A DNA stretch of 51,318 nucleotides from an uncultured Bacteroidales bacterium. GTDB lineage: Bacteria > Bacteroidota > Bacteroidia > Bacteroidales > Marinilabiliaceae. This document shows positions 1 through 51,318 of this stretch, one piece after another. A model generated the notes under the pieces. That model did no database searches. It saw only the letters and a list, made by a program, of their open reading frames with translations, and was not told where the DNA came from. Numbering within the stretch: position 1 is the stretch's first letter; every line of letters begins with the position of its first letter. The stretch is taken from positions 1-51,318 of the forward strand of contig CAKVCS010000001.1 in the NCBI GenBank assembly GCA_934725785.1. The letters are read 5' to 3'. Made by a program: the position numbers and the translations under genes.

Positions 1-1227
1 GTATGATGTGGCTCCGCCTTTGATGTTTTTGCCAATGAACGAGCGGGACAGGTAGATGCTTCCGTCTTTATAGTCGCACAGCCTCGCGCCGCCCTCGGGC
101 ATCTCTATCTCGCCACCGCTCGCGAACCATTCGCAGTCATACACGTGCGTGAGGATTTTGCTCGTCAGCGGAGTCCCGTGTGTGGATAGCGGTTTTCCGA
201 AGAAGTCCGGGTCTTTTTCCGCGCTTGGAGTCTCTTCTTCGGGGGGCTGCGGCTCGCCTGGCACGGTGTCTCTTGCCAATATTGTGAATTGCGCGGTTCG
301 CCATTCGTCACACGTTAGCGTGTAGTTTCCGTTTTTCGCCGTCAGGCGGTATCGCACGTCATACACGCCCGGCTCGGGTCTCACCCGGCTCGTGTCGATC
401 TCCCCCACCGCCAGCCCGGGGTCTTCCGCGCCTTGCGGCAGGTTGTCCGCCTCGGGCATCGTCATCTTGCCAAGCCTCGTGGTGCCGTCCGCCTCGCGCG
501 GGGCGATTGCAAGTCCGTCGGCGCATATCGGTCGCGGCTCAATGCTTACGCTGAACGTCTTTTCCGCGCGCTTGAACCCGACGCGTACAGTCCCGTTGGC
601 GGGCGAGAATATGTTGTTGCCGATCAGGACGGACACCACTTTTAGTGTGTGCCGTCCGGCCGCCACTATGCTGTCGCGGTCCAAGGCCTCTGTCGCCCCG
701 TCGAGAAATGCCTGCGTGCCGCCCACCTCGACATAGGCCCCGCCGTCTTCCTCTATGCGTGCGTCGGTCCTGTGGTCGAGTTTTTCTCCATAAGTCAGGG
801 TAACATCGTTATTCTCGCTCCCGTTGAGTGTTATGGTGGGGGTCTCCCTGTCGATGCGTCCGCACCTGCTGCAGTATTTGTAGTTGTCTTTCAGAATTTT
901 AGCATTGCCCTCTTTGTCAACGAGCATCAGTCTCACCGTGACGGCGTATATTGTATCGTATCCTTCGGCCTTGGGCAGCCCGCCCACCAGGTAAGCGTCC
1001 GTTATGTAGAGCTTCCCGCCGCTGTATTCGCATAGTGGCACGGTGTCGGCCGGCAGGTCGAGCTTTGCGCCGCGTGAGAACCAGTCGTAGTCGTATATGT
1101 GCGTGAGGGTCTGCTGCCCCAGCACGGGGTGCGCCGTCATGAGCGGCTCGGACGGGAAGTCGGTTGTTTGCGCCGCGGCCCGGCATGCCACGGCCAGCGC
1201 TACGGCTATGGTGGAGCGCGTGATCAT
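1..1227 (-). CDS. secreted repeat-containing protein; its C-terminal part is cut off by the window edge
   Basis: My own minus-strand translation from ATG (1225-1227) stays open to position 1 (409 codons): MITRSTIAVALAVACRAAAQTTDFPSEPL... It is absent from the ORF track because it has no stop in the window. It has a signal-peptide-like N-terminus. The module THIYDYDWFSRGAKLDLPADTVPLCEYSGGKLYI recurs about 330 aa later as THVYDCEWFASGGEIEMPEGGARLCDYKDGSIYL. The GVYDVRYRLTAKNGNYTL segment looks like an adhesin MBG/Ig-type module (weak). Confidence 0.6.
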   Translation of the reverse strand, partial: MITRSTIAVALAVACRAAAQTTDFPSEPLMTAHPVLGQQTLTHIYDYDWFSRGAKLDLPADTVPLCEYSGGKLYITDAYLVGGLPKAEGYDTIYAVTVRLMLVDKEGNAKILKDNYKYCSRCGRIDRETPTITLNGSENNDVTLTYGEKLDHRTDARIEEDGGAYVEVGGTQAFLDGATEALDRDSIVAAGRHTLKVVSVLIGNNIFSPANGTVRVGFKRAEKTFSVSIEPRPICADGLAIAPREADGTTRLGKMTMPEADNLPQGAEDPGLAVGEIDTSRVRPEPGVYDVRYRLTAKNGNYTLTCDEWRTAQFTILARDTVPGEPQPPEEETPSAEKDPDFFGKPLSTHGTPLTSKILTHVYDCEWFASGGEIEMPEGGARLCDYKDGSIYLSRSFIGKNIKGGATSY

Positions 1228-1234
1228 GCTTTAT

Positions 1235-1915
1235 CTATAGGGCTGGCTTTTTGGCGTTGTTGATGGCCTCTATGACCTCGGCGGTCTTGCGGGTCATGTC
1301 GTCCGATCGTATTATCTCCCCGCTTAGGGCAATGCCGTCGGGGCCGCACTCGAGTATGTCGGCTATGTCGGCAGACGTTATGCCGCCAATGGCCACTATG
1401 GGTATGTTGACGCCCTCGCTGCGAGCTGCCCACGTCAGTTCGCGGTATCCGTCAAGACCCAGCGTCGGGGCGAGGTTCTTCTTCGTCGTCGTGAAGCGGA
1501 ACGGTCCGCAGCCTATGTAGTCTACCGAGTCGCGGACCCTCATTATGTCGTCAGCCGTGTTGCACGTCCCGCCTATTATGGCTTTCTCGCCCAATATCTT
1601 GCGAGCCTCGGCGGGCGGCATGTCGTTCTTGCCGAGGTGGACGCCGCTCGCCCCGGCTCTTCGGGCGACCTCGACGTGGTCGTCTATAATAAGTGTGGCC
1701 CCGAAGGTGTCCGTGAGCCTCTTCATCTCCACGGCGGTAGCCTCCACCTCATCTTCCGTCGCGCCCTTCATGCGCAGCTGCACCCACAGGCATCCGCCGT
1801 TCAGCACCTTGCGGGCCTGCTCCACGCACTGAGCCCCGGTGCTGGCGTTTGTTATGAACTGGAGGCTGAAGTGGGTCATGTCAAGTTTTACGCGTGTGGA
1901 TGCCGTGTCGTTCAT
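1235..1915 (-). CDS. thiE: thiamine-phosphate synthase
   Basis: ThiE-like TIM-barrel pattern: LIIDDHVEVA, GVHLGKNDM, IGGTCNT, DYIGCGPFRFTTTK, VAIGGI. I moved the start to the internal ATG at 1913-1915 (MNDTAS...), because the 40 upstream codons of the track ORF run into AT-rich promoter-like DNA. Confidence 0.85.
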   Translation of the reverse strand: MNDTASTRVKLDMTHFSLQFITNASTGAQCVEQARKVLNGGCLWVQLRMKGATEDEVEATAVEMKRLTDTFGATLIIDDHVEVARRAGASGVHLGKNDMPPAEARKILGEKAIIGGTCNTADDIMRVRDSVDYIGCGPFRFTTTKKNLAPTLGLDGYRELTWAARSEGVNIPIVAIGGITSADIADILECGPDGIALSGEIIRSDDMTRKTAEVIEAINNAKKPAL

Positions 1916-2051
1916 GTCTGTTGTTTTTGTCAATAGTATCTTTATTCTACCGTATGTCAACCTTCGACTGGACATTCGTCTGTCGGGCCATCTCTTTGTC
2001 ATATAGCCCTCGACAGGTTTCGTGATGGTGGCCATAAGGATATGCGCGGCC

Positions 2052-3023
2052 TCACACCACCCGCCCCATGTTATACTCCACGAGCTTCTTCAGGGCCTCT
2101 TTGGCGGGGCTGTCCGGCAGCGGGGCTATGTCGGCTACAGCCATGCGTCCGAGCTCATTCATCTTTTCGCCGGCGTACTCCATGCCGCCGTGCCGCCCCA
2201 CCAAGTCGAGCGCGGCCTCGGCCGTGGCCTCGGCTTTCGGGTCGCGGCGTATCATGCGCGTAAGCGCCCTGCGCTCGGCCTCCGTGGCGTTGTGCATGGC
2301 GGCTATCAGAGGGAGCGTCATTTTCTGCTCCTTGACGTCGTTCAGCGCGGGCTTGCCGAATATGCCTCCCGGCGTGTAGTCGAACATGTCGTCGCGTATC
2401 TGGAAAGCGAGACCCAGGTGGTTGCCATAGGCCGCTAGGGCCTCGACGGTCTCGGGTCGCGCCCCCGCGCTTGTTGCCCCCGCCCTTGTGCACGCCTCAA
2501 TGAGGGTTGCCGTCTTTTGGCGTATCACGCCCAGGTAGGTCTCCTCCGTCAGGTCCATCCTCCTCGCGTGCTCCATTTGGCTCAGCTCGCCGTCGGCCAG
2601 GTCGCGCACGGCGCGGCTCACTATGCGGAGTATGTCGACGTGTCCGCCGTCAAGGGCCATCTCCATGCCGCGCGCCAGGAAGAAGTCGCCCACCAGCACC
2701 GCCACTTTGCCGCCCCACAGGCCCATGAGGCTCCACTGGCCGCGGCGTGTGTATGTCTCGTCGACAACGTCGTCATGGACCAGCGACGCGTTGTGCAGGA
2801 GCTCAATGAGGGCGGCCGCGGCGTACGACGAGTCGGCTACTCCGCCGGCTGCGGCCGCGGAGAGGAACACCAGCAGCGGGCGCATACGCTTGCCGCGGCG
2901 GCGGAAGACGTAGCGCGTGGCCAACGTGAGCAGGCGGTTGGGGGACTGAAGCTGGCTGTCGAAGTATGGCTCGAAGCGCCTCAGGTGCTCGCCGACGGGG
3001 GCTTGTATCTCTTTTAGGTCCAT
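2052..3023 (-). CDS. trans-polyprenyl diphosphate synthase (octaprenyl/IspB-like)
   Basis: Has two aspartate-rich motifs, LVHDDVVDE and FQIRDDMFDY. The 323-aa length is typical of the family. Confidence 0.85.
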   Translation of the reverse strand: MDLKEIQAPVGEHLRRFEPYFDSQLQSPNRLLTLATRYVFRRRGKRMRPLLVFLSAAAAGGVADSSYAAAALIELLHNASLVHDDVVDETYTRRGQWSLMGLWGGKVAVLVGDFFLARGMEMALDGGHVDILRIVSRAVRDLADGELSQMEHARRMDLTEETYLGVIRQKTATLIEACTRAGATSAGARPETVEALAAYGNHLGLAFQIRDDMFDYTPGGIFGKPALNDVKEQKMTLPLIAAMHNATEAERRALTRMIRRDPKAEATAEAALDLVGRHGGMEYAGEKMNELGRMAVADIAPLPDSPAKEALKKLVEYNMGRVV

Positions 3024-3081
3024 CCGTGTCGGAAATTCTATTATTTTCGTGGCTCTGTTCGGGCAAAGTTACCACTAAAAG

Positions 3082-3525
3082 ATGTCAGTTATCAGGCTTA
3101 CCAAGGAGTTCTCTTTCGAGATGGCTCATTTCCTGCCGGGCTATGACGGGCTCTGCAGCAACGTCCACGGACACTCGTATCTGCTGCACGTCACGGTGGC
3201 GGGCGTGCCATCGGCCGACCCCGCCTCGCCCAAGTTCGGGATGGTCATGGATTTCTCTGATCTCAAGAGGATTGTGGGCGAGGAGGTCGTAGGGCGGCTT
3301 GACCACGCCCTTATGGTGCGCCGAGGCTCGGTCGACGCCGCGGCCCTCGGTGGCCTTACCCACCGCCTTGTCGAGGTGGACTATCAGCCCACGTGCGAGA
3401 ATATGCTCATAGACTTCGCCGAGCGCATCGGGCGGCGCCTGCCTGGCGGCGTGAGACTCGCCTCGCTCAGGCTCAATGAGACGGCGACCTCGTTCGCCGA
3501 GTGGCGGGCCGATGACAACGGCTGA
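3082..3525 (+). CDS. queD: 6-carboxy-5,6,7,8-tetrahydropterin synthase
   Basis: 147 aa. Contains EFSFEMAHFLP and CSNVHGHSY (the zinc/His motif of the PTPS/QueD family). Confidence 0.85.
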   Translation: MSVIRLTKEFSFEMAHFLPGYDGLCSNVHGHSYLLHVTVAGVPSADPASPKFGMVMDFSDLKRIVGEEVVGRLDHALMVRRGSVDAAALGGLTHRLVEVDYQPTCENMLIDFAERIGRRLPGGVRLASLRLNETATSFAEWRADDNG

Positions 3526-3538
3526 CGCGCCGCGCCTT

Positions 3539-4186
3539 TCATTTCCGCCCGGCCTTCCACGCGTCGACCTGCTTTTTGATGGCCTCGGGCATCTGACCCT
3601 TTATGGCGTTTATGGCCCTCGCCCTGTCTGCCGAGTTGTTCACGAAGTCGGTGTTGTCTATGTCTATGGTGAGCATGTTGCCCGAGTACCCTTCCACCCA
3701 GTCGTCATACTTCTTGTTCAGCATGTGGAGGTACTCCTGGCCTATTGAGTTCTCATAGGCCAGACCGCGCTGGCGTATGTGTGTCACGAGTGTGGGCACT
3801 GACGCTTTGAGGTAAATGAGCAGCTCGGGCGGCTTTATGAACGAGACCATTATCTCGAACAGCTCGCTGTACGTGTCATAGTCCGTCCGGCTTATGAGGC
3901 CCATGGTGAGCAGGTTCTCTACGAATATGTACGCGTCCTCATATATGGTGCGGTCCTGCACAACCGTGTCGTCCGCCCACATCGCGCGCTGTATCGACTT
4001 GAAGCGCTTGGTCAGGAAGTAGACCTGCAGGTTGAGCGCCCACCGCTGCATGTCGGCGTAGAAATTTGAGAGGTACGGGTTCGTCACGTCGCCGCTGTCG
4101 AACGTGCGGAAGCCGAACTCGCCGCACAGCAGCTCAGCCATCGCGCTCTTGCCGCTGCCTATGTTGCCTGCTATCCCTATGTACAT
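3539..4186 (-). CDS. deoxynucleoside kinase
   Basis: N-terminal P-loop IGIAGNIGSGKS. The 215-aa size and the overall dNK/dCK-dGK family pattern fit. Confidence 0.8.
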   Translation of the reverse strand: MYIGIAGNIGSGKSAMAELLCGEFGFRTFDSGDVTNPYLSNFYADMQRWALNLQVYFLTKRFKSIQRAMWADDTVVQDRTIYEDAYIFVENLLTMGLISRTDYDTYSELFEIMVSFIKPPELLIYLKASVPTLVTHIRQRGLAYENSIGQEYLHMLNKKYDDWVEGYSGNMLTIDIDNTDFVNNSADRARAINAIKGQMPEAIKKQVDAWKAGRK

Positions 4187-4220
4187 GGTCTTTGCCCCCT
4201 GCTTTGTCTTGCTTTGTTGT

Positions 4221-5744
4221 TCACATTGTCTTTTGGGCGGCCATCTCCTTCAGCTCGTCCATCAGGCTCCTGTCGTTCTTCAGGCGTGGCATCTTGTTCT
4301 GCCCGCCCATCTTGTCGTGTTTCCGCATCCAGTCCTCAAACAGTCCGCGCGGGGCCACGTTCAGCCGCAGCCTGTCAAGCGTAATGTCCTTGTAGCGTTT
4401 GGCCTCGTAGTCCGAGTTTACGCCCTGCAGGGCCTTGTCGAGCCTCTCGGCGAAAAGCTCAGGGTCGGCGGGCGGCGTGTCAAACTCCACCATCCACTCG
4501 TGGCAGCCGCGGGTGTTGGCGTCCATGAATACCGGGGCTGCCGTGTACTCCCTCACGACGGCTCCCGTCTCACTGCAAGCCCGCGCCATGGCGGCCTCGG
4601 CGTTGCTTATCATGAGCTCCTCGCCGAAGGCGTTTATGTATAGCTTCGTGCGTCCGCTTATGACGAAACGGTAAGGGTCTTTGCCCGTGAAGCGGACCGT
4701 GTCCCCAATCACGTAGCGCCACAGACCGTTGACGCTCGTTATCACCATGGCGTAGTCTACGCCGGTCTCTATGCCGCTTAACGGCGTCACGCCGTCGGGG
4801 TGGGGCTTGCCGGCCTCGCTAATCGGCATGAACTCGTAGAAAGTGCCATAGTCCAGCATGAGCCGCATGCTCTTGTCGGCCATGTCGGTCTGGATGCCGA
4901 AGAAGCCCTCGCTGGCGTTATATGTCTCCATGAAGTGCATACCGCCGGGGCACAGGCTCTTATATTGCTCGCGGTAGGGCTCGAAGCTTATCCCTCCGTG
5001 GATGAAGAGCTCCATCCCGGGCCACAAGTCGGCCACGGTCTTCACGCCGCGTCGCTCCATTATGTATTTGAGCAGGACGAGCATCCAGCTCGGCACGCCG
5101 GCCATCGACGTCACGTTCTGCCCGATGGTCGCGGCGGCTATCTTTTCCAGCTTCTCCTCCCACCTGGGCAGCAGGGCTATCCGCTTCCGCGGGGTCTTGA
5201 ACAGCTCGCTCCACAGCGGGGCGTTGCCTATCATGATGGCGGAGAGGTCGCCCGTCTGGCTGCCCGAGCCCGTGGGGGTCAGTTGTTTGCTGCCTCCCAA
5301 CGTCAGGCATTTGCCGCGCCATATTTCAGTGCCTGGGTTTTGCCGCATGTACGTGGCCACGACGTCGTTTGTCCCGCGCAGGTGGCAGCGCCTCAGCCCC
5401 TCGTCGGTCACGGGGATGAACTTGCTTTTGCTGCCCGATGTGCCGCTGCTCTTGGCGAACCACTTGACGCGCCCGGGCCACGTGACGTCCCCCTCCCCCG
5501 ACATCATGCGCTCCACGTAGGGCCGGAAACCCTCGTAGTCCATCACGCTCACGGTCTTGGCGAACTCCTCGTAGCCCATGTCCGGCCGCAGCCCCAGCTT
5601 GCGCCCCAAGTACGTCCGCGAGCCGCATTCCAGTATGTGGCGCAGCTGCTCGGCCTGCATGTCGGGGCCTTGGGAGGCCATCCGGTCCATTTGTCTGTAG
5701 CGATCGGCGTAGTGCAACCTTGCCAGCCAGTTTATCAGTGCCAT
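4221..5744 (-). CDS. GH3 auxin-responsive-promoter family (adenylating enzyme-like) protein
   Basis: 507 aa. The SSGTSGSKSKFIP motif and overall layout match the bacterial GH3 family common in Bacteroidota. Confidence 0.7.
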   Translation of the reverse strand: MALINWLARLHYADRYRQMDRMASQGPDMQAEQLRHILECGSRTYLGRKLGLRPDMGYEEFAKTVSVMDYEGFRPYVERMMSGEGDVTWPGRVKWFAKSSGTSGSKSKFIPVTDEGLRRCHLRGTNDVVATYMRQNPGTEIWRGKCLTLGGSKQLTPTGSGSQTGDLSAIMIGNAPLWSELFKTPRKRIALLPRWEEKLEKIAAATIGQNVTSMAGVPSWMLVLLKYIMERRGVKTVADLWPGMELFIHGGISFEPYREQYKSLCPGGMHFMETYNASEGFFGIQTDMADKSMRLMLDYGTFYEFMPISEAGKPHPDGVTPLSGIETGVDYAMVITSVNGLWRYVIGDTVRFTGKDPYRFVISGRTKLYINAFGEELMISNAEAAMARACSETGAVVREYTAAPVFMDANTRGCHEWMVEFDTPPADPELFAERLDKALQGVNSDYEAKRYKDITLDRLRLNVAPRGLFEDWMRKHDKMGGQNKMPRLKNDRSLMDELKEMAAQKTM

Positions 5745-5827
5745 CGTTTAGTCTGCAAGTGTTCTTTGTCTTGTCCTGCCTTACCATCCGGCCATATGCC
5801 GCGTGAGCACCCCCCCCTTGTCTCTGG

Positions 5828-5857
5828 GAAAAAGGGCGGGGTGGGGTGCGCCGCCCC
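5828..5857 (-). terminator. putative intrinsic terminator downstream of deoC
   Basis: On the minus strand, a GGGGCGG / CCGCCCT stem with an 11-nt loop is followed by TTTTT (plus-strand AAAAA at 5829-5833). Confidence 0.45.
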
Positions 5858-5887
5858 GCTCCGCCTTTAGCCTCACGCGTGTGCTGC

Positions 5888-6784
5888 TCAAAAATATTTC
5901 TCTGGGGCCGTCTTGCCTTTCACGGTCAGTATCTGCCTCAGCAGGTTGTTAGCCAGTCCGCTCGCCCCGATGCGGAACAGGGTGTTGACCGTGTGGTCGT
6001 CGCCGAGCGTGGCGCGCACTATCTCGTAATACAGCGCGGCGTCCTCGGGAGTGCGCACGCCCCCGGCAGGCTTGAAGCCGACCTTGCGCCCGCTCTTCTG
6101 CTCATAAGCCTTTATGGCCTGCGTCATTACGACGGCGGCCTCGGGGCTGGCGCCGTCGCAGTTCTTGCCCGTGCTGGTCTTGATGAAGTCCGCGCCGGCC
6201 GCCATGGCTATGACGCTCGCGTCCCATATCTGCCCGTGGGTCTTCATGGAGCCCGTCTCCAGTATAACTTTCAGCCTTGCGTCGGCGCAAGCCTCGCGCA
6301 GGCGCAGCAGCTCCTCGTAAACGAACTGGTAGCTGCCGTCCAGGAATTCGCCTACCGAGATGACGACGTCGACCTCGGTGGCGCCGGCCTCGACGGCCTT
6401 GCGAACCTCAGCCGCCTTTATGTCGGCGAATGATTGCGAGGACGGGAAGCATGCGGCCACCACGGCTCTGTGCACGCTCTCCACTTTCAGCGCCGACTTC
6501 AGCACCGGAGCGAAAACGGAGTACACGCATATGCCGCCCACGTTTTTCAGCTCGGGGTAGTCCTTGCCGAACTGGTTGACCTTCTCCACGAAGCGGCGCA
6601 CGCTCTCCGCCGAGTCCGTATGGCTAAGCGTCGTGAGGTCTATGGCGTTGAACATGGTCTGCAGCGCCTCGGTGTCGGTCAGCCATTTTGCGGCGTTGGC
6701 GCGGTGGCCTGCTATGATGGTCTCAACGTTGTCAAGCCCGGTGTCATACTTGTATTCGCCGAGCGTCTTGTCTATATCTTTCAT
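5888..6784 (-). CDS. deoC: deoxyribose-phosphate aldolase (long form)
   Basis: DFIKTSTGK Schiff-base lysine motif and FKPAGGVRT; 298 aa. Confidence 0.85.
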   Translation of the reverse strand: MKDIDKTLGEYKYDTGLDNVETIIAGHRANAAKWLTDTEALQTMFNAIDLTTLSHTDSAESVRRFVEKVNQFGKDYPELKNVGGICVYSVFAPVLKSALKVESVHRAVVAACFPSSQSFADIKAAEVRKAVEAGATEVDVVISVGEFLDGSYQFVYEELLRLREACADARLKVILETGSMKTHGQIWDASVIAMAAGADFIKTSTGKNCDGASPEAAVVMTQAIKAYEQKSGRKVGFKPAGGVRTPEDAALYYEIVRATLGDDHTVNTLFRIGASGLANNLLRQILTVKGKTAPEKYF

Positions 6785-6814
6785 TTTCTGTGTTATAATC
6801 TTTTCTTTCTCTTT

Positions 6815-7183
6815 TCACTGTTTATCGCTCTGGCCGGGCCTCAGCTTGGCGTTGCCCGCGTGTCTGCCCGCGTCGCGCATGGTCTTTTTCTCAAGGCTCT
6901 TGCGCAGCTCCGTGTCCAGGTCCACCCCGGTCTGGTTCGCCAGGCACAGCAGCACCCACAGCACGTCGGCCATCTCCTCGCCCATGTCTCGGCTCTCGCC
7001 GGGCTTGAAGCTCTGATCGCCATACGTCCGCGCCATCAGCCGCGCCAGCTCGCCCACCTCCTCGGTCAGGCATGCCATGTTGGTCAGCTCGCTGAAATAT
7101 CTCACGCCGTACTCGTGGATCCATTTGTCCACCATGCGCTGGGCGCCCCTAAGGCTCATTTCGCCGTCTCCCGCCTCGATCAT
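6815..7183 (-). CDS. MazG-type nucleotide pyrophosphohydrolase
   Basis: The internal start MIEAGDGEMS (ATG 7181-7183) gives a 122-aa protein with EEVGELARL and EEMADVLWVLLCLAN (the EExxE/ExxD MazG helices). The longer track ORF (to 7510) is an Arg-rich read-through overlapping dtd. Confidence 0.75.
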   Translation of the reverse strand: MIEAGDGEMSLRGAQRMVDKWIHEYGVRYFSELTNMACLTEEVGELARLMARTYGDQSFKPGESRDMGEEMADVLWVLLCLANQTGVDLDTELRKSLEKKTMRDAGRHAGNAKLRPGQSDKQ

Positions 7184-7185
7184 CC

Positions 7186-7650
7186 CTAAGCCTTGTTTCT
7201 TGTGTCGACTATTATTGTCACCGGGCCGTCGGCCTCCATGTCTATCTTCATGTCTGCGCCGAAGACGCCCGTGGGAATCTCTTTGCCCGTCAGCCGTCGC
7301 AGCTCGGCGACGAAGGCCTCGTAATACGGCACGGCCACGTCCGGCCGCGCGGCGTTGATGAATGACGGGCGGTTGCCCTTCTTGGTCAGGGCGAAGAGGG
7401 TGAACTGGCTCACTACCAGGATGTCCCCGCCCGCGTCGGCCACGGAGATGTTCATCAGCCCGTCGGCGTCGCTGAATATTCGCATCTGCGACACCTTTTG
7501 CGCGAGCCAAGTAACCTCGGCCATGTCGACATCTGGCCCGTCGGCCGTCTCCACGCCCAGCAGGATCAACAGGCCCGCCCCTATGTGGCCGGCCCTGGCC
7601 CCGTCGGCCGTCACCGATGCGCGGCTCACTCGTTGTATTACGGCTTTCAT
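7186..7650 (-). CDS. dtd: D-aminoacyl-tRNA deacylase
   Basis: MKAVIQRVSRASV..., SQFTLFA, and the GPVTIIVD C-terminal motif. The start is set at ATG 7648-7650. The stop TAG (7186-7188) lies 2 nt from the mazG-like start. Confidence 0.9.
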   Translation of the reverse strand: MKAVIQRVSRASVTADGARAGHIGAGLLILLGVETADGPDVDMAEVTWLAQKVSQMRIFSDADGLMNISVADAGGDILVVSQFTLFALTKKGNRPSFINAARPDVAVPYYEAFVAELRRLTGKEIPTGVFGADMKIDMEADGPVTIIVDTRNKA

Positions 7651-7817
7651 CTCCCTGTTGCGCTTCCCTCTCCGCCTCCCCTCCGCGTCGCCGCCGGAGG
7701 AGTCAGAGAGCTTTTTTAACATTGCCTTTCCGAGTGTGAATTTACGCGATATATTTGCGTTCTCAAAATGGAAAAATTGCCGCTCCGCCTGTGGCGACGG
7801 CGCAAAAGAAAGAGGCA

Positions 7818-9146
7818 ATGCCCCGAAGAAAAGATTTATCCCTGGCGCGCCGTCTCACGGATGCCGAGGTGGGCTATGTTTTCGCGCATCTCCGTCAGAT
7901 GGTCGACTGCGCCGCGCCCTTGGAGACCGTGGTCGACTGGCCGCGTACCGAGGGCCCGCTCCGCAAGGATCTTGTGGTCGAAGGAGTCCCCGTCTTGTTC
8001 TCCTCGTCCGACCGGGGAGCCGCGCCTTTCAGCGAGGCTGGCGGCAGGGTCGTCGTGGGTCACGATCTGGTCAAGAGCGCGTTCTTCCTCCTGTCCGCAT
8101 ATCAGGAGTGGGCGTCCGGCCAGTCCGACGAGTGGGGGCGGTATCCATACGAGGCCTCCATCCAGAGGGAGCTCGGAATAGAGCACGTGGCCGTCGTGAA
8201 CCATTACTTTACGTGGATGACTCAAGCCATAGTGAGACAGTGTGAGATAAAAGGTATAGAATATCGCATAAAATCGCCTCTCGGAGGCCCCTCCCTACAT
8301 TTGTCACATGACATAGACTCCGCCCATTACTTCACCTTGCGCAAGGCTCTTTTCCGCTGCGCGCAGGTATTCGGGCTTCGCAAGTGCGACACCAGCAGGA
8401 GTCGCCTGGCCCGTGCGGCCGCCATCTCTCTGCTTCGCGTGGCGGGGTTGCGCGGAGATCCCGACCCCTATTGGAGCTTCGACGCCATTCAAGACAATGA
8501 GGCTTTCGTTGGCTACAAGTCGGAGTGGTTCTTTCTGCCCGATGACGGCGGCCCTTTCCCGCCCGACTACGATTTATCCGCCGACGCCGATGTGCGCAAG
8601 GTCATGGATCAGCTCGCCGCTCGCGGCAACACGATAAGCCTTCACGCACCTATAAATTGCCGAACATCAGACGCATATGCCAAGTGGCTTAAAGTGTTGC
8701 AAGATGTTTGCCCCGGCCTCTCTCGCCATGTCCGTCAGCATTTTCTCGCCATCAGCGCCCCGTCCTCTTTCATAGCCATGGAAGATGCCGGCCTGACAGC
8801 CGATTTCTCTTTCGGATTCTCTCGCCACGAGGGCTTCAGGAACAGCTACTGCATGCCGTTCCATCCTTTCGACCATGACCGTCAGCGTATGCTCGACCTG
8901 GTCTGCGTCCCGCTTGCCATGATGGACGTGTCGTGCCTCACGCACCGCCGCATGTCCTATGACGGCATTTTCCTCGCCGTGGGCGAGATGCTCGACGAGG
9001 TGCGGCTTTTCGGCGGCGTTTTCAGCCTCCTGTGGCACAACTCCACTTTCGATGAGGTTTATCACCCGGGCGTGACCAAATTCTATGAGGAGCTTCATCT
9101 CCTCTTCTCGCAATATCAGCTCAGGCAGTTCTCCCTTCAGGAGTGA
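7818..9146 (+). CDS. hypothetical protein, possibly a divergent polysaccharide deacetylase (CE4-like)
   Basis: The C-terminal half has GFSRHEGFRNSYCMPFHPFD ... VPLAMMD, which I recall from the divergent polysaccharide deacetylase family found in glycan loci. The start is set at ATG 7818. Confidence 0.4.
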   Translation: MPRRKDLSLARRLTDAEVGYVFAHLRQMVDCAAPLETVVDWPRTEGPLRKDLVVEGVPVLFSSSDRGAAPFSEAGGRVVVGHDLVKSAFFLLSAYQEWASGQSDEWGRYPYEASIQRELGIEHVAVVNHYFTWMTQAIVRQCEIKGIEYRIKSPLGGPSLHLSHDIDSAHYFTLRKALFRCAQVFGLRKCDTSRSRLARAAAISLLRVAGLRGDPDPYWSFDAIQDNEAFVGYKSEWFFLPDDGGPFPPDYDLSADADVRKVMDQLAARGNTISLHAPINCRTSDAYAKWLKVLQDVCPGLSRHVRQHFLAISAPSSFIAMEDAGLTADFSFGFSRHEGFRNSYCMPFHPFDHDRQRMLDLVCVPLAMMDVSCLTHRRMSYDGIFLAVGEMLDEVRLFGGVFSLLWHNSTFDEVYHPGVTKFYEELHLLFSQYQLRQFSLQE

Positions 9147-9204
9147 AAGTAGAACCTGCGTAGCTTCGCTTTCGTAAAAAGAATCATATCATAACCAGCA
9201 GCCG

Positions 9205-10107
9205 ATGTCACCCATAGCCCTTTTCGTCTATAACCGTCCCGATCACACGCGCCGAACTCTACAGAGCCTCGCTGCCGCCGACGGGGCTGAGCGGTCAGAC
9301 CTTTACATATTCGCCGATGGCCCGAGGGACTCCGACTCTGTGCCAGCGGTGGATGCCGTTCGCGAGCTGTGCCGTGCCGCGTCGGGCTTCGCGAGCGTCT
9401 CCGTCACCGAGCGGGAGGACAACGTTGGTCTGGCAGCCAACATACTTGGTGGCGTCAGCGATGTTATATCCCGCCACGGCCGGGTCATTGTCATTGAGGA
9501 TGATGTCAACGTCTCCCCGTTCTTCCTCAAGTATATGAATGCCGCTCTCGAGTTCTACCGAGGCAGGGGGGTCTTCTCCATTGGCGGGTACACGCCGGAC
9601 ATTTCCATCCCCGCGGATTATCCATACTCCACGTTTGTCATGCACCGCAACTGCTCCTGGGGCTGGGCCACGTGGAAGAGCGAGTGGGACAAGGTTGACT
9701 GGCAGGCCGCCACGTTCGACTCTTTTATCCGCAGCCCGTCTTTGCGCCGTCGCTTCAATGAGCCGGGCGATGACATGACGCCCTTCCTGCTCAGGTGGAA
9801 GACGGGAGCCCGGGAGATGTGGGACATCGTCTTCTCCTATGCGGCATTCCGGGCCGGAGAGCCGCACGTGTACCCGCGCAAGAGCCTCGTAAGGAATGTA
9901 GGGAATGACGGCACAGGCACACACGTGGCGCCGACGACTAAATATGACGCACCGCTCGCGGCAAGCGTAGGCTTGAACAATTTCTGCCCGGGGGTGGCTA
10001 CTAATCCCGCAATCGTCAAGGAGTTCCACAGGTTTTACTCCACATCGGCTTTCCGCAGGGTGGTCAATGCGTTCAAGAGGTGGAGATATGTGCTGTCAGG
10101 CCATTGA
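9205..10107 (+). CDS. GT-A fold glycosyltransferase (GNT-I-like)
   Basis: N-terminal FVYNRPDHTRRTLQSL plus the IVIEDDVNVSP (EDD) motif resemble the GnT-I/GT13-like GT-A layout. Confidence 0.5.
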   Translation: MSPIALFVYNRPDHTRRTLQSLAAADGAERSDLYIFADGPRDSDSVPAVDAVRELCRAASGFASVSVTEREDNVGLAANILGGVSDVISRHGRVIVIEDDVNVSPFFLKYMNAALEFYRGRGVFSIGGYTPDISIPADYPYSTFVMHRNCSWGWATWKSEWDKVDWQAATFDSFIRSPSLRRRFNEPGDDMTPFLLRWKTGAREMWDIVFSYAAFRAGEPHVYPRKSLVRNVGNDGTGTHVAPTTKYDAPLAASVGLNNFCPGVATNPAIVKEFHRFYSTSAFRRVVNAFKRWRYVLSGH

Positions 10108-10215
10108 CCTTACGCCAAGTCTCGTTTGAGGACTGCCGCCATTTGTCTTGCCTCGTCAGCCCGGGACCTGTCCGGAAGAGCGTTTTTTCTTGCCAGAGAG
10201 AGGCGGTGAGGGGTA

Positions 10216-11157
10216 TCACAGCCTCTCCACCTGCTCTGCGCTCAGCCCCGTACAAGCCGATATGGTCGCGGAGTCGATCCCCTTCTCTTTCATACCCTTT
10301 GCCACTCTCTCAATGCCGTCACGGATTCCCTGCTCTTTTCCGATTTCAATTCCCTGCTCTTTTCCGATTTCTTTTCCTATCTCAATCCCCTGCTCCTTAC
10401 CTATCTCCTTCCCAATCTCAATTCCCTGCTCCTTGGCGGTCTCCATCGAGTTCTTGATGTCCCTGTAGGCCTTGAGGCTGTCCTCGTAGGTCTTGAGCTC
10501 CGAGGGCGAGAACTGGGCTATCTCGGCCTTCTGGAACAGTTTGGTGAATACGCGGTCCCTGAGCGCCTTCGGCCTCCCCTCGATCCTGGCCATGTTCTTG
10601 AGCGCGTAGAGCCACTTGTCGCTCAGCGTCTCCAGCTCGTCGGCTCCCTTGTCGAACTTGCCAATCTCGATGTATTTGAATATCAGCTTGTCGTAGAAGG
10701 TCCTGTTCGTGGCCTTGTCCTGCAGCTCCACGTCGTGGCAGATTGCGCCGCTGTCGAACGCCTCGTCGTTGTACGCGAAGTTGAGCAGCGCGATGACGTA
10801 CACCTTGCTCAGCCTGAAGTCCCAGTCGGCCCCTTTCCTCGCCTGCTCGCGGATGGGGTATGTGGCGTAGTAGATGGACCTGTCCTTGAAGTACTTCTGG
10901 TACGCGTTCTGCATCTCGACGATGAACTTCTCGCCCCTCTCGTTTTGGCAGTAGACGTCGAAAATGGCCTTCCTCTCCATCAAGACGTCGCCCACGCTCT
11001 CGCCGTTGAGGTACATGACGTCCGTTACGACCTGCTCCCCCTCGAAGAGCGAGTTGAGGAAGTTGATGAGCAGGTCCTTGTTAGGCTTGGTCCCGAAGAT
11101 CCTCTTGAAGCCGAAGTCGGTCAGCAGGCTTATGTATTTCTCCTCCCGGTCTCGCAT
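10216..11157 (-). CDS. Rpn-family recombination-promoting nuclease / PD-(D/E)XK putative transposase
   Basis: YISLLTDFGFKRIFG ... DVYCQNERGEKFIVEMQNAYQ is the hallmark N-terminal PD-(D/E)XK core of this family. The start is set at ATG 11155-11157 (MRDREEKYISL). Confidence 0.8.
   Translation of the reverse strand: MRDREEKYISLLTDFGFKRIFGTKPNKDLLINFLNSLFEGEQVVTDVMYLNGESVGDVLMERKAIFDVYCQNERGEKFIVEMQNAYQKYFKDRSIYYATYPIREQARKGADWDFRLSKVYVIALLNFAYNDEAFDSGAICHDVELQDKATNRTFYDKLIFKYIEIGKFDKGADELETLSDKWLYALKNMARIEGRPKALRDRVFTKLFQKAEIAQFSPSELKTYEDSLKAYRDIKNSMETAKEQGIEIGKEIGKEQGIEIGKEIGKEQGIEIGKEQGIRDGIERVAKGMKEKGIDSATISACTGLSAEQVERL
10321..10440 (-). repeat. in-frame tandem repeat (24/36-nt units) inside the Rpn C-terminus
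   Basis: The DNA units GATTTCAATTCCCTGCTCTTTTCC and variants encode EQGIEIGKEIGK EQGIEIGKEIGK EQGIEIGK EQGIRDG. Confidence 0.85.
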
Positions 11158-11175
11158 GTCATCTCTGTTTTTGCC

Positions 11176-11183
11176 CAAAAGTA
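11176..11183 (-). promoter_or_regulatory. exact TAnnTTTG (-7) box upstream of the Rpn gene
   Basis: The minus strand reads TACTTTTG, 17-18 nt before the ATG at 11157. Confidence 0.4.
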
Positions 11184-11185
11184 GG

Positions 11186-11219
11186 AATAAAAAATGGCAA
11201 TGGCGCGATGCCATTGCCA
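11186..11219 (-). terminator. rho-independent terminator ending the six-gene vWA/tubulin/TerD operon
   Basis: Perfect 10-bp stem TGGCAATGGC / GCCATTGCCA (11195-11219) with a 5-nt loop, followed on the minus strand by TTTTTTATT. Confidence 0.75.
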
Positions 11220-11267
11220 GCAATATGGGTTGTTGAATTTTATCGACACGAGTCTCAGCGCGCCTGC

Positions 11268-11846
11268 CTATTTGTTATCTCTTAGTATTTCATTCACAAT
11301 GCGCTGGACGCTCTCATACTTCTCTCCGAGCTGCCGTTTCCTGTCCGCTCCGTTGCCGTAGATGCCTTTTATCACGTCTTTTGCCGTGTCATGGTCGCTA
11401 CCGCCGTCGCGCTCTTGCTGCCGGACGATGTCCGGGGCGTCCACCTCTTCTGCTATGTGAGCCTCCTCGCCGCTTTGCTTTGCGGCGGGTGCGGCGCTCT
11501 CTGCCTCGGTCGGGCTGCTGCACCCCTCTGCCGCGGTGGCTGGCGCCGTTGGCGATTCTGGCGTTATTGTTGTCTGTTTCGCAGGTGTTTCTATATGCTT
11601 GGTTTCCTGCGGGTTCGCTGTCAACGCCGATTCTGCGGGCCCGCGTTCCGGCCATAGGGCGAATGCCGCCACGCCGACGGCTACGGCCACAGCAGCTGCG
11701 GCGCATACGACAATAGCCGTGGATGGCCGCCCCTTCCGTGGAGCGGCGTCGGCTCTTTCCTCTTTGCTGAAGTCGAAAGACATGCCGCCGTTCTTCTTCT
11801 CAAAGTCGTATTTGCCTACGCTTCCAGCCTCTTTTTTCTGAGTCAT
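11268..11846 (-). CDS. single-pass membrane protein with a C-terminal CW_7 (Cpl-7) peptidoglycan-binding repeat
   Basis: TM segment AIVVCAAAAVAVAVGVAAFALW, then a low-complexity Pro/Ala/Thr/Glu linker. The C-terminus DVIKGIYGNGADRKRQLGEKYESVQRIVNEIL matches the CW_7 consensus (GxxGNGxxRxxxLGxxYxxVQxxVNxxL). The start is set at ATG 11844-11846. Confidence 0.7.
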   Translation of the reverse strand: MTQKKEAGSVGKYDFEKKNGGMSFDFSKEERADAAPRKGRPSTAIVVCAAAAVAVAVGVAAFALWPERGPAESALTANPQETKHIETPAKQTTITPESPTAPATAAEGCSSPTEAESAAPAAKQSGEEAHIAEEVDAPDIVRQQERDGGSDHDTAKDVIKGIYGNGADRKRQLGEKYESVQRIVNEILRDNK

Positions 11847-11853
11847 ATCCTTG

Positions 11854-12531
11854 CTATGCGTATATGTCGGCAAGAGTGGGCATGCCGCCGGTATAACCTG
11901 TCCCCATTGGCTCAAAGACCCATTCGCCCTCGTCGTTCAATATGATGCGGCCGGCCTCTATGGCCGTCTCGTCGGCGAATTTCTCACTCATGTTGAAGCG
12001 GCAGAGGCTCTCGCCGGTCTCCTCGTTTGTTATCGTTATGGCGGGCGACTCTACGGACTTGAATGTCTCAGTCTGGGCGTCGGGCTTGGCGTATATGGCG
12101 GCTCCGAACACGATGGCGCGAACCGACTCGCTCACCCTGTCAAGCACCACGTGCATGGTTTCGCAATTCTCATCGTCTGCGTCGTCGCCGGCCTCGTCTG
12201 GCGAGCCGATTACGGATGTGTCGGCCGAGACGGGCACCGTCATAGCCTTCCACGCTTTCTTGGTGCGGTGGGCCTGCAGGTTGAACGGCTCTATCTTGCC
12301 TTCTGTCACGTCATCCTCCGAGGATGGGCGCCAGCGGTTGTCCGAGTTGTAGTAGACAAAGTCCTCCCTGCGTGTCAATATGCCGTCTTCTCCCACCAGG
12401 AAGGCGCACACGTCAAGGTCTGCGTCGCCCTTCCACGTCAAGTCTACGCGTATCTTGTTCAGTCCCTCTTCTTTGCCGAAGTTGAATTTCTGCCCCTTTG
12501 CCAGTTCTTTGCCGAAGTTGAATGAGTTCAT
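11854..12531 (-). CDS. TerD-family stress protein
   Basis: LAKGQKFNF...IRVDLTWKGDADLDVCAFLVGEDG...EDFVYYNS ... acidic GDDADDE segment ... VFGAAIY ... WVFEPMGTGYTGGMPTLADIY is the canonical TerD pattern. Confidence 0.85.
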   Translation of the reverse strand: MNSFNFGKELAKGQKFNFGKEEGLNKIRVDLTWKGDADLDVCAFLVGEDGILTRREDFVYYNSDNRWRPSSEDDVTEGKIEPFNLQAHRTKKAWKAMTVPVSADTSVIGSPDEAGDDADDENCETMHVVLDRVSESVRAIVFGAAIYAKPDAQTETFKSVESPAITITNEETGESLCRFNMSEKFADETAIEAGRIILNDEGEWVFEPMGTGYTGGMPTLADIYA

Positions 12532-12544
12532 GTGCTTATGTTTT

Positions 12545-14902
12545 TTAGTCGTTTATATATTTTTCTGCCACTTGGCGCAGGGGGACGTATTCTATGCCGT
12601 ATTCGGCAAAGAGGGTGACTATCTGCCTTATGGTCTGCTTTTGCGCCTCTGTCATGTCCCCATTGGCGCCTTTGGCTATTTCGTCTATGAGTCTTTTGCT
12701 CTTTATGAGCGTCACGCACTCGTCCGCCATGTGCGAGTTGCGCTCGACGGTCGCGAAGTAACGCTTGGCTTCGCCCAGGCGCATGTCGCGCAGCAGCTTA
12801 TACCCGTTGCCCAGCATCTGTGGGCCGCGCTTGGGCGCAGTCTCTTTTTCGGGGGCGGGGGAGGGCTCGCCCGCGGTCTCTCCGATTGCCTTGACCGGTT
12901 CTCCTGGGGCGCTCTCTTCCGTCGCTTGTGGTGTCTCCTGGTCGTCCGTGCCGATACCTGTCAGGGTTTTCACGTAGTCGGTCGCGAGGGGCATCACTTG
13001 CAGTGTACATATCTTGTCTTTTATGGCGTTTGTCTGCAACGCCTGGTATGACACCCCCATCTCGGGTAGGCCCGGTTGAGCGTGCTGGTTGCTGCTGGCG
13101 AATATCAGGACCTGCCTCTTGGTGAAAAGGCTCACGTCGTTGACGTACACATATGGCAGAGACTGGGCTTCCATGTGGCAATATAGCGCGCCAAGTGACG
13201 GGATGCTTATGAAGCCGTATGGTTTAGCCCAGTCGACCGTGGCGTAGCGGCCAGCCTCCGACGCCGAGACTGAGGCGAACGCCGTGGCGAGCGAGTTCTT
13301 CCCAAGGCTCAGCAGGCGGGCGTATTCCGCCTCTATGCGCTGGGCGTACTCTGTCATCTCCTTTTTGAAGTGGACTATGGCTTTACCCTTGTCCACTATG
13401 TTTGTCGCATCTCTGAACGAGGTGAGCTCTGATCGCTCCAGCTCCATGTCGAGCCGGACACTCTCCGCTTTCAGCTTGGCGACCTCGGCCTCTAACTTTT
13501 TATACCTCTCGCTTTTCTCGGTGAGGATTAGGATTTCCTCGTTAGCTTTCAGCGCGTTGTCGCATATGGCGATAATCTTGTCGCATGCCGCGCTTTGGGC
13601 TTTCAGGCTCTCTATCTTGACCCTCCTGTTAGCCCCGCTGCCAGTCAGCCATTCCCATATCCTTGTCCACAGTCGACGGTTGTCGGCCTCGTCTTGCAGG
13701 GCGCAGGCTTCGTCGTCATGCCTCTTTTTGCCTTCCGCGGCCTTCTTTTTCTCGTTTTCGACCCAAGTCCGGAACTCTTCGGACTTCACGCCCCGCACGA
13801 GCCTCGCGTAGTTGCGCTTGAGTGTCTCGAACGCCTCGGTCGTTTCCGCCTGTTGCCGCGAGGACCCGCCGTGTGCGGCGGCTTCAGCCTCTTGAGCCGC
13901 TTTGCGCACCATGTCGCGGGTCAGGAGCGTCTCGCCCAGGGGGCTCTCCTTGCCCATCAGCGGGCCTATATGTTCCTTTATTATGTGGTCAACCTTGGCC
14001 GCTACGTTCTCCTCTCCCGCGGGGCTGCTGTAGTCTGGCTTTTTGAGTCTCGCCGCGAGGCCTTCCATTCTCTTGCGCAGGCCGGTGGGGTTGTCCTCAA
14101 TGTCGAGCGGGTCGTCCGAGCCCATGGGGCACTCGCCGTTCAGGCGAACCTCCACGAGGGCGCGGCTCAACGCCAAGCTCTGCATGCGCTCCACGTCGGG
14201 GGCGAAGTACATGCACTCTGCGTGACCTATGGAGAAGACGTGCGAGCTGACGTTGGTCGGCAGCGCGGCGTTCACCACAAGCCCGCACGTGGCGGGGTCC
14301 GACGCGAGCAGCATGAAGTCCGCCAGCACGCGCGGCAGGCGGAAGTCGTGATGCTCCTCGCCCGTGAATGACGCTCCGCCTTTGATGTTGCGCGTCTCGA
14401 CATACAGGGTGTAGGGCGCCTCCGACTCCGACGTGCGCTCAAGTATGTGCGCCAAGGCCTCCTCGGCCATGACTGACGTCACGTTCGCCGGCCTCTTGGT
14501 GTCATATCCCAGCACGACATGCCACACGGTCAGAGCCCCGAATCCGTTCTTGGGGTCGTTGCGCAAGGCCATGAGCCGTCTGAACGCGCTCTGGTCGAAG
14601 TCGTTCTCGCCATACGGGTTGTCAAGGAAGAAGAGGTTCAGCTTGGCAGTGACTGTCGCTATGCCCGCCGCGCCCATGAACTGCGCTATGTGGTTGGCCA
14701 TCCCGCACCCCATGTCGTCGTCCGCCTCGGTGTCCGAGCCGGGTATGCTGAATTCATACCCCTCGCCCTCGTCGCGGATAAGGCCGTAGGAGACCAGCAT
14801 GTCCGCCGATGCTGTGCGCGGGACGCACTCCTCCGCTATCTGGCGCGCTATGCTGTCGGTCTCGCTCTTGCCGCTGACCACTATGAAATGTGTGCGAGAC
14901 AT
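12545..14902 (-). CDS. 785-aa hypothetical protein with a central coiled coil (partner of the tubulin-like GTPase)
   Basis: Long ORF in an operon with 13-15 nt gaps to its neighbours. Residues about 330-520 are Glu/Lys/Ala/Arg-rich heptad-like sequence. I recognised no catalytic motif. Confidence 0.6.
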   Translation of the reverse strand: MSRTHFIVVSGKSETDSIARQIAEECVPRTASADMLVSYGLIRDEGEGYEFSIPGSDTEADDDMGCGMANHIAQFMGAAGIATVTAKLNLFFLDNPYGENDFDQSAFRRLMALRNDPKNGFGALTVWHVVLGYDTKRPANVTSVMAEEALAHILERTSESEAPYTLYVETRNIKGGASFTGEEHHDFRLPRVLADFMLLASDPATCGLVVNAALPTNVSSHVFSIGHAECMYFAPDVERMQSLALSRALVEVRLNGECPMGSDDPLDIEDNPTGLRKRMEGLAARLKKPDYSSPAGEENVAAKVDHIIKEHIGPLMGKESPLGETLLTRDMVRKAAQEAEAAAHGGSSRQQAETTEAFETLKRNYARLVRGVKSEEFRTWVENEKKKAAEGKKRHDDEACALQDEADNRRLWTRIWEWLTGSGANRRVKIESLKAQSAACDKIIAICDNALKANEEILILTEKSERYKKLEAEVAKLKAESVRLDMELERSELTSFRDATNIVDKGKAIVHFKKEMTEYAQRIEAEYARLLSLGKNSLATAFASVSASEAGRYATVDWAKPYGFISIPSLGALYCHMEAQSLPYVYVNDVSLFTKRQVLIFASSNQHAQPGLPEMGVSYQALQTNAIKDKICTLQVMPLATDYVKTLTGIGTDDQETPQATEESAPGEPVKAIGETAGEPSPAPEKETAPKRGPQMLGNGYKLLRDMRLGEAKRYFATVERNSHMADECVTLIKSKRLIDEIAKGANGDMTEAQKQTIRQIVTLFAEYGIEYVPLRQVAEKYIND

Positions 14903-14917
14903 GTGTCCTCTGTCGTT

Positions 14918-17821
14918 TTATCGTTTGTCTTGCTTTGTGCGCAATTTAATCTCGCTCTCCACGAGGCTCGCTGTAGCCTCGTACACATCGTTGTGGCTCT
15001 CCAAGGCGTCAACCTCCTCTGGGTTCATATTGGGGTATGCGTACATGTCCTTGTATCGGCTGTTTCCAATGCCTCTGAGGCTGTCGAGAGTCTCTTTTAC
15101 GAAGTCTGAGCCGCGCTCGTTCTTTATCTCTTTGATTCTCTTTTCAACATCTTTGCGCAAATTGTTCAGCTCAAACTGCTTGTACGCCACGTTACGCCGC
15201 TCCCCAAGGTTTAGGCGGTTGTTGTCTATAGCGTTGCCCTTGTCTGACGTCATCCAATATTGCTTTTTCTCCTTGTCGAAGCGTATAATAGGCAGCCCGT
15301 CTTGCATGGTGAAGCAGAAGGCCTGCGTCCACATGTCGAGTGCTTCGTCAGCCTTCTCGGCTGGCCACATTGAGAACTTCATCGACTCGCGCAATGAGTC
15401 CATTCCCGTATCAATAGAGCACGAGAGGCCGCTTGCCTCGTTCATCCGGCGGTTGTATTCGTCCTCATATGTCTTGAAGTTGTTCACAGCGAAAACAGGC
15501 ACCGAAGACTCCACCATCATGATATACACTCGGTCCTTCTGACGGGTTGATGCGTATTTAGGGTCTGTTATGTCATATTTCAAAGCCGCTTTAACAGAGG
15601 CCTCCTTCATTATCGTGTTTGCTTGGTCTGGTACTCCAACCAGAACCTGGCGCGCACGGTTGACATTCTCTGGCATCTTGCCGTGGTAGTTTATTGTCCA
15701 CATGGGGGTGGCCAGGTCGAGGATATATTTTGCGTTGCGGATGACGTTCTCTGTCCCCATTTCTGTTAGAACCTCCTCTATGTTCTTGCTCAGCGCTGCC
15801 GACACGGGCTGCGTGGTGCCCGCATAGTGCATCACCCTGTTGGCCGTCTCGCTTGTCGACTCCTTAAGCCACTCTGTAAGGCTGCGACCCGACGGCATCG
15901 AGTCCGATGTGCAGAAGTCGTTCCACATCTGTTGGCTGATGGCGGGGTTTATGCCGTTCAACGCGTTAATGTGCAGGTATACCTGGAATTTCGATTTTGG
16001 TCTGCACGAGTTGCGCAGTCTCACCACTTCGCTGTCAAATTCGCCGCCTATCTGCCTCATTATCTCCATCTTGGCTGCCACCAACGCCTTGTAGGCTGCC
16101 ACGTCCTCCTTAAGCTTTGTGTAGAACAGGATGGCCAGCTGATGCCTCTTCAGGTCCATCGTGTCGCGTATGCGCGAGTTCACGGTGTTGCTCAAGTCCT
16201 CGGCCTCGTCGCTCAGGAATCGTCCGAACAGCCCGTGACACCCCGCCAACTCTTTGATCCAGTCGGGACACTCCCTCAGCCTGGCCTCCAACTCTTTGCT
16301 CTCGCTCACCATCTCGCCGAGACACGAGTCCATTAGGGCGTCCAGCGCCGTCAGGAACGCTGCCGAGGCTGCCAGTCCGCCGCCCGCGGGGTCGCATATG
16401 ATTTTGCGGATTTCCTTCTCGAGCAGCCGCTGCGTGTTGGCGAGCTTGCTTGCGCAGTTCGCCTCGGGGGCCGTGTCGCTGCTGGCCATGTTGAGACGGT
16501 TCACGATGTCGTCCGCCTCCGTCCCCTTCTCCACCTCGAAGGGGCGCAATGCGCCGAGGTCGCATATGGCGTCGGTGACGTCGTCGTGCAGGTGGCCGCC
16601 GTTCTCCCTTATCTTCACGTCCTCGCGGTCCACGAAGTTGTCGCACAGGGTGGATCCCACCTTTTCCGTGTTTAGCAGTTTGTTCGTCAGCCGCTCCGCC
16701 ACGGCGTAGGCCGTAGCGATGCCCATGGTGTCACTGTCATACACCAGCTCGGCCGCGCTCAACGAGTTAGCCCAGGCGCATTTTTGTGATATTTTGAAAT
16801 TTATGTGGTTTGCTATTATGTTATCCTTCATCTCGTCAGCATGATCTCCCATGTCGCCCGATGGAAGGAAGGCACATTTTGCCACGTTATCCAGTAGGTC
16901 GTCAAGCCCATTGAACGTGTTGCCGGAACTGCTGACGTTGTTTATCAAGTATGCGAATTCGAACGGCTTATCCGTTATTGTGTTGTTGCCGAATGGTATT
17001 AGTTTTTTCGCCGCGTCTTTCCCGTCGAAATTACCGAATATGAAGTCGAGGTCGCGCAGGGTGCCGTAGGTGTTGTAGTTGACGTTGAACGATCCAGTAG
17101 GTGTTATTTGCTTGTATATGTCTGGCATAACAACCCACGGTATCACGAGGCAGTCGTTCGTCATTCCGAGGCTTTTCTTTACCCTGTCTATCATTAATAG
17201 CACGTCTATCAGCATTCCGGACCCTGTGCCTCCACTCATAGAGCAAATGACGTTGACGGTTGTTTTGGACGGTATGCCAGGCTGCTTTCCCTGTCCCAGC
17301 TGGTATTTGGAGTCGGGAGGAAGTGGTTCGCGTGTGTAGTTCAGGGCGTTTAATATGCGAATTTCTATCTCCTTTCGGTTATATCTGGCAATGAAGCATC
17401 CGCTTGAGCGTACCTGTCCCGCACCTGTGCTCTTTATTGCGCCCAGAGCGCCCACATTATCGAATGGATCTTTCGGCATCCAGGTGAATTCCGACTCTTG
17501 GCTGCGGTATATCTCAAGCGCGTTTTGAACCGTGACGCACTTTATCTCGCTTGCCGACAGGCGCACCTCGCGGCTCTTTATCTCCTTCACGTTGGTCACC
17601 TTGCCGTCGACGACCGAGTATGTCACCCCGTTGGCGTCGTTGCCCGCCTTGGCTACGGCCAGGTTGCCTATGCCGTCCTGCGTGTCTATCGCCAGGAAAC
17701 CAATCATAGGCTGCGGAATCTCGCCATACGCGTCTATGAAGTGCCTCTTTATCTTTACGAGTGTCTTCGCTCCAGTGCCGCCAATGCCCACGTAGAGCGT
17801 CCTGTTTATGCTTATCGCCAT
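14918..17821 (-). CDS. tubulin/FtsZ-superfamily GTPase (Tubulin_2-like), 967 aa
   Basis: N-terminal LYVGIGGTGAKT (T1-like glycine loop), STGAGQVR, and the tubulin signature SMSGGTGSGM (GGTGSG encoded at 17216-17233). Confidence 0.75.
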   Translation of the reverse strand: MAISINRTLYVGIGGTGAKTLVKIKRHFIDAYGEIPQPMIGFLAIDTQDGIGNLAVAKAGNDANGVTYSVVDGKVTNVKEIKSREVRLSASEIKCVTVQNALEIYRSQESEFTWMPKDPFDNVGALGAIKSTGAGQVRSSGCFIARYNRKEIEIRILNALNYTREPLPPDSKYQLGQGKQPGIPSKTTVNVICSMSGGTGSGMLIDVLLMIDRVKKSLGMTNDCLVIPWVVMPDIYKQITPTGSFNVNYNTYGTLRDLDFIFGNFDGKDAAKKLIPFGNNTITDKPFEFAYLINNVSSSGNTFNGLDDLLDNVAKCAFLPSGDMGDHADEMKDNIIANHINFKISQKCAWANSLSAAELVYDSDTMGIATAYAVAERLTNKLLNTEKVGSTLCDNFVDREDVKIRENGGHLHDDVTDAICDLGALRPFEVEKGTEADDIVNRLNMASSDTAPEANCASKLANTQRLLEKEIRKIICDPAGGGLAASAAFLTALDALMDSCLGEMVSESKELEARLRECPDWIKELAGCHGLFGRFLSDEAEDLSNTVNSRIRDTMDLKRHQLAILFYTKLKEDVAAYKALVAAKMEIMRQIGGEFDSEVVRLRNSCRPKSKFQVYLHINALNGINPAISQQMWNDFCTSDSMPSGRSLTEWLKESTSETANRVMHYAGTTQPVSAALSKNIEEVLTEMGTENVIRNAKYILDLATPMWTINYHGKMPENVNRARQVLVGVPDQANTIMKEASVKAALKYDITDPKYASTRQKDRVYIMMVESSVPVFAVNNFKTYEDEYNRRMNEASGLSCSIDTGMDSLRESMKFSMWPAEKADEALDMWTQAFCFTMQDGLPIIRFDKEKKQYWMTSDKGNAIDNNRLNLGERRNVAYKQFELNNLRKDVEKRIKEIKNERGSDFVKETLDSLRGIGNSRYKDMYAYPNMNPEEVDALESHNDVYEATASLVESEIKLRTKQDKR

Positions 17822-17846
17822 AGGGTTTATGTTTTTTCCTTTCTCT

Positions 17847-18770
17847 TTATGACAGTTGTATCTTGTTCTTCGTCGTGTTGTCCGTCGCCGTCAGTGGTGC
17901 GTCACTGTACTGCGTCTTGCTCGCCGAGAGCGTGAACCCTCCCCCGGCCACCCTTATTTCCTTGCGGCCGCGCCGTCCGGGCTTCATCCGCAGGGTGCTG
18001 GTGAACGCCGGAGACGTCACGCAGAGTGTCCTCCCCGTGAAGAAAGCGGAGGCCAGGCTCTGCTTGGCAGCCCTGCTCGTCAAGACGACCTCGGCGAAGC
18101 CGCCCATCCTGACAGTCTTGGGCCCATATATGATGCGCCCCGCCTGGTCGGTCACGACCACGCTCTTGCGGGCCGTCGGGCCGAACGTCCGCCTGTGGAG
18201 CGCCAGGCGAGCAAGGAAGATGACGGCGGCCATGGCGCACAGGGTTATTAGCTGCCCCTTGGCAAGGGGGTTCATGTCCTTGTCGAAGTATATTGTCCAT
18301 TGCATCAGCTTCGCGCCCTCGCTCGCCTCCATGCCGTTGACGCAGGCCATGCCGTGCGGCCGCATGACGAGGTAGCCCTGGTGCTTGCCCCCCTCGGCCT
18401 TGGGCAGGAAGCGGAAGCCCACCCCGACCTCGCGCGTCCTCCCCCCGTCCGCCGCCGATATGCTTATCACGTTGCCGCTGGCGCGACGGCCGTCAATGGT
18501 CACCTCGAGCACGTCTTCCGGGACGGGCGCGCCATCATTGTCTGTCACCACGAGGTCCACCGCCGCTCCGTCATTCACCGCGTCGTCGTTGAAGGTCAAG
18601 GCCATCCTCTTCACGAGGCTTGTGGTGTCGGCGTCCGACCACAGGAAGCCGTCGTGCCAGCTCGTCGTGCCGAGCGTCACTCGCTCCATGCCGTCGTCTT
18701 CCGAACACGAGGCCGCTGTCGAGGCCGTGATGGCCGCGACGGCCATCACGCGCAGAATCTTGGTGCTCAT
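17847..18770 (-). CDS. lipoprotein-like bitopic membrane protein
   Basis: Lipobox-like signal AITASTAASC|SEDD, an internal TM segment LITLCAMAAVIFLARLAL, and a basic C-terminal tail. In the same operon. Confidence 0.55.
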   Translation of the reverse strand: MSTKILRVMAVAAITASTAASCSEDDGMERVTLGTTSWHDGFLWSDADTTSLVKRMALTFNDDAVNDGAAVDLVVTDNDGAPVPEDVLEVTIDGRRASGNVISISAADGGRTREVGVGFRFLPKAEGGKHQGYLVMRPHGMACVNGMEASEGAKLMQWTIYFDKDMNPLAKGQLITLCAMAAVIFLARLALHRRTFGPTARKSVVVTDQAGRIIYGPKTVRMGGFAEVVLTSRAAKQSLASAFFTGRTLCVTSPAFTSTLRMKPGRRGRKEIRVAGGGFTLSASKTQYSDAPLTATDNTTKNKIQLS

Positions 18771-18802
18771 CTTGCTCTGTGTGGGTGTTTTTTCGTGGGG
18801 TG

Positions 18803-19789
18803 TCAGTCTTTGAACGAGATGTTCACGGTGGGGTAGTGCTTGTTTATGCAGCGGATCTCAATTGCCTTGCTCAGCAGGAACGTGAAGCGCGGCAGCCCCT
18901 GAGCCTCGGCCTCTATCGTCCACAGGTGATCTTCGGGAGGGTCCGCTGTGAGCTTCCGGGCGTACAGGCGGATGGCTTTGCCGCCGTCTTCCGTGGTCAC
19001 CGTCTCCTGGCGTGCTATGGCATACAGCTCGTCGTCCGACTTGAGCGTTATCTTCGCCCCGCCCGGGTCGCCGTCTATGGCTATGTCCACGTGATCCCCG
19101 TCTCTCACGGCGTAGACCGTCGAGTGCCTCAGCTTCACGTGGTTGATGTTCACGTCGGCCGTCTCCACCGTCCACAGCTGGGCGTCTTGCCTCTCCACCT
19201 CGCGCTCTATGTCCTTGGCGGCGGCGGCCCCGGTCAGCATCACGTAGAATCCGTAGCTCGTGGGGCTGGTGCTGCGCTCCCACCTGCCTATGGCGTCGAA
19301 TAGTCTGCCGCGGGTCTGCGAGAAGTTGGCCCCGTCGGTCATCAGGTAGAAGTATGTGTCGCCTTTGCGCTTGCCATAGTTGCTATAGAAGTCGTCGAAG
19401 GGGACGTATATCTCGGTGTGGCAGTCGTCCTCGAGCTTCAGGCCGTCCACGAATTTGCAGATGGCCTCTTTGCCCTCGGCTGTCGCCCTTTCCTTTTTGC
19501 GTGTCAGCTTGTGCCCGCTGTCGGTCCACGCCACCACCTCGAGCGTGGCCGTCTCGTCGTTCACGTTGCGAATGGCGCGTTTCAGGTTGCCCGTCACTTC
19601 GCCCCATATCGGCTTCATGGATCCCGTCACGTCCAGGTAATACGCCCTTGCCTCCACGCCTTGAGCGCAGGCCGCCCCAGGGAAGGAGGCCGCTGCCAGC
19701 GTCGCCGCGGCGCATGCGCCGAAGATTGCCGCCTGTCCGCGTCTTTTTGCGAGTGCGGCAAGGGCTCGCAGTGTGTGTTTCCGAGGCAT
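18803..19789 (-). CDS. secreted von Willebrand factor A (vWA) domain protein (TerY-like)
   Basis: The start is set at ATG 19787-19789 (MPRKHTL...). Signal-like AAIFGACAAATLAAASFPGAACA|QG, followed by a MIDAS-like YYLDVTGSM. Confidence 0.6.
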   Translation of the reverse strand: MPRKHTLRALAALAKRRGQAAIFGACAAATLAAASFPGAACAQGVEARAYYLDVTGSMKPIWGEVTGNLKRAIRNVNDETATLEVVAWTDSGHKLTRKKERATAEGKEAICKFVDGLKLEDDCHTEIYVPFDDFYSNYGKRKGDTYFYLMTDGANFSQTRGRLFDAIGRWERSTSPTSYGFYVMLTGAAAAKDIEREVERQDAQLWTVETADVNINHVKLRHSTVYAVRDGDHVDIAIDGDPGGAKITLKSDDELYAIARQETVTTEDGGKAIRLYARKLTADPPEDHLWTIEAEAQGLPRFTFLLSKAIEIRCINKHYPTVNISFKD

Positions 19790-19810
19790 GGAGATTCTGG
19801 TTTTGTGTTC

Positions 19811-19850
19811 TTCACAAATTTCAATAAAAAAAAACACTATCCAAATTTTA
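19811..19850 (-). promoter_or_regulatory. Bacteroides-type promoter for the six-gene operon (TTTG - GTG T9 spacer - GAAATTTG)
   Basis: The minus strand reads AAAATTTGGATAGTGTTTTTTTTTATTGAAATTTGTGAA. The -7-like box (19815-19822) lies 26 nt before the ATG. Confidence 0.45.
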
Positions 19851-19884
19851 TTGACCTGCGTGGCTTCGGCCCTGCGCTAAAGCG

Positions 19885-19924
19885 GCGAGGCGCGGGCTTG
19901 CCAGTCAACAAGCCCGCGCCTCGC
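19885..19924 (-). terminator. GC-rich hairpin downstream of the TagF-like gene
   Basis: Perfect 16-bp inverted repeat GCGAGGCGCGGGCTTG / CAAGCCCGCGCCTCGC with an 8-nt loop. The U-tract is weak. Confidence 0.5.
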
Positions 19925-19957
19925 GCCGGTCTGTGTGCCGCCTCCCGTGGCGGGGGG

Positions 19958-21193
19958 TCACGCGTATCCCTCTCCGCCCAGTATGGCCGCCATTATGTTC
20001 TCGCATGCCGTGCGCCCGCCCGGCGGTGTCAGCATGCTGGCGTAGAAATTGTCCCTCTCCGCCCTCAGCGGGTCCTGGCCGCCCACCACCACCTCGTCAA
20101 TGAACCGCTCTATCTCCCGGGCCGAGCCGGCCTTGTAGTGCAGGTCGTAGGCGCGGCGGGCGAAGTCGGACAGGTTTCCGATCCGCTGACCCTCCTTCAC
20201 CATGTAGAGGGCGGGCCGCCTCGTGTAGAGGTATTCTATGATGAACGAGCTGCAGTCGTGTATCATGGCGTCCGAGTGCATGAAGAGCGACGTGTATTTG
20301 CCGTCCTCGGCCTGGCAGTTCGCCGCCTCGGCCCATCGGGTGTAATACCTGTCGGTGCGCTCACGCCCCCATACGCGGTTCAGCTTGGCGCGCAGCAGTG
20401 GGTGGGGCTTGAATGCGAACTGCACGGTGTCGGCGTGACGCTCCGCGATTTCCAGCATCTCCTCGCCCACGCTCAGGAATGTCGACAGGTTCAGCCCGCC
20501 GTCGTCCTCTATGCTGTGGTGGGGGGCGTATATCACACGCTTTTTCCGCGCGGCCTGCGTCCGCCACGGGTCGGGCCCGCCTTGCGCCCCGCTCATCAGC
20601 TCGTCTTGCATCGGCAGTCCCGTCACCACCGAGTTGCGCGCCCTGTTGTCCATCATGCGCGCTGCGCCGTCGACGCACTCCTGGTTCTCGAAGAAGACCA
20701 TCCACGCCTCGTTGAGAAACGGCAGGTTGAGCCCCCACGTGGTCTCGGTCGTGTGGAACGCGTAGTCTATGAAGCACGTCAGCGTGCGCGCGTTGCGCCA
20801 GTAGGCGTACCCCCCCCTCTCGGTGAATATGGCGTAAGGCTTCTGGTAGAACGCCACGTCGGCCTCCAGATGGTCGCGCGGCCCCATCTCGCGAAATTCG
20901 TAGCCCTTGGCGGCGAGGTGCCTGCGCAGGGCCTGGGTGTCCGCCTCGTCGAGGGTGGGGGGGATGGATATCGTCGGGCGGAAGCGGCTGTGGTCCTTCA
21001 TTGCGGCGTAGAGGCTCTCCGTCTTCCATGCCGAGAGGCTGTTTATCAGGAACTCTACGCTCACCACCTCTTTGCCGCGCATCGCCTTGACCAGGGCGGC
21101 CTCGTCGTGCGCGCGCTCATACCTGGCGTGGGCCACGGCCTTGGCGACGGCGCGCGTCAGCTTGTTGTCGAGTATCTTTCGCAGCGCACTCAT
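19958..21193 (-). CDS. CDP-glycerol/CDP-alditol glycerophosphotransferase family (TagB/TagF-like)
   Basis: VIYAPHH ... FKPHPLLR ... LFMHSDAMIHDCSSFIIEYLYTRRPALYM is the typical TagF-family C-terminal catalytic region. Confidence 0.75.
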   Translation of the reverse strand: MSALRKILDNKLTRAVAKAVAHARYERAHDEAALVKAMRGKEVVSVEFLINSLSAWKTESLYAAMKDHSRFRPTISIPPTLDEADTQALRRHLAAKGYEFREMGPRDHLEADVAFYQKPYAIFTERGGYAYWRNARTLTCFIDYAFHTTETTWGLNLPFLNEAWMVFFENQECVDGAARMMDNRARNSVVTGLPMQDELMSGAQGGPDPWRTQAARKKRVIYAPHHSIEDDGGLNLSTFLSVGEEMLEIAERHADTVQFAFKPHPLLRAKLNRVWGRERTDRYYTRWAEAANCQAEDGKYTSLFMHSDAMIHDCSSFIIEYLYTRRPALYMVKEGQRIGNLSDFARRAYDLHYKAGSAREIERFIDEVVVGGQDPLRAERDNFYASMLTPPGGRTACENIMAAILGGEGYA

Positions 21194-22230
21194 CGGCTCT
21201 TGCGCAGTATCTCTATCGTGCGGCGTATGGCGTCGCGCATCTCGTATCGGGGCTCGAAGCCCGTCCTCTCCAGCTTACTCCCGTCCATCAGGGCCACCGT
21301 GGCCTTGCTATATCCCGCGGCCTCGGCCTCCGAAGGCAGGTCGAACACCACCTTCCTGCCGCACTGCTCGGCGCACATGGCGGCGAAGTCCTTGAGCCTC
21401 ACGTCGGTCTTGCGGCTGCTCACGTTGTACGCCTCGCCGTCCTCGCCGTTCAGCAATATGTGGAGCATGGCGGCAGCGGCGTCCGCCACGTATGTGTATG
21501 AGAATCTCTGCTCGCCGTTGCTCTTCAGCACTATGTCCTCGCCTGCCAGGGCCTTGAGGATGAACTGCGACGACGCCTTGGTGTCCGACGACAGCATCGT
21601 CGGGCCGAATACACGGCTCAGGCGCGCTATGCGCACGCTGACGCCGTACTCTTTGGCGTACGACTGGCACATGGCCTCACTCGCTCGTTTCGACTCGTTG
21701 TAGCACGACCGTGCCGTGCCCAGGTTCAGGGAGCCGGTGTAGTCCTCGGTGAAGACGTCCGCGCCCCGGGCGTTGCCGTATATCTCGACGCTCGAGGGGT
21801 AGAGCACCCTCGCCCCCGTGGCCCTCGCAAGCTCGAGCGCGCCCCTCGCGCCCATTATGTTGGTCATCATGGTCTCGACGGGGTGTTCCGAGTAGGCCAG
21901 TGGGTGGGTGTTGCTCGCCAGGGGTATCACGTAGTCGGGGCGCAGGGCCTCCGGCAGGGGCGATGTGACGTCTTGCTCAACTATTCCGAATGCCTCCTCG
22001 CCTGCGTGGTCGTCCAGCCTCCCGCTCAGCCGGCTCTTGTCGCGCACCACGGCCGTCACGCGGCACCCAGCGCTCAGCAGGGCGTCGGTCAGCATCACGC
22101 CCAGCAGGCCGCCGGCGCCCGTTATCACGGCGTGCTTGCCCCGGAGGCCCTCCGATCCCCTCACGCTGGCCACGTAAGCCATGTCGTCCGCGTATTCGGC
22201 GCAGCCCTTGGCTATCTTGTGCTTTTCCAT
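21190..22230 (-). CDS. extended SDR, NAD-dependent epimerase/dehydratase/reductase
   Basis: Rossmann motif VITGAGGLLG. There is a 4-nt ATGA overlap with the TagF-like gene. Confidence 0.75.
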   Translation of the reverse strand: MEKHKIAKGCAEYADDMAYVASVRGSEGLRGKHAVITGAGGLLGVMLTDALLSAGCRVTAVVRDKSRLSGRLDDHAGEEAFGIVEQDVTSPLPEALRPDYVIPLASNTHPLAYSEHPVETMMTNIMGARGALELARATGARVLYPSSVEIYGNARGADVFTEDYTGSLNLGTARSCYNESKRASEAMCQSYAKEYGVSVRIARLSRVFGPTMLSSDTKASSQFILKALAGEDIVLKSNGEQRFSYTYVADAAAAMLHILLNGEDGEAYNVSSRKTDVRLKDFAAMCAEQCGRKVVFDLPSEAEAAGYSKATVALMDGSKLERTGFEPRYEMRDAIRRTIEILRKSR

Positions 22231-22251
22231 TGCCTTATGTTCTGTTTAGGT

Positions 22252-22974
22252 CTATTTCAGCCACTTGTCCTCTCCCTTGGTGAGGTATCCTTTGAAGAGT
22301 TCCAGGTCGTCCTTCGTCGTCAGCTTTATGTTCTTGTCGCTGCCGGCCGCGAAGTGCAGGCGGACGCCCAGCTGGACCATCATCGTGTTCGTGTAGTTGG
22401 ACCCGCCGATGCCCACGCCCGTCTCGAACGCCTCGCGGTACTTGTCGCGAAGCAGGTCGTAGCGGTAGGCCTGGGGAGTGCTCACGCGGCGCAGGGTCTC
22501 GCGCGGGATGTAGCGCGTGGTGGTGCTCTCGTCCGCCTCGTCGACTATGAATATCTGCTCGTTGTAGGGCATCGAGGTCACCGCGTTGCCGTACGCCTTG
22601 GCTTTCGCCACCACGTCGGTCAGCACCGTCGGCTCCACCATGGGGCGTATGCCGTCGTGGATTATCACGATGTCGTGTCCCGCGCACATCTCGGCGAGGC
22701 TCTCGACGCCGTTCCGTATGCTCTCCTGGGCCGAGGACCCGCCAGCCACAATGTAGCGCAGCTTTGTTATGTTGAACTGGTTGGCGTAGGCCCTCACCAT
22801 CTTCTCCCACCCGTCTATGCACACCACGACGATAGCGTCAACCTCCTTCTGCCTCTCGAATCCCTCGAGGGTGTAGATGAGGACGGGTTTGTCGAAGACG
22901 TTGAGGAACTGCTTGGGGATGTCTTGCCCCATCCTGTTGCCGGAACCCCCGGCTATTATCAAGGCTACGTTCAT
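22252..22974 (-). CDS. IspD/TarI-family cytidylyltransferase (likely alditol-phosphate cytidylyltransferase)
   Basis: MNVALIIAGGSGNRMGQDIPKQF (the P-loop-like motif of IspD/TarI). The start is set at ATG 22972-22974. Confidence 0.8.
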   Translation of the reverse strand: MNVALIIAGGSGNRMGQDIPKQFLNVFDKPVLIYTLEGFERQKEVDAIVVVCIDGWEKMVRAYANQFNITKLRYIVAGGSSAQESIRNGVESLAEMCAGHDIVIIHDGIRPMVEPTVLTDVVAKAKAYGNAVTSMPYNEQIFIVDEADESTTTRYIPRETLRRVSTPQAYRYDLLRDKYREAFETGVGIGGSNYTNTMMVQLGVRLHFAAGSDKNIKLTTKDDLELFKGYLTKGEDKWLK

Positions 22975-23024
22975 TCTCTTTGGTCTGATGTTCTGTTTAT
23001 ATGTTCTGCGCATTGTGTGGTGGG

Positions 23025-24476
23025 CTATCTGCCCAACCTCGTCAATCTCTTTATGTAAGGTTCTATTACACCTTGATATATATCGTCTTTCCTATATCTC
23101 AAAACCATGGAGTACAAGGCTGCCGACACTGTCCCGCCAATGGACAGGCACGCCACGGGCGGGGCCGCAGTGGCCTCGCTCAGCGCGAATGCCGGTGCGC
23201 AGCACAGGGCGGATATCCACAAGTATGGCATGAAGTCACGGCTCTGCTCGCGGTATCCGAGCCCGTATATCCTGCCCGTGCTCCACGTGTTTATCTGCAC
23301 CGCGACCTGCCCATAGGCCACCCGCGACAGGCATATGGCCATCACGCCGAACGGCGCCGCCGCCGCGAGCATGGCCAAGGATATAAGCTTCTTTACCACT
23401 TCAAGCTTGAGAAACAGGCCTGTGCGGCCGTTTATCTGCAGCAGGTTCATGTTTATCTGGTTGATGTGGTCGAACATCACGGCGAACGCGTACACTTGCA
23501 GGTACACCACCGAGCCGGCCCACTTCTCCGTCAGCAGCAGCTCCACCAGGGGTCTCGCCAGCGCCGCCATCAGCATGGTGAGGAACATTATCCCGAGCGA
23601 CGAGGCCTTGACATATTTGCGATACGCCCCTACAAGGGCGGCCCTGTCGTCCTGCAGGCGCGCCAGGATGGGGAACGTCACCCTTTGCAACACGCCCGTC
23701 ACCTGGTAGCTCGGCAGGGTGGCGAACTGCTGCCCGCGGGTGTAATTGCCGAGGTCCGCCGCGGTGTACATCTTGCCTATGGCCATCGTGGCCAGCTGGC
23801 CGTGTATAGTGTTTATCATCGAGGCGGCGAGGAGCTTGCTGCCATAGCCGAACAGGTTTTTGAACGACCTTGACGAGAACTTTAGTTGAGGCCTCCATCT
23901 TGCTGCGACCCAAAGTATTATTGTATTGACAAGAGCCTTGGTCACCGACTGCCACACAAGCGCCCACACGCCGAAGCCCGAGTAAGCCAGGCCCACGCCC
24001 GCCACGCCCGAGAGAAGGGCTGCCGCCGACGACGCCTTTGCCTGGCTCTTGAAGTCCACCGCCACAGTCAGCCTGGCGGTCTGCACAACCCCGAGCGAGT
24101 TTATCAGCAGCGTCAGGGCCAACACGCGGGTCAGCCCCTCAAGCGCCGGAGTCCCGAAGAACGAGGCTATAGCGCCCGCCGAGGCGTAAAGGGCGGCGTA
24201 GCAGGCCAGCCCTACGGCCACGTTGAAATAGAAGGCGGTGGAGTAGTCCGTCTCGTCCCTGTCCTTCTTGCGGATCAGGGCCTTCGAGAAGCCGCTGTCG
24301 ACGATATTCTCCGACACGGCGATGAATATGGCCAGCATCCCCACCATGCCGTAGTCCGACGGCGACAGCTGGCGGGCCAGGACGAACCCGAGCACCAGCT
24401 GTATGCCCTGCGTGGCGATGCGCTCCGCGAGGCTCCATTTCACCCCGCGGGCCGTGTCCTCCCTCACGTCGCCCAC
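23025..24476 (-). CDS. Wzx-type polysaccharide flippase (MOP superfamily)
   Basis: 483 aa and polytopic. The N-terminal KWSLAERIATQGIQLVLGFVLARQLSPSDYG is typical of oligosaccharide flippases. It has a GTG start directly after the LicD stop. Confidence 0.8.
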   Translation of the reverse strand: MGDVREDTARGVKWSLAERIATQGIQLVLGFVLARQLSPSDYGMVGMLAIFIAVSENIVDSGFSKALIRKKDRDETDYSTAFYFNVAVGLACYAALYASAGAIASFFGTPALEGLTRVLALTLLINSLGVVQTARLTVAVDFKSQAKASSAAALLSGVAGVGLAYSGFGVWALVWQSVTKALVNTIILWVAARWRPQLKFSSRSFKNLFGYGSKLLAASMINTIHGQLATMAIGKMYTAADLGNYTRGQQFATLPSYQVTGVLQRVTFPILARLQDDRAALVGAYRKYVKASSLGIMFLTMLMAALARPLVELLLTEKWAGSVVYLQVYAFAVMFDHINQINMNLLQINGRTGLFLKLEVVKKLISLAMLAAAAPFGVMAICLSRVAYGQVAVQINTWSTGRIYGLGYREQSRDFMPYLWISALCCAPAFALSEATAAPPVACLSIGGTVSAALYSMVLRYRKDDIYQGVIEPYIKRLTRLGR

Positions 24477-25352
24477 CTAACGCCAGTAGAATTTATGAGC
24501 CGAGTGGCACGGCAGCCGCTTTTCCACGGGGGGCAGCTGCATATAGTCGCCGTAATACGTCCTGAGGATGGTCTCGTAGCCCTTGGCCACCATCAGCTTG
24601 TGGCCCTCGAAGTCCATGTCCATGTACTCCGAGTACACGCTTGACGGTATGTGCTCTTTGTCCGTGTTGACGATGCAGCTTATCACGCCCATGTGGTGGC
24701 TGCCGCCCGGGCACAGGCCCTTTATGTACTCGTCGGCCTCGGCCACCATCTCCAGCAGGCTCTCGCGCGGGGCGGTCAGCTTCGCCCACGCCAGCTTGAC
24801 CCAGCAGCCGGGGTGGCGTGGGTCGCACTCCGACAGATTGCCCATGGCGTACCGTTTCTTGTGCGTCCGCCAGTACATCTGCTTTATCTTGGCGTTTTTC
24901 AGGTCATACTCGGCCATGTCGTCCGGGACGTTGTCGAGGGGGAACACGTCGACCCACACGCCAACGTCATCGGTCGAGGCCATCGGGCGCCACGGCTCCA
25001 CGATGGTCCGCGTCTTGTCAAACACGTGGCCGTAGAACAGGTAGCTGTTGCCAAGGCATGGCGCCGAGCACGTGTAACGGCCGTTGTCGAACGTCTTGAA
25101 GAAACGCTCGAAATCCGCGCGAGGCATACTTATGTCTATGTCGTCATCCCACGGGATGAAGCCCTTGTGGCGCACCGCGCCCAGCAGCGTGCCTCCGTTG
25201 AGGGTGTAGCGGATGCCGTTCCGCCTGCAGAAGTCGTCTATGTCCAGCAATATGCGCAGGCTCTCCTCCTGCAGCTCTTTCAGCGTCAGCTCTCTCCTGC
25301 GCCCCCCGTCTGCCGTCCGGGCCGCAGCGCGCCCTTCCTTTGTCTCTGCCAT
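24477..25352 (-). CDS. LicD-family phosphotransferase
   Basis: GGTLLGAVRHKGFIPWDDDIDISMPR is the LicD signature. Confidence 0.85.
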   Translation of the reverse strand: MAETKEGRAAARTADGGRRRELTLKELQEESLRILLDIDDFCRRNGIRYTLNGGTLLGAVRHKGFIPWDDDIDISMPRADFERFFKTFDNGRYTCSAPCLGNSYLFYGHVFDKTRTIVEPWRPMASTDDVGVWVDVFPLDNVPDDMAEYDLKNAKIKQMYWRTHKKRYAMGNLSECDPRHPGCWVKLAWAKLTAPRESLLEMVAEADEYIKGLCPGGSHHMGVISCIVNTDKEHIPSSVYSEYMDMDFEGHKLMVAKGYETILRTYYGDYMQLPPVEKRLPCHSAHKFYWR

Positions 25353-25421
25353 TTGTATTTGCTTTTGATGCGAGCCCGGGCGTCGCCCTCGGCTCCGTGC
25401 GCTCGCCCGGCGTGAGCCGCC

Positions 25422-25841
25422 TCACGCCACGCTCACCAGCTCTATGTCGAAAATCAGTGTCGACCCGCCCGGGATGCCCGGCTGCGAGTAGCTGCCATAG
25501 CCCGCCTCGGCGGCCACGTAGAGCTCCCACCTGTCGCCGGGCCGCATCTTCACCAGCGCGGCCTGCCAGCCGTCTATCAGGTCGCGGACCCTGAAGGCCG
25601 GGGCCACTGCGTCAGGGTCGGCGCGGCTCGTGTCGAACGTCTTGCCGTCTATCGTCCGGCCCGTGTAGTGGGCTGTCACAATGCTGCCCGGCGTCGGGCA
25701 TGCCCGGCTCGCGTCGCCCTCGGCCAACACCTTGGCGTAGACGCCGGGCGCCACTTTCACCACGCCCTCCTCTTTCGATTTTGCGGCCAGCCACGCGTGG
25801 TTGGCCTTTATGTACTCTTTTCTTGTCATATCGATTCTCAA
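25422..25841 (-). CDS. FKBP-type peptidyl-prolyl cis-trans isomerase
   Basis: VTAHYTGRTIDGKTFDTS ... LIDGWQAALVKMRPGDRWELY ... GGSTLIFDIELV. Confidence 0.85.
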   Translation of the reverse strand: MRIDMTRKEYIKANHAWLAAKSKEEGVVKVAPGVYAKVLAEGDASRACPTPGSIVTAHYTGRTIDGKTFDTSRADPDAVAPAFRVRDLIDGWQAALVKMRPGDRWELYVAAEAGYGSYSQPGIPGGSTLIFDIELVSVA

Positions 25842-25856
25842 TCGCGCCGCCCTCTC

Positions 25857-26786
25857 TCACTCTTCGCGCAGGGCGCTCCTCACCGTCACCACCGCCACCA
25901 GCAGCGTCAGCGTCAGCGCCAGGGCGATGCGGCGTATCATGCCGCCGGCGAGGCTCGTCATCTTGTCCTCCGCCACGGCGCTCACCAGCGCCCAGCCGGG
26001 GGTGCCGCCAATGGGCTGGCAGGTGGCGAAATACCGCTTGCCGCTCTCCAGGGTCACGTAGCACGACGATTTCTCCCGCGCCCTCACCGCGCCCGCAATC
26101 TGGGCCACGCCCTCGCTCTTGCCGGCATGGTCGCTCAGCCTGTATTCCAGCAGCAGGCCCTTGTCCGCGGCGCCAATGACGTACGTCCGCTCGTCGACGA
26201 CCCACATTATCCTCTCGTCGCCGTCGTTGCCGTCCGTCACCATGCCCGACAGGATGTCGAGGCTGATGTTCGACGCCAGGCAGCCCTTAGGCCCCTCGCC
26301 CTCGGCGTGAATCGGCACGGCGAGGGTGTACTTCTTCTTGCCCGTCATGCGGCTGTAGTCCGGGCTCGTCATCGCGAACGGAGTCCCGCCGGCCATCACG
26401 TCGCGGAAGTACTTGCGGTCGCTCAGGTTGCGCCCCTCCACGCGCCCCAGGCCGGCGAAGTAATAGTCGCCGCTCGGCTCTATCAGCATCAGGTTGGTCA
26501 GCTTCTCGGCCGAGCTGCTGGCCACGTCGCTCAGGTAGCCGCTCATGGAGTCCCACTTCATGCTTACCACGTCCGGGTGGCGCGCCGCCCACGTCAGCTC
26601 GTCGCGGATGCTCTTCAGGCTGGCCGTAATCTGCCTGGCCGACATCTCGCACAGCTCGCTCTGGTGGGCCTCGGTCACGGCCCGCAGCTCGGCGTTAACC
26701 GCCCCGTAGTTCATCAGACCCGCCGTCAGCATGGCGACAGCGGTGGTGGGCAGCAGGATGGAGAGTATCTTGGCGCTTGTCTTCAT
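25857..26786 (-). CDS. stand-alone Cache-type extracytoplasmic sensor domain protein flanked by two TM segments
   Basis: N-terminal TM (ILSILLPTTAVAMLTAGL), Cache-like DRKYFRDVMAGG ... TLAVPI, and a C-terminal TM (IALALTLTLLVAVVTV). There is no output domain. Confidence 0.55.
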   Translation of the reverse strand: MKTSAKILSILLPTTAVAMLTAGLMNYGAVNAELRAVTEAHQSELCEMSARQITASLKSIRDELTWAARHPDVVSMKWDSMSGYLSDVASSSAEKLTNLMLIEPSGDYYFAGLGRVEGRNLSDRKYFRDVMAGGTPFAMTSPDYSRMTGKKKYTLAVPIHAEGEGPKGCLASNISLDILSGMVTDGNDGDERIMWVVDERTYVIGAADKGLLLEYRLSDHAGKSEGVAQIAGAVRAREKSSCYVTLESGKRYFATCQPIGGTPGWALVSAVAEDKMTSLAGGMIRRIALALTLTLLVAVVTVRSALREE

Positions 26787-26991
26787 ATGCGTGGCGTCTT
26801 TTTGTGGTGGGGAGGGAGGCGTAGCGCCCCGTCACGCAAATATAGCGTCTTTTCCGCCCGAATGGAATGCCGCGGCAGCCGTTTGCCGCGTCTTCTTCGG
26901 CGGCGCGCCCGTTTTTCCCCCGCGGCGGCGTCGGGGCGGGGTGATCCGCCGCGGGGTGACCTGCGGGCGCGATGCAGCCGCCTGTGAAAGA

Positions 26992-27022
26992 TTTTGATAG
27001 TGTTTTTTTTTGTATACTTTCG
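26992..27022 (+). promoter_or_regulatory. Bacteroides-type promoter for the island operon (TTTG - GTG T9 spacer - TACTTTCG)
   Basis: TTTTGATAGTGTTTTTTTTTGTATACTTTCG, with TTTG at 26993-26996 and a -7-like box at 27015-22 (one mismatch to TAnnTTTG). Confidence 0.4.
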
Positions 27023-27102
27023 TGAAATATAATTTAACGCCACAGGGTGTCGCCAGGTGGCTACGTGTGAGAGGAAAATAAAGGAAGAAGATAATTAGTG
27101 CC

Positions 27103-27960
27103 ATGGAGGCAAACAGCGGTATAAAATGCACATTCTCTGGTCATGAAACTTTTACCTGTAAGTCAATATGGCTGAAGAAAGGCTATGACTTTGTAAAGGA
27201 TGGTCACTCTTTTAGCGATGAGGAGGCTGTGGTTGTTTTGGGAGTGGGCAAGAATATGGTGAGTTCCATAAGGTATTGGCTCCGCGCTTTTGGGCTCATA
27301 AATCAAAGCGGCGAGTTATTGCCTCTGGCCGACTTCATTTTTGACACCGAAACAGGGCGTGACCCGTTTGTGGAAGATGTGCAGACCCTGTGGCTGTTGC
27401 ATTGGAACTTGATATACAGCAACTACGCCAGTCTCTACAGATATGTTTTCCTAAACTTTCACAAAGAGCGCAAGATGTTCAATAAAGAGAACATCTTCAA
27501 ATTTTTGAGACGCAAGAATGACGAAAAGCCATTCGGCGGGGGCGTTTGGAACGATAATACTATAAGCAAGGACATAGCGATGCTTCTCCGTATGTACGTT
27601 TCTCCAAACGGCAGCCAGAACGATGACTATTGCGCTACGTTGATCGATCTGAATTTGATTAGGAGGGTTGGCAAGGACTCTTATGAGTTCAATTATCCCG
27701 CAAAAGCAAAAATCAGCCCGTTGACATTTCTCTATGCTGTCAACAAAATTTCAAACGGCAGCCAAGTAGTCGAATTTGACAAGCTTTTGGAGCTTGCTCT
27801 TATATTTTGTTTGTCGCAGGGCGAGCTGTATGACATATTCAGCCGGCTTACGGAAATCAATCCAAACATTTCATTTGTCAACTCCGCAGGGGAGCAGTTG
27901 TTCGCCGTCAAACAGGATTTCAACGGGTTTGACATTCTCGACATGTATTATAAATCGTGA
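27103..27960 (+). CDS. DUF4007-like protein (SspB-like candidate)
   Basis: N-terminal FSGHETFTCKSIWLKKGYDFV matches my recollection of the DUF4007 N-terminal motif (GHETF...WLxKGY). 285 aa. First gene of the island. Confidence 0.55.
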   Translation: MEANSGIKCTFSGHETFTCKSIWLKKGYDFVKDGHSFSDEEAVVVLGVGKNMVSSIRYWLRAFGLINQSGELLPLADFIFDTETGRDPFVEDVQTLWLLHWNLIYSNYASLYRYVFLNFHKERKMFNKENIFKFLRRKNDEKPFGGGVWNDNTISKDIAMLLRMYVSPNGSQNDDYCATLIDLNLIRRVGKDSYEFNYPAKAKISPLTFLYAVNKISNGSQVVEFDKLLELALIFCLSQGELYDIFSRLTEINPNISFVNSAGEQLFAVKQDFNGFDILDMYYKS

Positions 27961-30900
27961 TGACGATGAAGTTCTCAACATCTGTAAACATTGAGCGAGA
28001 CTGCGGCAAGGGGTTTGATTACGTTGTTACAGCCAATGCGAAACAGGCAATTGGCAAAATTGTTAATCAGTTCTCTGTTGGAATCCATTCTTTCTGTTTG
28101 ATTGGCTCCTACGGAACGGGCAAGTCGAGTTTCCTGCTGGCTTTAGAGCAATGTATGCTATGCTCTCGGCCTTTACCGAGCCAACTTATGACCAACAAAG
28201 GGCAGTTCAATGGATTTACCAAGTTCCGATTCATTAACATAGTTGGCGATTATACTCCGCTGGGAGGATTGCTTGATGCGCACTTACGGCATGAAAAGTT
28301 TCAAGGAGGCAATTTTTTCGAGACGCTTGACGGCCTTTACGCCGAATGCCAAAAAGACGACACATTCCTTGTTTTCGTAGTTGACGAATTCGGCAAGGTG
28401 CTTGAATACGCCGCCAAAAATAATCCGGAAAAGGAAATGTACTTTTTGCAGAAATTCTGCGAATATGTCAATGACACAGATAAGAATATCCTTTTCCTTG
28501 CTACTCTCCACCAAGCTTTTAGCGCATACGCTAAAGATTTAAGGCTTGAGCAAAAGCAGGAGTGGGCGAAAGTAAAAGGCCGCATCGCCGACATCGTTTT
28601 TAAGGAGCCTGTCGAGCAGTTGCTAAATCTCGCTGCGACTAAAATCTCGCGGGAGAGGGGGGGGGCGCGGAGTGTGGCCTGTAGACAGCTTTATGAGTTG
28701 GCACTCACGTCCAGGTTCATCAATGATAGCCTCAAGTCTGATGTCGCGCTGGCTCTGTACCCTATGGATATTTTTGCCGCATACGCTCTAACGGAGGCCA
28801 ATCAGCGTTACGGGCAGAATGAGAGAAGTCTGTTTACTTTCTTAGAATCGAGGGGCGAAGGCTCTATCTCTGACTTTTCACCATCTGGCAATACCCTTTT
28901 CAGCCTCGTCAATGTTTATGACTATGTACGTTACAATTTTTATTCATCATTGACCGAGGTAAATGCCGATTCTTCCAAGTGGTCGGCAATTCTTACTGCA
29001 ATTGAGCGTATAGAGGGGCTTCCCCTTGCGGAGGAGGAGGTAAAAACGGCTGTCTCAATTGTCAAGGTTATCGGGATGCTCAACATTTTTGCTTCTTCGG
29101 CGACAAAAATTGATTCCGATTTCCTTGCGTCATATGCCCGGCTTTCGTTGGGAATTAAGGACGTTCTGCCTTTGCTGGGCAAGTTGCAAAGGGCGCAGAT
29201 TGTCCGTTTTGCGAAATATAAATCGAAATATATACTGTTTGAGGGTACTGATGTCGACATTGAGTTTGGGCTTTATATTGCTTCGCTCGAGTGTAAACGT
29301 TCCGATGACTATGTCGACAAACTGAGGCGGTTTTTCCCTCACCACATTCGCCTCGCGAATGCCCATTTATACCGGACCGGAACGCCCCGATATTTCGAGT
29401 ACCAGATATCGGGCGAACCCGTCAACAAGTCGCCTCATGGTGAGACTGACGGCATTGTCAACCTTATCTTTACAAGGGAGGACGAGTTGCCAGCAATCAA
29501 AGCCAGATGCCTTTCAGTCAAAGGTATGGCTGTCGTTTATTGCATTTTTCGAAATGCGCCGGAGGTGACTGACCATGTTTACAACATAGAGAAATTGCAT
29601 TGGGTAAGGGATTATTTCGTCAAGGATGAAAACGACAAGGTGGCGAATAATGAGATAGAAAGCCTTGTTGAATACGAAGAGTCACTGCTGAGCAAGTCAA
29701 TATTCGACAGTCTCTATTCTGACAAGGTCATGTGGGTTTTCAACGGTGAACCCGTTGACGGAATACATTCCCACAAGGACTTGATGAAGTTCATTTCCTT
29801 AGTTTCCGACCGGGTTTACTATTCAACGCCTGTTTTCAGAAATGAGTTGATAAACAGACAACGCCCGAGCGGGACAATGTCGGTTGCACGGCAGAATTAC
29901 CTGAACGCTTTGCTGGAAAACTCCGATAAGCCTGACATCGGATTTGACAAGGGCAAATTTCCGCCGGAAAAGTCAATATATCTCACAATGTTGAGAAGCA
30001 CAGGGATTCACGTCCCTGCGGGCGACTCGTTCACTTTTTGCGAACCATCAGAGCCGTCTTTCAAGGAGCTGTGGAAATGTTGCATGGAGTTTATCAAGTC
30101 AGCCCGGCAGAAGCGGAGAAAAATCAGTGAGCTTGTCACTTTGCTTTCACAAGCTCCGTTCGGAATGAAGAAAGGTTTTATCGATTGGTGGGTTCCGTCT
30201 TTTCTCATAATTAAGAAAAATGATTTTGCGCTCTATAGTGGAGATGCTTATGTGCCGTTCATAAATAAAGATGTTCTTGGTCTGCTCTATCGCAACCCTA
30301 ATGACATATCTGTGAAGTCTTTCAGTGTAGAGGGCGTGAAGCAGGTGTTTTTTCAAAAATATAGGGAGGCTGTGAATCTGGGGAAGTCTGAATTGAACTC
30401 TAATTCATTCGTAGAGACAATTCGTCCTATCTTAACATTCTACAGGCACTTGAACCCTTATGCCCAAAACACAAGAGATATTCCTACCGAGGCCAGGAAA
30501 TTTCGTGACGTCATTTCGCGAGCAACGGATCCCGAGGTGACATTCTTCGATCAGCTGCCCGAAGCCTTGGGTTTCCGACAGGATGTCATGGTGCGCAACC
30601 CGGAGTCGGTTGATAGTTTTGTCTCTGTTTTGCAAAATGCGATCAGGAGTCTGAGGGGCTGTTACGATGATTTTGTTCGCTCGATTGAACGCCATATCCT
30701 CAATGCGCTCAAGGTCAATGAGAATGAGTTTCCCGCATACAAGCCCATTGTCGATGGTCGGTATAAGTCTGTCAAGGCGGAATTGATGCCCAACGATGTA
30801 AGGACTTTCCACTTGCGACTGACCGGAAGCTATGACAATTATAAAGAGTGGGTCGAGTCGATATCCTATGCGGTTCTCAACAAGCCCCTTGAGAAAATCA

Positions 30901-31178
30901 AGGATGCGGAGAAGACGTTCTTGCTCACTTCGTTGACAGACAAACTTTTCCAGCTCGATGATTATGTAGAGATGCACAAAACTGACAACGAGTCTATTGT
31001 CCGTCTGCATATTACTCAAAATAGAGGAGCGGCAATAGCGAAACAAGTGGTTATCCCGAGCCATAACATCAAAGAGGTTGACCGGTTGGAGAAACGGATT
31101 GAAGATGTGCTCTCATCCGACAACGCCATCAATATGGCAGCTCTTATCAATATGATAAAAAGAAAGTGTAATGGATAA
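27957..31178 (+). CDS. large P-loop NTPase, 1073 aa (SspC-like candidate)
   Basis: Walker A GSYGTGKSS (28104-28130) and Walker B-like FLVFVVDEFGK. The start is GTG 27957 or ATG 27960, overlapping the upstream stop. Confidence 0.6.
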   Translation: MMTMKFSTSVNIERDCGKGFDYVVTANAKQAIGKIVNQFSVGIHSFCLIGSYGTGKSSFLLALEQCMLCSRPLPSQLMTNKGQFNGFTKFRFINIVGDYTPLGGLLDAHLRHEKFQGGNFFETLDGLYAECQKDDTFLVFVVDEFGKVLEYAAKNNPEKEMYFLQKFCEYVNDTDKNILFLATLHQAFSAYAKDLRLEQKQEWAKVKGRIADIVFKEPVEQLLNLAATKISRERGGARSVACRQLYELALTSRFINDSLKSDVALALYPMDIFAAYALTEANQRYGQNERSLFTFLESRGEGSISDFSPSGNTLFSLVNVYDYVRYNFYSSLTEVNADSSKWSAILTAIERIEGLPLAEEEVKTAVSIVKVIGMLNIFASSATKIDSDFLASYARLSLGIKDVLPLLGKLQRAQIVRFAKYKSKYILFEGTDVDIEFGLYIASLECKRSDDYVDKLRRFFPHHIRLANAHLYRTGTPRYFEYQISGEPVNKSPHGETDGIVNLIFTREDELPAIKARCLSVKGMAVVYCIFRNAPEVTDHVYNIEKLHWVRDYFVKDENDKVANNEIESLVEYEESLLSKSIFDSLYSDKVMWVFNGEPVDGIHSHKDLMKFISLVSDRVYYSTPVFRNELINRQRPSGTMSVARQNYLNALLENSDKPDIGFDKGKFPPEKSIYLTMLRSTGIHVPAGDSFTFCEPSEPSFKELWKCCMEFIKSARQKRRKISELVTLLSQAPFGMKKGFIDWWVPSFLIIKKNDFALYSGDAYVPFINKDVLGLLYRNPNDISVKSFSVEGVKQVFFQKYREAVNLGKSELNSNSFVETIRPILTFYRHLNPYAQNTRDIPTEARKFRDVISRATDPEVTFFDQLPEALGFRQDVMVRNPESVDSFVSVLQNAIRSLRGCYDDFVRSIERHILNALKVNENEFPAYKPIVDGRYKSVKAELMPNDVRTFHLRLTGSYDNYKEWVESISYAVLNKPLEKIKDAEKTFLLTSLTDKLFQLDDYVEMHKTDNESIVRLHITQNRGAAIAKQVVIPSHNIKEVDRLEKRIEDVLSSDNAINMAALINMIKRKCNG

Positions 31179-32277
31179 GGTAAGGCATGTGCTGGGAATC
31201 TCCGGAGGCAAGGACAGTGCGGCGTTGGCAATATATTTGAAAGACAAATATCCGGCGCTCGGCATAGACTTCTACACTTGTGACACGAAATGCGAATTGG
31301 CGGAAACAGAGCAACTCGTTGAGAGATTGCGTTCTTATTTGGGTAGGATTACGACGCTCCAAGCTGCCAAGGGAAGTCCGGAACCTACGCCTTTCGACCA
31401 TTTCCTGAAGATTAATGGCGGTTTTCTGCCTTCTGTTCAGCAGAGGTGGTGCACACAGAAAATGAAACTTGCGGAGTTCGAAAAGTATGTAGGCGACGAT
31501 CCCGTGGTCTCCTATGTCGGCATACGTGGCGATGAGGACCGAGATGGCTATGTCTCCTCAAAACCTAATATTCAGTCAGTTTTCCCGTTCCGCAGGAACA
31601 TATGGAGCATCGATGTCATAAACAAGGTCTTGAGCAACGATAACATTAGCAAGTTCAGCGAATGCTATCGCTCCGTTGCCGATACCCGGACTTTTGATGA
31701 GGCCAACAAGGTCCTCACCGCCAAGCTTACAAAGGATTTCTTCTACTCTAAGAAGCTCAATGCGTTGCTCGATATTGACATAAGGGCCTTTAATCACGCC
31801 ACTTTCTGCTTCCTTAAGGAATATACCGATTACCCCGTCGGCAGGTTGGATAATTTCCCTCTGCTTGACAATGAGGATGTCCTCTGTAAAGAGGACATTT
31901 TCAGGATATTGGAGGATAGCGGGGTCGGCGTCCCCGCCTATTACAAACTCATAGATTTTGAGGTGGACGGCAAGACGGGGAAATATTGCCGTAGCCGCTC
32001 AGGATGCTATTTCTGCTTTTTTCAGCAGAAGATTGAGTGGGTTTGGCTCTACGAGCAGCATCCCGACCTGTTTAAGAAAGCGATGGAATATGAAAAAGGC
32101 GGCTACTCTTGGATTCAAGACGAACCTCTTGAAAAACTGATCAGGCCTGAGCGTATACGCCAAATTAAGCTTGACCACATCAAGAAGACCGCGGTTCTCG
32201 AGTCAAAGAACAGAAGCAAGTTACTCATCGACCTGTTCGATGACGACGATGTCAACTGCGCCAATTGCTTTATTTAG
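31171..32277 (+). CDS. PP-loop ATP pyrophosphatase of the PAPS-reductase/DndC/SspD family
   Basis: SGGKDS PP-loop at 31201-31218, QQRWCTQKMK, and the Cys cluster CRSRSGCYFC. There is an 8-nt overlap with the upstream gene. Confidence 0.75.
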   Translation: MDKVRHVLGISGGKDSAALAIYLKDKYPALGIDFYTCDTKCELAETEQLVERLRSYLGRITTLQAAKGSPEPTPFDHFLKINGGFLPSVQQRWCTQKMKLAEFEKYVGDDPVVSYVGIRGDEDRDGYVSSKPNIQSVFPFRRNIWSIDVINKVLSNDNISKFSECYRSVADTRTFDEANKVLTAKLTKDFFYSKKLNALLDIDIRAFNHATFCFLKEYTDYPVGRLDNFPLLDNEDVLCKEDIFRILEDSGVGVPAYYKLIDFEVDGKTGKYCRSRSGCYFCFFQQKIEWVWLYEQHPDLFKKAMEYEKGGYSWIQDEPLEKLIRPERIRQIKLDHIKKTAVLESKNRSKLLIDLFDDDDVNCANCFI

Positions 32278-34554
32278 ATGCTGAAGGGGGTAGAGTTTCC
32301 ATCTCATCGACGTTTTAAGTCGCGGACGGAGTGGGAGCCAATAGGTTTCTTCTCCGACTGCCTCTGTAATGCGACCCAGTTCAACCTGATGCTCGGTTTC
32401 TTTTCCTCATCCGCCATAAACGTACTCGCCGACGGCTTCGCTTTCTTCATCTCCAATGGGGGCCGTATGAATCTGGTTATAAACGACATCCTAACTCAGC
32501 AAGACAAAAATGCCATAGCCGTCGGTGAGTATGCCAAGCCCATCCCTTTTTTTGACATACACGACGTCGAAAGGTTGAAAGCGACGCTGTCCGTGCGGGA
32601 CTCGCATTTTTTCGATTGCATAGCGTGGCTCATACGCAATAATCGTATTGACATAAAGATTGTCGCGCCAAAGGGCGGGGTGGGGATTTCTCACACCAAG
32701 ATGGGTGTTTTCTGTGATGGTGCGAACAAAGTGGGTTTTGACGGATCTTGTAATTTCTCGCGGTCGGCATTGGTGGACAATATCGAGAGTCTCACGGTGT
32801 GCTGCGATTGGGACGGTAACACTGCATCCGCAACCATAGACAGGCTGAGCGATGAGTTCGATCTTGTCTTCTCAGGCAATGATGATAGTGTTGTTTTTGT
32901 GCCCACCGATAAGGTTAAGACCAGTGTCACCGAGTTGTTTAAGGACAAGACTATAGACGAATTGCTTGAAGACGAATACAAATTGATTAAGCACGACTGT
33001 GCAAAATCTGCGCTGCCAGACTCGGTGATAAAGGCTCTGGCAAAAGCCAAGATGAAGATAGAGACCGCGATAGAGATGGGCAAATCAAAGTACGAAGTAC
33101 AGAACGTCGAGTCGATAGGCCTTGTTAAGCCTTGTTTCCCCTATGCGTCCGGCCCTCGCGAATACCAAAAGCAGGCATTCCTGAATTGGAAGAACAATAA
33201 GCAGAAAGGCTTGTTCGCGATGGCGACTGGCACGGGTAAAACCATTACTTCACTAAATTGCCTTCTCGAGATATACAAGAGGTTAGGTTATTACAAAGCT
33301 ATCATTCTTGTACCGACAATAGCGCTTCTTGACCAATGGGAAGCCGAATGCCGTAAGTTTAATTTCCGGACGGTTATAAAAGTTTGCTCCAAGGCCAGTG
33401 ATTGGAAATCGCAGGTAGCGCATATACGTCTGCTCGAAATGACGAACCCCGACAACGATTTATCATACGTTGTTATATCAACATATGCGTCATACGTAAG
33501 GTCTAATGTCTTTAACGAGCTGAACCATTTTACAAAAAACAAGCTCCTGTTGATAGCCGATGAGTGTCATAATATGGGTGGCGGGTTGATGGCTCAGCGC
33601 ATGCAAGACATTAAATATGTGCGCCGCATAGGTCTCTCGGCAACGCCCGATAGGCAGTCTGATGATGTCGGCAACCGCAAGCTTATGGATTTCTTCGGAT
33701 GTGACGGCGGTTACACTTTCGAGTACTCTATGGCCGATGCCATACAGAACGGTGCTTTGTGCCGTTACTACTATTATCCGCACGTAGTTCGACTGACAGA
33801 GAGTGAGATGTCCGACTACGTCGAGCTTTCAAAGGCGATAGTCAAACTCCTTGGGATCAAAGATGACACAGGTCAGGACCGCCTTAAAATGCTAATGCTG
33901 AAACGTAAACGCATAATACATAAGGCGGCCAACAAGCTGCCCATTTTTCAGCAAATAATCGAGCAAAGAATCAAGGAGAAAGGGAATCTGAAATACGCTT
34001 TGGTCTACGTGCCCGAGGGAGACAGGCCTGACAATTACGAGGCTGAAATATCAGATTTGGATGATTCGGGTTGCTCTGATCACGATACAGAGCATCTCAT
34101 TGACGATTTCACTCGGATTGTGCGCGATATTGATTCTCATATTACAGTCCGTAAGTTCACGTCTGTTTCTTCCGACAGAGACGCAATGCTGAAGGATTTC
34201 GCCTCCGGCGCAATCGATGTACTTGTATCAATGAAGTGTTTAGACGAGGGTGTTGACGTCCCGCGAAGTGAGTTGGCCATATTTTGCGCAAGTACGGGAA
34301 ACCCGCGGCAGTTCATACAGCGTCGCGGCCGTGTGCTAAGAACTCATAAAGATAAGCGCTTCGCCGTCATTCACGACCTCGTCGTTGTGCCCGACAATGT
34401 TTTCAATCATGATTGCTATGCTTATGAGAAAAATTTGGTTCAAGCCGAGTTGAGCCGAGTGCGTGATTTTGCGTTGCTCTCAGAGAACATTACCGATACG
34501 GTCAATGAATTGTCCGATGTGTTGCGGCGTTACAATTTGTCCATATTTGAATAG
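32278..34554 (+). CDS. PLD-family (HKD) nuclease domain fused to an SF2 DEAD/DEAH-type helicase
   Basis: HKD-like SHTKMGVFCDG...GSCNFSRSAL (HTK at 32692-32700). Helicase motif I is MATGTGKT (33220-33243), motif II is DECH (33559-33570), motif III is SATP, and motif VI is QRRGRVLR. Confidence 0.8.
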   Translation: MLKGVEFPSHRRFKSRTEWEPIGFFSDCLCNATQFNLMLGFFSSSAINVLADGFAFFISNGGRMNLVINDILTQQDKNAIAVGEYAKPIPFFDIHDVERLKATLSVRDSHFFDCIAWLIRNNRIDIKIVAPKGGVGISHTKMGVFCDGANKVGFDGSCNFSRSALVDNIESLTVCCDWDGNTASATIDRLSDEFDLVFSGNDDSVVFVPTDKVKTSVTELFKDKTIDELLEDEYKLIKHDCAKSALPDSVIKALAKAKMKIETAIEMGKSKYEVQNVESIGLVKPCFPYASGPREYQKQAFLNWKNNKQKGLFAMATGTGKTITSLNCLLEIYKRLGYYKAIILVPTIALLDQWEAECRKFNFRTVIKVCSKASDWKSQVAHIRLLEMTNPDNDLSYVVISTYASYVRSNVFNELNHFTKNKLLLIADECHNMGGGLMAQRMQDIKYVRRIGLSATPDRQSDDVGNRKLMDFFGCDGGYTFEYSMADAIQNGALCRYYYYPHVVRLTESEMSDYVELSKAIVKLLGIKDDTGQDRLKMLMLKRKRIIHKAANKLPIFQQIIEQRIKEKGNLKYALVYVPEGDRPDNYEAEISDLDDSGCSDHDTEHLIDDFTRIVRDIDSHITVRKFTSVSSDRDAMLKDFASGAIDVLVSMKCLDEGVDVPRSELAIFCASTGNPRQFIQRRGRVLRTHKDKRFAVIHDLVVVPDNVFNHDCYAYEKNLVQAELSRVRDFALLSENITDTVNELSDVLRRYNLSIFE

Positions 34555-34560
34555 TGCTAT

Positions 34561-34794
34561 ATGAGTGTGTATCAAACCAAAGATGATAGAATGTTGCAAG
34601 CCGTCATATCAGACGAGCGACTTGTCAACTACTATGGCTACAATCCTAATGACTTCACGTCTATGTCTGACGCCTTAAATTCCGATGTGGTTATAGTTCA
34701 GGCTATTGCCAAAATCATCGATAAATCTGGTCAAGGGTGCAGCGTCACGGAAATTTATAATGAGGTAAGAGATTTGCTAACGGCGAAGATATGA
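34561..34794 (+). CDS. 77-aa hypothetical protein
   Basis: Shares the island's AT-rich composition. Its stop overlaps the next start (ATGA at 34791-34794), which suggests translational coupling. I recognised no motif. Confidence 0.5.
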   Translation: MSVYQTKDDRMLQAVISDERLVNYYGYNPNDFTSMSDALNSDVVIVQAIAKIIDKSGQGCSVTEIYNEVRDLLTAKI

Positions 34795-36965
34795 TTTTAA
34801 AAGAGCTGAAAATAAAAAACTTCCGAAGCTACTATGGCTATAATACCCTTTTATTTTCCAAGGGGCTGACGCTTGTTATTGGCGACAATGGAGATGGGAA
34901 AACAACGTTGTTCGAGGCTTTGGAGTGGTTGTTCAATACAACTGGTGCCCCCCAAAAAGAATCAAACATCTCCGAAATGCGAAAGTCTGAGTTGGAAATT
35001 GGGGAAAGTGATGAGGTATCTGTCTCCTTAAGCTTTGAGCATGACGGACATAAAGAAGTTGAAAAGTCTTTTACTTTCGAGAGGGAGTTAGGCGGCAATA
35101 TTAGCCTTAGGGACTATAAGTTCGTCGGATATTGTATTGATGGCGTTGAACGTTCTCGTACCGAGGGTGCCAAGCTTTTGGACAGATGTTTTGAGCCTGT
35201 AATCCGCACATACTGTTTGTTCAAGGGAGAGAATAAGCTCAACGTTTTTGAAACCCCTGACGCCCTTAAGACATTGGTTGAGACATTCTCAGGTATAAAA
35301 GACTTTGATAAAAAGGTTGACCTTACAAAAAGTTTTGAGGAGAAAGCTGCCAATGTGGTCAGCAAAGCTCTGCAAAACGACAATAAAGTGTCGAAGCAGA
35401 CGAAAGAGCTTACCGATAGAAGAACAGCTCTTTTAAACGAGATACAAGAAATTAAAATTGAGTTAAAAGAAAAGAGAAAGTCAATCGACTGGTATTCTTC
35501 CAAATTGCAGGAATTGGAAAGTAATCAGGACCTCTCAGAGCGCTATCAGCACTTGAAGGTTCGCATAAAAGGATTAGAAGATAAACGTGCTGGTTTAGCC
35601 AAACATGTGAAATGCGACTACAATGCAAAATTATTGGACGAATCATGGATCCTGCGTTCCTTTCCATCTGTCATGAGCGACTTCTCTGCAAAAGTCTCTG
35701 CGTTGAGCAAGGCGAAGAGGAGACTTGATAAGCAAGAGACAGAAAGGCGTGCTATGGCCGATGGCAAGCGTGAGGCTTACACGCAAATTCAGAAACTTGT
35801 AAATGATACAGTCCCACTGCCTTGGAACTTGCCAGACGAACAAACGATGAAGGAGATGATTGACGATGAGGTTTGTAAGGTTTGCGGACGGCCTGCGCCT
35901 AAAGGCTCTGAACCATATGAGTTTATGCGCCATAAACTGCAGGACTATCTTGACCACGTAAAGGCAGAGGCGAATAAGAAATCAAATGATTCTCAAGAGG
36001 AAGAGAAACCTCTGTTCGTCAATTCATTCATTGATGAGTTGCATTCTTTACAAATCAAATTTAGTGGAGACGAGGAGATTGCGGTCGCAAACACAGCAAG
36101 GAAAATTAGTGAGGAGTTAGAGTTCATAAACGCAAGAAAACTTCAGTATAATGAAGTCGATACGCAGCTGAACGATTTGGAAACAGAGGCAAACAACATG
36201 ATATTGCAGTCAGGATTAAGTGATGAACTGTTGTCGAAGAATTTTTCGGATTTAATAGGTTTTTTTGACTCTAAGAGTCATGCGGAAAGGCGCATGACGG
36301 AGTTGGAGGCAGAACTTAAGTCCAAGGAGGAGGAAGTCGAGCGAGTTAAGGAAGCATTGTCACAACTTGAGCCAGAAAGTACTATGACCCAGGTATTGCA
36401 ACGTGTTCATCAAGCTTTTGAAAATATTAGCAAGGCCTTCGAAAATGCCAAAACTCAGAACATTAACAAGTTCCTGCAGATGCTCGAGTCCAAATCAAAT
36501 GAGTATCTTCAAAAATTGAATGAAGGAGACTTCTATGGGGTAATCCATATCTGGAAGTCTATGGGAGACTCTGCGCATATAGAGCTTTGCAGTAAAAATG
36601 GAACACGCATTGAGAACCCCAATGGTGCGCTTAAGACGACAATGTACATGTCTGTCCTCTTCGCGATTTCTGAAATTACAACATTGAAAAGGGAGAAGGA
36701 CTATCCTCTAATCTTTGATGCGCCTACCTCTTCTTTCGGCAGTTTTAATAAGGAGCGTTTCTACAATGTCATCGACTCTATCGACAAGCAGTGCGTTATA
36801 TTCACAAAGGACTTGCTCAATGTAGATAAAGAGACAGGACTGAAAGAGGTTGACTGCCAGACAATCGATAAACTCTCTTGCCCCGTCCTGCGCATCGAGA
36901 AGGTTCTGCCGTTCAACGATAAGGATTTGTCTACTGTTCGAACTGTCATAAAGATAATAAGGTAA
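34791..36965 (+). CDS. SMC/Rad50/DndD-like ABC ATPase with a central CxxC hook
   Basis: N-terminal LKIKNFRSY...VIGDNGDGKTT (Walker A at 34881-34907), long coiled-coil arms, CKVCGRP at residues 362-368 of 724 (35874-35894), and a C-terminal Walker B YPLIFDAPTSSF. Confidence 0.75.
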   Translation: MILKELKIKNFRSYYGYNTLLFSKGLTLVIGDNGDGKTTLFEALEWLFNTTGAPQKESNISEMRKSELEIGESDEVSVSLSFEHDGHKEVEKSFTFERELGGNISLRDYKFVGYCIDGVERSRTEGAKLLDRCFEPVIRTYCLFKGENKLNVFETPDALKTLVETFSGIKDFDKKVDLTKSFEEKAANVVSKALQNDNKVSKQTKELTDRRTALLNEIQEIKIELKEKRKSIDWYSSKLQELESNQDLSERYQHLKVRIKGLEDKRAGLAKHVKCDYNAKLLDESWILRSFPSVMSDFSAKVSALSKAKRRLDKQETERRAMADGKREAYTQIQKLVNDTVPLPWNLPDEQTMKEMIDDEVCKVCGRPAPKGSEPYEFMRHKLQDYLDHVKAEANKKSNDSQEEEKPLFVNSFIDELHSLQIKFSGDEEIAVANTARKISEELEFINARKLQYNEVDTQLNDLETEANNMILQSGLSDELLSKNFSDLIGFFDSKSHAERRMTELEAELKSKEEEVERVKEALSQLEPESTMTQVLQRVHQAFENISKAFENAKTQNINKFLQMLESKSNEYLQKLNEGDFYGVIHIWKSMGDSAHIELCSKNGTRIENPNGALKTTMYMSVLFAISEITTLKREKDYPLIFDAPTSSFGSFNKERFYNVIDSIDKQCVIFTKDLLNVDKETGLKEVDCQTIDKLSCPVLRIEKVLPFNDKDLSTVRTVIKIIR

Positions 36966-36970
36966 CCAAT

Positions 36971-37489
36971 ATGTCCGATAGTTTATTCGATTTGTGGGCC
37001 AGGAGAGACCCGCAGTGGGAGAAAAGGTATGAGGATAACATAGTCAAGAAATTCTGCGACTATGGCCGAGGGGCCACCTCTTTGCGCGAGGATAGGGGTA
37101 AGCTCTTTGGCTCTGGATATGAAATATACATTGTTGCATTTTTCATTGGCTTGTATAACAACCAGAGGCGACAGCTTGTCGATGATGCAAAAAAGCGTAA
37201 GAGTTTTGGACACCCAATTCAAAATTGGGGGAATATAACTGCTTCAGTTGCGAATGGCAGGAAACCTTACCCCAAACTGCGTAAGTTTATTTTCATAGCT
37301 CTCATAGCTCGTGCCGACATTGATTTCATCGCACTTGAAGAAGGCGATATTAAGCCAGCCAAGGCTGTCGATATGTTAGTACAGCTGATGGAGGAATACG
37401 CCAATTGGGGCTTCCATTTTATTGAGGATAAGATGGAGGACGACGCAAATTATTTTTTCGTGAAACTGCTTTCCTCGAAGTCTTTTTAG
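36971..37489 (+). CDS. 172-aa hypothetical protein (last island gene)
   Basis: Island-like composition, 5 nt after the preceding stop. Notable segments are GYEIYIVAFFIGLY and MEEYANWGFHF. I could not assign a family with confidence. Confidence 0.5.
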   Translation: MSDSLFDLWARRDPQWEKRYEDNIVKKFCDYGRGATSLREDRGKLFGSGYEIYIVAFFIGLYNNQRRQLVDDAKKRKSFGHPIQNWGNITASVANGRKPYPKLRKFIFIALIARADIDFIALEEGDIKPAKAVDMLVQLMEEYANWGFHFIEDKMEDDANYFFVKLLSSKSF

Positions 37490-37606
37490 GTTTTGACGCA
37501 CCAGACGGCAAAAGAACGGATGACGGTGAGCCCGAATCGTTAGACTGAGAGGATGATTAAGCTGCTCATCTCGTTACATATAATCTCGTAGCATTCTAAA
37601 AACCAC

Positions 37607-37644
37607 GAAGCCGGGCGGCGAGGACACTCTCGCCGCCCGGCTTC
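37607..37644 (-). terminator. rho-independent terminator of tRNA-Leu (possibly bidirectional, also closing the island operon)
   Basis: Perfect 16-bp stem GAAGCCGGGCGGCGAG / CTCGCCGCCCGGCTTC with a 6-nt loop. The minus strand continues GTGGTTTTTAG. Confidence 0.75.
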
Positions 37645-37655
37645 TTCAGTTCCCG

Positions 37656-37737
37656 TACCCTGACCCGGGATCGAACCGGGACGGATCGCTCCATTGGTGT
37701 TTGAGACCAACGCGTCTACCAATTCCGCCATCAGGGC
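37656..37737 (-). tRNA. tRNA-Leu (anticodon CAA)
   Basis: The reverse complement folds by hand: acceptor GCCCTGA/TCAGGGT, D-arm GCG-GAATTGGTAGA-CGC, anticodon stem TTGGT/ACCAA with loop CTCAAAC, long variable arm TGGAGCGATCCGT, T-arm CCCGG-TTCGATC-CCGGG, discriminator A. No encoded CCA. Confidence 0.9.
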
Positions 37738-37792
37738 CTTACGTGACGCGAATATAGCAAAAAATCCGCTCACGCCAAACAAATGTGGGTCA

Positions 37793-38902
37793 TCACACGG
37801 CCGCCCGGCCTCCCGCCTGCGAACCCGCGTTATTGCTCAGGCGGTAGTCCCCGGGCGTCATCCCCTCATACGTGTAGAAAGCGCGCCGGAAAGTAATCAG
37901 GCTGTTAAAACCCGACATCGTCGCCACCACGTCAAGCTTGTGGCTCGTCTCGCGCAGCAGGCCCTTGGCGTGTTCCGTACGCCTGCGGTTCACGTAGTCG
38001 TAAAACGTCGTCCCCAGAGTGTTGTTCAGGTAGCGGCTCACGTACGTGCGGTTTGTGCCCAGCCGCTTGCTAAGCTCCGCTATGTTAAGCTCCTTGTCCA
38101 GGTATATGTGCTCCTTGTTAAACAGACGGACGAAGTCCGCCTCGAATCCGTACTTGGCACCCTTGATGCCGCTCTTGTTGTTCCTCATGTCAGATGATTC
38201 TTGTTCGTCATCGCCGTCCTCGCGGGCCTCGCTCACCACGTCCGCCACCTCCTGCCTGTACACGCAGAAGGCCAGAGCGAAAAGCACGGCGCTTATGCTT
38301 ATGTTATATATCACGTCTATCAGCGGAGAGTCCGCCACGCTCGCCATCGTCCACGTCACCAGTATCCCCAGGCAGCACCACACTATCCGCTTCAGCCACC
38401 GCAGGTCGACACCCTCCGTGTTGCTCAGGTTCTCTCGCAGCAGGCGGTCGAAACGCCTCACGGCGGCCGCCGTGTATATCACCGTCCCCAGGCCGTAGGC
38501 CACCGCAAGGCACATCGACACCGTGTAGAGCGTCTCGCTCCGAGTCGCCACGTAGGCGCACAAAACAGCGAAAAACGGGGCGGCGTTCATCGCCAGCAGG
38601 CGATAGCCGCTGTGCCGCGGGTGTGTCAGCTCATACATCAAGGCCGCCGCAAACGGCAGGACTGTCGTCTGGTACAGGTTCACGGTCTCCGTCTCGTGGC
38701 TGCCTATCATGTCCACCACGAAATACTGGACGAAGAGTATCAGGTTCATCAAGCTCAGGTGGGCGAAGAGGACGACGCCGGCGCGGTGGAGTACCGCCTT
38801 GTCGCGTCTCGCCGATAATATCGCGAGGCTCACCAGTGGTATGCAGAAGTTCATTCCAGCCGAGAAGTCTTTAAAAGACTCTACCGTAGCGATGGTTGTC
38901 AT
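37793..38902 (-). CDS. membrane-anchored AraC-family transcriptional regulator
   Basis: Multiple N-terminal TM segments. The C-terminal AraC HTH reads LNIAELSKRLGTNRTYVSRYL ... ATMSGFNSLITFRRAFYTYEGMTPGDYR. Confidence 0.8.
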   Translation of the reverse strand: MTTIATVESFKDFSAGMNFCIPLVSLAILSARRDKAVLHRAGVVLFAHLSLMNLILFVQYFVVDMIGSHETETVNLYQTTVLPFAAALMYELTHPRHSGYRLLAMNAAPFFAVLCAYVATRSETLYTVSMCLAVAYGLGTVIYTAAAVRRFDRLLRENLSNTEGVDLRWLKRIVWCCLGILVTWTMASVADSPLIDVIYNISISAVLFALAFCVYRQEVADVVSEAREDGDDEQESSDMRNNKSGIKGAKYGFEADFVRLFNKEHIYLDKELNIAELSKRLGTNRTYVSRYLNNTLGTTFYDYVNRRRTEHAKGLLRETSHKLDVVATMSGFNSLITFRRAFYTYEGMTPGDYRLSNNAGSQAGGRAAV

Positions 38903-39620
38903 GCTGTGCTTGCTTTAGCGAGTGTTAAGGCCCGGCCGCCAATATGCGCCGTCGGTCGCCGCCGTGTCTCATGGCGGCGCAGGTGGGGGTGCCCGCCTGT
39001 GCGGGGTATTTACGAGAAATGCGGCTCTCGGGTTTCCTGCCCAAGCTGATTGTTGACGCCGAGGACCCATTGCCGCCCCGAGTCCGGCTCGGGGGCGATG
39101 CCCCTGTTGGCGGACGCTCTTCGCCGTGCGCCGCGTTGTCGCTCGTCTCCCCGTCTTTCATCGTATGTATCGTCGCGTTAATTACTGTTGCTTGCATCAA
39201 ATCGTATGCAAAGTGAGCTAAAAGCCGCGACAAATCGGGGGTCTTGGCCTCTCCTTGTTGCTTCAATCGGTACAAAATGACGCTTTTTTACGCATTGATT
39301 TTATTAACGACCCCCTTGCGCCTTATATGTTGTTAACAATCAGGACATCCTGACGCTCCTGCACCTGCCTTCCTCCAGCCACCCGGCGTCATTGCCTTGG
39401 TTATTCAGTCCGGCATCTGCGACTCCGCCGTGCCATCCTCCGCCTTGGTTTCCGCTTCTTGTCAATTTCGCCTGCGGTCGCTGCCTTGCCGTCGCGCCTT
39501 TTGTCAGTGCGGCTTATTCCTGACATGCCGTGTTCCGAATGGCGCGGTTGTCGCCATTTGCCGCCATGTCTTCGCTCCGTCTCATGCCGTCTCTCTCCGG
39601 GGTGCGGCGGGGGTGGGGAC

Positions 39621-39658
39621 AAAAAAGTCAAGCCCCGACGTTGCCGACGGGGCTTGAC
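39621..39658 (-). terminator. rho-independent terminator of the frdCAB operon
   Basis: Stem GTCAAGCCCCG / CGGGGCTTGAC (39627-39658), followed on the minus strand by TTTTTTG. Confidence 0.75.
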
Positions 39659-39684
39659 TCCACATATGGTTAGTCCGCTCTCGC

Positions 39685-40440
39685 TTAGTCTTTCAGCTTA
39701 GCCTTGAGGAACTCGCGGTTCAGCCGCGCGATGTTCGCGATCGAGACGCCCTTCGGGCACTCGGCCTCGCAAGCGCCGGTGTTCGTGCAGTTGCCGAAGC
39801 CCAGCTCGTCCATCTTTGCCACCATCGCCTTGGCGCGGCGCGCGGCCTCCACGCGGCCCTGGGGCAGCAGCGCGAACTGGCTCACCTTGGCCGAGACGAA
39901 CAGCATGGCCGAACCGTTCTTGCAGGCGGCTGCGCAAGCTCCGCAGCCTATGCACTGGGCGGCGTCCATAGCCTTGTCCGCATCCTCCTTGGCAATGGGC
40001 AGGGCGTTGGCGTCCTGCGCTGCGCCGCAACGAATCGAGGTGTAGCCGCCAGCCTGCATGATCTTGTCATAGGCCGAGCGGTCCACCATCAGGTCGCGGA
40101 TCACGGGGAAGCCCGCCGAGCGCCACGGCTCTATCGTTATCGTGTCGCCGTCCTTGAATGTGCGCATGTGCAGCTGGCAGGTCGTCGTCTTGGCGTTAAC
40201 GCCGTGAGGGTGGCCGTTGATGTAGAGCGAGCACATGCCGCATATGCCCTCGCGGCAGTCGTGGTCGAACACGACTGGCTCCTCATGCTTGGCCACGAGC
40301 TTCTCGTTCAGCGTGTCAAGCATCTCGAGGAACGACATGTTGACCGAGATGCCCGGCATGTCGTATGTCTCGAAATGGCCCTTCTCCTTAGGTCCTCTCT
40401 GACGCCAGACCTTAAGCGTTATATTGATAGTCTTATCCAT
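39685..40440 (-). CDS. frdB: fumarate reductase/succinate dehydrogenase iron-sulfur subunit
   Basis: Cys clusters [20 protein letters not shown] and [12 protein letters not shown]; 251 aa. Confidence 0.9.
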
Positions 40441-40463
40441 GAAAATCGAATACTGTTACCGGG

Positions 40464-42410
40464 TTAGTTCTTGTAGTTGCGGGTCTTGCGCTCAGTCTCC
40501 TCATACACGAGGTCCTCCTTCAGCATCTCGGGGTCCTGGTCCTCGCCCATGTAGTGCCAGCAAGCCGCGTAGCTGAACTTGTCATCGTGGCGCAGCGCCT
40601 CGCCATCCTCCGTCTGGTGCTCCTCGCGGAAGTGGCCGCCGCAGCTCTCCTCGCGGTTGAGCGCGTCGATGGCGATAAGGTAGCCGATGTCGATGAAGTC
40701 CGACAGGCGCAGGGCCTTCTCGAGCTCCGTGTTAAGGTCGTCTGCCTTGCCCGGCACGTAGACGTTCGTCCAGAACTCTTTCTTGATGTCCTTGAGCATG
40801 CCGAGGGCCTTCGTCAAGCCCTCCTTCGTGCGGCCCATGCCGACGTACTCCCACATTATGTGGCCCAGTTTCTTGTGGATGGTGTCGACGCTCTCCTCTC
40901 CCTGGATGGCCATGATCTTGGCTATCTTCTCGCGGACGCCCTTCTCGGCCTCGTCAAACTCCGGGGCCGTGGTCGGGATGCGGGCCACCTGGATCTGGTC
41001 GGCCAGGTAGTTCTGGATCGTGTATGGCAACACGAAGTAGCCGTCGGCCAGGCCCTGCATCAGGGCCGAAGCGCCAAGGCGGTTCGCGCCGTGATCCGAG
41101 AAGTTAGCCTCGCCAAGGCAGAACAGGCCGGGGATGGAGGTCTGCAGCTCATAGTCAACCCAGATGCCGCCCATCGTGTAGTGGATGGCGGGGAAGATCA
41201 TCATCGGGGTCTTATACGGGTCCTGAGCCATGATCTTCTCATACATCTCGAACAGGTTGCCGTAACGCTCCCTCACGCGGTCCTCGCCCAGTCGCTGGAT
41301 GGCGTACTTGAAGTCGAGGAACACGGCCAGGCCCGTCTCGTTGACGCCATAGCCGGCGTCGCAACGCTCCTTGGCAGCGCGGCTCGCCACGTCGCGAGGC
41401 ACCAGGTTGCCGAACGCCGGGTAGCGGCGCTCCAGGTAGAAGTCGCGATCCTCGTCGGGGATGTCGTTCGCCGTCTTCTTGCCTGCGCGGATGGCCTCGG
41501 CGTCCTCCTTCTTCTTCGGGACCCATATGCGGCCGTCGTTACGGAGCGACTCCGACATCAGCGTCAGCTTCGACTGGATGTCGCCGTGCACGGGTATGCA
41601 CGTCGGGTGGATCTGGCAGTAGCACGGGTTTGCGAAGTACGCGCCCTTGCGGTATATCTGCATGGCGGCCGAGCCGTTCGACCCCATGGCGTTGGTCGAG
41701 AGGAAGTACGTGTTGCCGTAGCCGCCCGTGGCTATGACTACGGCGTGCCCGAAGTAACGCTCTATCTCGCCCGTGATGAGGTTCCTCACGATGATGCCCC
41801 TCGCGCGGCCCTCTATGATCACCACGTCAAGCATCTCGCGGCGGGCGAACATCTTGACCGTCCCGTTCTTAATCTCTTTCGAGAGAGAGGAGTACGCGCC
41901 GAGCAGAAGCTGCTGGCCGGTCTGGCCGCGGGCGTAGAACGTGCGGCTTACCTGGGCGCCGCCGAAAGAGCGGTTCGCAAGCAGTCCGCCATACTCGCGG
42001 GCGAAGGGCACGCCCTGGGCCACGCACTGGTCTATGATGTTGTTAGACACCTCCGCCAGGCGGTACACGTTCGCCTCGCGGGCGCGGTAGTCGCCACCCT
42101 TTATCGTGTCGTAGAACAGGCGGTAAACCGAGTCGCCGTCGTTCTGGTAGTTCTTGGCGGCGTTGATACCACCCTGAGCTGCGATAGAGTGAGCGCGGCG
42201 GGGGCTGTCCTGGATGCAGAAGTTCAAGACGTTGAAGCCCATCTCGCCAAGCGTCGAGGCCGCCGAGGCCCCTGCGAGGCCGGTGCCTACCACGATGATG
42301 TCAAGCTTGCGCTTGTTCGCGGGGTTCACCAGTTTCTGGTGAGCCTTATAGTTTGTCCACTTCTGAGCCAACGGCCCCTGCGGGATCTTGGAGTCTATAG
42401 TGTTTGCCAT
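40464..42410 (-). CDS. frdA: fumarate reductase/succinate dehydrogenase flavoprotein subunit
   Basis: FAD-binding [28 protein letters not shown], and HYTMGG. The start is set at ATG 42408-42410 ([12 protein letters not shown]). Confidence 0.9.
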
Positions 42411-42503
42411 GTTATTCTTCAGCAATAAATTCGAATGGTTGTATTATCATGTGCCTGGCCGGCCATCCGTCTGAGCCGGCCGCGCTTTGACGGTTTGTCC
42501 GGA

Positions 42504-43241
42504 CTACATGCACGGCACGCCTGGCGTGGCGATGGCGACAGCCGTGGGGAACAGGGGGAATACGTGGAGCGCATAGCCAAGCACGACAATCGCGAAGCCC
42601 GCGCAAACTATCGTGGCGTACCATACGGCGACGGTCTTCCACCTCGAAAGCCAAATCTCGTTGTTCCATCCGAGTGTCTGCAGCATGCTCCAGAACCCGT
42701 GGGTCAGGTGCAACCATATGGCCACAATCCAGACAACGTAGGCGAGGGCTACCGGCCACTGGCTGAAGTAGTATGCGATGAAGCGGGCGCCCTCGGTGGG
42801 CTTTATTATGCCCATCTCGCCTCCGTCAAACTCGCAGCCGCGCAGCTCGGCGAGCATCATGTGGCTCCAGAACTGGTGCAGGTGCAGGGCTATGCCGAGC
42901 AGGACGATGATGCCAAGGACAAGCATGTTCTGGCTCGACCACTCAACGCCTTTCGGCGCGTCGACAACGGCGTAGCGGTCGTTACCGCGGGCGCGGCGGT
43001 TCTGCACGGTCAGGATGAACGCGTAGACTATGTGCACCAGGAAACCGATGGCGAGCACGGCCGTGCCGGCCAAGGCGTACCAGTTCGTGCCGAGGAACTC
43101 GCACACCGCGTCATATGCGCCGTCCGAGAACGCGGCCACAAGGTTCATGCTCATGTGGAAAAGAAGGAAGAGCACGAGCAATATGCCCGATACGCTCATT
43201 ATCAACTTCTTCCCAATGGACGATTGGAAAATACAGCTCAT
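42504..43241 (-). CDS. frdC: fumarate reductase/succinate dehydrogenase cytochrome b subunit (Bacteroides type)
   Basis: SSIGKKLIMSVSGILLVLFLLFHMSMNL. Five-TM pattern. First gene of the C-A-B order. Confidence 0.85.
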   Translation of the reverse strand: MSCIFQSSIGKKLIMSVSGILLVLFLLFHMSMNLVAAFSDGAYDAVCEFLGTNWYALAGTAVLAIGFLVHIVYAFILTVQNRRARGNDRYAVVDAPKGVEWSSQNMLVLGIIVLLGIALHLHQFWSHMMLAELRGCEFDGGEMGIIKPTEGARFIAYYFSQWPVALAYVVWIVAIWLHLTHGFWSMLQTLGWNNEIWLSRWKTVAVWYATIVCAGFAIVVLGYALHVFPLFPTAVAIATPGVPCM

Positions 43242-43955
43242 AAATGAATGTTTGTAATTATGTGAATTTTATAGGTTTGCTGAGTGCTTGTTTGCCGAAA
43301 GGAGGCTTCGCGCGGTTCTGTCCGCGCTTTCCCTTCACAAAAATAAGATAAGGCGTCGAATGCCGACCCCCAATTAAAGAAAAATTTCTTTATTTAAAGT
43401 CGGTCAAATTTAGCCCTCCCTCCAGGCTCCTGCTTCACGCCCTCCGTCCTGCGCCCCGCCCCCCCCCTGCTCCCGGACCAATCCCCGCCCCGCGCTTGCC
43501 GAGCCTCCTGTTCCCTCTTTTGCCGCCCCCCCCTGTCCGTCGCGGCCATCTCATGCCAGCCTCCCCCTCCTTAGTCTTTGGTTGCGTTCACCGCGTCCGT
43601 GGCTGGATGCCGCGCCGGAATCACATAAGCCATTGTCAGCTAATTTATTTTGCGATTTCAACAAAAATATTTTTCAAAACATCGCCAAAATAATTTGTCA
43701 TTTCAATTTATCAACCTACCTTTGCATTGTCAACGGAACAAGATGACGACCTCGGGTCAAAGTCTTTCGCACTCCCATAACTGACTGACGGATACAGCTG
43801 GCCGCCTCTCTTACGCGGTGCGATGTAGGCTCTTCTCCCTCGATGCCCGTTTTGCTCTTTTGGCAAACCAATTCAATAATTCGAACAAAACATCAAATCA
43901 GCGCGGGGCGGTCTGTTTCCTCCGCCCAAAAGCGCTCTCAAACACATCAAATGAA

Positions 43956-44561
43956 ATGGCAGTTTATAAGCAAGGTGTTCTCGGTCCGTTCAGTGGTAAA
44001 GTCGGAACTGTTGTTGGAAGTTCTTGGCGCGGTATTGCATATATCCGCTCGCTGGCTACGAAGGTTGGAAATCCGCGTACGGCGGGGCAGGTCGCCGCAA
44101 GGTCTCGGCTCGCTCTCGTGGCGGGAAGGCTCAAGCACTTCGCTACCGCAATCAGGGCCGGATTCGTCAACGCCGGGGCTCTGAGCCCTTGGTCGGCGGC
44201 CATCAAGGCCAACCTCGCCCATGTCAAGGATTCAGGCTCGGGCCTCACGGTCGATATGAAGTCGCTCCGCCTCTCCGACGGTTCGGGCGAGTTCGCCGTC
44301 ACGCCGGCTAAGACCTCTGGCAGCGTGGATTTCTCATGGAAGGCCCCCAAGGCGTCCGACGCCTTCTACGGGGGTAAGCTCTATGCGGCGGCCTATAATG
44401 TCGCCAATGGCAAGGCCGCTAACTTCGTGGCCGACCTCACGGCCTCTTCCGCGTCCATGAGCCTCGCGTCCCTCCTCTCGGGCGAGGACGATGATGTCCA
44501 TGTCTACTACTTCGTTGCAACCGCCGCGGCAAGCACGCCTACCGCGCATGTCGCCGACTGA
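43956..44561 (+). CDS. DUF6266-like hypothetical protein
   Basis: MAVYKQGVLGPFSGKVGTVVGSSWRGIAYIRSL matches my recollection of the DUF6266 N-terminus. The start is set at ATG 43956. Confidence 0.5.
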   Translation: MAVYKQGVLGPFSGKVGTVVGSSWRGIAYIRSLATKVGNPRTAGQVAARSRLALVAGRLKHFATAIRAGFVNAGALSPWSAAIKANLAHVKDSGSGLTVDMKSLRLSDGSGEFAVTPAKTSGSVDFSWKAPKASDAFYGGKLYAAAYNVANGKAANFVADLTASSASMSLASLLSGEDDDVHVYYFVATAAASTPTAHVAD

Positions 44562-44678
44562 TAGCCGGCCTGGCTGCGATACCACGGGGCGGGGCGCTCC
44601 TTCCGCCCCCGCCCCTTTCTCCCCTCTCTGCCACCAATTCAAACGCATTTTTTCTCACCATCAAATACGTTCACTCTT

Positions 44679-45239
44679 ATGCTTTCTTTCAAGCTTTACC
44701 GCAAGGAGAACACGGCCGACTTCTGCCGCGGCCGCCTCTACGCTTCTGTCAACGACGATTGCCCGCCCTCCGGCGGCTCGTCCGCGCCGCTCGGCGAGTG
44801 CCTTCTCTGCGACACCATCGAGCCGCCTGTGCGCCGCCCTGCGGACTTTGTCCGAGGCAAGACGGCCGTACCCGCCGGCACCTACGACCTCGCCCTCACC
44901 CGCAGCCCGAAGTTCGGGCGCCCGCTCCCCGTTCTCATCGATGTGCCGGGCATGACGGGTGTCCGCATACACCGCGGCAATTCTGTGGCCGACACCCGCG
45001 GCTGCATCCTCCCGGGGCGATACGTCGGCCGGGGCAGGGTGGTGGACAGCACTCCCCGCGAACTTGACATCGTTCGCATGATGATGGATAGCGCCGATGG
45101 CGCAGAGATTGAGATTGTCGACGATTTCGCCGCGCCCTCTGTCGAGGCCGACCGCTCGCCAATCTTCTCCTCGTGGCCGCTCGCAACCCTCGTGGCGCGT
45201 TCCGTCTGGGATCGCCTCCGGCTCTCAGCCGCGGCATGA
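44679..45239 (+). CDS. DUF5675-like protein with a YkuD-like H...GC motif
   Basis: KTAVPAGTYDLALTRSPKFGRPLPVLIDVPGMTGVRIHRGNSVADTRGCILPG. Confidence 0.55.
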   Translation: MLSFKLYRKENTADFCRGRLYASVNDDCPPSGGSSAPLGECLLCDTIEPPVRRPADFVRGKTAVPAGTYDLALTRSPKFGRPLPVLIDVPGMTGVRIHRGNSVADTRGCILPGRYVGRGRVVDSTPRELDIVRMMMDSADGAEIEIVDDFAAPSVEADRSPIFSSWPLATLVARSVWDRLRLSAAA

Positions 45240-45283
45240 CCGGCTCGCCCCGACCCTCGCCAACCGGACGGCCACAAAAGCTG

Positions 45284-45316
45284 CCAGGCCCCGCCACCTC
45301 ATGTGGCGGGGCCTGG
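45284..45316. terminator. bidirectional hairpin between convergent genes
   Basis: Perfect 14-bp stem CCAGGCCCCGCCAC / GTGGCGGGGCCTGG with a 5-nt loop. No clear U-tract. Confidence 0.5.
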
Positions 45317-45411
45317 CCCTGCGGCGGGCGGCTTTGCCTGTCGCCACCGCTCCCTTTATGCTTTTGTCGCGTGTTCCTGTGCGGGCGCGACTCTCCGCGA
45401 GCTGCCGCTCT

Positions 45412-46989
45412 CTACCGGACTATCACTTTCGCCCGTCCGCCCGCTGAGTCCACGACGTATATGCCCGTAGGCAGCTGTCGCCCGTCCGGCATGCGCCTCC
45501 CGCTGAGGTCATACACTGCGCGCAGGCCCTCTGCCTCAACCTCGCCGTTGACGACTCTCGCGACGCTGCGACCCGAATTAACGTTCTTGGCCGCCGTCGT
45601 GAATTCCGACAGGGGTCTTATGTCGCTGAAGTAGCTGCCCCAAGTGCTGCTCTTGTAAGCCTTGACGGCGGCGTCAGGCACGTACAGCGGGCACAAGTTT
45701 TCGGGGAAGGCCTCGCTTTCGTCGATTTCGGGTACTGTCTCCGACTCCGAAATCACGTATTTCAGGCCCTCACAAAGCCTGAATGCGCCATAGTCGATAT
45801 GTGTGACATTTCCCGGTATGGTTATGTTTGCCAAACTGCGGCAACTCTCGAATGCGACGGAGCTGATATATGTCACGTTTTGAGGTATGTTAATGCTTCG
45901 TAGTGCGCTGCAACCGTCAAAAGCACTGTTGCCTATGTTAGCCACTGCTTCAGGGATGGATATTTCCGTCAGGCTGTTGCAATACTCAAATGCGCTCACT
46001 CCAATGCTTTTGATGCTTTCGGGTATTTTTATAGCCTCCAAATCACGACACGTATAGAATGCGTAGTCCCCAATTTTCGTCACCCCGTCCTGCAGTTCTG
46101 CGTAAGTGTAATGTAAGTGTTCCCACGGGTGGTGCGAGACTATTGGCGAGTCCCACTCATATTCAGTGCTGATGCTCACCTTATCGTCTTCACATTTCCA
46201 ACCGTTGCCCACGGTCGCCTTGACTGCGGTGCCGATTGCGCCGTCCGAGATTGACGGGAAGATGTGTTTCCAGTCAGACTCTTCGTATGCCTCCAGCGAT
46301 CCCGATGGAACGTAGAGTGCGCAAATGTTGCAAGGGAATGCATCCAGTCCAATATTTGCGGGAGAACCTCCTGCGCACTCGACGTACTCTAAGCTGTCGC
46401 AGTATAAAAAGGCTTGCTCCCTTATCTCCGTGACGCTCTCAGGGATTCTTACGTGTTTGAGAGACCAGCAGGAATAGAAAGCGCCGTTTTCTATGGTCGT
46501 GACTCCGTCAGGAACAGTAATATCCGAAATTGCGCAAGTGTTGAAAACGCTTCTGCGTAAAGTTGTCACACCTTTGGGGATGTTCACAGTGGTGAAATTA
46601 AAGTTGTATGCGAATGCAGATCCTCCAATCTCAGTGACGCTCTCTGGTAAAGTAATTCCCGTGAGGCTCCAGCAAGACTGGAATGAACTATAGCCTATTT
46701 GCTCAACCCCGTCAGGTATCGATACCTTCGTTAGTTTTGTGCAACTTGCGAAGGCTTCATTTCCGACCCTTGTCACGCCGGGTTCTATCACCACGCTCGT
46801 CACTGCCTCGCGGTCAGCGTCCCAAGGGTAGTCCGCCTTTGCGTCCGCCCATTCGTACTCTTGCGTCACCGTCAGGACGCCCTCGTCCGTCAGCGTCCAC
46901 CCCGTGCCGCTGTTGTCTGCTCTCGTCTCGCCGCCCCACGCCAGCGCGGCCGCCGCGGCGATGATGATTGTGGATAATGTCTTCTTCAT
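45412..46989 (-). CDS. BspA-type leucine-rich-repeat surface protein with a T9SS C-terminal sorting domain
   Basis: Signal peptide MKKTLSTIIIAAAAALAWG. Repeated units follow the pattern IP.SVT.IG..AF..C..L..I.IP. The C-terminal AVYDLSGRRM...LPTGIYVVDSAGGRAKVIVR is a Por/T9SS CTD pattern. Confidence 0.8.
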   Translation of the reverse strand: MKKTLSTIIIAAAAALAWGGETRADNSGTGWTLTDEGVLTVTQEYEWADAKADYPWDADREAVTSVVIEPGVTRVGNEAFASCTKLTKVSIPDGVEQIGYSSFQSCWSLTGITLPESVTEIGGSAFAYNFNFTTVNIPKGVTTLRRSVFNTCAISDITVPDGVTTIENGAFYSCWSLKHVRIPESVTEIREQAFLYCDSLEYVECAGGSPANIGLDAFPCNICALYVPSGSLEAYEESDWKHIFPSISDGAIGTAVKATVGNGWKCEDDKVSISTEYEWDSPIVSHHPWEHLHYTYAELQDGVTKIGDYAFYTCRDLEAIKIPESIKSIGVSAFEYCNSLTEISIPEAVANIGNSAFDGCSALRSINIPQNVTYISSVAFESCRSLANITIPGNVTHIDYGAFRLCEGLKYVISESETVPEIDESEAFPENLCPLYVPDAAVKAYKSSTWGSYFSDIRPLSEFTTAAKNVNSGRSVARVVNGEVEAEGLRAVYDLSGRRMPDGRQLPTGIYVVDSAGGRAKVIVR

Positions 46990-47282
46990 TCTTATTTCTG
47001 TTTTCGGTTCCTCGGCGCGTCTTGCGCACCACCCCTCCTTCTACGTGCATCTTTTATTTTGGTTGTGAAAAGCCATGAGGCTCCGTTGATACTTTTACCA
47101 ATTGGCGTGTTTTCTAAGTTGCCCCTTCCTGCTCATCCCAAAGCCTGTCATAAGTCTCCAGCCTTTTCAAGTTTGCTCCATTTTCATGCCTCATGACACA
47201 TAGCCTCTCCATTGCCCGCCTCACACATTTTTGTATGCCGACATTCCAATCTGTGCTGTCTTAATCCAGCCTAAATGTTGCT

Positions 47283-47305
47283 GGGTGTTTTTTTTTGTAA
47301 ATTTG
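47283..47305 (+). promoter_or_regulatory. Bacteroides-type promoter for the J-like/GrpE-like/Hsp70 operon
   Basis: GGGTGTTTTTTTTTGTAAATTTG, with an exact TAnnTTTG at 47298-47305 about 46 nt before the ATG. Confidence 0.5.
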
Positions 47306-47350
47306 TGTTGACGACAGCAAGAAGATATCGCAAGTTCAAACAGGGTCTTG

Positions 47351-49057
47351 ATGAATATACTGCAAAACAACCCCTACCGCACTCTCGGAGTTTACTCGAA
47401 CTCCCATATAAAGGAGAGGCTGGCAAACAGAAACCGTATGAAGGCGTTTCTGAAGGTGGGCAAACCAGTCGCTTTTCCTTTAGACCTTCCGCAATATATG
47501 GCGGCCGTCGACCGCACGGCTGCCTCGGTCGAGGAGGCTGAGGCTGAATTGGCTTTGCCTAAAGACCAGGTGTTCTACGCACAGTTCTGGTTCGTTAAGC
47601 TCTCGCCTCTCGACGAGGTCGCTTTCAACAACCTTCTCTCAGGGGACATGGGCAAGGCCGAGGAGATATGGCAGAAGAGACCCTCCGCCTCCTCTCTGCA
47701 GAACAGCATAGTGTGCGCGCTTATCCGCAAGGACTATGCTTGCGCTGTCCGTTGTGCGGAGGCGTTATATGGCGATAGTCGGAAGGTCGGCCAGCTTGTC
47801 TCTGCCGTCCTCGGAGATGCCGGGTGCTCGTTCCCGCTGTCGGGCTTGCAGAACGCTTTTGTTGATGCCTTGAGCGGCGTCGTGGGGGCTGAGAGTCTCA
47901 TTCCCATTATCGAGAACAGCGATTTGCGGGTCTCCGTTGTTCAATCGGCCACAGGGCCGCTGTTCAAGCAGGTCGAGTCGGCTATCGCGGTCGCGAGGAT
48001 GGCTGTGGATAAAGGCTATGCCGGCCTGAGGGCTGGCAGGGCGTTGATGAATGAGACGAGGGATCCTGTCAGTAAGCTCAAGGAACTTGTGCCTGCCAAT
48101 GACATTCACTTCCAGGCGGTCATGGACAAGTTGTCGCAGGAACTCTCGCATTGCGCCATCCTCTATCACAATCACACCGATGATGACGACGCCCCGCATA
48201 AGGCCCTGCCTCTCCTCAGATACGCCCTATCCGTCGCCATTAGTGCCATGGAGAGGGAAAAATGCAAGAAAGACATCCTGACACTCGAGAGGATGGAGCG
48301 CAAAAGTGCTGTGCGAGGACAAATCGAAAGAATCGAGGGCGCTGTCCGCAATCTAAAGTTAGACAGATTTGGGGTCCGCTTTGGTGGTGGGGAGGCCGAG
48401 CTTCAAGAGGTTACGCAGATTGTCAAGGGGTGTGCCTCCGACCTCGCGGACATAAAGGCGGAGCTGGGCGGCTCTTCCGAGCAGTATGCCATGTTCTCTT
48501 CGCTGCTCGCCGCCGCCGCTGTCAACGCCGTGGTCAGGATTCTTAACCTCCAGCAAGACCAGCATGCGGGCGACGTGACGACACTCCGTCACGTCTTCTC
48601 CTCCGGAATCTCCACTATGGAGGAGATTAATGGCATCCATATGGACGCCAAGGTGCGCAAATATTTCGATGACAATTTTTCAGTCATAAAGTCTATATAC
48701 GAACGCCTGAGTCCGATTAACATATTAAGTCGGTATCTTCCGGATTATAAGAAGCTTGAGGAGGCGGCTAAAGCCGAAGCTGAATACCGGAGGAAGATAA
48801 GTGGTGAGTCAAGTGGCGGAGCCTGCTACGTGGCCACCATGGCCTATGGGGACTATGACCATCCGCAGGTCGTCATCCTCCGCCATTTCCGCGACCGCTA
48901 TCTCTCGCACAGAGACTGGGGCAGGCGGTTCATAAATACCTACTACAGATATTCGCCAAGGCTTGTCGAGAAGCTTAAGGGCCACTCTGTTGTAAACAGG
49001 CTCATAAGGGGTATCCTCGATGGCTTCATTTCCTGCATAAGAAACAAATATGAGTAA
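47351..49057 (+). CDS. 568-aa hypothetical protein with a degenerate J-domain-like N-terminus and a CxVATxAYG...LRxFRD C-terminal module
   Basis: NPYRTLGVYSNSHIKERLANRNRMKAFLK resembles J-domain helices I-II, but no HPD follows. The C-terminal GGACYVATMAYGDYDHPQVVILRHFRDRYL is a motif I recall at the C-termini of diverse membrane-associated proteins. The ATG is at 47351; the track lists TTG 47348. Confidence 0.55.
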   Translation: MNILQNNPYRTLGVYSNSHIKERLANRNRMKAFLKVGKPVAFPLDLPQYMAAVDRTAASVEEAEAELALPKDQVFYAQFWFVKLSPLDEVAFNNLLSGDMGKAEEIWQKRPSASSLQNSIVCALIRKDYACAVRCAEALYGDSRKVGQLVSAVLGDAGCSFPLSGLQNAFVDALSGVVGAESLIPIIENSDLRVSVVQSATGPLFKQVESAIAVARMAVDKGYAGLRAGRALMNETRDPVSKLKELVPANDIHFQAVMDKLSQELSHCAILYHNHTDDDDAPHKALPLLRYALSVAISAMEREKCKKDILTLERMERKSAVRGQIERIEGAVRNLKLDRFGVRFGGGEAELQEVTQIVKGCASDLADIKAELGGSSEQYAMFSSLLAAAAVNAVVRILNLQQDQHAGDVTTLRHVFSSGISTMEEINGIHMDAKVRKYFDDNFSVIKSIYERLSPINILSRYLPDYKKLEEAAKAEAEYRRKISGESSGGACYVATMAYGDYDHPQVVILRHFRDRYLSHRDWGRRFINTYYRYSPRLVEKLKGHSVVNRLIRGILDGFISCIRNKYE

Positions 49058-49986
49058 TGATGAAGATAATATTCACGCTTGTAGCGCTGGCCGCTTTTCC
49101 CTTTATGCCGGTGCGCGCGCAAGAGCCGTCAGACACGGTCGAGCTCGGTGAGCTTAAGGAGCAGTTCGAAGCTCTGCAGAGCCTGCAGAAACGCCAAACA
49201 GAGGAGATTCGCCAACTAACGGAGAAATATAAGGCTGTCGAACATAACCTATCGCTCGTTGAGAGTGTGCGCGATAGACAGATAAAAAGAATCGACAGTC
49301 TGGCCTCTGTCTGCGATACGCTGACCCAAAAACAATCCGAAGACAGTAAGAGCGTCAACGGTAGAATAGACAACGTCAATAGCGATGTCCGCTCCAACAA
49401 CCAGGCGTTGCGTAGTCACACCCTCTGGGGCGGGGTGTTGGCTGTCGTCATGTTGGCGGCCGTGGGCGTAGCCTCCTTTCTCCTGTCCCGGCGCATAAAG
49501 TCTGGCTCCTCATCTATCGATGAGGTCCGCAAGGCGCAAGAAGCCCTCAAGCGCACGCAGGCCCTCATGCAGGAGGAGTCTGTCAAGCTCGACGACAAGA
49601 TGTTGGCCATCTTAGACAAGAGGCTGTCAAGCTCTGCGCAAAGCCAAGGCGACGGCAAGCCCGACCATTCGCTGGCACTCAAGGTGGCCGACGAGATTGT
49701 GAGGATTGAGCTCAACATGTCGCATATGGACCCCTCCGTCAAGGGCTTCAAGCAATTGTCTAAAGCAGTCGAGCGAATCAAGAACAATTTCCAGGCCAAT
49801 GGCTACGAGATAGTCGACATGCTCGGCAAGCCCTATGACGATGGCATGAAGGTCACCGCTAACTTCGTGGCGGACGATAGCCTCGAGGCCGGTGCGCAAA
49901 TCATAACTGGCGTCACGAAGCCGCAAATCAATTTCAACGGGCAGATGATCCAGGCTGCTCAGATCACTGTAAGCCAAAACATCTAA
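49057..49986 (+). CDS. signal-peptide/TM-anchored coiled-coil protein with a GrpE-like C-terminal domain
   Basis: Signal MMKIIFTLVALAAFPFMPVRAQ, TM LWGGVLAVVMLAAVGVASFLL, and a C-terminal ANGYEIVDMLGKPYDDGMKVTANFVADDSLEAGAQIITGVTKPQINFNGQMIQAAQITV that follows the GrpE beta-domain pattern. Its start overlaps the upstream stop. Confidence 0.6.
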   Translation: MMKIIFTLVALAAFPFMPVRAQEPSDTVELGELKEQFEALQSLQKRQTEEIRQLTEKYKAVEHNLSLVESVRDRQIKRIDSLASVCDTLTQKQSEDSKSVNGRIDNVNSDVRSNNQALRSHTLWGGVLAVVMLAAVGVASFLLSRRIKSGSSSIDEVRKAQEALKRTQALMQEESVKLDDKMLAILDKRLSSSAQSQGDGKPDHSLALKVADEIVRIELNMSHMDPSVKGFKQLSKAVERIKNNFQANGYEIVDMLGKPYDDGMKVTANFVADDSLEAGAQIITGVTKPQINFNGQMIQAAQITVSQNI

Positions 49987-49989
49987 TCA

Positions 49990-51318
49990 ATGACAAGAAA
50001 TAAAATTGACTACGGCATAGATCTCGGCACGACCAATTCAGCAATATGCCGGATGGAAAAGGGCGAGCCTTGCGTAATCAAGACCGATGTACTCAAAGAT
50101 ACCATGCCGTCATGCGTCTCGGTTAACAAGAAGGGTTCCTTGAAGGCGGGGGACGGCGCTTTCAACACAATGAAGCAGGATAAGCGCCGCGCGACGATGT
50201 CTTGGCATCGCGGCGCTTCGAATACCTACGTCGAGTTCAAGCGCACGATGGCTACGGACACAAGGTATGCTTGCGAGAACCTTGGCAGGGACTTCTCTTC
50301 CGAGGAGCTGTCTTCCGAGGTGCTTAAGACCCTTAAGTCCTTCGTCACCGACGAGGCCATTAACTCCGTCGTCATAACCGTCCCCGCCAAGTTCACGGTC
50401 AACCAGAAGACGGCTACCATCGAGGCCGCCAAGATGGCGGGCTTCAAGCGCTGCGAGCTGCTTCAGGAGCCTATCGCCGCCTCTATGGCGTATGGCGTTT
50501 CCGCAGATGAGAAGAATGGCCTCTGGATGGTGTTCGACTTCGGTGGCGGCACGTTCGATGCAGCTCTCCTTAAAGTTGAGGATGGGATAATGCAAGTTTT
50601 TGACACAGAGGGCGACAATTACCTCGGAGGCAAGAACCTCGACTATGCCATTGTCGACAGCATCCTTATCCCATACCTCCAAGAGAATTACGCCATCGGA
50701 GGCTATCTTGCTGACCCAGAGAAGAAGGATGTCCTCCGCGACGCTATGAAGACTTATGCAGAGGAGGCCAAGAACCAGCTCTCTTTCAAAGCCAGCGAGG
50801 ATGTCATCTCAAACCTCGGTGACCTCGGTCAGGATGAGGAGGGCGAGGAGATCGAGCTCGACCTGACGCTCTGGCAGGAGCAGGTGTTCGATGTCATGCG
50901 ACCCTATTTCCAGAAGGCGGTCGACATATGCAAGAATCTCGTCAGCCGAAACAATATCGACCCTTCTCAAATCACTAAACTTATTCTTGTTGGCGGGCCA
51001 ACCCATAGCCCGCTCATCCGCCAGATGCTAAGGGAGCAGCTCACGCCCAACGTGGACACGAGCATCGACCCGATGACGGCGGTAGCCTCGGGGGCTGCGC
51101 TTTTCGCCTCCACGCTCGATGCCGAGGTCTCTGACGGTGATATCGAGGTCGGCACGGTCAAGCTCGATGTCAACTACGAGTCTACGACGGTCGAGACGAC
51201 AGAATTCGTGACGGTGAGGCTCGCCGCCGGCTCTTTTGTCGACGAGGTGCTTGTCGAGTGCGTCAGGGCGGACAAGGCGTGGGCGAGCGGCAAGGTCGAG
51301 ATAAACTCAAGGGGCGAC
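49990..51318 (+). CDS. Hsp70-family ATPase with a non-canonical C-terminal region; 3' end outside the window
   Basis: My own translation is open for 443 codons to the window end. It contains IDYGIDLGTTNSAI, VITVPAKF, LLQEPIAASMAYG, VFDFGGGTFDAALL and LILVGGPTHSP. No DnaK-like linker/SBD motif (DVLLLDVTPLSLG) follows the NBD. Confidence 0.85.
   Translation, partial: MTRNKIDYGIDLGTTNSAICRMEKGEPCVIKTDVLKDTMPSCVSVNKKGSLKAGDGAFNTMKQDKRRATMSWHRGASNTYVEFKRTMATDTRYACENLGRDFSSEELSSEVLKTLKSFVTDEAINSVVITVPAKFTVNQKTATIEAAKMAGFKRCELLQEPIAASMAYGVSADEKNGLWMVFDFGGGTFDAALLKVEDGIMQVFDTEGDNYLGGKNLDYAIVDSILIPYLQENYAIGGYLADPEKKDVLRDAMKTYAEEAKNQLSFKASEDVISNLGDLGQDEEGEEIELDLTLWQEQVFDVMRPYFQKAVDICKNLVSRNNIDPSQITKLILVGGPTHSPLIRQMLREQLTPNVDTSIDPMTAVASGAALFASTLDAEVSDGDIEVGTVKLDVNYESTTVETTEFVTVRLAAGSFVDEVLVECVRADKAWASGKVEINSRGD

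Follow-up and report, generated by a model that had tools for sequence, protein, structure and literature searches.

Among described systems, the closest to the locus analysed here is DndCDEA-PbeABCD of Haloterrigena jeotgali A29 (Xiong et al.), in which PbeA carries PLD, ResIII and Helicase_C domains (PMC6459918). In the only Pbe system that has been tested, PbeB, PbeC and PbeD were indispensable, while deletion of PbeA left a residual weak protection, and the viral DNA was intact on Southern blots, with no degradation (PMC6459918). Phosphorothioate (PT) was required for defense in this Dnd-Pbe system, where deletion of the modification genes was non-toxic and abolished defense, and PT-modified virus escaped (PMC6459918). 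PbeA has since been re-annotated as an HKD endoDNase fused to an SF2 helicase, and PbeD as cognate to DndE (Rakesh et al. 2024, PMC10853773); the Aravind lab further argued that functional uncoupling from PT writers is frequent among Pbe/CxC modules, which are also found alone (PMC10853773). Pbe has been described next to Dnd genes and methylases, and Ssp with SspE or SspFGH for restriction. According to the 2021 SspFGH paper, ~ 84% of the sspBCD clusters are without a known restriction partner, i.e. "orphans" (PMC8092258).

The window, i.e. the whole stretch of 51,318 nucleotides that was analysed, belongs to a Bacteroidales metagenome contig and contains a low-GC cassette (45% vs 60%), which is a seven-gene SspBCD-PbeABCD operon (Table 1). 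The identical cassette also occurs in other Bacteroidales, and there are related genomes that do not have it. Every junction in the run of seven genes is overlapping, abutting or no more than 6 nt apart: the stop codon of SspB overlaps the GTG start of SspC, SspC and SspD share 8 nt, and the 77-aa ORF that follows PbeA has its stop overlapping the ATG of the ATPase gene (ATATGA). At the SspD-PbeA junction, TTTAGATGCTG, the stop of the gene at 31171-32277 stands immediately before the PbeA ATG (TAGATG). The sequence-only reading of this DNA had noted that the helicase start abuts the stop of a PAPS-reductase-like gene; the sequence agrees, and the upstream gene is SspD by its PADLOC match. The genes 5′ of PbeA are SspB, SspC and SspD by PADLOC. 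There is no DndC, DndD or DndE in the cassette, and no SspA/IscS gene is encoded in the window. The cassette has no integrase, and no tRNA-derived att repeat was found at its left edge; a 15-nt imperfect repeat, with one copy near each end of the cassette, is probably due to chance. Taking all of the evidence together, the best explanation, in which we place moderate confidence, is that PbeA is the nuclease-motor subunit of a PbeABCD-type module that forms one translationally coupled operon with an SspBCD PT writer. The family is a known one, and it is its pairing with SspBCD that is apparently undescribed.

Table 1. Features of the low-GC cassette, with positions in the window, strand and basis of assignment
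Feature	Position	Strand	Basis
SspB (DUF4007), DNA-binding subunit of PT-modification module	27103..27960	+	Pfam DUF4007 1.3e-73; PADLOC SspB 2.1e-82
SspC, large ATPase of PT-modification module	27957..31178	+	PADLOC SspC PDLC02776, E=0, 1121 bits, aa 14-1049 vs profile 2-1038/1039
SspD, PAPS-reductase-like sulfur-transfer enzyme	31171..32277	+	PADLOC SspD 2.1e-85
PbeA, 758 aa, ATG start	32278-34554	+	ORF list; PADLOC PbeA
PbeA N-terminal single-HKD PLD-family nuclease domain, aa 1-275	32278..33102	+	Catalytic residues, N-domain profile, NF042964
PbeA SF2 (XPB/ResIII-like) helicase-translocase core, aa 285-758	33130..34554	+	ResIII, Helicase_C, TIGR04095, XPBII profile match, motif positions
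PbeB-like small protein, 77 aa	34561..34794	+	ORF list, junction, homologues at equivalent position
PbeC-like ABC ATPase, 724 aa, coiled-coil insert, mid-protein Cys pair	34791..36965	+	AAA_23 1.4e-19, SMC_N; PADLOC PbeC 1.1e-21
PbeD orthologue, 172 aa	36971..37489	+	hhalign to small protein after PbeC in Dnd-linked loci
Terminator-like GC-rich hairpin between operon end and tRNA-Leu	37607..37644	.	16-pair stem, 13 GC pairs, scored on minus strand
tRNA-Leu (CAA), right edge of low-GC cassette	37655..37737	-	ARAGORN; GC profile

The assignment of the helicase gene is the firmest part of this explanation, as its product is very probably a member of the PbeA family within a PbeABCD module. The PADLOC PbeA profile PDLC02706 matches it from end to end (1053.6 bits; aa 11-752 vs profile positions 1-722 of 722), and four more PADLOC PbeA models match at 1.4e-177 to 1.1e-53. 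The PLD(HKD)-SF2 fusion proposed from the letters of the sequence holds up, well beyond a chance resemblance, with every named motif in place: H139-T-K141 and GSCNFSRSAL (156) in the nuclease domain, and ATGTGKT (316, with K321 as the Walker A Lys), DECH (428), SAT (454), LDEGVDVP (655) and QRRGRVLR (681) in the helicase. Among the models that the same reading had named for searching, ResIII (2.9e-26) and Helicase_C (4.5e-13) match clearly, but PLDc_2 and TIGR04095 stay below their cutoffs. PLDc_2 scores 19.9-21.8 bits vs a gathering score of 27, so the PLD assignment rests on the profile of the N-terminal domain, NCBIfam NF042964 (7.9e-14 over aa 11-197) and the Foldseek match of the whole chain to SauUSI described below. 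The N-terminal-domain profile matches single-HKD nucleases only, reaching Zucchini/MitoPLD (6.7e-5) and NucT (1.4e-3) by way of the catalytic motif. The HKD set H139, K141, D147, S157, N159, N168 and E170, as well as the helicase catalytic residues, is invariant in a 40-sequence alignment spanning 29-75% identity, and both are likewise conserved among the 59 full-length relatives, where the H is found in 58/59, the single exception being masked DNA, and K, N159 and E170 in all 59. In the loci L007-L013, S or A replaces G156, or bases are masked, and the motif is present by alignment. The AF2 model has a low-confidence linker at aa 270-282, after the N-terminal domain.

The sequence-only reading had also pointed to a family, TIGR04095, with a PLD and helicase layout. 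This model (dnd_restrict_1, "DNA phosphorothioation system restriction enzyme", an NCBIfam equivalog_domain) exists and is the best NCBIfam match of PbeA (1.5e-116, 390.1 bits, aa 291-754, model positions 7-451 of 451), but membership fails at the curated cutoff of 600 bits, and the model does not have that layout, spanning the helicase half only; nearly the whole of it is covered here, with the PLD domain lying outside. TIGR04095 scores separate the Ssp-linked proteins (five relatives at 398-499 bits, or 390-499 with the present PbeA included) from five Dnd-linked ones (545-605 bits), placing this PbeA in a clade divergent from the Dnd-linked members. The type I and type III R subunits were considered and rejected, as they score far below their cutoffs, i.e. 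type I HsdR at 56.7 vs 284.55 (TIGR00348 hsdR) and type III Res at 24.8 vs 564 (PRK15483).

The sequence-only reading took the fusion protein as the candidate effector of the island. The PADLOC matches, the ORF list, hhalign and a survey of 63 loci make it one subunit of a four-gene PbeABCD-type module, not a self-contained effector; for this module, the 77-aa ORF had been overlooked and the ABC ATPase and the 172-aa gene had not been connected to the helicase. The order downstream of PbeA, i.e. a small protein, a Zn-hook ABC ATPase and a small PbeD, is the same as in DndCDEA-PbeABCD, and the PLD, ResIII and Helicase_C domains of PbeA are also common to both; the difference is that the module here is fused to SspBCD, not to DndCDEA or a methylase. 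The 77-aa PbeB-like protein has no family match in family-profile searches, and relatives have homologues (phmmer 4e-22 to 2e-07) at the equivalent position. In 55/63 loci, the gap between the helicase and the ATPase is filled by an ORF of 49-91 aa, so that this small, fast-evolving gene is conserved in position and only poorly in sequence. The PbeC-like ATPase has its Walker A motif, GDNGDGKT, at 31-38 and its Cys pair as C362-K-V-C365. Of the 63 ATPases directly after the helicase, 61 have such a mid-protein CxC/CxxC pair, and the CxxC variant of the hook, seen here in place of the CxC of the DndCDEA-linked system, occurs in 22 of those 61 loci.

The 172-aa protein aligns with the small protein encoded after PbeC in the Dnd-linked loci (hhalign, 98% probability, E=3.1e-13), and has no Pfam or PADLOC match; with its AF2 model (pLDDT 78.5), Foldseek gives no PDB fold below E=1.8. 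In comparisons with canonical DndE, hhalign gave a probability of 1% for PbeD from the clade of the window and of 17.7% (E=1.4e-3) for the Dnd-linked PbeD group. Neither Pfam at E<=10, nor profile-profile comparison, nor AF2 and Foldseek vs PDB gave a link between the 172-aa protein and DndE, and its fold is left unassigned; in this, the PbeD here would differ from that of the described system. As the published kinship of PbeD and DndE was not reproduced for the clade of the window, the DNA-reading step of the module is uncertain.

The question of how often such a pairing recurs was addressed with 80 reference-genome loci containing a relative of the helicase. Ssp genes were found within 10 kb in 20/80 of these, a fraction inflated for the clade of the query, as the loci are those that match it best; 25/80 had Dnd only, 7/80 a methylase only, and in 28/80 no modification partner was seen within 10 kb. 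The Ssp-linked helicases make up at least three clades in a neighbor-joining tree without support values, and the type of partner is coherent within clades. The stop of SspD abuts the ATG of PbeA here and in the loci L005 and L006, and in the Bacteroidota loci L009-L011 and L013 SspDCB is unfused and lies several kb farther downstream, in the opposite orientation. CxC systems are said to have been first described by Krishnan et al. in 2020. We found no description of an SspBCD-Pbe pairing in the literature; the original CxC-system paper (Krishnan et al. 2020) may mention an Ssp-type neighborhood. The present module shares with SspE and SspFGH its position directly downstream of sspBCD and presumably a role in PT-coupled defense. 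There is, however, no homology between them, SspE being a DUF262-DUF1524 protein, SspF having a Walker A motif and SspH being FtsK-like (PMC8092258), and the earlier statement that the helicase is not a described Ssp partner was correct. No SspE or SspFGH model is among the top PADLOC matches of any cassette protein, and the window has no DUF262 homologue.

Four alternatives to our reading were considered. That PbeA would be a repair helicase of the housekeeping XPB/Rad25 type, or else a type IV enzyme that attacks modified foreign DNA as SauUSI does, could be suspected from the structural matches: among solved structures, archaeal XPB/Rad25 (PDB 6p4f, 2fwr; E ~1e-43, with XPBII at 8e-44 in the PDB profile search) has the helicase core nearest in sequence, and SauUSI (PDB 7clg), an ATP-dependent type IV restriction endonuclease with an N-terminal PLD nuclease and an SF2 helicase in one chain, is the best Foldseek match (E=1.2e-20, ~715 aligned columns). 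However, the similarity to XPB is confined to the helicase core, the XPB family model NF045503 scores 52.9 vs a cutoff of 610, and PbeA is without the XPB N-terminal damage-recognition domain, in a context of defense and not of repair, the gene lying in a low-GC cassette that related genomes lack; a clustering with housekeeping repair helicases, foreseen as a refutation, is thus not borne out. The XPB likeness rather suggests, by analogy, a dsDNA translocase that would work together with a nuclease, like XPB with Bax1. As for SauUSI, the identity is 14%, and the C-terminal SRA-like modified-base reader is found in SauUSI only: the PbeA chain ends ~ 50 aa past helicase motif VI, with helices only in the AF2 model, at 758 aa vs the 953 aa of SauUSI. 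SauUSI also acts alone on modified DNA, whereas PbeA is in a multi-gene module beside a modification writer, and an enzyme directed against PT would be self-destructive if it were co-transcribed with a PT writer. The repair or type IV reading is extremely improbable, being already contradicted by family scores and genomic context. The non-cleavage model (Xiong et al. 2019), in which PbeA would be only a translocase or remodeller that blocks replication, with the PLD domain serving for binding or dimerisation, draws on the intact viral DNA and on the weak protection retained without PbeA, in contrast to the essential PbeB, C and D (PMC6459918), so that PbeA may not be the killing activity. Yet a set of seven residues invariant down to 29% identity would be unexpected if non-catalytic, SauUSI, whose architecture is the nearest among solved structures, is a genuine endonuclease, and nicking or heterogeneous cuts could evade a Southern blot, as the SspFGH authors argued for SspFGH (PMC8092258). 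We consider this model quite unlikely, and the strict HKD conservation bears on the dispute over whether Pbe modules cut DNA.

Pbe and SspBCD could also be independent systems that share a defense island, with PbeABCD having its own sensing and not reading the PT made by Ssp. Pbe/CxC modules do exist without a PT writer (PMC10853773), defense genes cluster in general, and the loci without a visible partner, those with a methylase only and the four with a distant, oppositely oriented SspDCB would all be in keeping with this. It is harder to reconcile with the abutting SspD-PbeA junction here and in L005/L006, with a seven-gene run whose gaps are 6 nt or less or overlaps, with a partner type that follows the tree of the helicases in no fewer than three distinct Ssp-linked clades, or with the need for PT in the tested Dnd-Pbe system (PMC6459918); we regard independence as unlikely, though not negligible. 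It can also be envisioned that PbeB restrains PbeA until phage interference frees the nuclease on host DNA, leading to cell death, i.e. abortive infection (Rakesh et al. 2024). This was proposed in PMC10853773, and a small fast-evolving PbeB, kept by position in 55/63 loci and poorly by sequence, would suit such a role. Self/non-self discrimination is nevertheless the simpler interpretation of a tight linkage to a self-marking PT writer, and the escape of PT-modified virus in the archaeal system fits restriction better than suicide (PMC6459918); we consider abortive infection very unlikely.

In the interpretation that we favor, the PbeABCD module is functionally coupled to SspBCD, which we consider likely. 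By homology, SspBCD together with a cysteine desulfurase encoded elsewhere would place PT marks on the host DNA. Following published proposals, PbeC and PbeD would then scan or loop the DNA and report its PT status, and PbeB could, speculatively, be a regulator. By analogy with SauUSI, Nuc and BfiI, PbeA would translocate on dsDNA with ATP, and, having one HKD motif only, would need to pair with a second PbeA, such that the composite PLD active site nicks or cuts DNA without the host PT pattern. This cutting mechanism, as proposed for PbeA, is plausible, if a little short of an even chance in our judgment. If the tested Pbe system is a guide, defense would need PT, and loss of sspBCD would abolish it without toxicity. 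The absence of toxicity and of any change in restriction on deleting genes 1-3, which the sequence-only reading had put forward as a refutation, is thus not a sound one, the characterised Pbe system being non-toxic yet losing defense (PMC6459918).

A recurrent, operon-fused Pbe module would give a partner to some of the partnerless sspBCD clusters (~ 84%, PMC8092258). Tentatively, SspBCD-PbeABCD might be a third functionally coupled class of Ssp-based defense beside SspE and SspFGH, in which single-strand PT marks would be read by an ABC ATPase with a CxxC Zn hook, together with a small subunit of unassigned fold, and the two would license a PLD-helicase that dimerises, covering part of the orphan loci and having arisen at least three times by exchange of a Dnd writer for an Ssp writer. 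If the coupling holds, one restriction module would have been re-paired with double-strand Dnd, single-strand Ssp or methylases, and such re-pairing with writers of different chemistry makes Pbe a natural model for studying the reading of PT status.

In the current annotation, the helicase is called only "DEAD/DEAH box helicase" and PbeD is mislabelled as "glycoside hydrolase family 15". With a generic helicase name, a TIGR04095 match below the cutoff and a mislabelled PbeD, the system is missed by current annotation.

The ORF at 32278-34554 on the forward strand is real and encodes 758 aa, and the sequence-only reading of this stretch as a PLD-nuclease/SF2-helicase fusion is borne out by the ORF itself, its motifs, profile searches and a fold match. 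All the motifs it had named are found in PbeA (H139-T-K141, GSCNFSRSAL at 156, ATGTGKT at 316, DECH at 428, SAT at 454, LDEGVDVP at 655 and QRRGRVLR at 681), as is the TAGATG junction, where the stop of the upstream gene directly abuts the ATG. Pfam returns ResIII (2.9e-26), DEAD and Helicase_C (4.5e-13), with PLDc_2 below threshold (19.9 bits vs 27, or 21.8 bits with the N-terminal 291 aa alone). The match to the PADLOC PbeA model PDLC02706 is full-length (1053.6 bits; aa 11-752 on profile positions 1-722 of 722). Among NCBIfam models, TIGR04095 ('DNA phosphorothioation system restriction enzyme') ranks first (1.5e-116); it covers the helicase half only (aa 291-754). The score of 390.1 bits falls short of the curated 600-bit cutoff, and by that NCBI criterion PbeA is not a TIGR04095 equivalog. 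Its full-length profile match, architecture and gene neighbourhood place it in the PbeA family, which is very large as judged from sequence similarity: 8,630 clusters at 50% identity were related at E<=1e-3 and 1,583 at E<=1e-30, many of them full-length (730-760 aa).

Both active sites are conserved. In an alignment of 40 members sharing 29-75% identity, the invariant residues include H139, K141, D147, S157, N159, N168 and E170 of the HKD domain and K321, D428, E429, H431, S454-T456 and Q681-R685 of the helicase, and all 59 full-length reference-genome relatives keep the HKD residues. When the N-terminal domain was searched on its own as a profile, it retrieved only single-HKD nucleases from the PDB (Zucchini/MitoPLD 6.7e-5, NucT 1.4e-3, Nuc 0.6), in alignments spanning the HxK...GSxN...NxE motif. 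None of the solved structures spans the full length of PbeA. The closest fold to its AF2 model (mean pLDDT 84.3) is SauUSI, an ATP-dependent restriction endonuclease that likewise combines a PLD nuclease with an SF2 helicase (Foldseek, PDB 7clg, E=1.2e-20, ~715 columns), followed by archaeal XPB/Rad25 translocases; XPB is also nearest to the helicase core by sequence (8e-44).

The gene lies in a seven-gene cassette whose members each overlap, abut or sit no more than 6 nt apart, with a strong hairpin and a tRNA-Leu after the last one. The GC content of 27103-37489 is 45.1%, with flanks at 60.2% and 57.4%, and the cassette was below its flanks in every host examined. Public calls for SspB and SspC (27103-31178; gene calls of L085 and L086) differ between assemblies, giving 240 or 285 aa and 996 or 1072 aa, respectively; the SspC start adopted here is a GTG overlapping the SspB stop.

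Neighbours of PbeA in the cassette
Product	Coordinates	Location	Matches and remarks
SspB/DUF4007		upstream of PbeA	PADLOC 2.1e-82; Pfam 1.3e-73
SspC		upstream of PbeA	PADLOC E=0, 1121 bits
SspD		upstream of PbeA	PADLOC 2.1e-85
77-aa ORF	34561-34794	downstream of PbeA	stop overlaps next ATG; missing from the sequence-only reading
724-aa ABC ATPase		downstream of PbeA	AAA_23 1.4e-19; PADLOC PbeC 1.1e-21
172-aa ORF	36971-37489	downstream of the ATPase	no family match (Pfam, PADLOC)

The four genes from PbeA on match exactly the published PbeABCD layout of PbeA (PLD, ResIII and helicase), PbeB (66 aa), a PbeC ATPase and PbeD (152 aa) (PMC6459918). PMC10853773 has since recast the module as HKD-SF2, a variable small protein, an ABC ATPase with a 'CxC' Zn hook, and a cognate of DndE. 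The 724-aa ATPase has one mid-protein Cys pair, C362-K-V-C365. Across 63 loci with an ABC ATPase directly after the helicase, such a pair was present in 61 (CxC in 39, CxxC in 22), the two exceptions being truncated contigs, and in 55 a 49-91-aa ORF filled the helicase-ATPase gap. By hhalign, homology links the 172-aa protein both to the small protein encoded after PbeC in Dnd-linked loci (probability 98%, E=3.1e-13) and to the Firmicutes version (91.6%). No link to canonical DndE was found by hhalign (probability 1% for the window clade, 17.7% for the Dnd-linked PbeD group), and the best PDB match of its AF2 model (pLDDT 78.5) was no better than E=1.8. Two homologues carry PF27807. NCBI labels homologues (proteins P0280, P0326, P0343, P0352 and P0373) 'glycoside hydrolase family 15', a name hardly plausible for a product of ~190 aa encoded in such an operon.

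The closest full-length relatives of PbeA, at 73-76% identity, come from Bacteroidales MAGs and share the order SspB-SspC-SspD-...-PbeA-77 aa-724 aa-190 aa, some with genes for a DUF262 protein and a Ser/Thr kinase between SspD and PbeA. In the Paludibacteraceae relatives (L001:7935-9996; also L002 and L003) this insert encodes a 362-aa DUF262/GmrSD_N protein (PADLOC NsnA 1e-25) and a 322-aa kinase (mad6 2e-31, PD-T4-6); both genes are absent from the window. A scan limited to a single genome per species confirmed 319 relatives, and the 80 best-matching loci were analysed by searching with the window proteins, clustering all neighbouring ORFs and annotating the cluster representatives. Within 10 kb, Ssp genes only were seen in 18 of the 80, Dnd genes only in 25, both in 2, an N4/N6 methylase only in 7 and no modification partner in 28; since these loci are the best matches to the window query, its own clade is over-represented.

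Ssp-linked loci occur in Bacteroidota, in several families of Firmicutes, in a Methanobrevibacter, and in Pseudoalteromonas and Alteromonas. The order in Firmicutes is BrxP-like PAPS reductase, SspB, SspC, cysteine desulfurase and PbeABCD; with the Methanobrevibacter it comprises L023, L028, L030-L032, L035, L041, L054, L077 and L082, where the reductase is 571 aa long with a 4Fe-4S domain. In these loci Pbe is coupled to a second and distinct writer, one of Ssp/BREX-type-4-like kind. In a neighbour-joining tree without support values, Ssp-linked helicases fall into at least three separate clades, each beside Dnd-linked relatives, and methylase-linked ones form their own clade. The TIGR04095 score tracks the partner (398-499 for five Ssp-linked vs 545-605 for five Dnd-linked helicases). 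Other relatives, ~460-550 aa long, align with the query over its helicase half alone (aa ~285-754; L036, L039, L042, L045-L052, L056-L058, L060, L061, L074, L081, and L043 from Haloparvum); an HKD domain or upstream HKD ORF was absent in those loci, and the cyanobacterial ones adjoin LexA and ornithine carbamoyltransferase genes.

With the domain architecture, both conserved active sites, the operon structure and the recurrent SspBCD linkage established, a pathway can be envisioned in which SspBCD would mark host DNA with phosphorothioate (PT), PbeC and PbeD would scan DNA, PbeA would translocate along dsDNA as XPB or the type I/III R subunits do, dimeric PbeA would nick or cut DNA without the host PT pattern, and PbeB would regulate the module. 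Because it has a single HKD motif, PbeA would have to dimerise to nick or cut, as do the PLD nucleases Nuc, BfiI and SauUSI. That the HKD set is so strictly conserved speaks for catalysis, as Rakesh et al. also argue (PMC10853773). In the sole tested Pbe system, which is archaeal and Dnd-linked, defence required PT, viral DNA cleavage was not detectable and weak defence persisted without PbeA (PMC6459918); cutting is thus the least secure step. Deletion of dnd was non-toxic there (PMC6459918), and the earlier proposal that a lack of toxicity together with unchanged restriction on loss of genes 1-3 would count against a restriction role is therefore unsound. The sequence-only interpretation of PbeA as a modification-linked restriction effector was largely right, though incomplete, because the effector is the four-gene module and not PbeA alone.

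The known Ssp restriction partners, SspE and SspFGH, are unrelated to PbeA, and Pbe/CxC modules have been described with canonical Dnd genes, with cytosine methylases and with MTaX1 as their partners (PMC10853773). Reviews list dndFGH/sspFGH, sspE and pbeABCD as restriction branches; 83.9% of sspBCD loci were without a known partner and further partners were predicted (PMC8092258). No description of an SspBCD-Pbe system was found in the literature searched on SspBCD/PbeA, CxC/HKD/DndE and SspABCD with PLD and helicase; an earlier mention of the pairing may exist (e.g. in Krishnan et al. 2020). Both modules are known; their coupling appears to be undescribed but is common in sequence databases.

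A cysteine desulfurase (SspA/IscS) is encoded nowhere in the 51-kb window, and the PT writer must therefore depend on a distant gene; iscS serves other sspBCD systems (PMC8092258; PMC12914056). The window comes from a metagenome or MAG contig, and a flanking FrdB groups, at >=90% identity, with proteins that carry the names Marinilabiliaceae and Bacteroidales. In related Bacteroidales genomes (L087-L090), dCache_1 abuts the frdCAB operon with ~330 bp between, whereas in the window the segment at 26.8-39.7 kb, holding the cassette, the tRNA-Leu and an AraC-family gene, separates them, with the frd operon in inverted orientation (83% nucleotide identity; window 26800-43409 compared). No integrase or att repeat was found at the cassette. 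A 15-nt imperfect direct repeat near both its ends (27013-27027, TATACTTTCGTGAAA; 37451-37465, TATTTTTTCGTGAAA) is probably due to chance; it is not tRNA-derived.

Follow-up and report, generated by a model that had tools for sequence, protein, structure and literature searches.

PbeABCD was described from Haloterrigena jeotgali A29 and its relatives (Xiong 2019, PMC6459918) and has been re-annotated as a "CxC ABC ATPase-DndE" system (PMC10853773). In the archaeal, Dnd-linked prototype all four genes as well as host phosphorothioate (PT) are required, and the replication of viral DNA is halted (PMC6459918); the mechanism is contested, DNA cutting included (PMC6459918 vs PMC10853773). The cassette encodes, in this order, an HKD-SF2 helicase (PbeA), a protein of about 60-80 aa (PbeB), a hooked coiled-coil ABC ATPase (PbeC) and a protein of DndE type with about 145-190 aa (PbeD), with a stop-start overlap between the B and C genes, and it adjoins PT modification genes; its partner is DndCDEA or a methylase. 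Single-strand PT is made by another module, Ssp, of which the published examples modify DNA with SspABCD alone (PMC8092258). The published restriction partners of SspBCD are SspE, which is of GmrSD type (DUF262-DUF1524), and SspFGH, with a Walker A motif in SspF and an FtsK-like C-terminus in SspH (PMC8092258). About 84% of the sspBCD clusters were reported as "orphans" (PMC8092258); for most clusters no restriction partner is known.

The window, by which we mean the whole analysed stretch of 51,318 nucleotides from an uncultured Bacteroidales bacterium, contains a low-GC island in which sspBCD and a four-gene cassette form one packed unit of seven genes. All lie on the same strand, and their junctions range from -8 to +6 nt. 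Comparisons of the encoded proteins make it probable that this island is an SspBCD-PbeABCD PT modification-restriction system, in which the genes for proteins of 77, 724 and 172 aa occupy the pbeB position and represent pbeC and pbeD, while the gene of the PLD/HKD-SF2 helicase just upstream is pbeA. The first gene, sspB (27103..27960, + strand), encodes a DUF4007 protein (PADLOC SspB 2e-82; Pfam DUF4007 1e-73). It overlaps by 4 nt the gene sspC (27957..31178, +) for the large ATPase of Ssp modification (PADLOC SspC, E=0, full length), which in turn overlaps by 8 nt sspD (31171..32277, +), the gene of a PAPS-reductase/PP-loop enzyme (PADLOC SspD 2e-85, together with weak DndC matches). Tested as an SspABCD module, sspB, sspC and sspD are thus adjacent and all matched in PADLOC. 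No sspA (cysteine desulfurase) was found within the island; in published Ssp systems iscS can stand in for it (PMC8092258). The island adjoins, at its downstream edge, a gene for tRNA-Leu(CAA) (37655..37737, - strand). A GC-rich hairpin of 16 bp (37607..37644) lies between the two and scores as a terminator of the minus-strand tRNA-Leu gene; the island operon may also stop there. When the island edges were compared with the tRNA for att-like direct repeats, the longest common word was 10 nt, which is the chance level, and the scans for sigma-70 and Bacteroides -7 (TAnnTTTG) promoters gave nothing convincing upstream of sspB.

The start codon of pbeA (32278..34554, +) directly follows the stop codon of sspD. 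Its product, which combines a PLD/HKD nuclease domain with an SF2 (DEAH) helicase in one chain, matches PADLOC PbeA over its full length (E=0) and carries the Pfam domains ResIII, Helicase_C and PLDc_2 as well as the motifs H-x-K...G-S-x-N and DECH. It matches TIGR04095 (dnd_restrict_1) at 1.5e-116 with 390 bits, which does not reach the curated cut-off of 600 bits, and it is 29% identical over the full length to PbeA from dnd-linked and methylase-linked cassettes.

Six nucleotides past pbeA begins the 77-aa ORF (34561..34794, +), whose stop codon overlaps the start of the 724-aa gene (34791..36965, +) in an ATGA junction (..AAG ATA TGA / ATG ATT..); a spacer of 5 nt (ccaat) separates the latter from the 172-aa gene (36971..37489, +). 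The three ORFs, the ATGA overlap and the short spacer are therefore as the preliminary description had read them. The cassette agrees with the canonical ones in the order and sizes of its genes and in the overlap of stop and start codons. In L037 PbeA has 694 aa, PbeB 63, PbeC 683 and PbeD 143; L038 is annotated with a PbeB of 67 aa and a PbeD of 152 aa, and L040 encodes a PbeB of 74, a PbeC of 693 and a PbeD of 148 aa. These sizes were taken from plasmid-record annotation or found in this analysis.

The 724-aa protein has the Walker A motif GDNGDGKT at residues 31-38 (34881..34904, +) and the Walker B/D-loop motif YPLIFDAP at residues 638-645 (36702..36725, +). Between them stands CKVCGRP (residues 362-368), with C362-K-V-C365 encoded at 35874..35885 (+) and the first cysteine placed at 362/724 = 0.50 of the length. 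In the AlphaFold2 model (mean pLDDT 86) an N-terminal head (1-145) and a C-terminal head (584-724) are accompanied by two helical arms (172-337 and 374-576), and the small hairpin between the arms (361-368) bears both cysteines of the central zinc hook. The ABC head motifs and the apical CxxC had been recognised in the preliminary description, which put the coiled coil at about 600 aa; the model reduces it to about 400 aa (172-576). The best fold match in the PDB was Rad50 (7zr1, E=1e-20), followed by SMC, MukB, JetC and LmuB, and the architecture is indeed that of a Rad50-like zinc-hook ABC ATPase related to DndD. The earlier reading also depended on the conservation of the CxxC. CKVC is found near position 362 in 120/120 close homologues, exactly one mid-protein CxxC is present in each of 99/99 full-length representatives (50% clusters, 26-51% identity), where both cysteines are invariant down to 26% identity, and in an alignment of 64 sequences the columns of C362 and C365 do not vary. 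As the motif is kept in all three sets, it is no chance motif. Among the same 64 sequences G31, N33, G36 and K37 of Walker A are invariant or nearly so and D643 and A644 of Walker B are invariant; the Walker B aspartate is not followed by a glutamate, which is also the case in DndD and in canonical PbeC (DTP/DSP).

Aligned with four canonical PbeC, the 724-aa protein gave E=1e-38 over 586 columns (hhalign), and BLAST matched it to PbeC at 3e-15, compared with 2e-5 for DndD. PbeC is also the top PADLOC family (1e-21, over the N-terminal 270 residues only). These comparisons show that the 724-aa protein is a homologue of PbeC. In the hhalign alignment its CxxC faces, with a one-residue gap, the C-x-C of canonical PbeC: at this homologous position the motif is C-x-x-C in the 99/99 family representatives and C-x-C in L037-L040, the four canonical PbeC examined having C-x-C-G where the window protein has C-x-x-C-G. 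The hook is, judging from these alignments, a one-residue variant of the CxC feature which defines the clade. This clade was reportedly defined in a 2020 paper on ABC-ATPase classification; the supplement of a 2024 paper on it contains no Ssp or CxxC terms. The window PbeC further differs from the canonical ones by an additional 40-60 aa or so and by a degenerate signature motif (N-x-[SA]-L-x-T-T).

Two other identities were considered for this protein and rejected. Rad50/SbcC has the same ABC head, antiparallel coiled coil and apical CxxC zinc hook and, as said, is the best structural match. However, it is accompanied by Mre11/SbcD, absent from the window island, its coiled coil is much longer, and the window Walker B lacks the catalytic glutamate. 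The NCBIfam scores, 47 bits for Rad50 (cut-off 700) and 27 for SbcC (cut-off 478), lie below the thresholds. DndD-DndE is a sister clade, where a coiled-coil ABC ATPase is paired with a double ribbon-helix-helix protein as PbeC is with PbeD, and a "GE" motif and a Walker B of the form D-[TSA]-P are common to DndD and the 724-aa protein. DndD, however, has no cysteine hook (DndD of L037) and its partners are DndC/DndB rather than an HKD-helicase, whereas the 724-aa protein is hooked and its gene has sspBCD and pbeA as neighbours; the BLAST match to DndD is confined to the first 50 residues, and the NCBIfam output contains no DndD family for it.

The two small ORFs beside it had been called unknown, and neither the 77-aa nor the 172-aa protein has any family match in Pfam, NCBIfam or PADLOC (the last searched even at E<=10). 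Because the trio and the PLD-helicase together make up a PbeABCD cassette, they nevertheless fall at the PbeB and PbeD positions. Of the four Pbe proteins, the 77-aa product is conserved least, with 36-61% identity to its counterparts in L001-L009 and L043-L045. An ORF of 72-80 aa is present at the pbeB position in 15/15 full-length genome loci examined. Between the family of the 77-aa protein and canonical PbeB, hhalign detected no homology (probability 4%); the window ORF matches PbeB by position and size only.

For the 172-aa protein the profile comparison with canonical PbeD succeeded (hhalign probability 90%, E=1.7e-6), so that PbeC and PbeD are both related to the canonical proteins at the profile level. 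TIGR04062 recognises canonical PbeD (1e-47) as well as distant relatives of the 172-aa protein (1e-10, 9e-9 and 7e-4), and has no match to the window protein itself; the motif EEYAN(G/W)G is common to the family and to canonical PbeD. The AlphaFold2 model (pLDDT 82) has DndE as its top fold match in the PDB (4lrv, 5wtu), a weak one (E about 1, probability 0.23), and the family profile run against PDB sequences gave chance matches to Mss116 only. The two strands, multiple helices and long disordered H1a-H2a loop of the model fit the description of clade-2 DndE (PMC10853773). By transitive homology, the protein is shown to be a divergent PbeD of the TIGR04062/DndE clade-2 type. PbeD of this lineage is longer than canonical PbeD and has an acidic tail which is specific to Bacteroidales.

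The window PbeD has 172 aa, compared with about 191 aa in relatives. This probably reflects a 1-nt deletion in a run of six T (37453..37458, +): translated and compared with the alignments, the next frame (37459..37548, +) encodes RETAFLEVFLGFDAPDGKRTDDGEPESLD up to a stop codon, which matches the conserved C-terminus of the homologues, namely a C-terminal helix and the acidic tail. The helix (ETAFLEVFL), kept in the aligned full-length family members, is lost from the window protein. An intact pbeD is carried, for instance, by the locus of Alloprevotella tannerae ATCC 51259 (L003). As it has been proposed to contact the ATPase (PMC10853773), the activity of the module may be reduced or lost, and in this strain the Pbe module may be impaired. 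One can go further and suppose that the module is a decaying, non-functional copy, where the frameshift kills restriction and SspBCD modification stays as an orphan. Three further assemblies, from strains that are nearly identical, show this lesion too, decayed copies of the module are found elsewhere (L013, L044, L017), and deletion of pbeD abolished protection in the prototype (PMC6459918). However, all the other genes of the island are intact, the PbeD core (residues 1-161) is kept, other shortened forms of PbeD exist (clusters of 169 and 182 aa), and the T6/T7 run may act as a reversible switch, or else reflect an artefact of assembly common to related data sets. We therefore regard outright decay as rather unlikely, though it deserves serious consideration.

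For the relatives we collected a small sample of 18 genome loci, several of them on truncated contigs, and 3 loci from viral collections. PbeA is directly upstream of the trio in 17/18 genome loci and in 3/3 viral-collection loci, and no intact trio without PbeA occurs in either set. An sspBCD module lies within 10 kb in 13/18 genome loci, among them all those whose flanks are complete on either side; conversely, none of the 18 has an intact copy with full flanks and no ssp. In one locus (L016) a cysteine desulfurase gene abuts pbeA, in another (L017) the gene at the contig end has a weak match to a GmrSD-type domain in its N-terminal part, and the order sspABCD-pbeABCD recurs on a plasmid from Sphingomonadaceae. 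The Ssp and Pbe modules have been shuffled independently (L010 compared with L001/L002).

From these associations we propose, tentatively and with a good deal of doubt, that Pbe cassettes with a CxxC hook form a lineage of their own, mainly in Bacteroidota, and act as a dedicated restriction partner of single-strand-PT Ssp systems. Because the two modules were shuffled independently, the sensor formed by PbeC and PbeD would read the PT mark as such and not a matched sequence motif. By analogy with the families concerned, two PbeC protomers would be joined as in Rad50, with four cysteines holding one Zn2+ between them; the dimer would have two arms of about 25 nm each, and its ABC heads would clamp DNA upon ATP binding. 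PbeD, a protein of the double ribbon-helix-helix, DndE type, would sit on the PbeC heads and read the DNA sequence, its PT status or both; PbeA would be the translocase/nuclease effector directed against DNA without the single-strand PT mark made by SspBCD, and PbeB may be a fast-evolving regulator or trigger sensor.

The pair PbeC-PbeD could instead be a DNA-scanning unit of DndD-DndE kind which serves modification and not restriction, by helping SspBCD to place or check phosphorothioates. Both proteins are indeed paralogous to DndD and DndE, which form the core of the Dnd modification machine, a pair of this type has been suggested to "signal modification status" (PMC10853773), and the seven ssp and pbe genes form a single unit. 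Yet Ssp modification proceeds elsewhere without such a pair, which is always joined to the nuclease-helicase PbeA and is also found with methylases or without modification genes nearby (L038; PMC6459918); the independent shuffling of the modules argues in the same direction. This role is improbable, and a DndD-like module serving the PP-loop enzyme, one of the possibilities raised in the preliminary description, is less likely than a trio working with the PLD-helicase in PbeABCD. The latter possibility had been raised as well, and the strict synteny with PbeA supports it; the accompanying comparison with Lamassu and Wadjet survives as an analogy only, LmuB and JetC being coiled-coil ABC ATPase DNA sensors which control a nuclease, with partners (kleisin, LmuA or LmuC) that the window module does not have. 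That the trio is a separate stacked defence system of Lamassu, Gabija or PtuA type, merely lying beside ssp and the PLD-helicase, is most improbable: defence genes do commonly cluster and PADLOC gives partial matches to LmuB (residues 303-674, 4e-21), GajA and PtuA, but these are confined to the generic ABC head or to a portion of the coil, the LmuA/LmuC, GajB and PtuB partners are absent, the best profile match, over the full length, is PbeC, and the trio was never found alone. A Lamassu identity was rejected on the missing LmuA and LmuC and the partial LmuB match. SspE and SspFGH occupy the same niche next to sspBCD and presumably play the same role; they have no sequence relationship to the Pbe proteins, and we ruled out that the trio is SspFGH, as the features of SspF, SspG and SspH differ (PMC8092258).

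The PbeABCD module as such is known; what departs from the published descriptions is the SspBCD partner and the C-x-x-C-G hook, and this Ssp-joined, CxxC-hook version from Bacteroidota is little described. If it is a dedicated Ssp partner, it would make up a further class of Ssp effectors, next to SspE and SspFGH, and would explain part of the orphan sspBCD clusters (PMC8092258). An Ssp-Pbe operon in Bacteroidales offers tractable hosts and a natural CxxC versus CxC variant for probing how an ABC ATPase and a DndE-type protein read phosphorothioate. The small subunits of the CxxC lineage are missed by the PADLOC models of PbeB and PbeD, by Pfam and by NCBIfam, and therefore automated defence calls probably report the module as incomplete. 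The family of the 724-aa protein is large and well conserved, with 2267 homologues and about 150 clusters at 50% identity. PbeC of the CxxC type is common in Bacteroidales from metagenomes and MAGs.

The three genes at 34561-37489, all on the + strand, are the B, C and D part of the known PbeABCD system; what is new here is an Ssp-coupled version of it with a CxxC hook, the underlying system being already known. Read from the sequence, they encode proteins of 77 aa (34561-34794, at the pbeB position), 724 aa (34791-36965, pbeC-like) and 172 aa (36971-37489, pbeD-like). The boundaries of the preliminary description were recovered unchanged, and both the ATGA overlap of stop and start between the first two genes and the 5-nt spacer between the last two can be seen directly in the sequence. 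Seven genes on one strand (27103-37489) form a block with a GC content of 43-47%, as compared with 58-66% in the flanks, and the trio makes up its 3' end. Neighbouring genes in the block overlap by up to 8 nt or are separated by up to 6 nt. Genes 1-3 are sspB, sspC and sspD (PADLOC, 2e-82, 0 and 2e-85), and gene 4 (32278-34554) encodes a PLD/HKD-SF2 helicase whose whole length is covered by PbeA of PADLOC (E=0) and which also matches TIGR04095 (1.5e-116). A tRNA-Leu(CAA) gene (37655-37737, minus strand) adjoins the downstream end of the low-GC island (27000-37650). No integrase appears among the family matches of the island genes or of their neighbours, and no direct repeats longer than 10 nt were found flanking the island. 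Between the island and the tRNA gene, one can notice a perfect 16-bp GC-rich hairpin (37607-37644), which scores as a terminator for the tRNA strand.

PbeABCD was described as the helicase PbeA, PbeB (66 aa), the SMC-like PbeC and PbeD (152 aa), and the phosphorothioate (PT)-dependent protection of a haloarchaeon needs all four genes (PMC6459918). A later re-annotation (PMC10853773) describes PbeA as an SF2 helicase with an HKD nuclease and assigns PbeD, which has a pair of ribbon-helix-helix units, to clade 2 of DndE. PbeC is there an ABC ATPase whose zinc hook has the form 'CxC' and whose sister is DndD; PbeB is small and evolves rapidly. Our canonical cassettes come from plasmids of Pontibrevibacter (L037, dndBCDE-linked), Haloprofundus (L038, methylase-linked), Pseudanabaena (L039) and Sphingomonadaceae (L040, sspABCD-linked). 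The intact ones (L037, L038 and L040) match the window in gene order, with similar sizes, whereas in L039 other genes intervene between pbeC and pbeD. The stop-start overlap of B and C recurs in L037, L038 and L039, whereas a gap of 1 nt separates these genes in L040.

In a profile-profile comparison, the 724-aa family matches the four canonical PbeC at E=1e-38; the alignment spans 586 columns and pairs the hook regions. In BLAST the 724-aa protein is closer to PbeC (3e-15) than to DndD (2e-5). For the 172-aa protein of the window, a direct model search gave zero matches, and bridging matches through its family tie it, at the level of sequence, to PbeD: the family profile matches canonical PbeD (probability 90%, E=1.7e-6), and TIGR04062 ('DNA phosphorothioation-associated protein 4') matches both canonical PbeD (1e-47) and distant family members from loci L017, L018 and L012 (1e-10, 9e-9 and 7e-4). 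The motif EEYAN(G/W)G, in the long core helix, is common to both groups. The AlphaFold2 model of the 172-aa protein (pLDDT 82, pTM 0.81) has two short strands, five main helices and, after the first helix, a 20-residue low-confidence loop which matches the published description of clade-2 DndE; its top PDB fold matches are DndE (4lrv, 5wtu), weakly (E about 1). The 77-aa protein is conserved within the lineage, but at a lower identity (36-61%) than any other of the four proteins; PbeA, for comparison, has 48-76%. Its similarity to canonical PbeB is undetectable and its assignment is therefore positional only.

The 724-aa protein carries a Walker A (GDNGDGKT, residues 31-38), a Walker B (YPLIFDAP, 638-645) and, exactly at mid-length, the central CxxC already described (CKVC, 362-365). 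Its AlphaFold2 model, built on 64 diverse relatives (mean pLDDT 86), shows heads formed by residues 1-145 and 584-724, a helical arm over 172-337, its returning partner over 374-576 and, between the two, a small hairpin (361-368) bearing both hook cysteines. Judging from these domain boundaries, the coiled coil is about 400 aa long and not about 600 aa as first estimated. The best PDB fold match is Rad50 (7zr1, E=1e-20), followed by SMC, MukB, JetC and LmuB. The CxxC is no chance motif: it is present in 120/120 close homologues and, exactly once at mid-protein, in each of the 99 full-length proteins that represent 50%-identity clusters (26-51% identical), C362 and C365 being invariant, as are the Walker A Lys and the Walker B Asp. 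The preliminary description thus stands for architecture and conservation; its interpretation, which left several roles for the trio side by side, gives way to PbeBCD of a known system.

This version departs from the described one in three ways. The hook is C-x-x-C-G-[RT] throughout the lineage as against C-x-C-G in the four canonical PbeC, a one-residue gap in the profile alignment; the ABC signature, N-x-[SA]-L-x-T-T, is degenerate; and the partner is SspBCD. A Walker B without the catalytic Glu (here D-A-P) is common to DndD, PbeC and the 724-aa protein. In the literature searched, which did not include the 2020 clade-defining paper, SspE and SspFGH are the restriction partners named for Ssp, Pbe is discussed with Dnd or methylases, and a pairing of Ssp with Pbe was not found stated.

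The trio is inseparable from the PLD-helicase. Of 18 genome loci encoding the ATPase family, mostly from Bacteroidota, 17 have PbeA directly upstream; the sole exception, L013 (10001-10726), retains only the last (C-terminal) third of pbeC and pbeD. Where pbeC is complete (15 loci), an ORF of 72-80 aa always stands before it, and in 14 of these loci a PbeD-like gene of 163-200 aa comes next; in the fifteenth, L017 (12248-13099), it comes after an inserted PD-(D/E)XK transposase. The order pbeA-B-C-D is found again in three IMG/VR loci, so that in neither sample does the trio regularly travel alone, an occurrence which would have spoken for an independent system. SspBCD lies within 10 kb in 13/18 genome loci, including every locus fully flanked on both sides; the other five are remnants or cut by contig ends. 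Among these five, a cysteine desulfurase directly adjoins pbeA in L016, and a gene at the contig end of L017 weakly matches the N-terminal GmrSD domain, a type also present in SspE. In the IMG/VR locus L044 (7488-12172), pbeA and pbeC are each broken into two ORFs, two GmrSD-type genes adjoin the cassette and ssp was not found within about 7.5 kb; L017, L044 and L013 are decayed or interrupted copies. In the plasmid locus L040 (CP099618.1, 1709-12807), the array sspA-sspB-sspC-sspD-pbeA-B-C-D is complete and the hook is the canonical CxC; therefore Ssp-Pbe coupling is confined neither to the CxxC lineage nor to Bacteroidota. The two modules are also shuffled: L010 has the closest SspB/C/D (76/70/83% identity) and distant PbeA/C/D (59/38/43%), while the closest Pbe proteins are those of L001 and L002 (65-76% for PbeA, PbeC and PbeD, 58-61% for PbeB), whose SspB (39-55%) and SspC (42%) are more distant.

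As to mechanism, a zinc ion held by four cysteines would join two PbeC protomers, whose heads, engaging under ATP, would clamp DNA; PbeD on the heads would read the DNA or its PT status. PbeA would translocate and use its single HKD domain, necessarily paired with another copy, to damage unmarked DNA or block its replication, and PbeB would modulate the complex. Direct support for such a scheme comes only from the genetics of the archaeal prototype.

Against the 172 aa encoded in the window, homologues typically have 190-191 aa. The pbeD-like gene of the window has an apparent 1-nt deletion in a T-run: T6 at 37453-37458 shifts the frame and T7 would restore it. Read in the next frame, 37459-37548 yields RETAFLEVFLGFDAPDGKRTDDGEPESLD*, the conserved C-terminal helix with its acidic tail (..ETAFLEVFL..DEPESLD). 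The same T6 recurs in three further assemblies, from a strain nearly identical to this one (0-6 differences over up to 22 kb). The Pbe module may be impaired in this strain, because the lost helix is the proposed ATPase contact of PbeD (PMC10853773) and deletion of pbeD abolished protection in the archaeal prototype (PMC6459918).

Finally, some PbeD-like proteins of other loci deserve mention. An ORF of 382 aa in L007 (10049-11197) matches PbeD over its first ~160 residues and continues for about 220 residues to which Pfam gives no match; a fusion or the loss of a stop codon may lie behind it. Two homologues carry the precomputed Pfam family PF27807. Several PbeD-like proteins of the lineage, among the homologues P0128, P0174, P0191, P0200 and P0221, are named 'glycoside hydrolase family 15' by NCBI, which looks like a propagated mis-annotation.

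Follow-up and report, generated by a model that had tools for sequence, protein, structure and literature searches.

Organization and distribution of the cassette

The window analysed here is a stretch of 51,318 nucleotides from an uncultured Bacteroidales bacterium. Its end holds three genes, termed A, B and C, whose presence at the following coordinates was confirmed:

47351..49057, plus strand: gene A, an open reading frame of 568 aa, with its ATG at 47351 and its TAA stop codon at 49055-49057
49057..49986, plus strand: gene B, an open reading frame of 309 aa, starting with the ATG at 49057
49990..51318, plus strand: gene C, an Hsp70-family ATPase, an open reading frame from the ATG at 49990 with only its first 443 codons inside the window

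The tight linkage of these genes, already proposed in the original prediction, is borne out by their junctions: the ATG of B shares one nucleotide with the stop codon of A (TAATG, at 49057), and a 3-nt spacer separates B from C. The close spacing is kept across about 80 related loci, nearly all of them in Bacteroidota genomes, where A is found directly 5' of B, with a median A-B gap of 5.5 nt and a median B-C gap of 12 nt. This conservation indicates an operon and excludes a chance arrangement. The survey of gene neighbourhoods also revealed that A, B and C are the leading part of a five-gene cassette of many Bacteroidota, A-B-C-D-E, collinear in nearly all of these loci and with short or overlapping junctions. 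The source contig terminates within C, and D and E are known from the related loci. D is a kinase-like/AAA+ gene and E a TerB-like one, in line with the expectation that the output parts would lie beyond the window. A few loci are devoid of D and E, the minimal A-B-C variant occurring as a unit. Between C and D there is a gene slot of variable content, and many of its genes code for tail-anchored or secreted proteins. The distribution of the module is patchy, with 162 matches among about 185,000 species representatives, and its carriers include Prevotella intermedia, Segatella salivae and Bacteroides pyogenes.

The Hsp70 ATPase

Gene C encodes an Hsp70 ATPase with all the predicted motifs of the nucleotide-binding domain (NBD), namely DLGTTNS (aa 11), DFGGGTFD (aa 183) and VGGPT (aa 334). 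The Pfam HSP70 profile matches it with an E value of 5e-65 over positions 3-402 of 599. The protein is 29% identical to DnaK from E. coli (29-31% to DnaK overall) and scores 234 bits against the 822-bit cutoff of the DnaK equivalog. Two regions can be distinguished inside the window:

49990..51144, plus strand: NBD (aa 1-385), with the catalytic residues intact and the J-docking residues replaced
51145..51318, plus strand: linker-like motif and start of a beta-rich post-NBD region, placed by alignment to DnaK 388-394

The equivalents of D8, K70, E171, D194, T199 and D201 are kept in 69-74 of the 74 family members, which marks the ATPase as catalytically intact. The J-docking surface, on the other hand, has been rewritten. 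Eight J-contact residues, listed in PMC8215388, are found alike in DnaK, HscA, HscC and a DnaK from Bacteroidota; every one of the 75 C members has all eight replaced (Y145K, D148V, R167E, N170Q, T173I/V, E217Q/K, D326R/K and Q378Y/F), with R167E and N170Q invariant (75/75 each). Both partners of DnaJ D35 are among the replaced positions (R167E and Q378Y/F). Since R167, D326 and related residues also make up the interdomain clamp (PMC8215388), the substitutions could instead reflect an altered allostery between the NBD and the substrate-binding domain (SBD).

The unusual C-terminus that had been proposed for C proved to be a long one, full-length homologues having 826-857 aa and no Pfam SBD match. 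That the post-NBD region shows no SBD detectable by sequence thus agrees with the original description, whereas the claim that C has no interdomain linker was overstated: a degenerate, linker-like VGTVKLDV (aa 387-394; 51148-51171) can be aligned to DVLLLDV, the linker of DnaK, in the pattern T-(V/I)-K-L-(D/E)-(V/I). A tandem paralogue in one related locus (L031) stops at aa 480, suggesting a subdomain boundary of C at this point.

The membrane-anchored GrpE-like protein

Sequence profiles on their own miss the GrpE likeness of B, and a profile search returns coiled-coil matches only. The likeness emerges from the AF2 model (pLDDT 89), for which the top 13 Foldseek matches in the PDB are all GrpE (E 1.2e-5 to 2e-2; next match E 0.1), and from hhalign, which aligns aa 242-306 with residues 131-193 of E. 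coli GrpE (pairwise E 0.005), in the beta-domain. By model comparison, B therefore has a GrpE fold, as foreseen, in a membrane-anchored protein with the following parts:

49057..49422, plus strand: signal-like N-terminus (aa 1-21) and predicted periplasmic coiled coil (about aa 26-122), from hydropathy and the model
49423..49488, plus strand: transmembrane (TM) segment (aa 123-144, LWGGVLAVVMLAAVGVASFLLS), followed by RR
49495..49983, plus strand: cytoplasmic GrpE-like module, from model secondary structure, Foldseek and hhalign

The signal-like segment reads MMKIIFTLVALAAFPFMPVRA/QE. Both it and the single internal TM segment are family traits, a hydrophobic N-terminal segment being found by hydropathy in 80 of 83 members and the internal TM in 82 of 83; averaged over the family, Kyte-Doolittle hydropathy is above 1.6 at aa 127-138. 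The positive-inside rule, applied to the RR after the TM segment, suggests the topology given above. In the model, a single long helix spans aa 26-193, and the cytoplasmic module consists of a stalk helix, two helices (205-223 and 231-247) and a beta-domain (250-307). DNA similarity with other loci begins at this module (49495).

The HPD-less putative adaptor

The N-terminus of A reads MNILQNNPYRTLGVYSNSHIKERLANRNRMKAFLKVGK and has no HPD tripeptide, as originally noticed. A total of 1133 homologues were found; a search for HPD across A homologues found it in none, and KVGK occupies its position in all of the approximately 90 examined. No Pfam family matches A, whose AF2 model (pLDDT 87) is helical throughout. 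Two domains delimit the protein:

47351..47605, plus strand: conserved N-terminal domain of about 85 aa, J-like without HPD
48824..49024, plus strand: CFI-box-CTERM domain (aa 492-558, GGACYVATMAYGDYDHPQV...), NCBIfam NF041770

The NF041770 match is clear (E 9.6e-24; score 83 bits, cutoff 40), and the CFI-box is present in 11 of 91 homologues. In 59 of the 91 there is instead an (N/W)GC motif at this position, and after it a TM tail at the C-terminus; DjlC has a TM tail too. Conservation peaks in the N-terminal domain (NPYRxLGV...KAFLKVGK...A.A.L.LP.DQ..YAQFWF), which is present in every paralogue. A diverges far more rapidly than C, with 47-49% identity to its nearest relatives where C has 85%, and is often duplicated, with tandem paralogues.

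The J-like character attributed to A is plausible. In its favour are the best two matches of the N-terminal domain in a PDB profile search, both of them J domains aligned at helices I-II (2cug, E 0.19; DNAJC3, E 0.89), a Pfam DnaJ match in 1 of 31 members (E 0.007), the modelled helices (8-11, 20-35, 57-66 and 70-77), whose order and lengths would suit a J domain that has a longer loop, and the remodelled docking site on C. What did not hold is a recognizable J domain: Pfam and the PDB profile search do not recognize one, the hhalign probability is below 1%, and Foldseek with the whole model gives only weak matches to TPR or other helical repeats.

A possible, though somewhat unlikely, alternative denies A any part as a J-like co-chaperone and sees it as a tail-anchored TPR-like scaffold or as the client itself, so that C cycles with B alone or is triggered by substrate or by D. 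The helical-repeat likeness of its body, the lack of any significant J-domain match and the loss, in every member, of the tripeptide that defines J-domain function are consistent with such a role. It would leave unaccounted for the specific loss of the HPD-contact residues in C, the conservation of the N-terminal domain above all other parts of A, and the fact that the faint similarities to J domains, in profile and in helix pattern, fall in that same domain.

Genes D and E

In the related loci, D combines a degenerate kinase domain with an AAA+ motor whose motifs are intact. Walker A/B, the pore-loop aromatic residue, sensor-1 and the Arg fingers are kept in 63-64 of 64 members; the HRD Asp of the kinase domain is kept in only 6 of 64, and this domain is probably non-catalytic. 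E is a small TerB-like protein, Pfam TerB matching 32 of 35 members (best E 3.5e-7).

Genomic context

The Haliscomenobacter hydrossis plasmid pHALHY02 carries the same five genes in the same order (WP_013769011-015), between SIR2/WD40 genes and the BREX genes brxL-pglZ. Their RefSeq names are generic and given gene by gene (CFI-box-CTERM domain-containing protein, septum formation initiator, Hsp70 family protein, AAA family ATPase and TerB family protein), with the GrpE-like second gene called a septum formation initiator and no system recognized. Another locus (L007) has MmeI/AbiJ/ResIII genes upstream, and several nearest neighbours elsewhere match SoFic, a DRT-associated family, type I REase, AbiD, ZorD/DpdE-like and PDC families. 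These defence neighbours are a minority; flanking genes are mostly ordinary and otherwise unrelated from locus to locus, in varied genomic contexts. The GC content of the module is 55%, against 61% for adjacent frd genes.

The cassette holds nothing that is evidently an effector, such as a toxin or nuclease. A, B, C and E are each without a match to any PADLOC system or model, and D has domain-level matches only (IetA, PD-T4-6 and MAD6), below NCBIfam equivalog cutoffs. A published description of the cassette was found neither in the literature searched nor as an entry in PADLOC. Of the two associations originally suggested, conflict is made plausible by the BREX/SIR2 island of pHALHY02, while no evidence was found for secretion.

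Proposed mechanism

On balance, the evidence leans towards an orthogonal Hsp70 cycle, tethered to the inner membrane and feeding an AAA+ unfoldase, which probably serves as a conflict or defence module. In this account we infer which protein binds which, the topology and any sensing role of B, the client and the biological role. The machine would sit at the cytoplasmic face of the inner membrane, with C as an active Hsp70 ATPase whose surface for docking canonical HPD/J domains is so altered that housekeeping DnaJ proteins should fail to drive it. A would be the dedicated adaptor of C, tail-anchored in most homologues and ending in a CFI-box in the window. Its HPD-less N-terminal domain may dock on the altered site of C, for example with the Lys of KVGK against Glu167, while its variable helical body would select the client or signal. 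B would act as a membrane-anchored GrpE-like exchange factor that resets C at the membrane, and exchange could be linked to envelope state by way of its periplasmic coiled coil. In most genomes C would then cooperate with D, a putative substrate-threading AAA+ motor, and E; on the model of DnaK-ClpB, they would together unfold the captured protein or extract it.

Comparison with known systems

A close parallel is the DnaK-DnaJ-GrpE triad: C is an Hsp70 ATPase that keeps the full catalytic set, B has the modelled GrpE fold (long helix, helical bundle and C-terminal beta-domain), and A may be a J-derived adaptor. The AAA+ motor D of most loci could take over substrates as ClpB does. Unlike the triad, the cassette is accessory and patchily distributed, its Hsp70 is distant from DnaK, about 200 aa longer and without recognizable SBD sequence, with the HPD-docking residues replaced, and its adaptor lacks HPD. 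Beyond what GrpE has, B carries a TM segment, preceded by a signal-like N-terminus and a periplasmic coiled coil, and D, in which one classical AAA domain is joined to a degenerate kinase, is not a ClpB.

Dedicated Hsp70 modules have precedents in biological conflict. The GAP1-N2 GTPase-centred conflict systems include an Hsp70/GrpE/DnaJ-FNIII theme (Kaur et al. 2020, PMC7159879), in which a dedicated Hsp70, GrpE and J-domain protein occur in a predicted conflict neighbourhood. Those systems have paired GTPases, recognizable GrpE and J domains, and come mainly from Actinobacteria and Firmicutes (PMC7159879), whereas the present cassette has no GTPase, is found nearly always in Bacteroidota, and combines divergent co-chaperones with kinase-like/AAA+ and TerB genes. 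Hsp70-like NBD/SBD units also occur inside defence operons in the type III CoCoNuT proteins CnuD/CnuCD (PMC11090510). CnuD, however, has degenerate ATPase motifs and is fused or linked to McrBC GTPase/nuclease systems (PMC11090510), while C has an intact ATPase and no McrBC partner.

Alternative roles

A conflict or anti-phage role is the most likely for the cassette, and the main alternative is specialized remodelling of membrane proteins. Somewhat unlikely, but to be taken seriously, the same machine would then have a housekeeping-like role, serving particular inner-membrane (tail-anchored) or envelope proteins in their biogenesis, quality control or extraction. All non-ATPase parts point to the membrane, B by its TM segment and most A proteins by their tail anchors, as do the frequently tail-anchored or secreted products of the C-D slot. 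The J-protein DjlA from E. coli bears a TerB-like domain, and the absence of a toxin or nuclease effector and the mostly ordinary flanking genes fit this role as well.

A parallel is offered by HscC and the tail-anchored DjlB and DjlC from E. coli (hscC-djlC-ybeU-ybeT-djlB), argued to act on membrane proteins (PMC8215388). There too, a specialized Hsp70 paralogue lies beside its own adaptors, which resemble A in having a J(-like) domain at the N-terminus and a TM tail at the C-terminus; neither DnaJ nor CbpA nor HscB stimulates HscC (PMC8215388). In contrast to C and A, HscC retains R167, N170, Q378 and the other J-contact residues and DjlC an HPD-type motif (HPE). HscC is also short (556 aa), has no AAA+ or TerB partners, and works without a GrpE-type factor, which it is thought not to need. 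The patchy occurrence of the cassette, its varied contexts and atypical GC content, the fast evolution and tandem duplication of A, its defence neighbours at some loci and its place in the plasmid BREX/SIR2 island are traits of accessory conflict systems rather than of core proteostasis.

A quite improbable reading takes C for an Hsp110-like, NBD-based co-chaperone or exchange factor of the housekeeping DnaK, which B could also serve. The same role has recently been proposed for bacterial DnaK-derived paralogues (PMC13580251), the length of about 830 aa and the degenerate linker of C are reminiscent of Hsp110, and its SBD is undetectable by sequence. Nevertheless, C retains every catalytic residue, its own GrpE-like factor, superfluous for an exchange factor, is always co-encoded, and the minimal A-B-C variant exists as a unit.

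Three adjoining genes for an Hsp70, a GrpE-like and possibly a J-like protein might suggest that A-B-C are simply how a divergent organism encodes its housekeeping dnaK-grpE-dnaJ set. This can practically be dismissed, given the low score and identity of C to DnaK, its wholly changed J-docking residues and the membrane anchor of B. Prevotella intermedia, Segatella salivae and Bacteroides pyogenes, all hosts of the module, are species expected to possess an ordinary dnaK. The housekeeping reading is directly contradicted by one related locus (L036), where a canonical DnaK, 60% identical to that of E. coli and with RRIINEPTAA and DVLLLDV intact, is encoded 7 kb from the module, which is thus distinct from the housekeeping set, as the original prediction had maintained.

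Organization and distribution of the cassette

The Hsp70 module of this stretch comprises three consecutive plus-strand genes, encoding an HPD-less putative adaptor (A), a membrane-anchored GrpE-like protein (B) and an Hsp70 (C). In homologous loci these are followed by a kinase-like/AAA+ gene (D) and a TerB-like gene (E), completing a five-gene cassette. The placement of the three window genes, as well as every sequence motif quoted for them in the original prediction, was confirmed in the window.

Module genes in the window
47351 (ATG) to 49055-49057 (TAA), plus strand: gene A, HPD-less putative adaptor, 568 aa
49057 (ATG) to 49986, plus strand: gene B, membrane-anchored GrpE-like protein, 309 aa, with one base common to the stop of A (TAATG)
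49990 to the window end, plus strand: gene C, Hsp70, starting after a 3-nt gap from B and cut at codon 443 by the window end

As the window contig ends inside C, D and E are known from homologous loci. The same sequence breaks off inside the Hsp70 gene in the window (end 51318, codon 443) and in the two other assemblies to which a look-up of identical proteins led (ends of L001 and L002, codons 443 and 430). The last 59 and 30 nt of the window, scanned for exact matches in JGI metagenomes, returned no extending contig, and blastn detected no locus above 75% identity. At the break itself, neither a repeat, nor a near-identical relative, nor an extending contig was found.

Downstream of the homologues of C at 85% identity (750-770 aa as called, ~830 aa in full) lie a gene for a Pkinase-AAA fusion and then a small ORF. 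A scan with the B profile, using one genome per GTDB species, found the family in 162 species, from which 80 loci were kept. These loci belong almost entirely to Bacteroidota genomes, together with a few MAGs labelled otherwise. The hosts include Odoribacter, Alistipes, Nonlabens, Chryseobacterium, Christiangramia, Lunatimonas and Fluviicola, as well as Prevotella, Bacteroides and Muribaculaceae, which are among the abundant gut and oral Bacteroidota. HMM searches over all ORFs established the parts list and the gene order: A(n)-B-C-D-E was found in practically all loci of sufficient length, with C of 826-857 aa, D of ~580-640 aa and E of ~155-180 aa. Tandem duplication of A is common and reaches four copies.

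The genes are tightly packed, with median gaps of 5.5 nt between A and B and of 12 nt both between B and C and between D and E. The gap between C and D is bimodal, being 30 nt or less in 33 of 67 loci and over 300 nt in 23 of 67. Unrelated extra genes occupy this slot in about 23 of the 67 loci (L009:13431-14323, L066:13154-14137, L060:13191-15332, L020:13224-13775). Many of their products are tail-anchored or secreted, and several end in GGCFG plus a transmembrane (TM) segment. The slot of L015, L020 and L023 encodes a secreted protein made of GNTTTTH(K/R)(D/N)RYGNxTGTSTTGxTDxF repeats, and that of L060 and L062 encodes TPR/BamD-like proteins.

A minimal variant of the cassette was found in L073, L075 (4170-10874) and L082 (3537-11438). 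It consists of three to four tandem short A paralogues, a B of 171 aa that holds the TM segment and the GrpE-like domain without the periplasmic coiled coil, and the Hsp70. The next genes downstream are purM, prfA and pyrF; the kinase-AAA and TerB genes are missing. The existence of a variant lacking D and E indicates that A-B-C is the core of the module.

An Hsp70 with a rewritten J-docking site

Gene C is predicted to encode an intact Hsp70 ATPase in which the site that docks J proteins has been rewritten. Its nucleotide-binding domain (NBD) matches Pfam HSP70 with an E-value of 5e-65, the match stopping at profile position ~400 of 599. Against the DnaK equivalog TIGR02350, which has a cutoff of 822 bits, the window fragment scores 234 bits and a full-length homologue 242 bits; the score is also far below the NCBIfam cutoff for the HscA equivalog. 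The identity of C to E. coli DnaK is 29%. The protein-database gene caller starts several module Hsp70 genes at an internal Met, omitting 60 in-frame N-terminal residues that include DLGTTNS (L005:9821-10000; protein P0048 with 770 instead of 830 aa), so that database lengths understate these proteins.

The docking site was analyzed by comparing 74-75 family members with the real E. coli DnaK, HscA and HscC and one Bacteroidota DnaK, residues being numbered as in E. coli DnaK. The equivalents of the catalytic residues D8, K70, E171, D194, T199 and D201 are kept in 69-74 of 74 members and in the window protein. All four reference Hsp70s share the same eight J-contact residues (Y145, D148, R167, N170, T173, E217, D326 and Q378), every one of which is substituted in each of the 75 module Hsp70s. 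The replacements are Y145K, D148V, R167E (75/75), N170Q (75/75), T173I/V, E217Q/K, D326R/K and Q378Y/F. [quoted passage not shown] All three of these Hsp70 positions are changed in C, where L391 is replaced by Lys in about half of the members. Judged from these alignments, the substitutions amount to a remodelling of the HPD docking site that is specific and shared by the whole family. An alternative reading is that they alter the allostery between the NBD and the substrate-binding domain (SBD), given that R167 and D326 also form the NBD-SBD clamp. A remodelled docking site is the reading adopted in the mechanism proposed here.

The NBD motifs and the ATPase originally assigned to C were thus recovered, but the interdomain linker, which had been described as lacking, has a degenerate linker-like motif in its place: VGTVKLDV aligns to DVLLLDV of DnaK and follows a family pattern T-(V/I)-K-L-(D/E)-(V/I). 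In full-length homologues the NBD is followed by a beta-rich region of ~230 aa and a helical one of ~210 aa. A PDB profile search detected no Hsp70 SBD in this region, and hhalign of the C tail against an approximate DnaK SBD sequence gave a probability of 1.2%, a comparison that carries no weight as evidence. In L031 (10844-14804), a truncated Hsp70 paralogue of 480 aa, comprising the NBD and the first beta subdomain, lies in tandem before the full-length gene, to which it is 75% identical. This paralogue suggests that a separable unit of C ends near aa 480.

A GrpE-like protein with a predicted membrane anchor

Gene B had been described as a protein with a signal peptide, a coiled coil, a TM segment and a GrpE-like domain, and this description holds on structural modelling, hhalign and hydropathy. 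Sequence profiles do not recognize it as a GrpE: Pfam and NCBIfam, searched up to an E-value of 1, gave no GrpE and only coiled-coil/FtsL-type noise, the window protein having a weak NCBIfam FtsL match (E-value 2e-5), and the family profile found coiled coils but no GrpE among PDB sequences. The GrpE fold was instead established from the structural model. AlphaFold2, run on an alignment of 83 diverse relatives (from a family of 1033 representatives at 50% clustering), produced a confident model (pLDDT 89) with one long helix at aa 26-193, two further helices at 205-223 and 231-247, and a small beta-domain at 250-307. The top 13 Foldseek matches of this model in the PDB are all GrpE, with E-values from 1.2e-5 to 2e-2 and nearly all with probabilities of 0.99-1.00, and the first non-GrpE match appears at an E-value of 0.1. 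The matching structures include human GrpEL1, E. coli 1DKG, and the Thermus, Geobacillus and M. tuberculosis proteins. Moreover, hhalign of the B family against the real E. coli GrpE aligned B 242-306 with the GrpE beta-domain (131-193) at a pairwise E-value of 0.005 and a probability of 6.8%, with visible correspondence of the motifs G-x-E-x-I and nG..iraA.vtV.

A signal-like N-terminus is present in 80 of the 83 relatives and an internal TM segment in 82 (aa 123-144 in the window protein, followed by RR). From the hydropathy of the N-terminal and TM segments, together with the RR, B would consist of a periplasmic coiled coil, a single TM segment and a cytoplasmic GrpE module. To our knowledge, this is the first GrpE-like protein that spans the membrane.

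Genes of this family are currently annotated as "hypothetical" or "septum formation initiator", an annotation that can now be corrected. The latter is the RefSeq name of the cassette gene in L096 (NC_015512.1 8539-16064), and is probably a misannotation driven by the TM segment and the coiled coil.

A proposed adaptor without the HPD motif

Gene A evolves far more quickly than C, as seen in the identity to the nearest relatives (47-49%, versus 85% for C). A Pfam scan assigned it to no family, and its sole NCBIfam recognition is a CFI-box-CTERM domain at the C-terminus (aa 492-558, E-value 1e-23). The AlphaFold2 model of A (pLDDT 87) is helical throughout. As a whole it gave only weak Foldseek matches to helical-repeat/TPR proteins (best E-value 0.003), including the TPR region of the co-chaperone P58IPK, and no match to a J domain.

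The best-conserved part of the family is formed by the first ~85 residues, with the pattern NPYRxLGV...KAFLKVGK...A.A.L.LP.DQ..YAQFWF. The HPD tripeptide is absent from the window protein and from all ~90 homologues examined, its place being taken by KVGK and a loop of ~20 residues. In the model, this N-terminal part starts with a short helix and one of 16 residues, after which a long loop leads to two more helices; this is the order of a J domain with a longer loop. A profile of the N-terminus had five matches among 177,635 PDB sequences. The top two are J domains (2cug, E-value 0.19, and DNAJC3, E-value 0.89), both aligned at helix I-II. Pfam DnaJ was detected in one of 31 members (E-value 0.007). 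On the other side, a PDB sequence-profile search with full-length A returned only noise or coiled-coil matches, and hhalign of the N-terminus against approximate J-domain sequences gave a probability below 1%, again too crude a comparison to serve as evidence. A jackhmmer search started from the real E. coli J domain did not recruit A, nor was a J-domain protein found in any homologous locus fetched.

The evidence for a J origin of A is therefore weak but consistent. The predicted absence of HPD proved general and the helix pattern is compatible with a J domain, but Pfam, hhalign, Foldseek and jackhmmer give no J domain beyond these faint signals. With faint consistent signals on one side and no connection by hhalign or jackhmmer on the other, the J-like identity of A is plausible, and in our judgement somewhat favoured, rather than demonstrated.

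Most A proteins carry predicted membrane anchoring signals at their C-termini: in 59 of 91, a low-complexity linker leads to an (N/W)GC motif and a C-terminal TM segment, whereas 11 end in a CFI-box (GGC(Y/F)(I/V)AT...), as in the window, and 21 have other ends. The conserved Cys of the (N/W)GC motif lies directly before the TM segment (e.g., L050:8192-9838 and L081:8374-9972), and a Cys at the same kind of position is found in the CFI-box (window 48824-48850) and in the GGCFG tails of the accessory proteins.

A kinase-like AAA+ protein and a TerB-like protein

In the homologous loci, D is predicted to combine an intact AAA+ motor with a degenerate kinase. Walker A (GPPGCGKT), Walker B (DE), the pore-loop aromatic residue, sensor-1 and the SRH arginines are all kept in 63-64 of 64 proteins. 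The AAA+ domain, by its motifs a predicted substrate-threading motor, is closest to CDC48, FtsH and PAN; its matches to the CDC48 and FtsH families (E-values of 1e-57 and 1e-54) score below the equivalog cutoffs. In the kinase domain, the beta3 Lys, DFG and APE are retained. The position of the HRD Asp is occupied by Glu in 50 of 64 proteins and by Asp in 6, the catalytic-loop Lys is replaced by Thr in 58 of 64, and the Gly-rich loop is degenerate, so the domain is probably a pseudokinase or an atypical kinase.

Gene E encodes a protein with a Pfam TerB domain (PF05099) in 32 of 35 members (best E-value 3.5e-7), whose top PDB matches are the TerB-fold proteins 2ou3 and 2h5n. The membrane J-protein DjlA of E. 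coli carries a TerB-like domain.

Genomic context

The claim that this is not the housekeeping set was borne out by another genome with the module, in which a gene for a canonical DnaK is located 7 kb upstream (L036). This DnaK of 638 aa has the RRIINEPTAA and DVLLLDV motifs and 60% identity to its E. coli counterpart, and the module Hsp70 shares 31% identity with it.

Among the 137 proteins encoded by the two genes closest to the cassette on either side, 164 Pfam families are represented, none found more than four times (integrase 3-4, Fic 4). As the flanking families are unrelated between loci, the cassette is a self-standing unit placed in differing contexts. Defence families account for a minority of the neighbours, including SoFic, DRT-associated DUF1848, type I REase, AbiD, ZorD/DpdE-like proteins and several PDC candidates, and in L007 MmeI, AbiJ and ResIII lie upstream of the cassette. 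The clearest defence context is that of the complete plasmid pHALHY02 from Haliscomenobacter hydrossis, where the cassette is located between SIR2/WD40-repeat genes and BREX brxL-pglZ. RefSeq names its genes A to E "CFI-box-CTERM domain-containing protein", "septum formation initiator", "Hsp70 family protein", "AAA family ATPase" and "TerB family tellurite resistance protein".

A search for PADLOC-DB v2.0 systems yielded nothing for A, a coiled-coil-type match only for B, a 13-bit match for C, domain-level matches only for D (IetA, PD-T4-6, MAD6) and only BnzA for E (E-value 0.003). A phage origin was rejected: a search of 2.9 million viral contigs gave four matches, and GenBank phages gave none.

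Proposed mechanism and relation to known systems

In the mechanism proposed here, the conserved N-terminal domain of A would replace the HPD-type J domain as the trigger of C, the Lys of KVGK facing Glu167 in what could be a charge-swapped version of the D35-R167 contact. The variable body of A may select the client or the cue. B would reset C at the membrane and might also transmit periplasmic information. The captured protein would then be passed from C to the AAA+ ring of D, with E and the kinase-like domain acting as putative regulators.

If this model of the machine is right, a function in conflict or defence, suggested by the position in the BREX/SIR2 island, is the favoured biological role, at roughly even chances. 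The main alternative is a specialized remodelling of membrane proteins. A conflict or defence role would extend bacterial immunity by a mechanism based on a chaperone and an unfoldase.

Reviews recognize only DnaK, HscA and HscC as prokaryotic Hsp70 types, and describe other DnaK-derived paralogues as functionally unexplored (PMC8215388, PMC13580251). In its most ambitious form, the proposal would make the cassette a fourth class of bacterial Hsp70, with an orthogonal co-chaperone code, serving as a chaperone-based immune or conflict system; taken jointly, these claims are tentative and rather unlikely to all hold. The code would consist of an HPD-less, J-derived, tail-anchored adaptor acting on a charge-reversed site (R167E), and of a GrpE homologue threaded through the inner membrane. 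Coupling to a pseudokinase-AAA+ unfoldase and TerB would provide the output, envelope or invader cues would be sensed at the membrane, and the response would be the ATP-driven unfolding of a target protein. Such a class would stand beside DnaK, HscA and HscC and be confined almost entirely to Bacteroidota genomes.

The closest characterized analogue is HscC of E. coli with the tail-anchored DjlB and DjlC, since HscC is likewise specialized and ignores DnaJ. Contrary to C, however, HscC retains the canonical J-site and partners of the HPD type, and lacks an exchange factor, an AAA+ protein and a TerB protein. GAP1-N2 GTPase conflict systems, associated with Hsp70, GrpE and J genes (PMC7159879), and CoCoNuTs, associated with Hsp70-like units (PMC11090510), were rejected as the identity of the cassette; both differ from it in composition and lineage. 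Targeted searches of the literature found no description of this combination of parts, or of the "CFI-box".

The new elements are the membrane-spanning GrpE homologue, for which we know of no precedent, the predicted orthogonal adaptor interface, and the new partners of an Hsp70/exchange factor/adaptor machine. The cassette offers a concrete and testable case of an Hsp70 shielded from the network of housekeeping J proteins through a naturally "rewired" interface, with R167E, N170Q and Q378Y on the Hsp70 and KVGK for HPD on its partner. Together with the membrane GrpE-like protein, this interface bears on how the specificity between Hsp70s and their co-chaperones evolves.

Surroundings of the module in the window

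Upstream features
27103 to 37489, plus strand: low-GC island (45% versus ~60% elsewhere), phosphorothioate-type defence island
43818 to 45239, plus strand: DUF6266 and DUF5675 gene pair, between the frd operon and the leucine-rich-repeat (LRR) gene, local GC up to 66%
45412 to 46989, minus strand: BspA-type LRR protein, 525 aa (Pfam LRR_5, E-value 1.6e-80)

The phosphorothioate-type island encodes SspB (DUF4007), SspC, SspD, a PbeA-like PLD-SNF2 helicase, a PbeC/LmuB-like SMC-type ATPase and a 172-aa ORF. It is located ~10 kb upstream of the Hsp70 module, with an AraC-type gene and frdCAB in between. The GC content of the module is 55%, versus 61% in the adjacent frd genes. The BspA-type LRR gene adjoins the module on its upstream side and is divergently transcribed. 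Reading of the sequence also revealed TAAATTTG at 47298-47305, 45 nt upstream of the ATG of gene A, which we take to be a fit to the Bacteroidetes -7 promoter motif TAnnTTTG.
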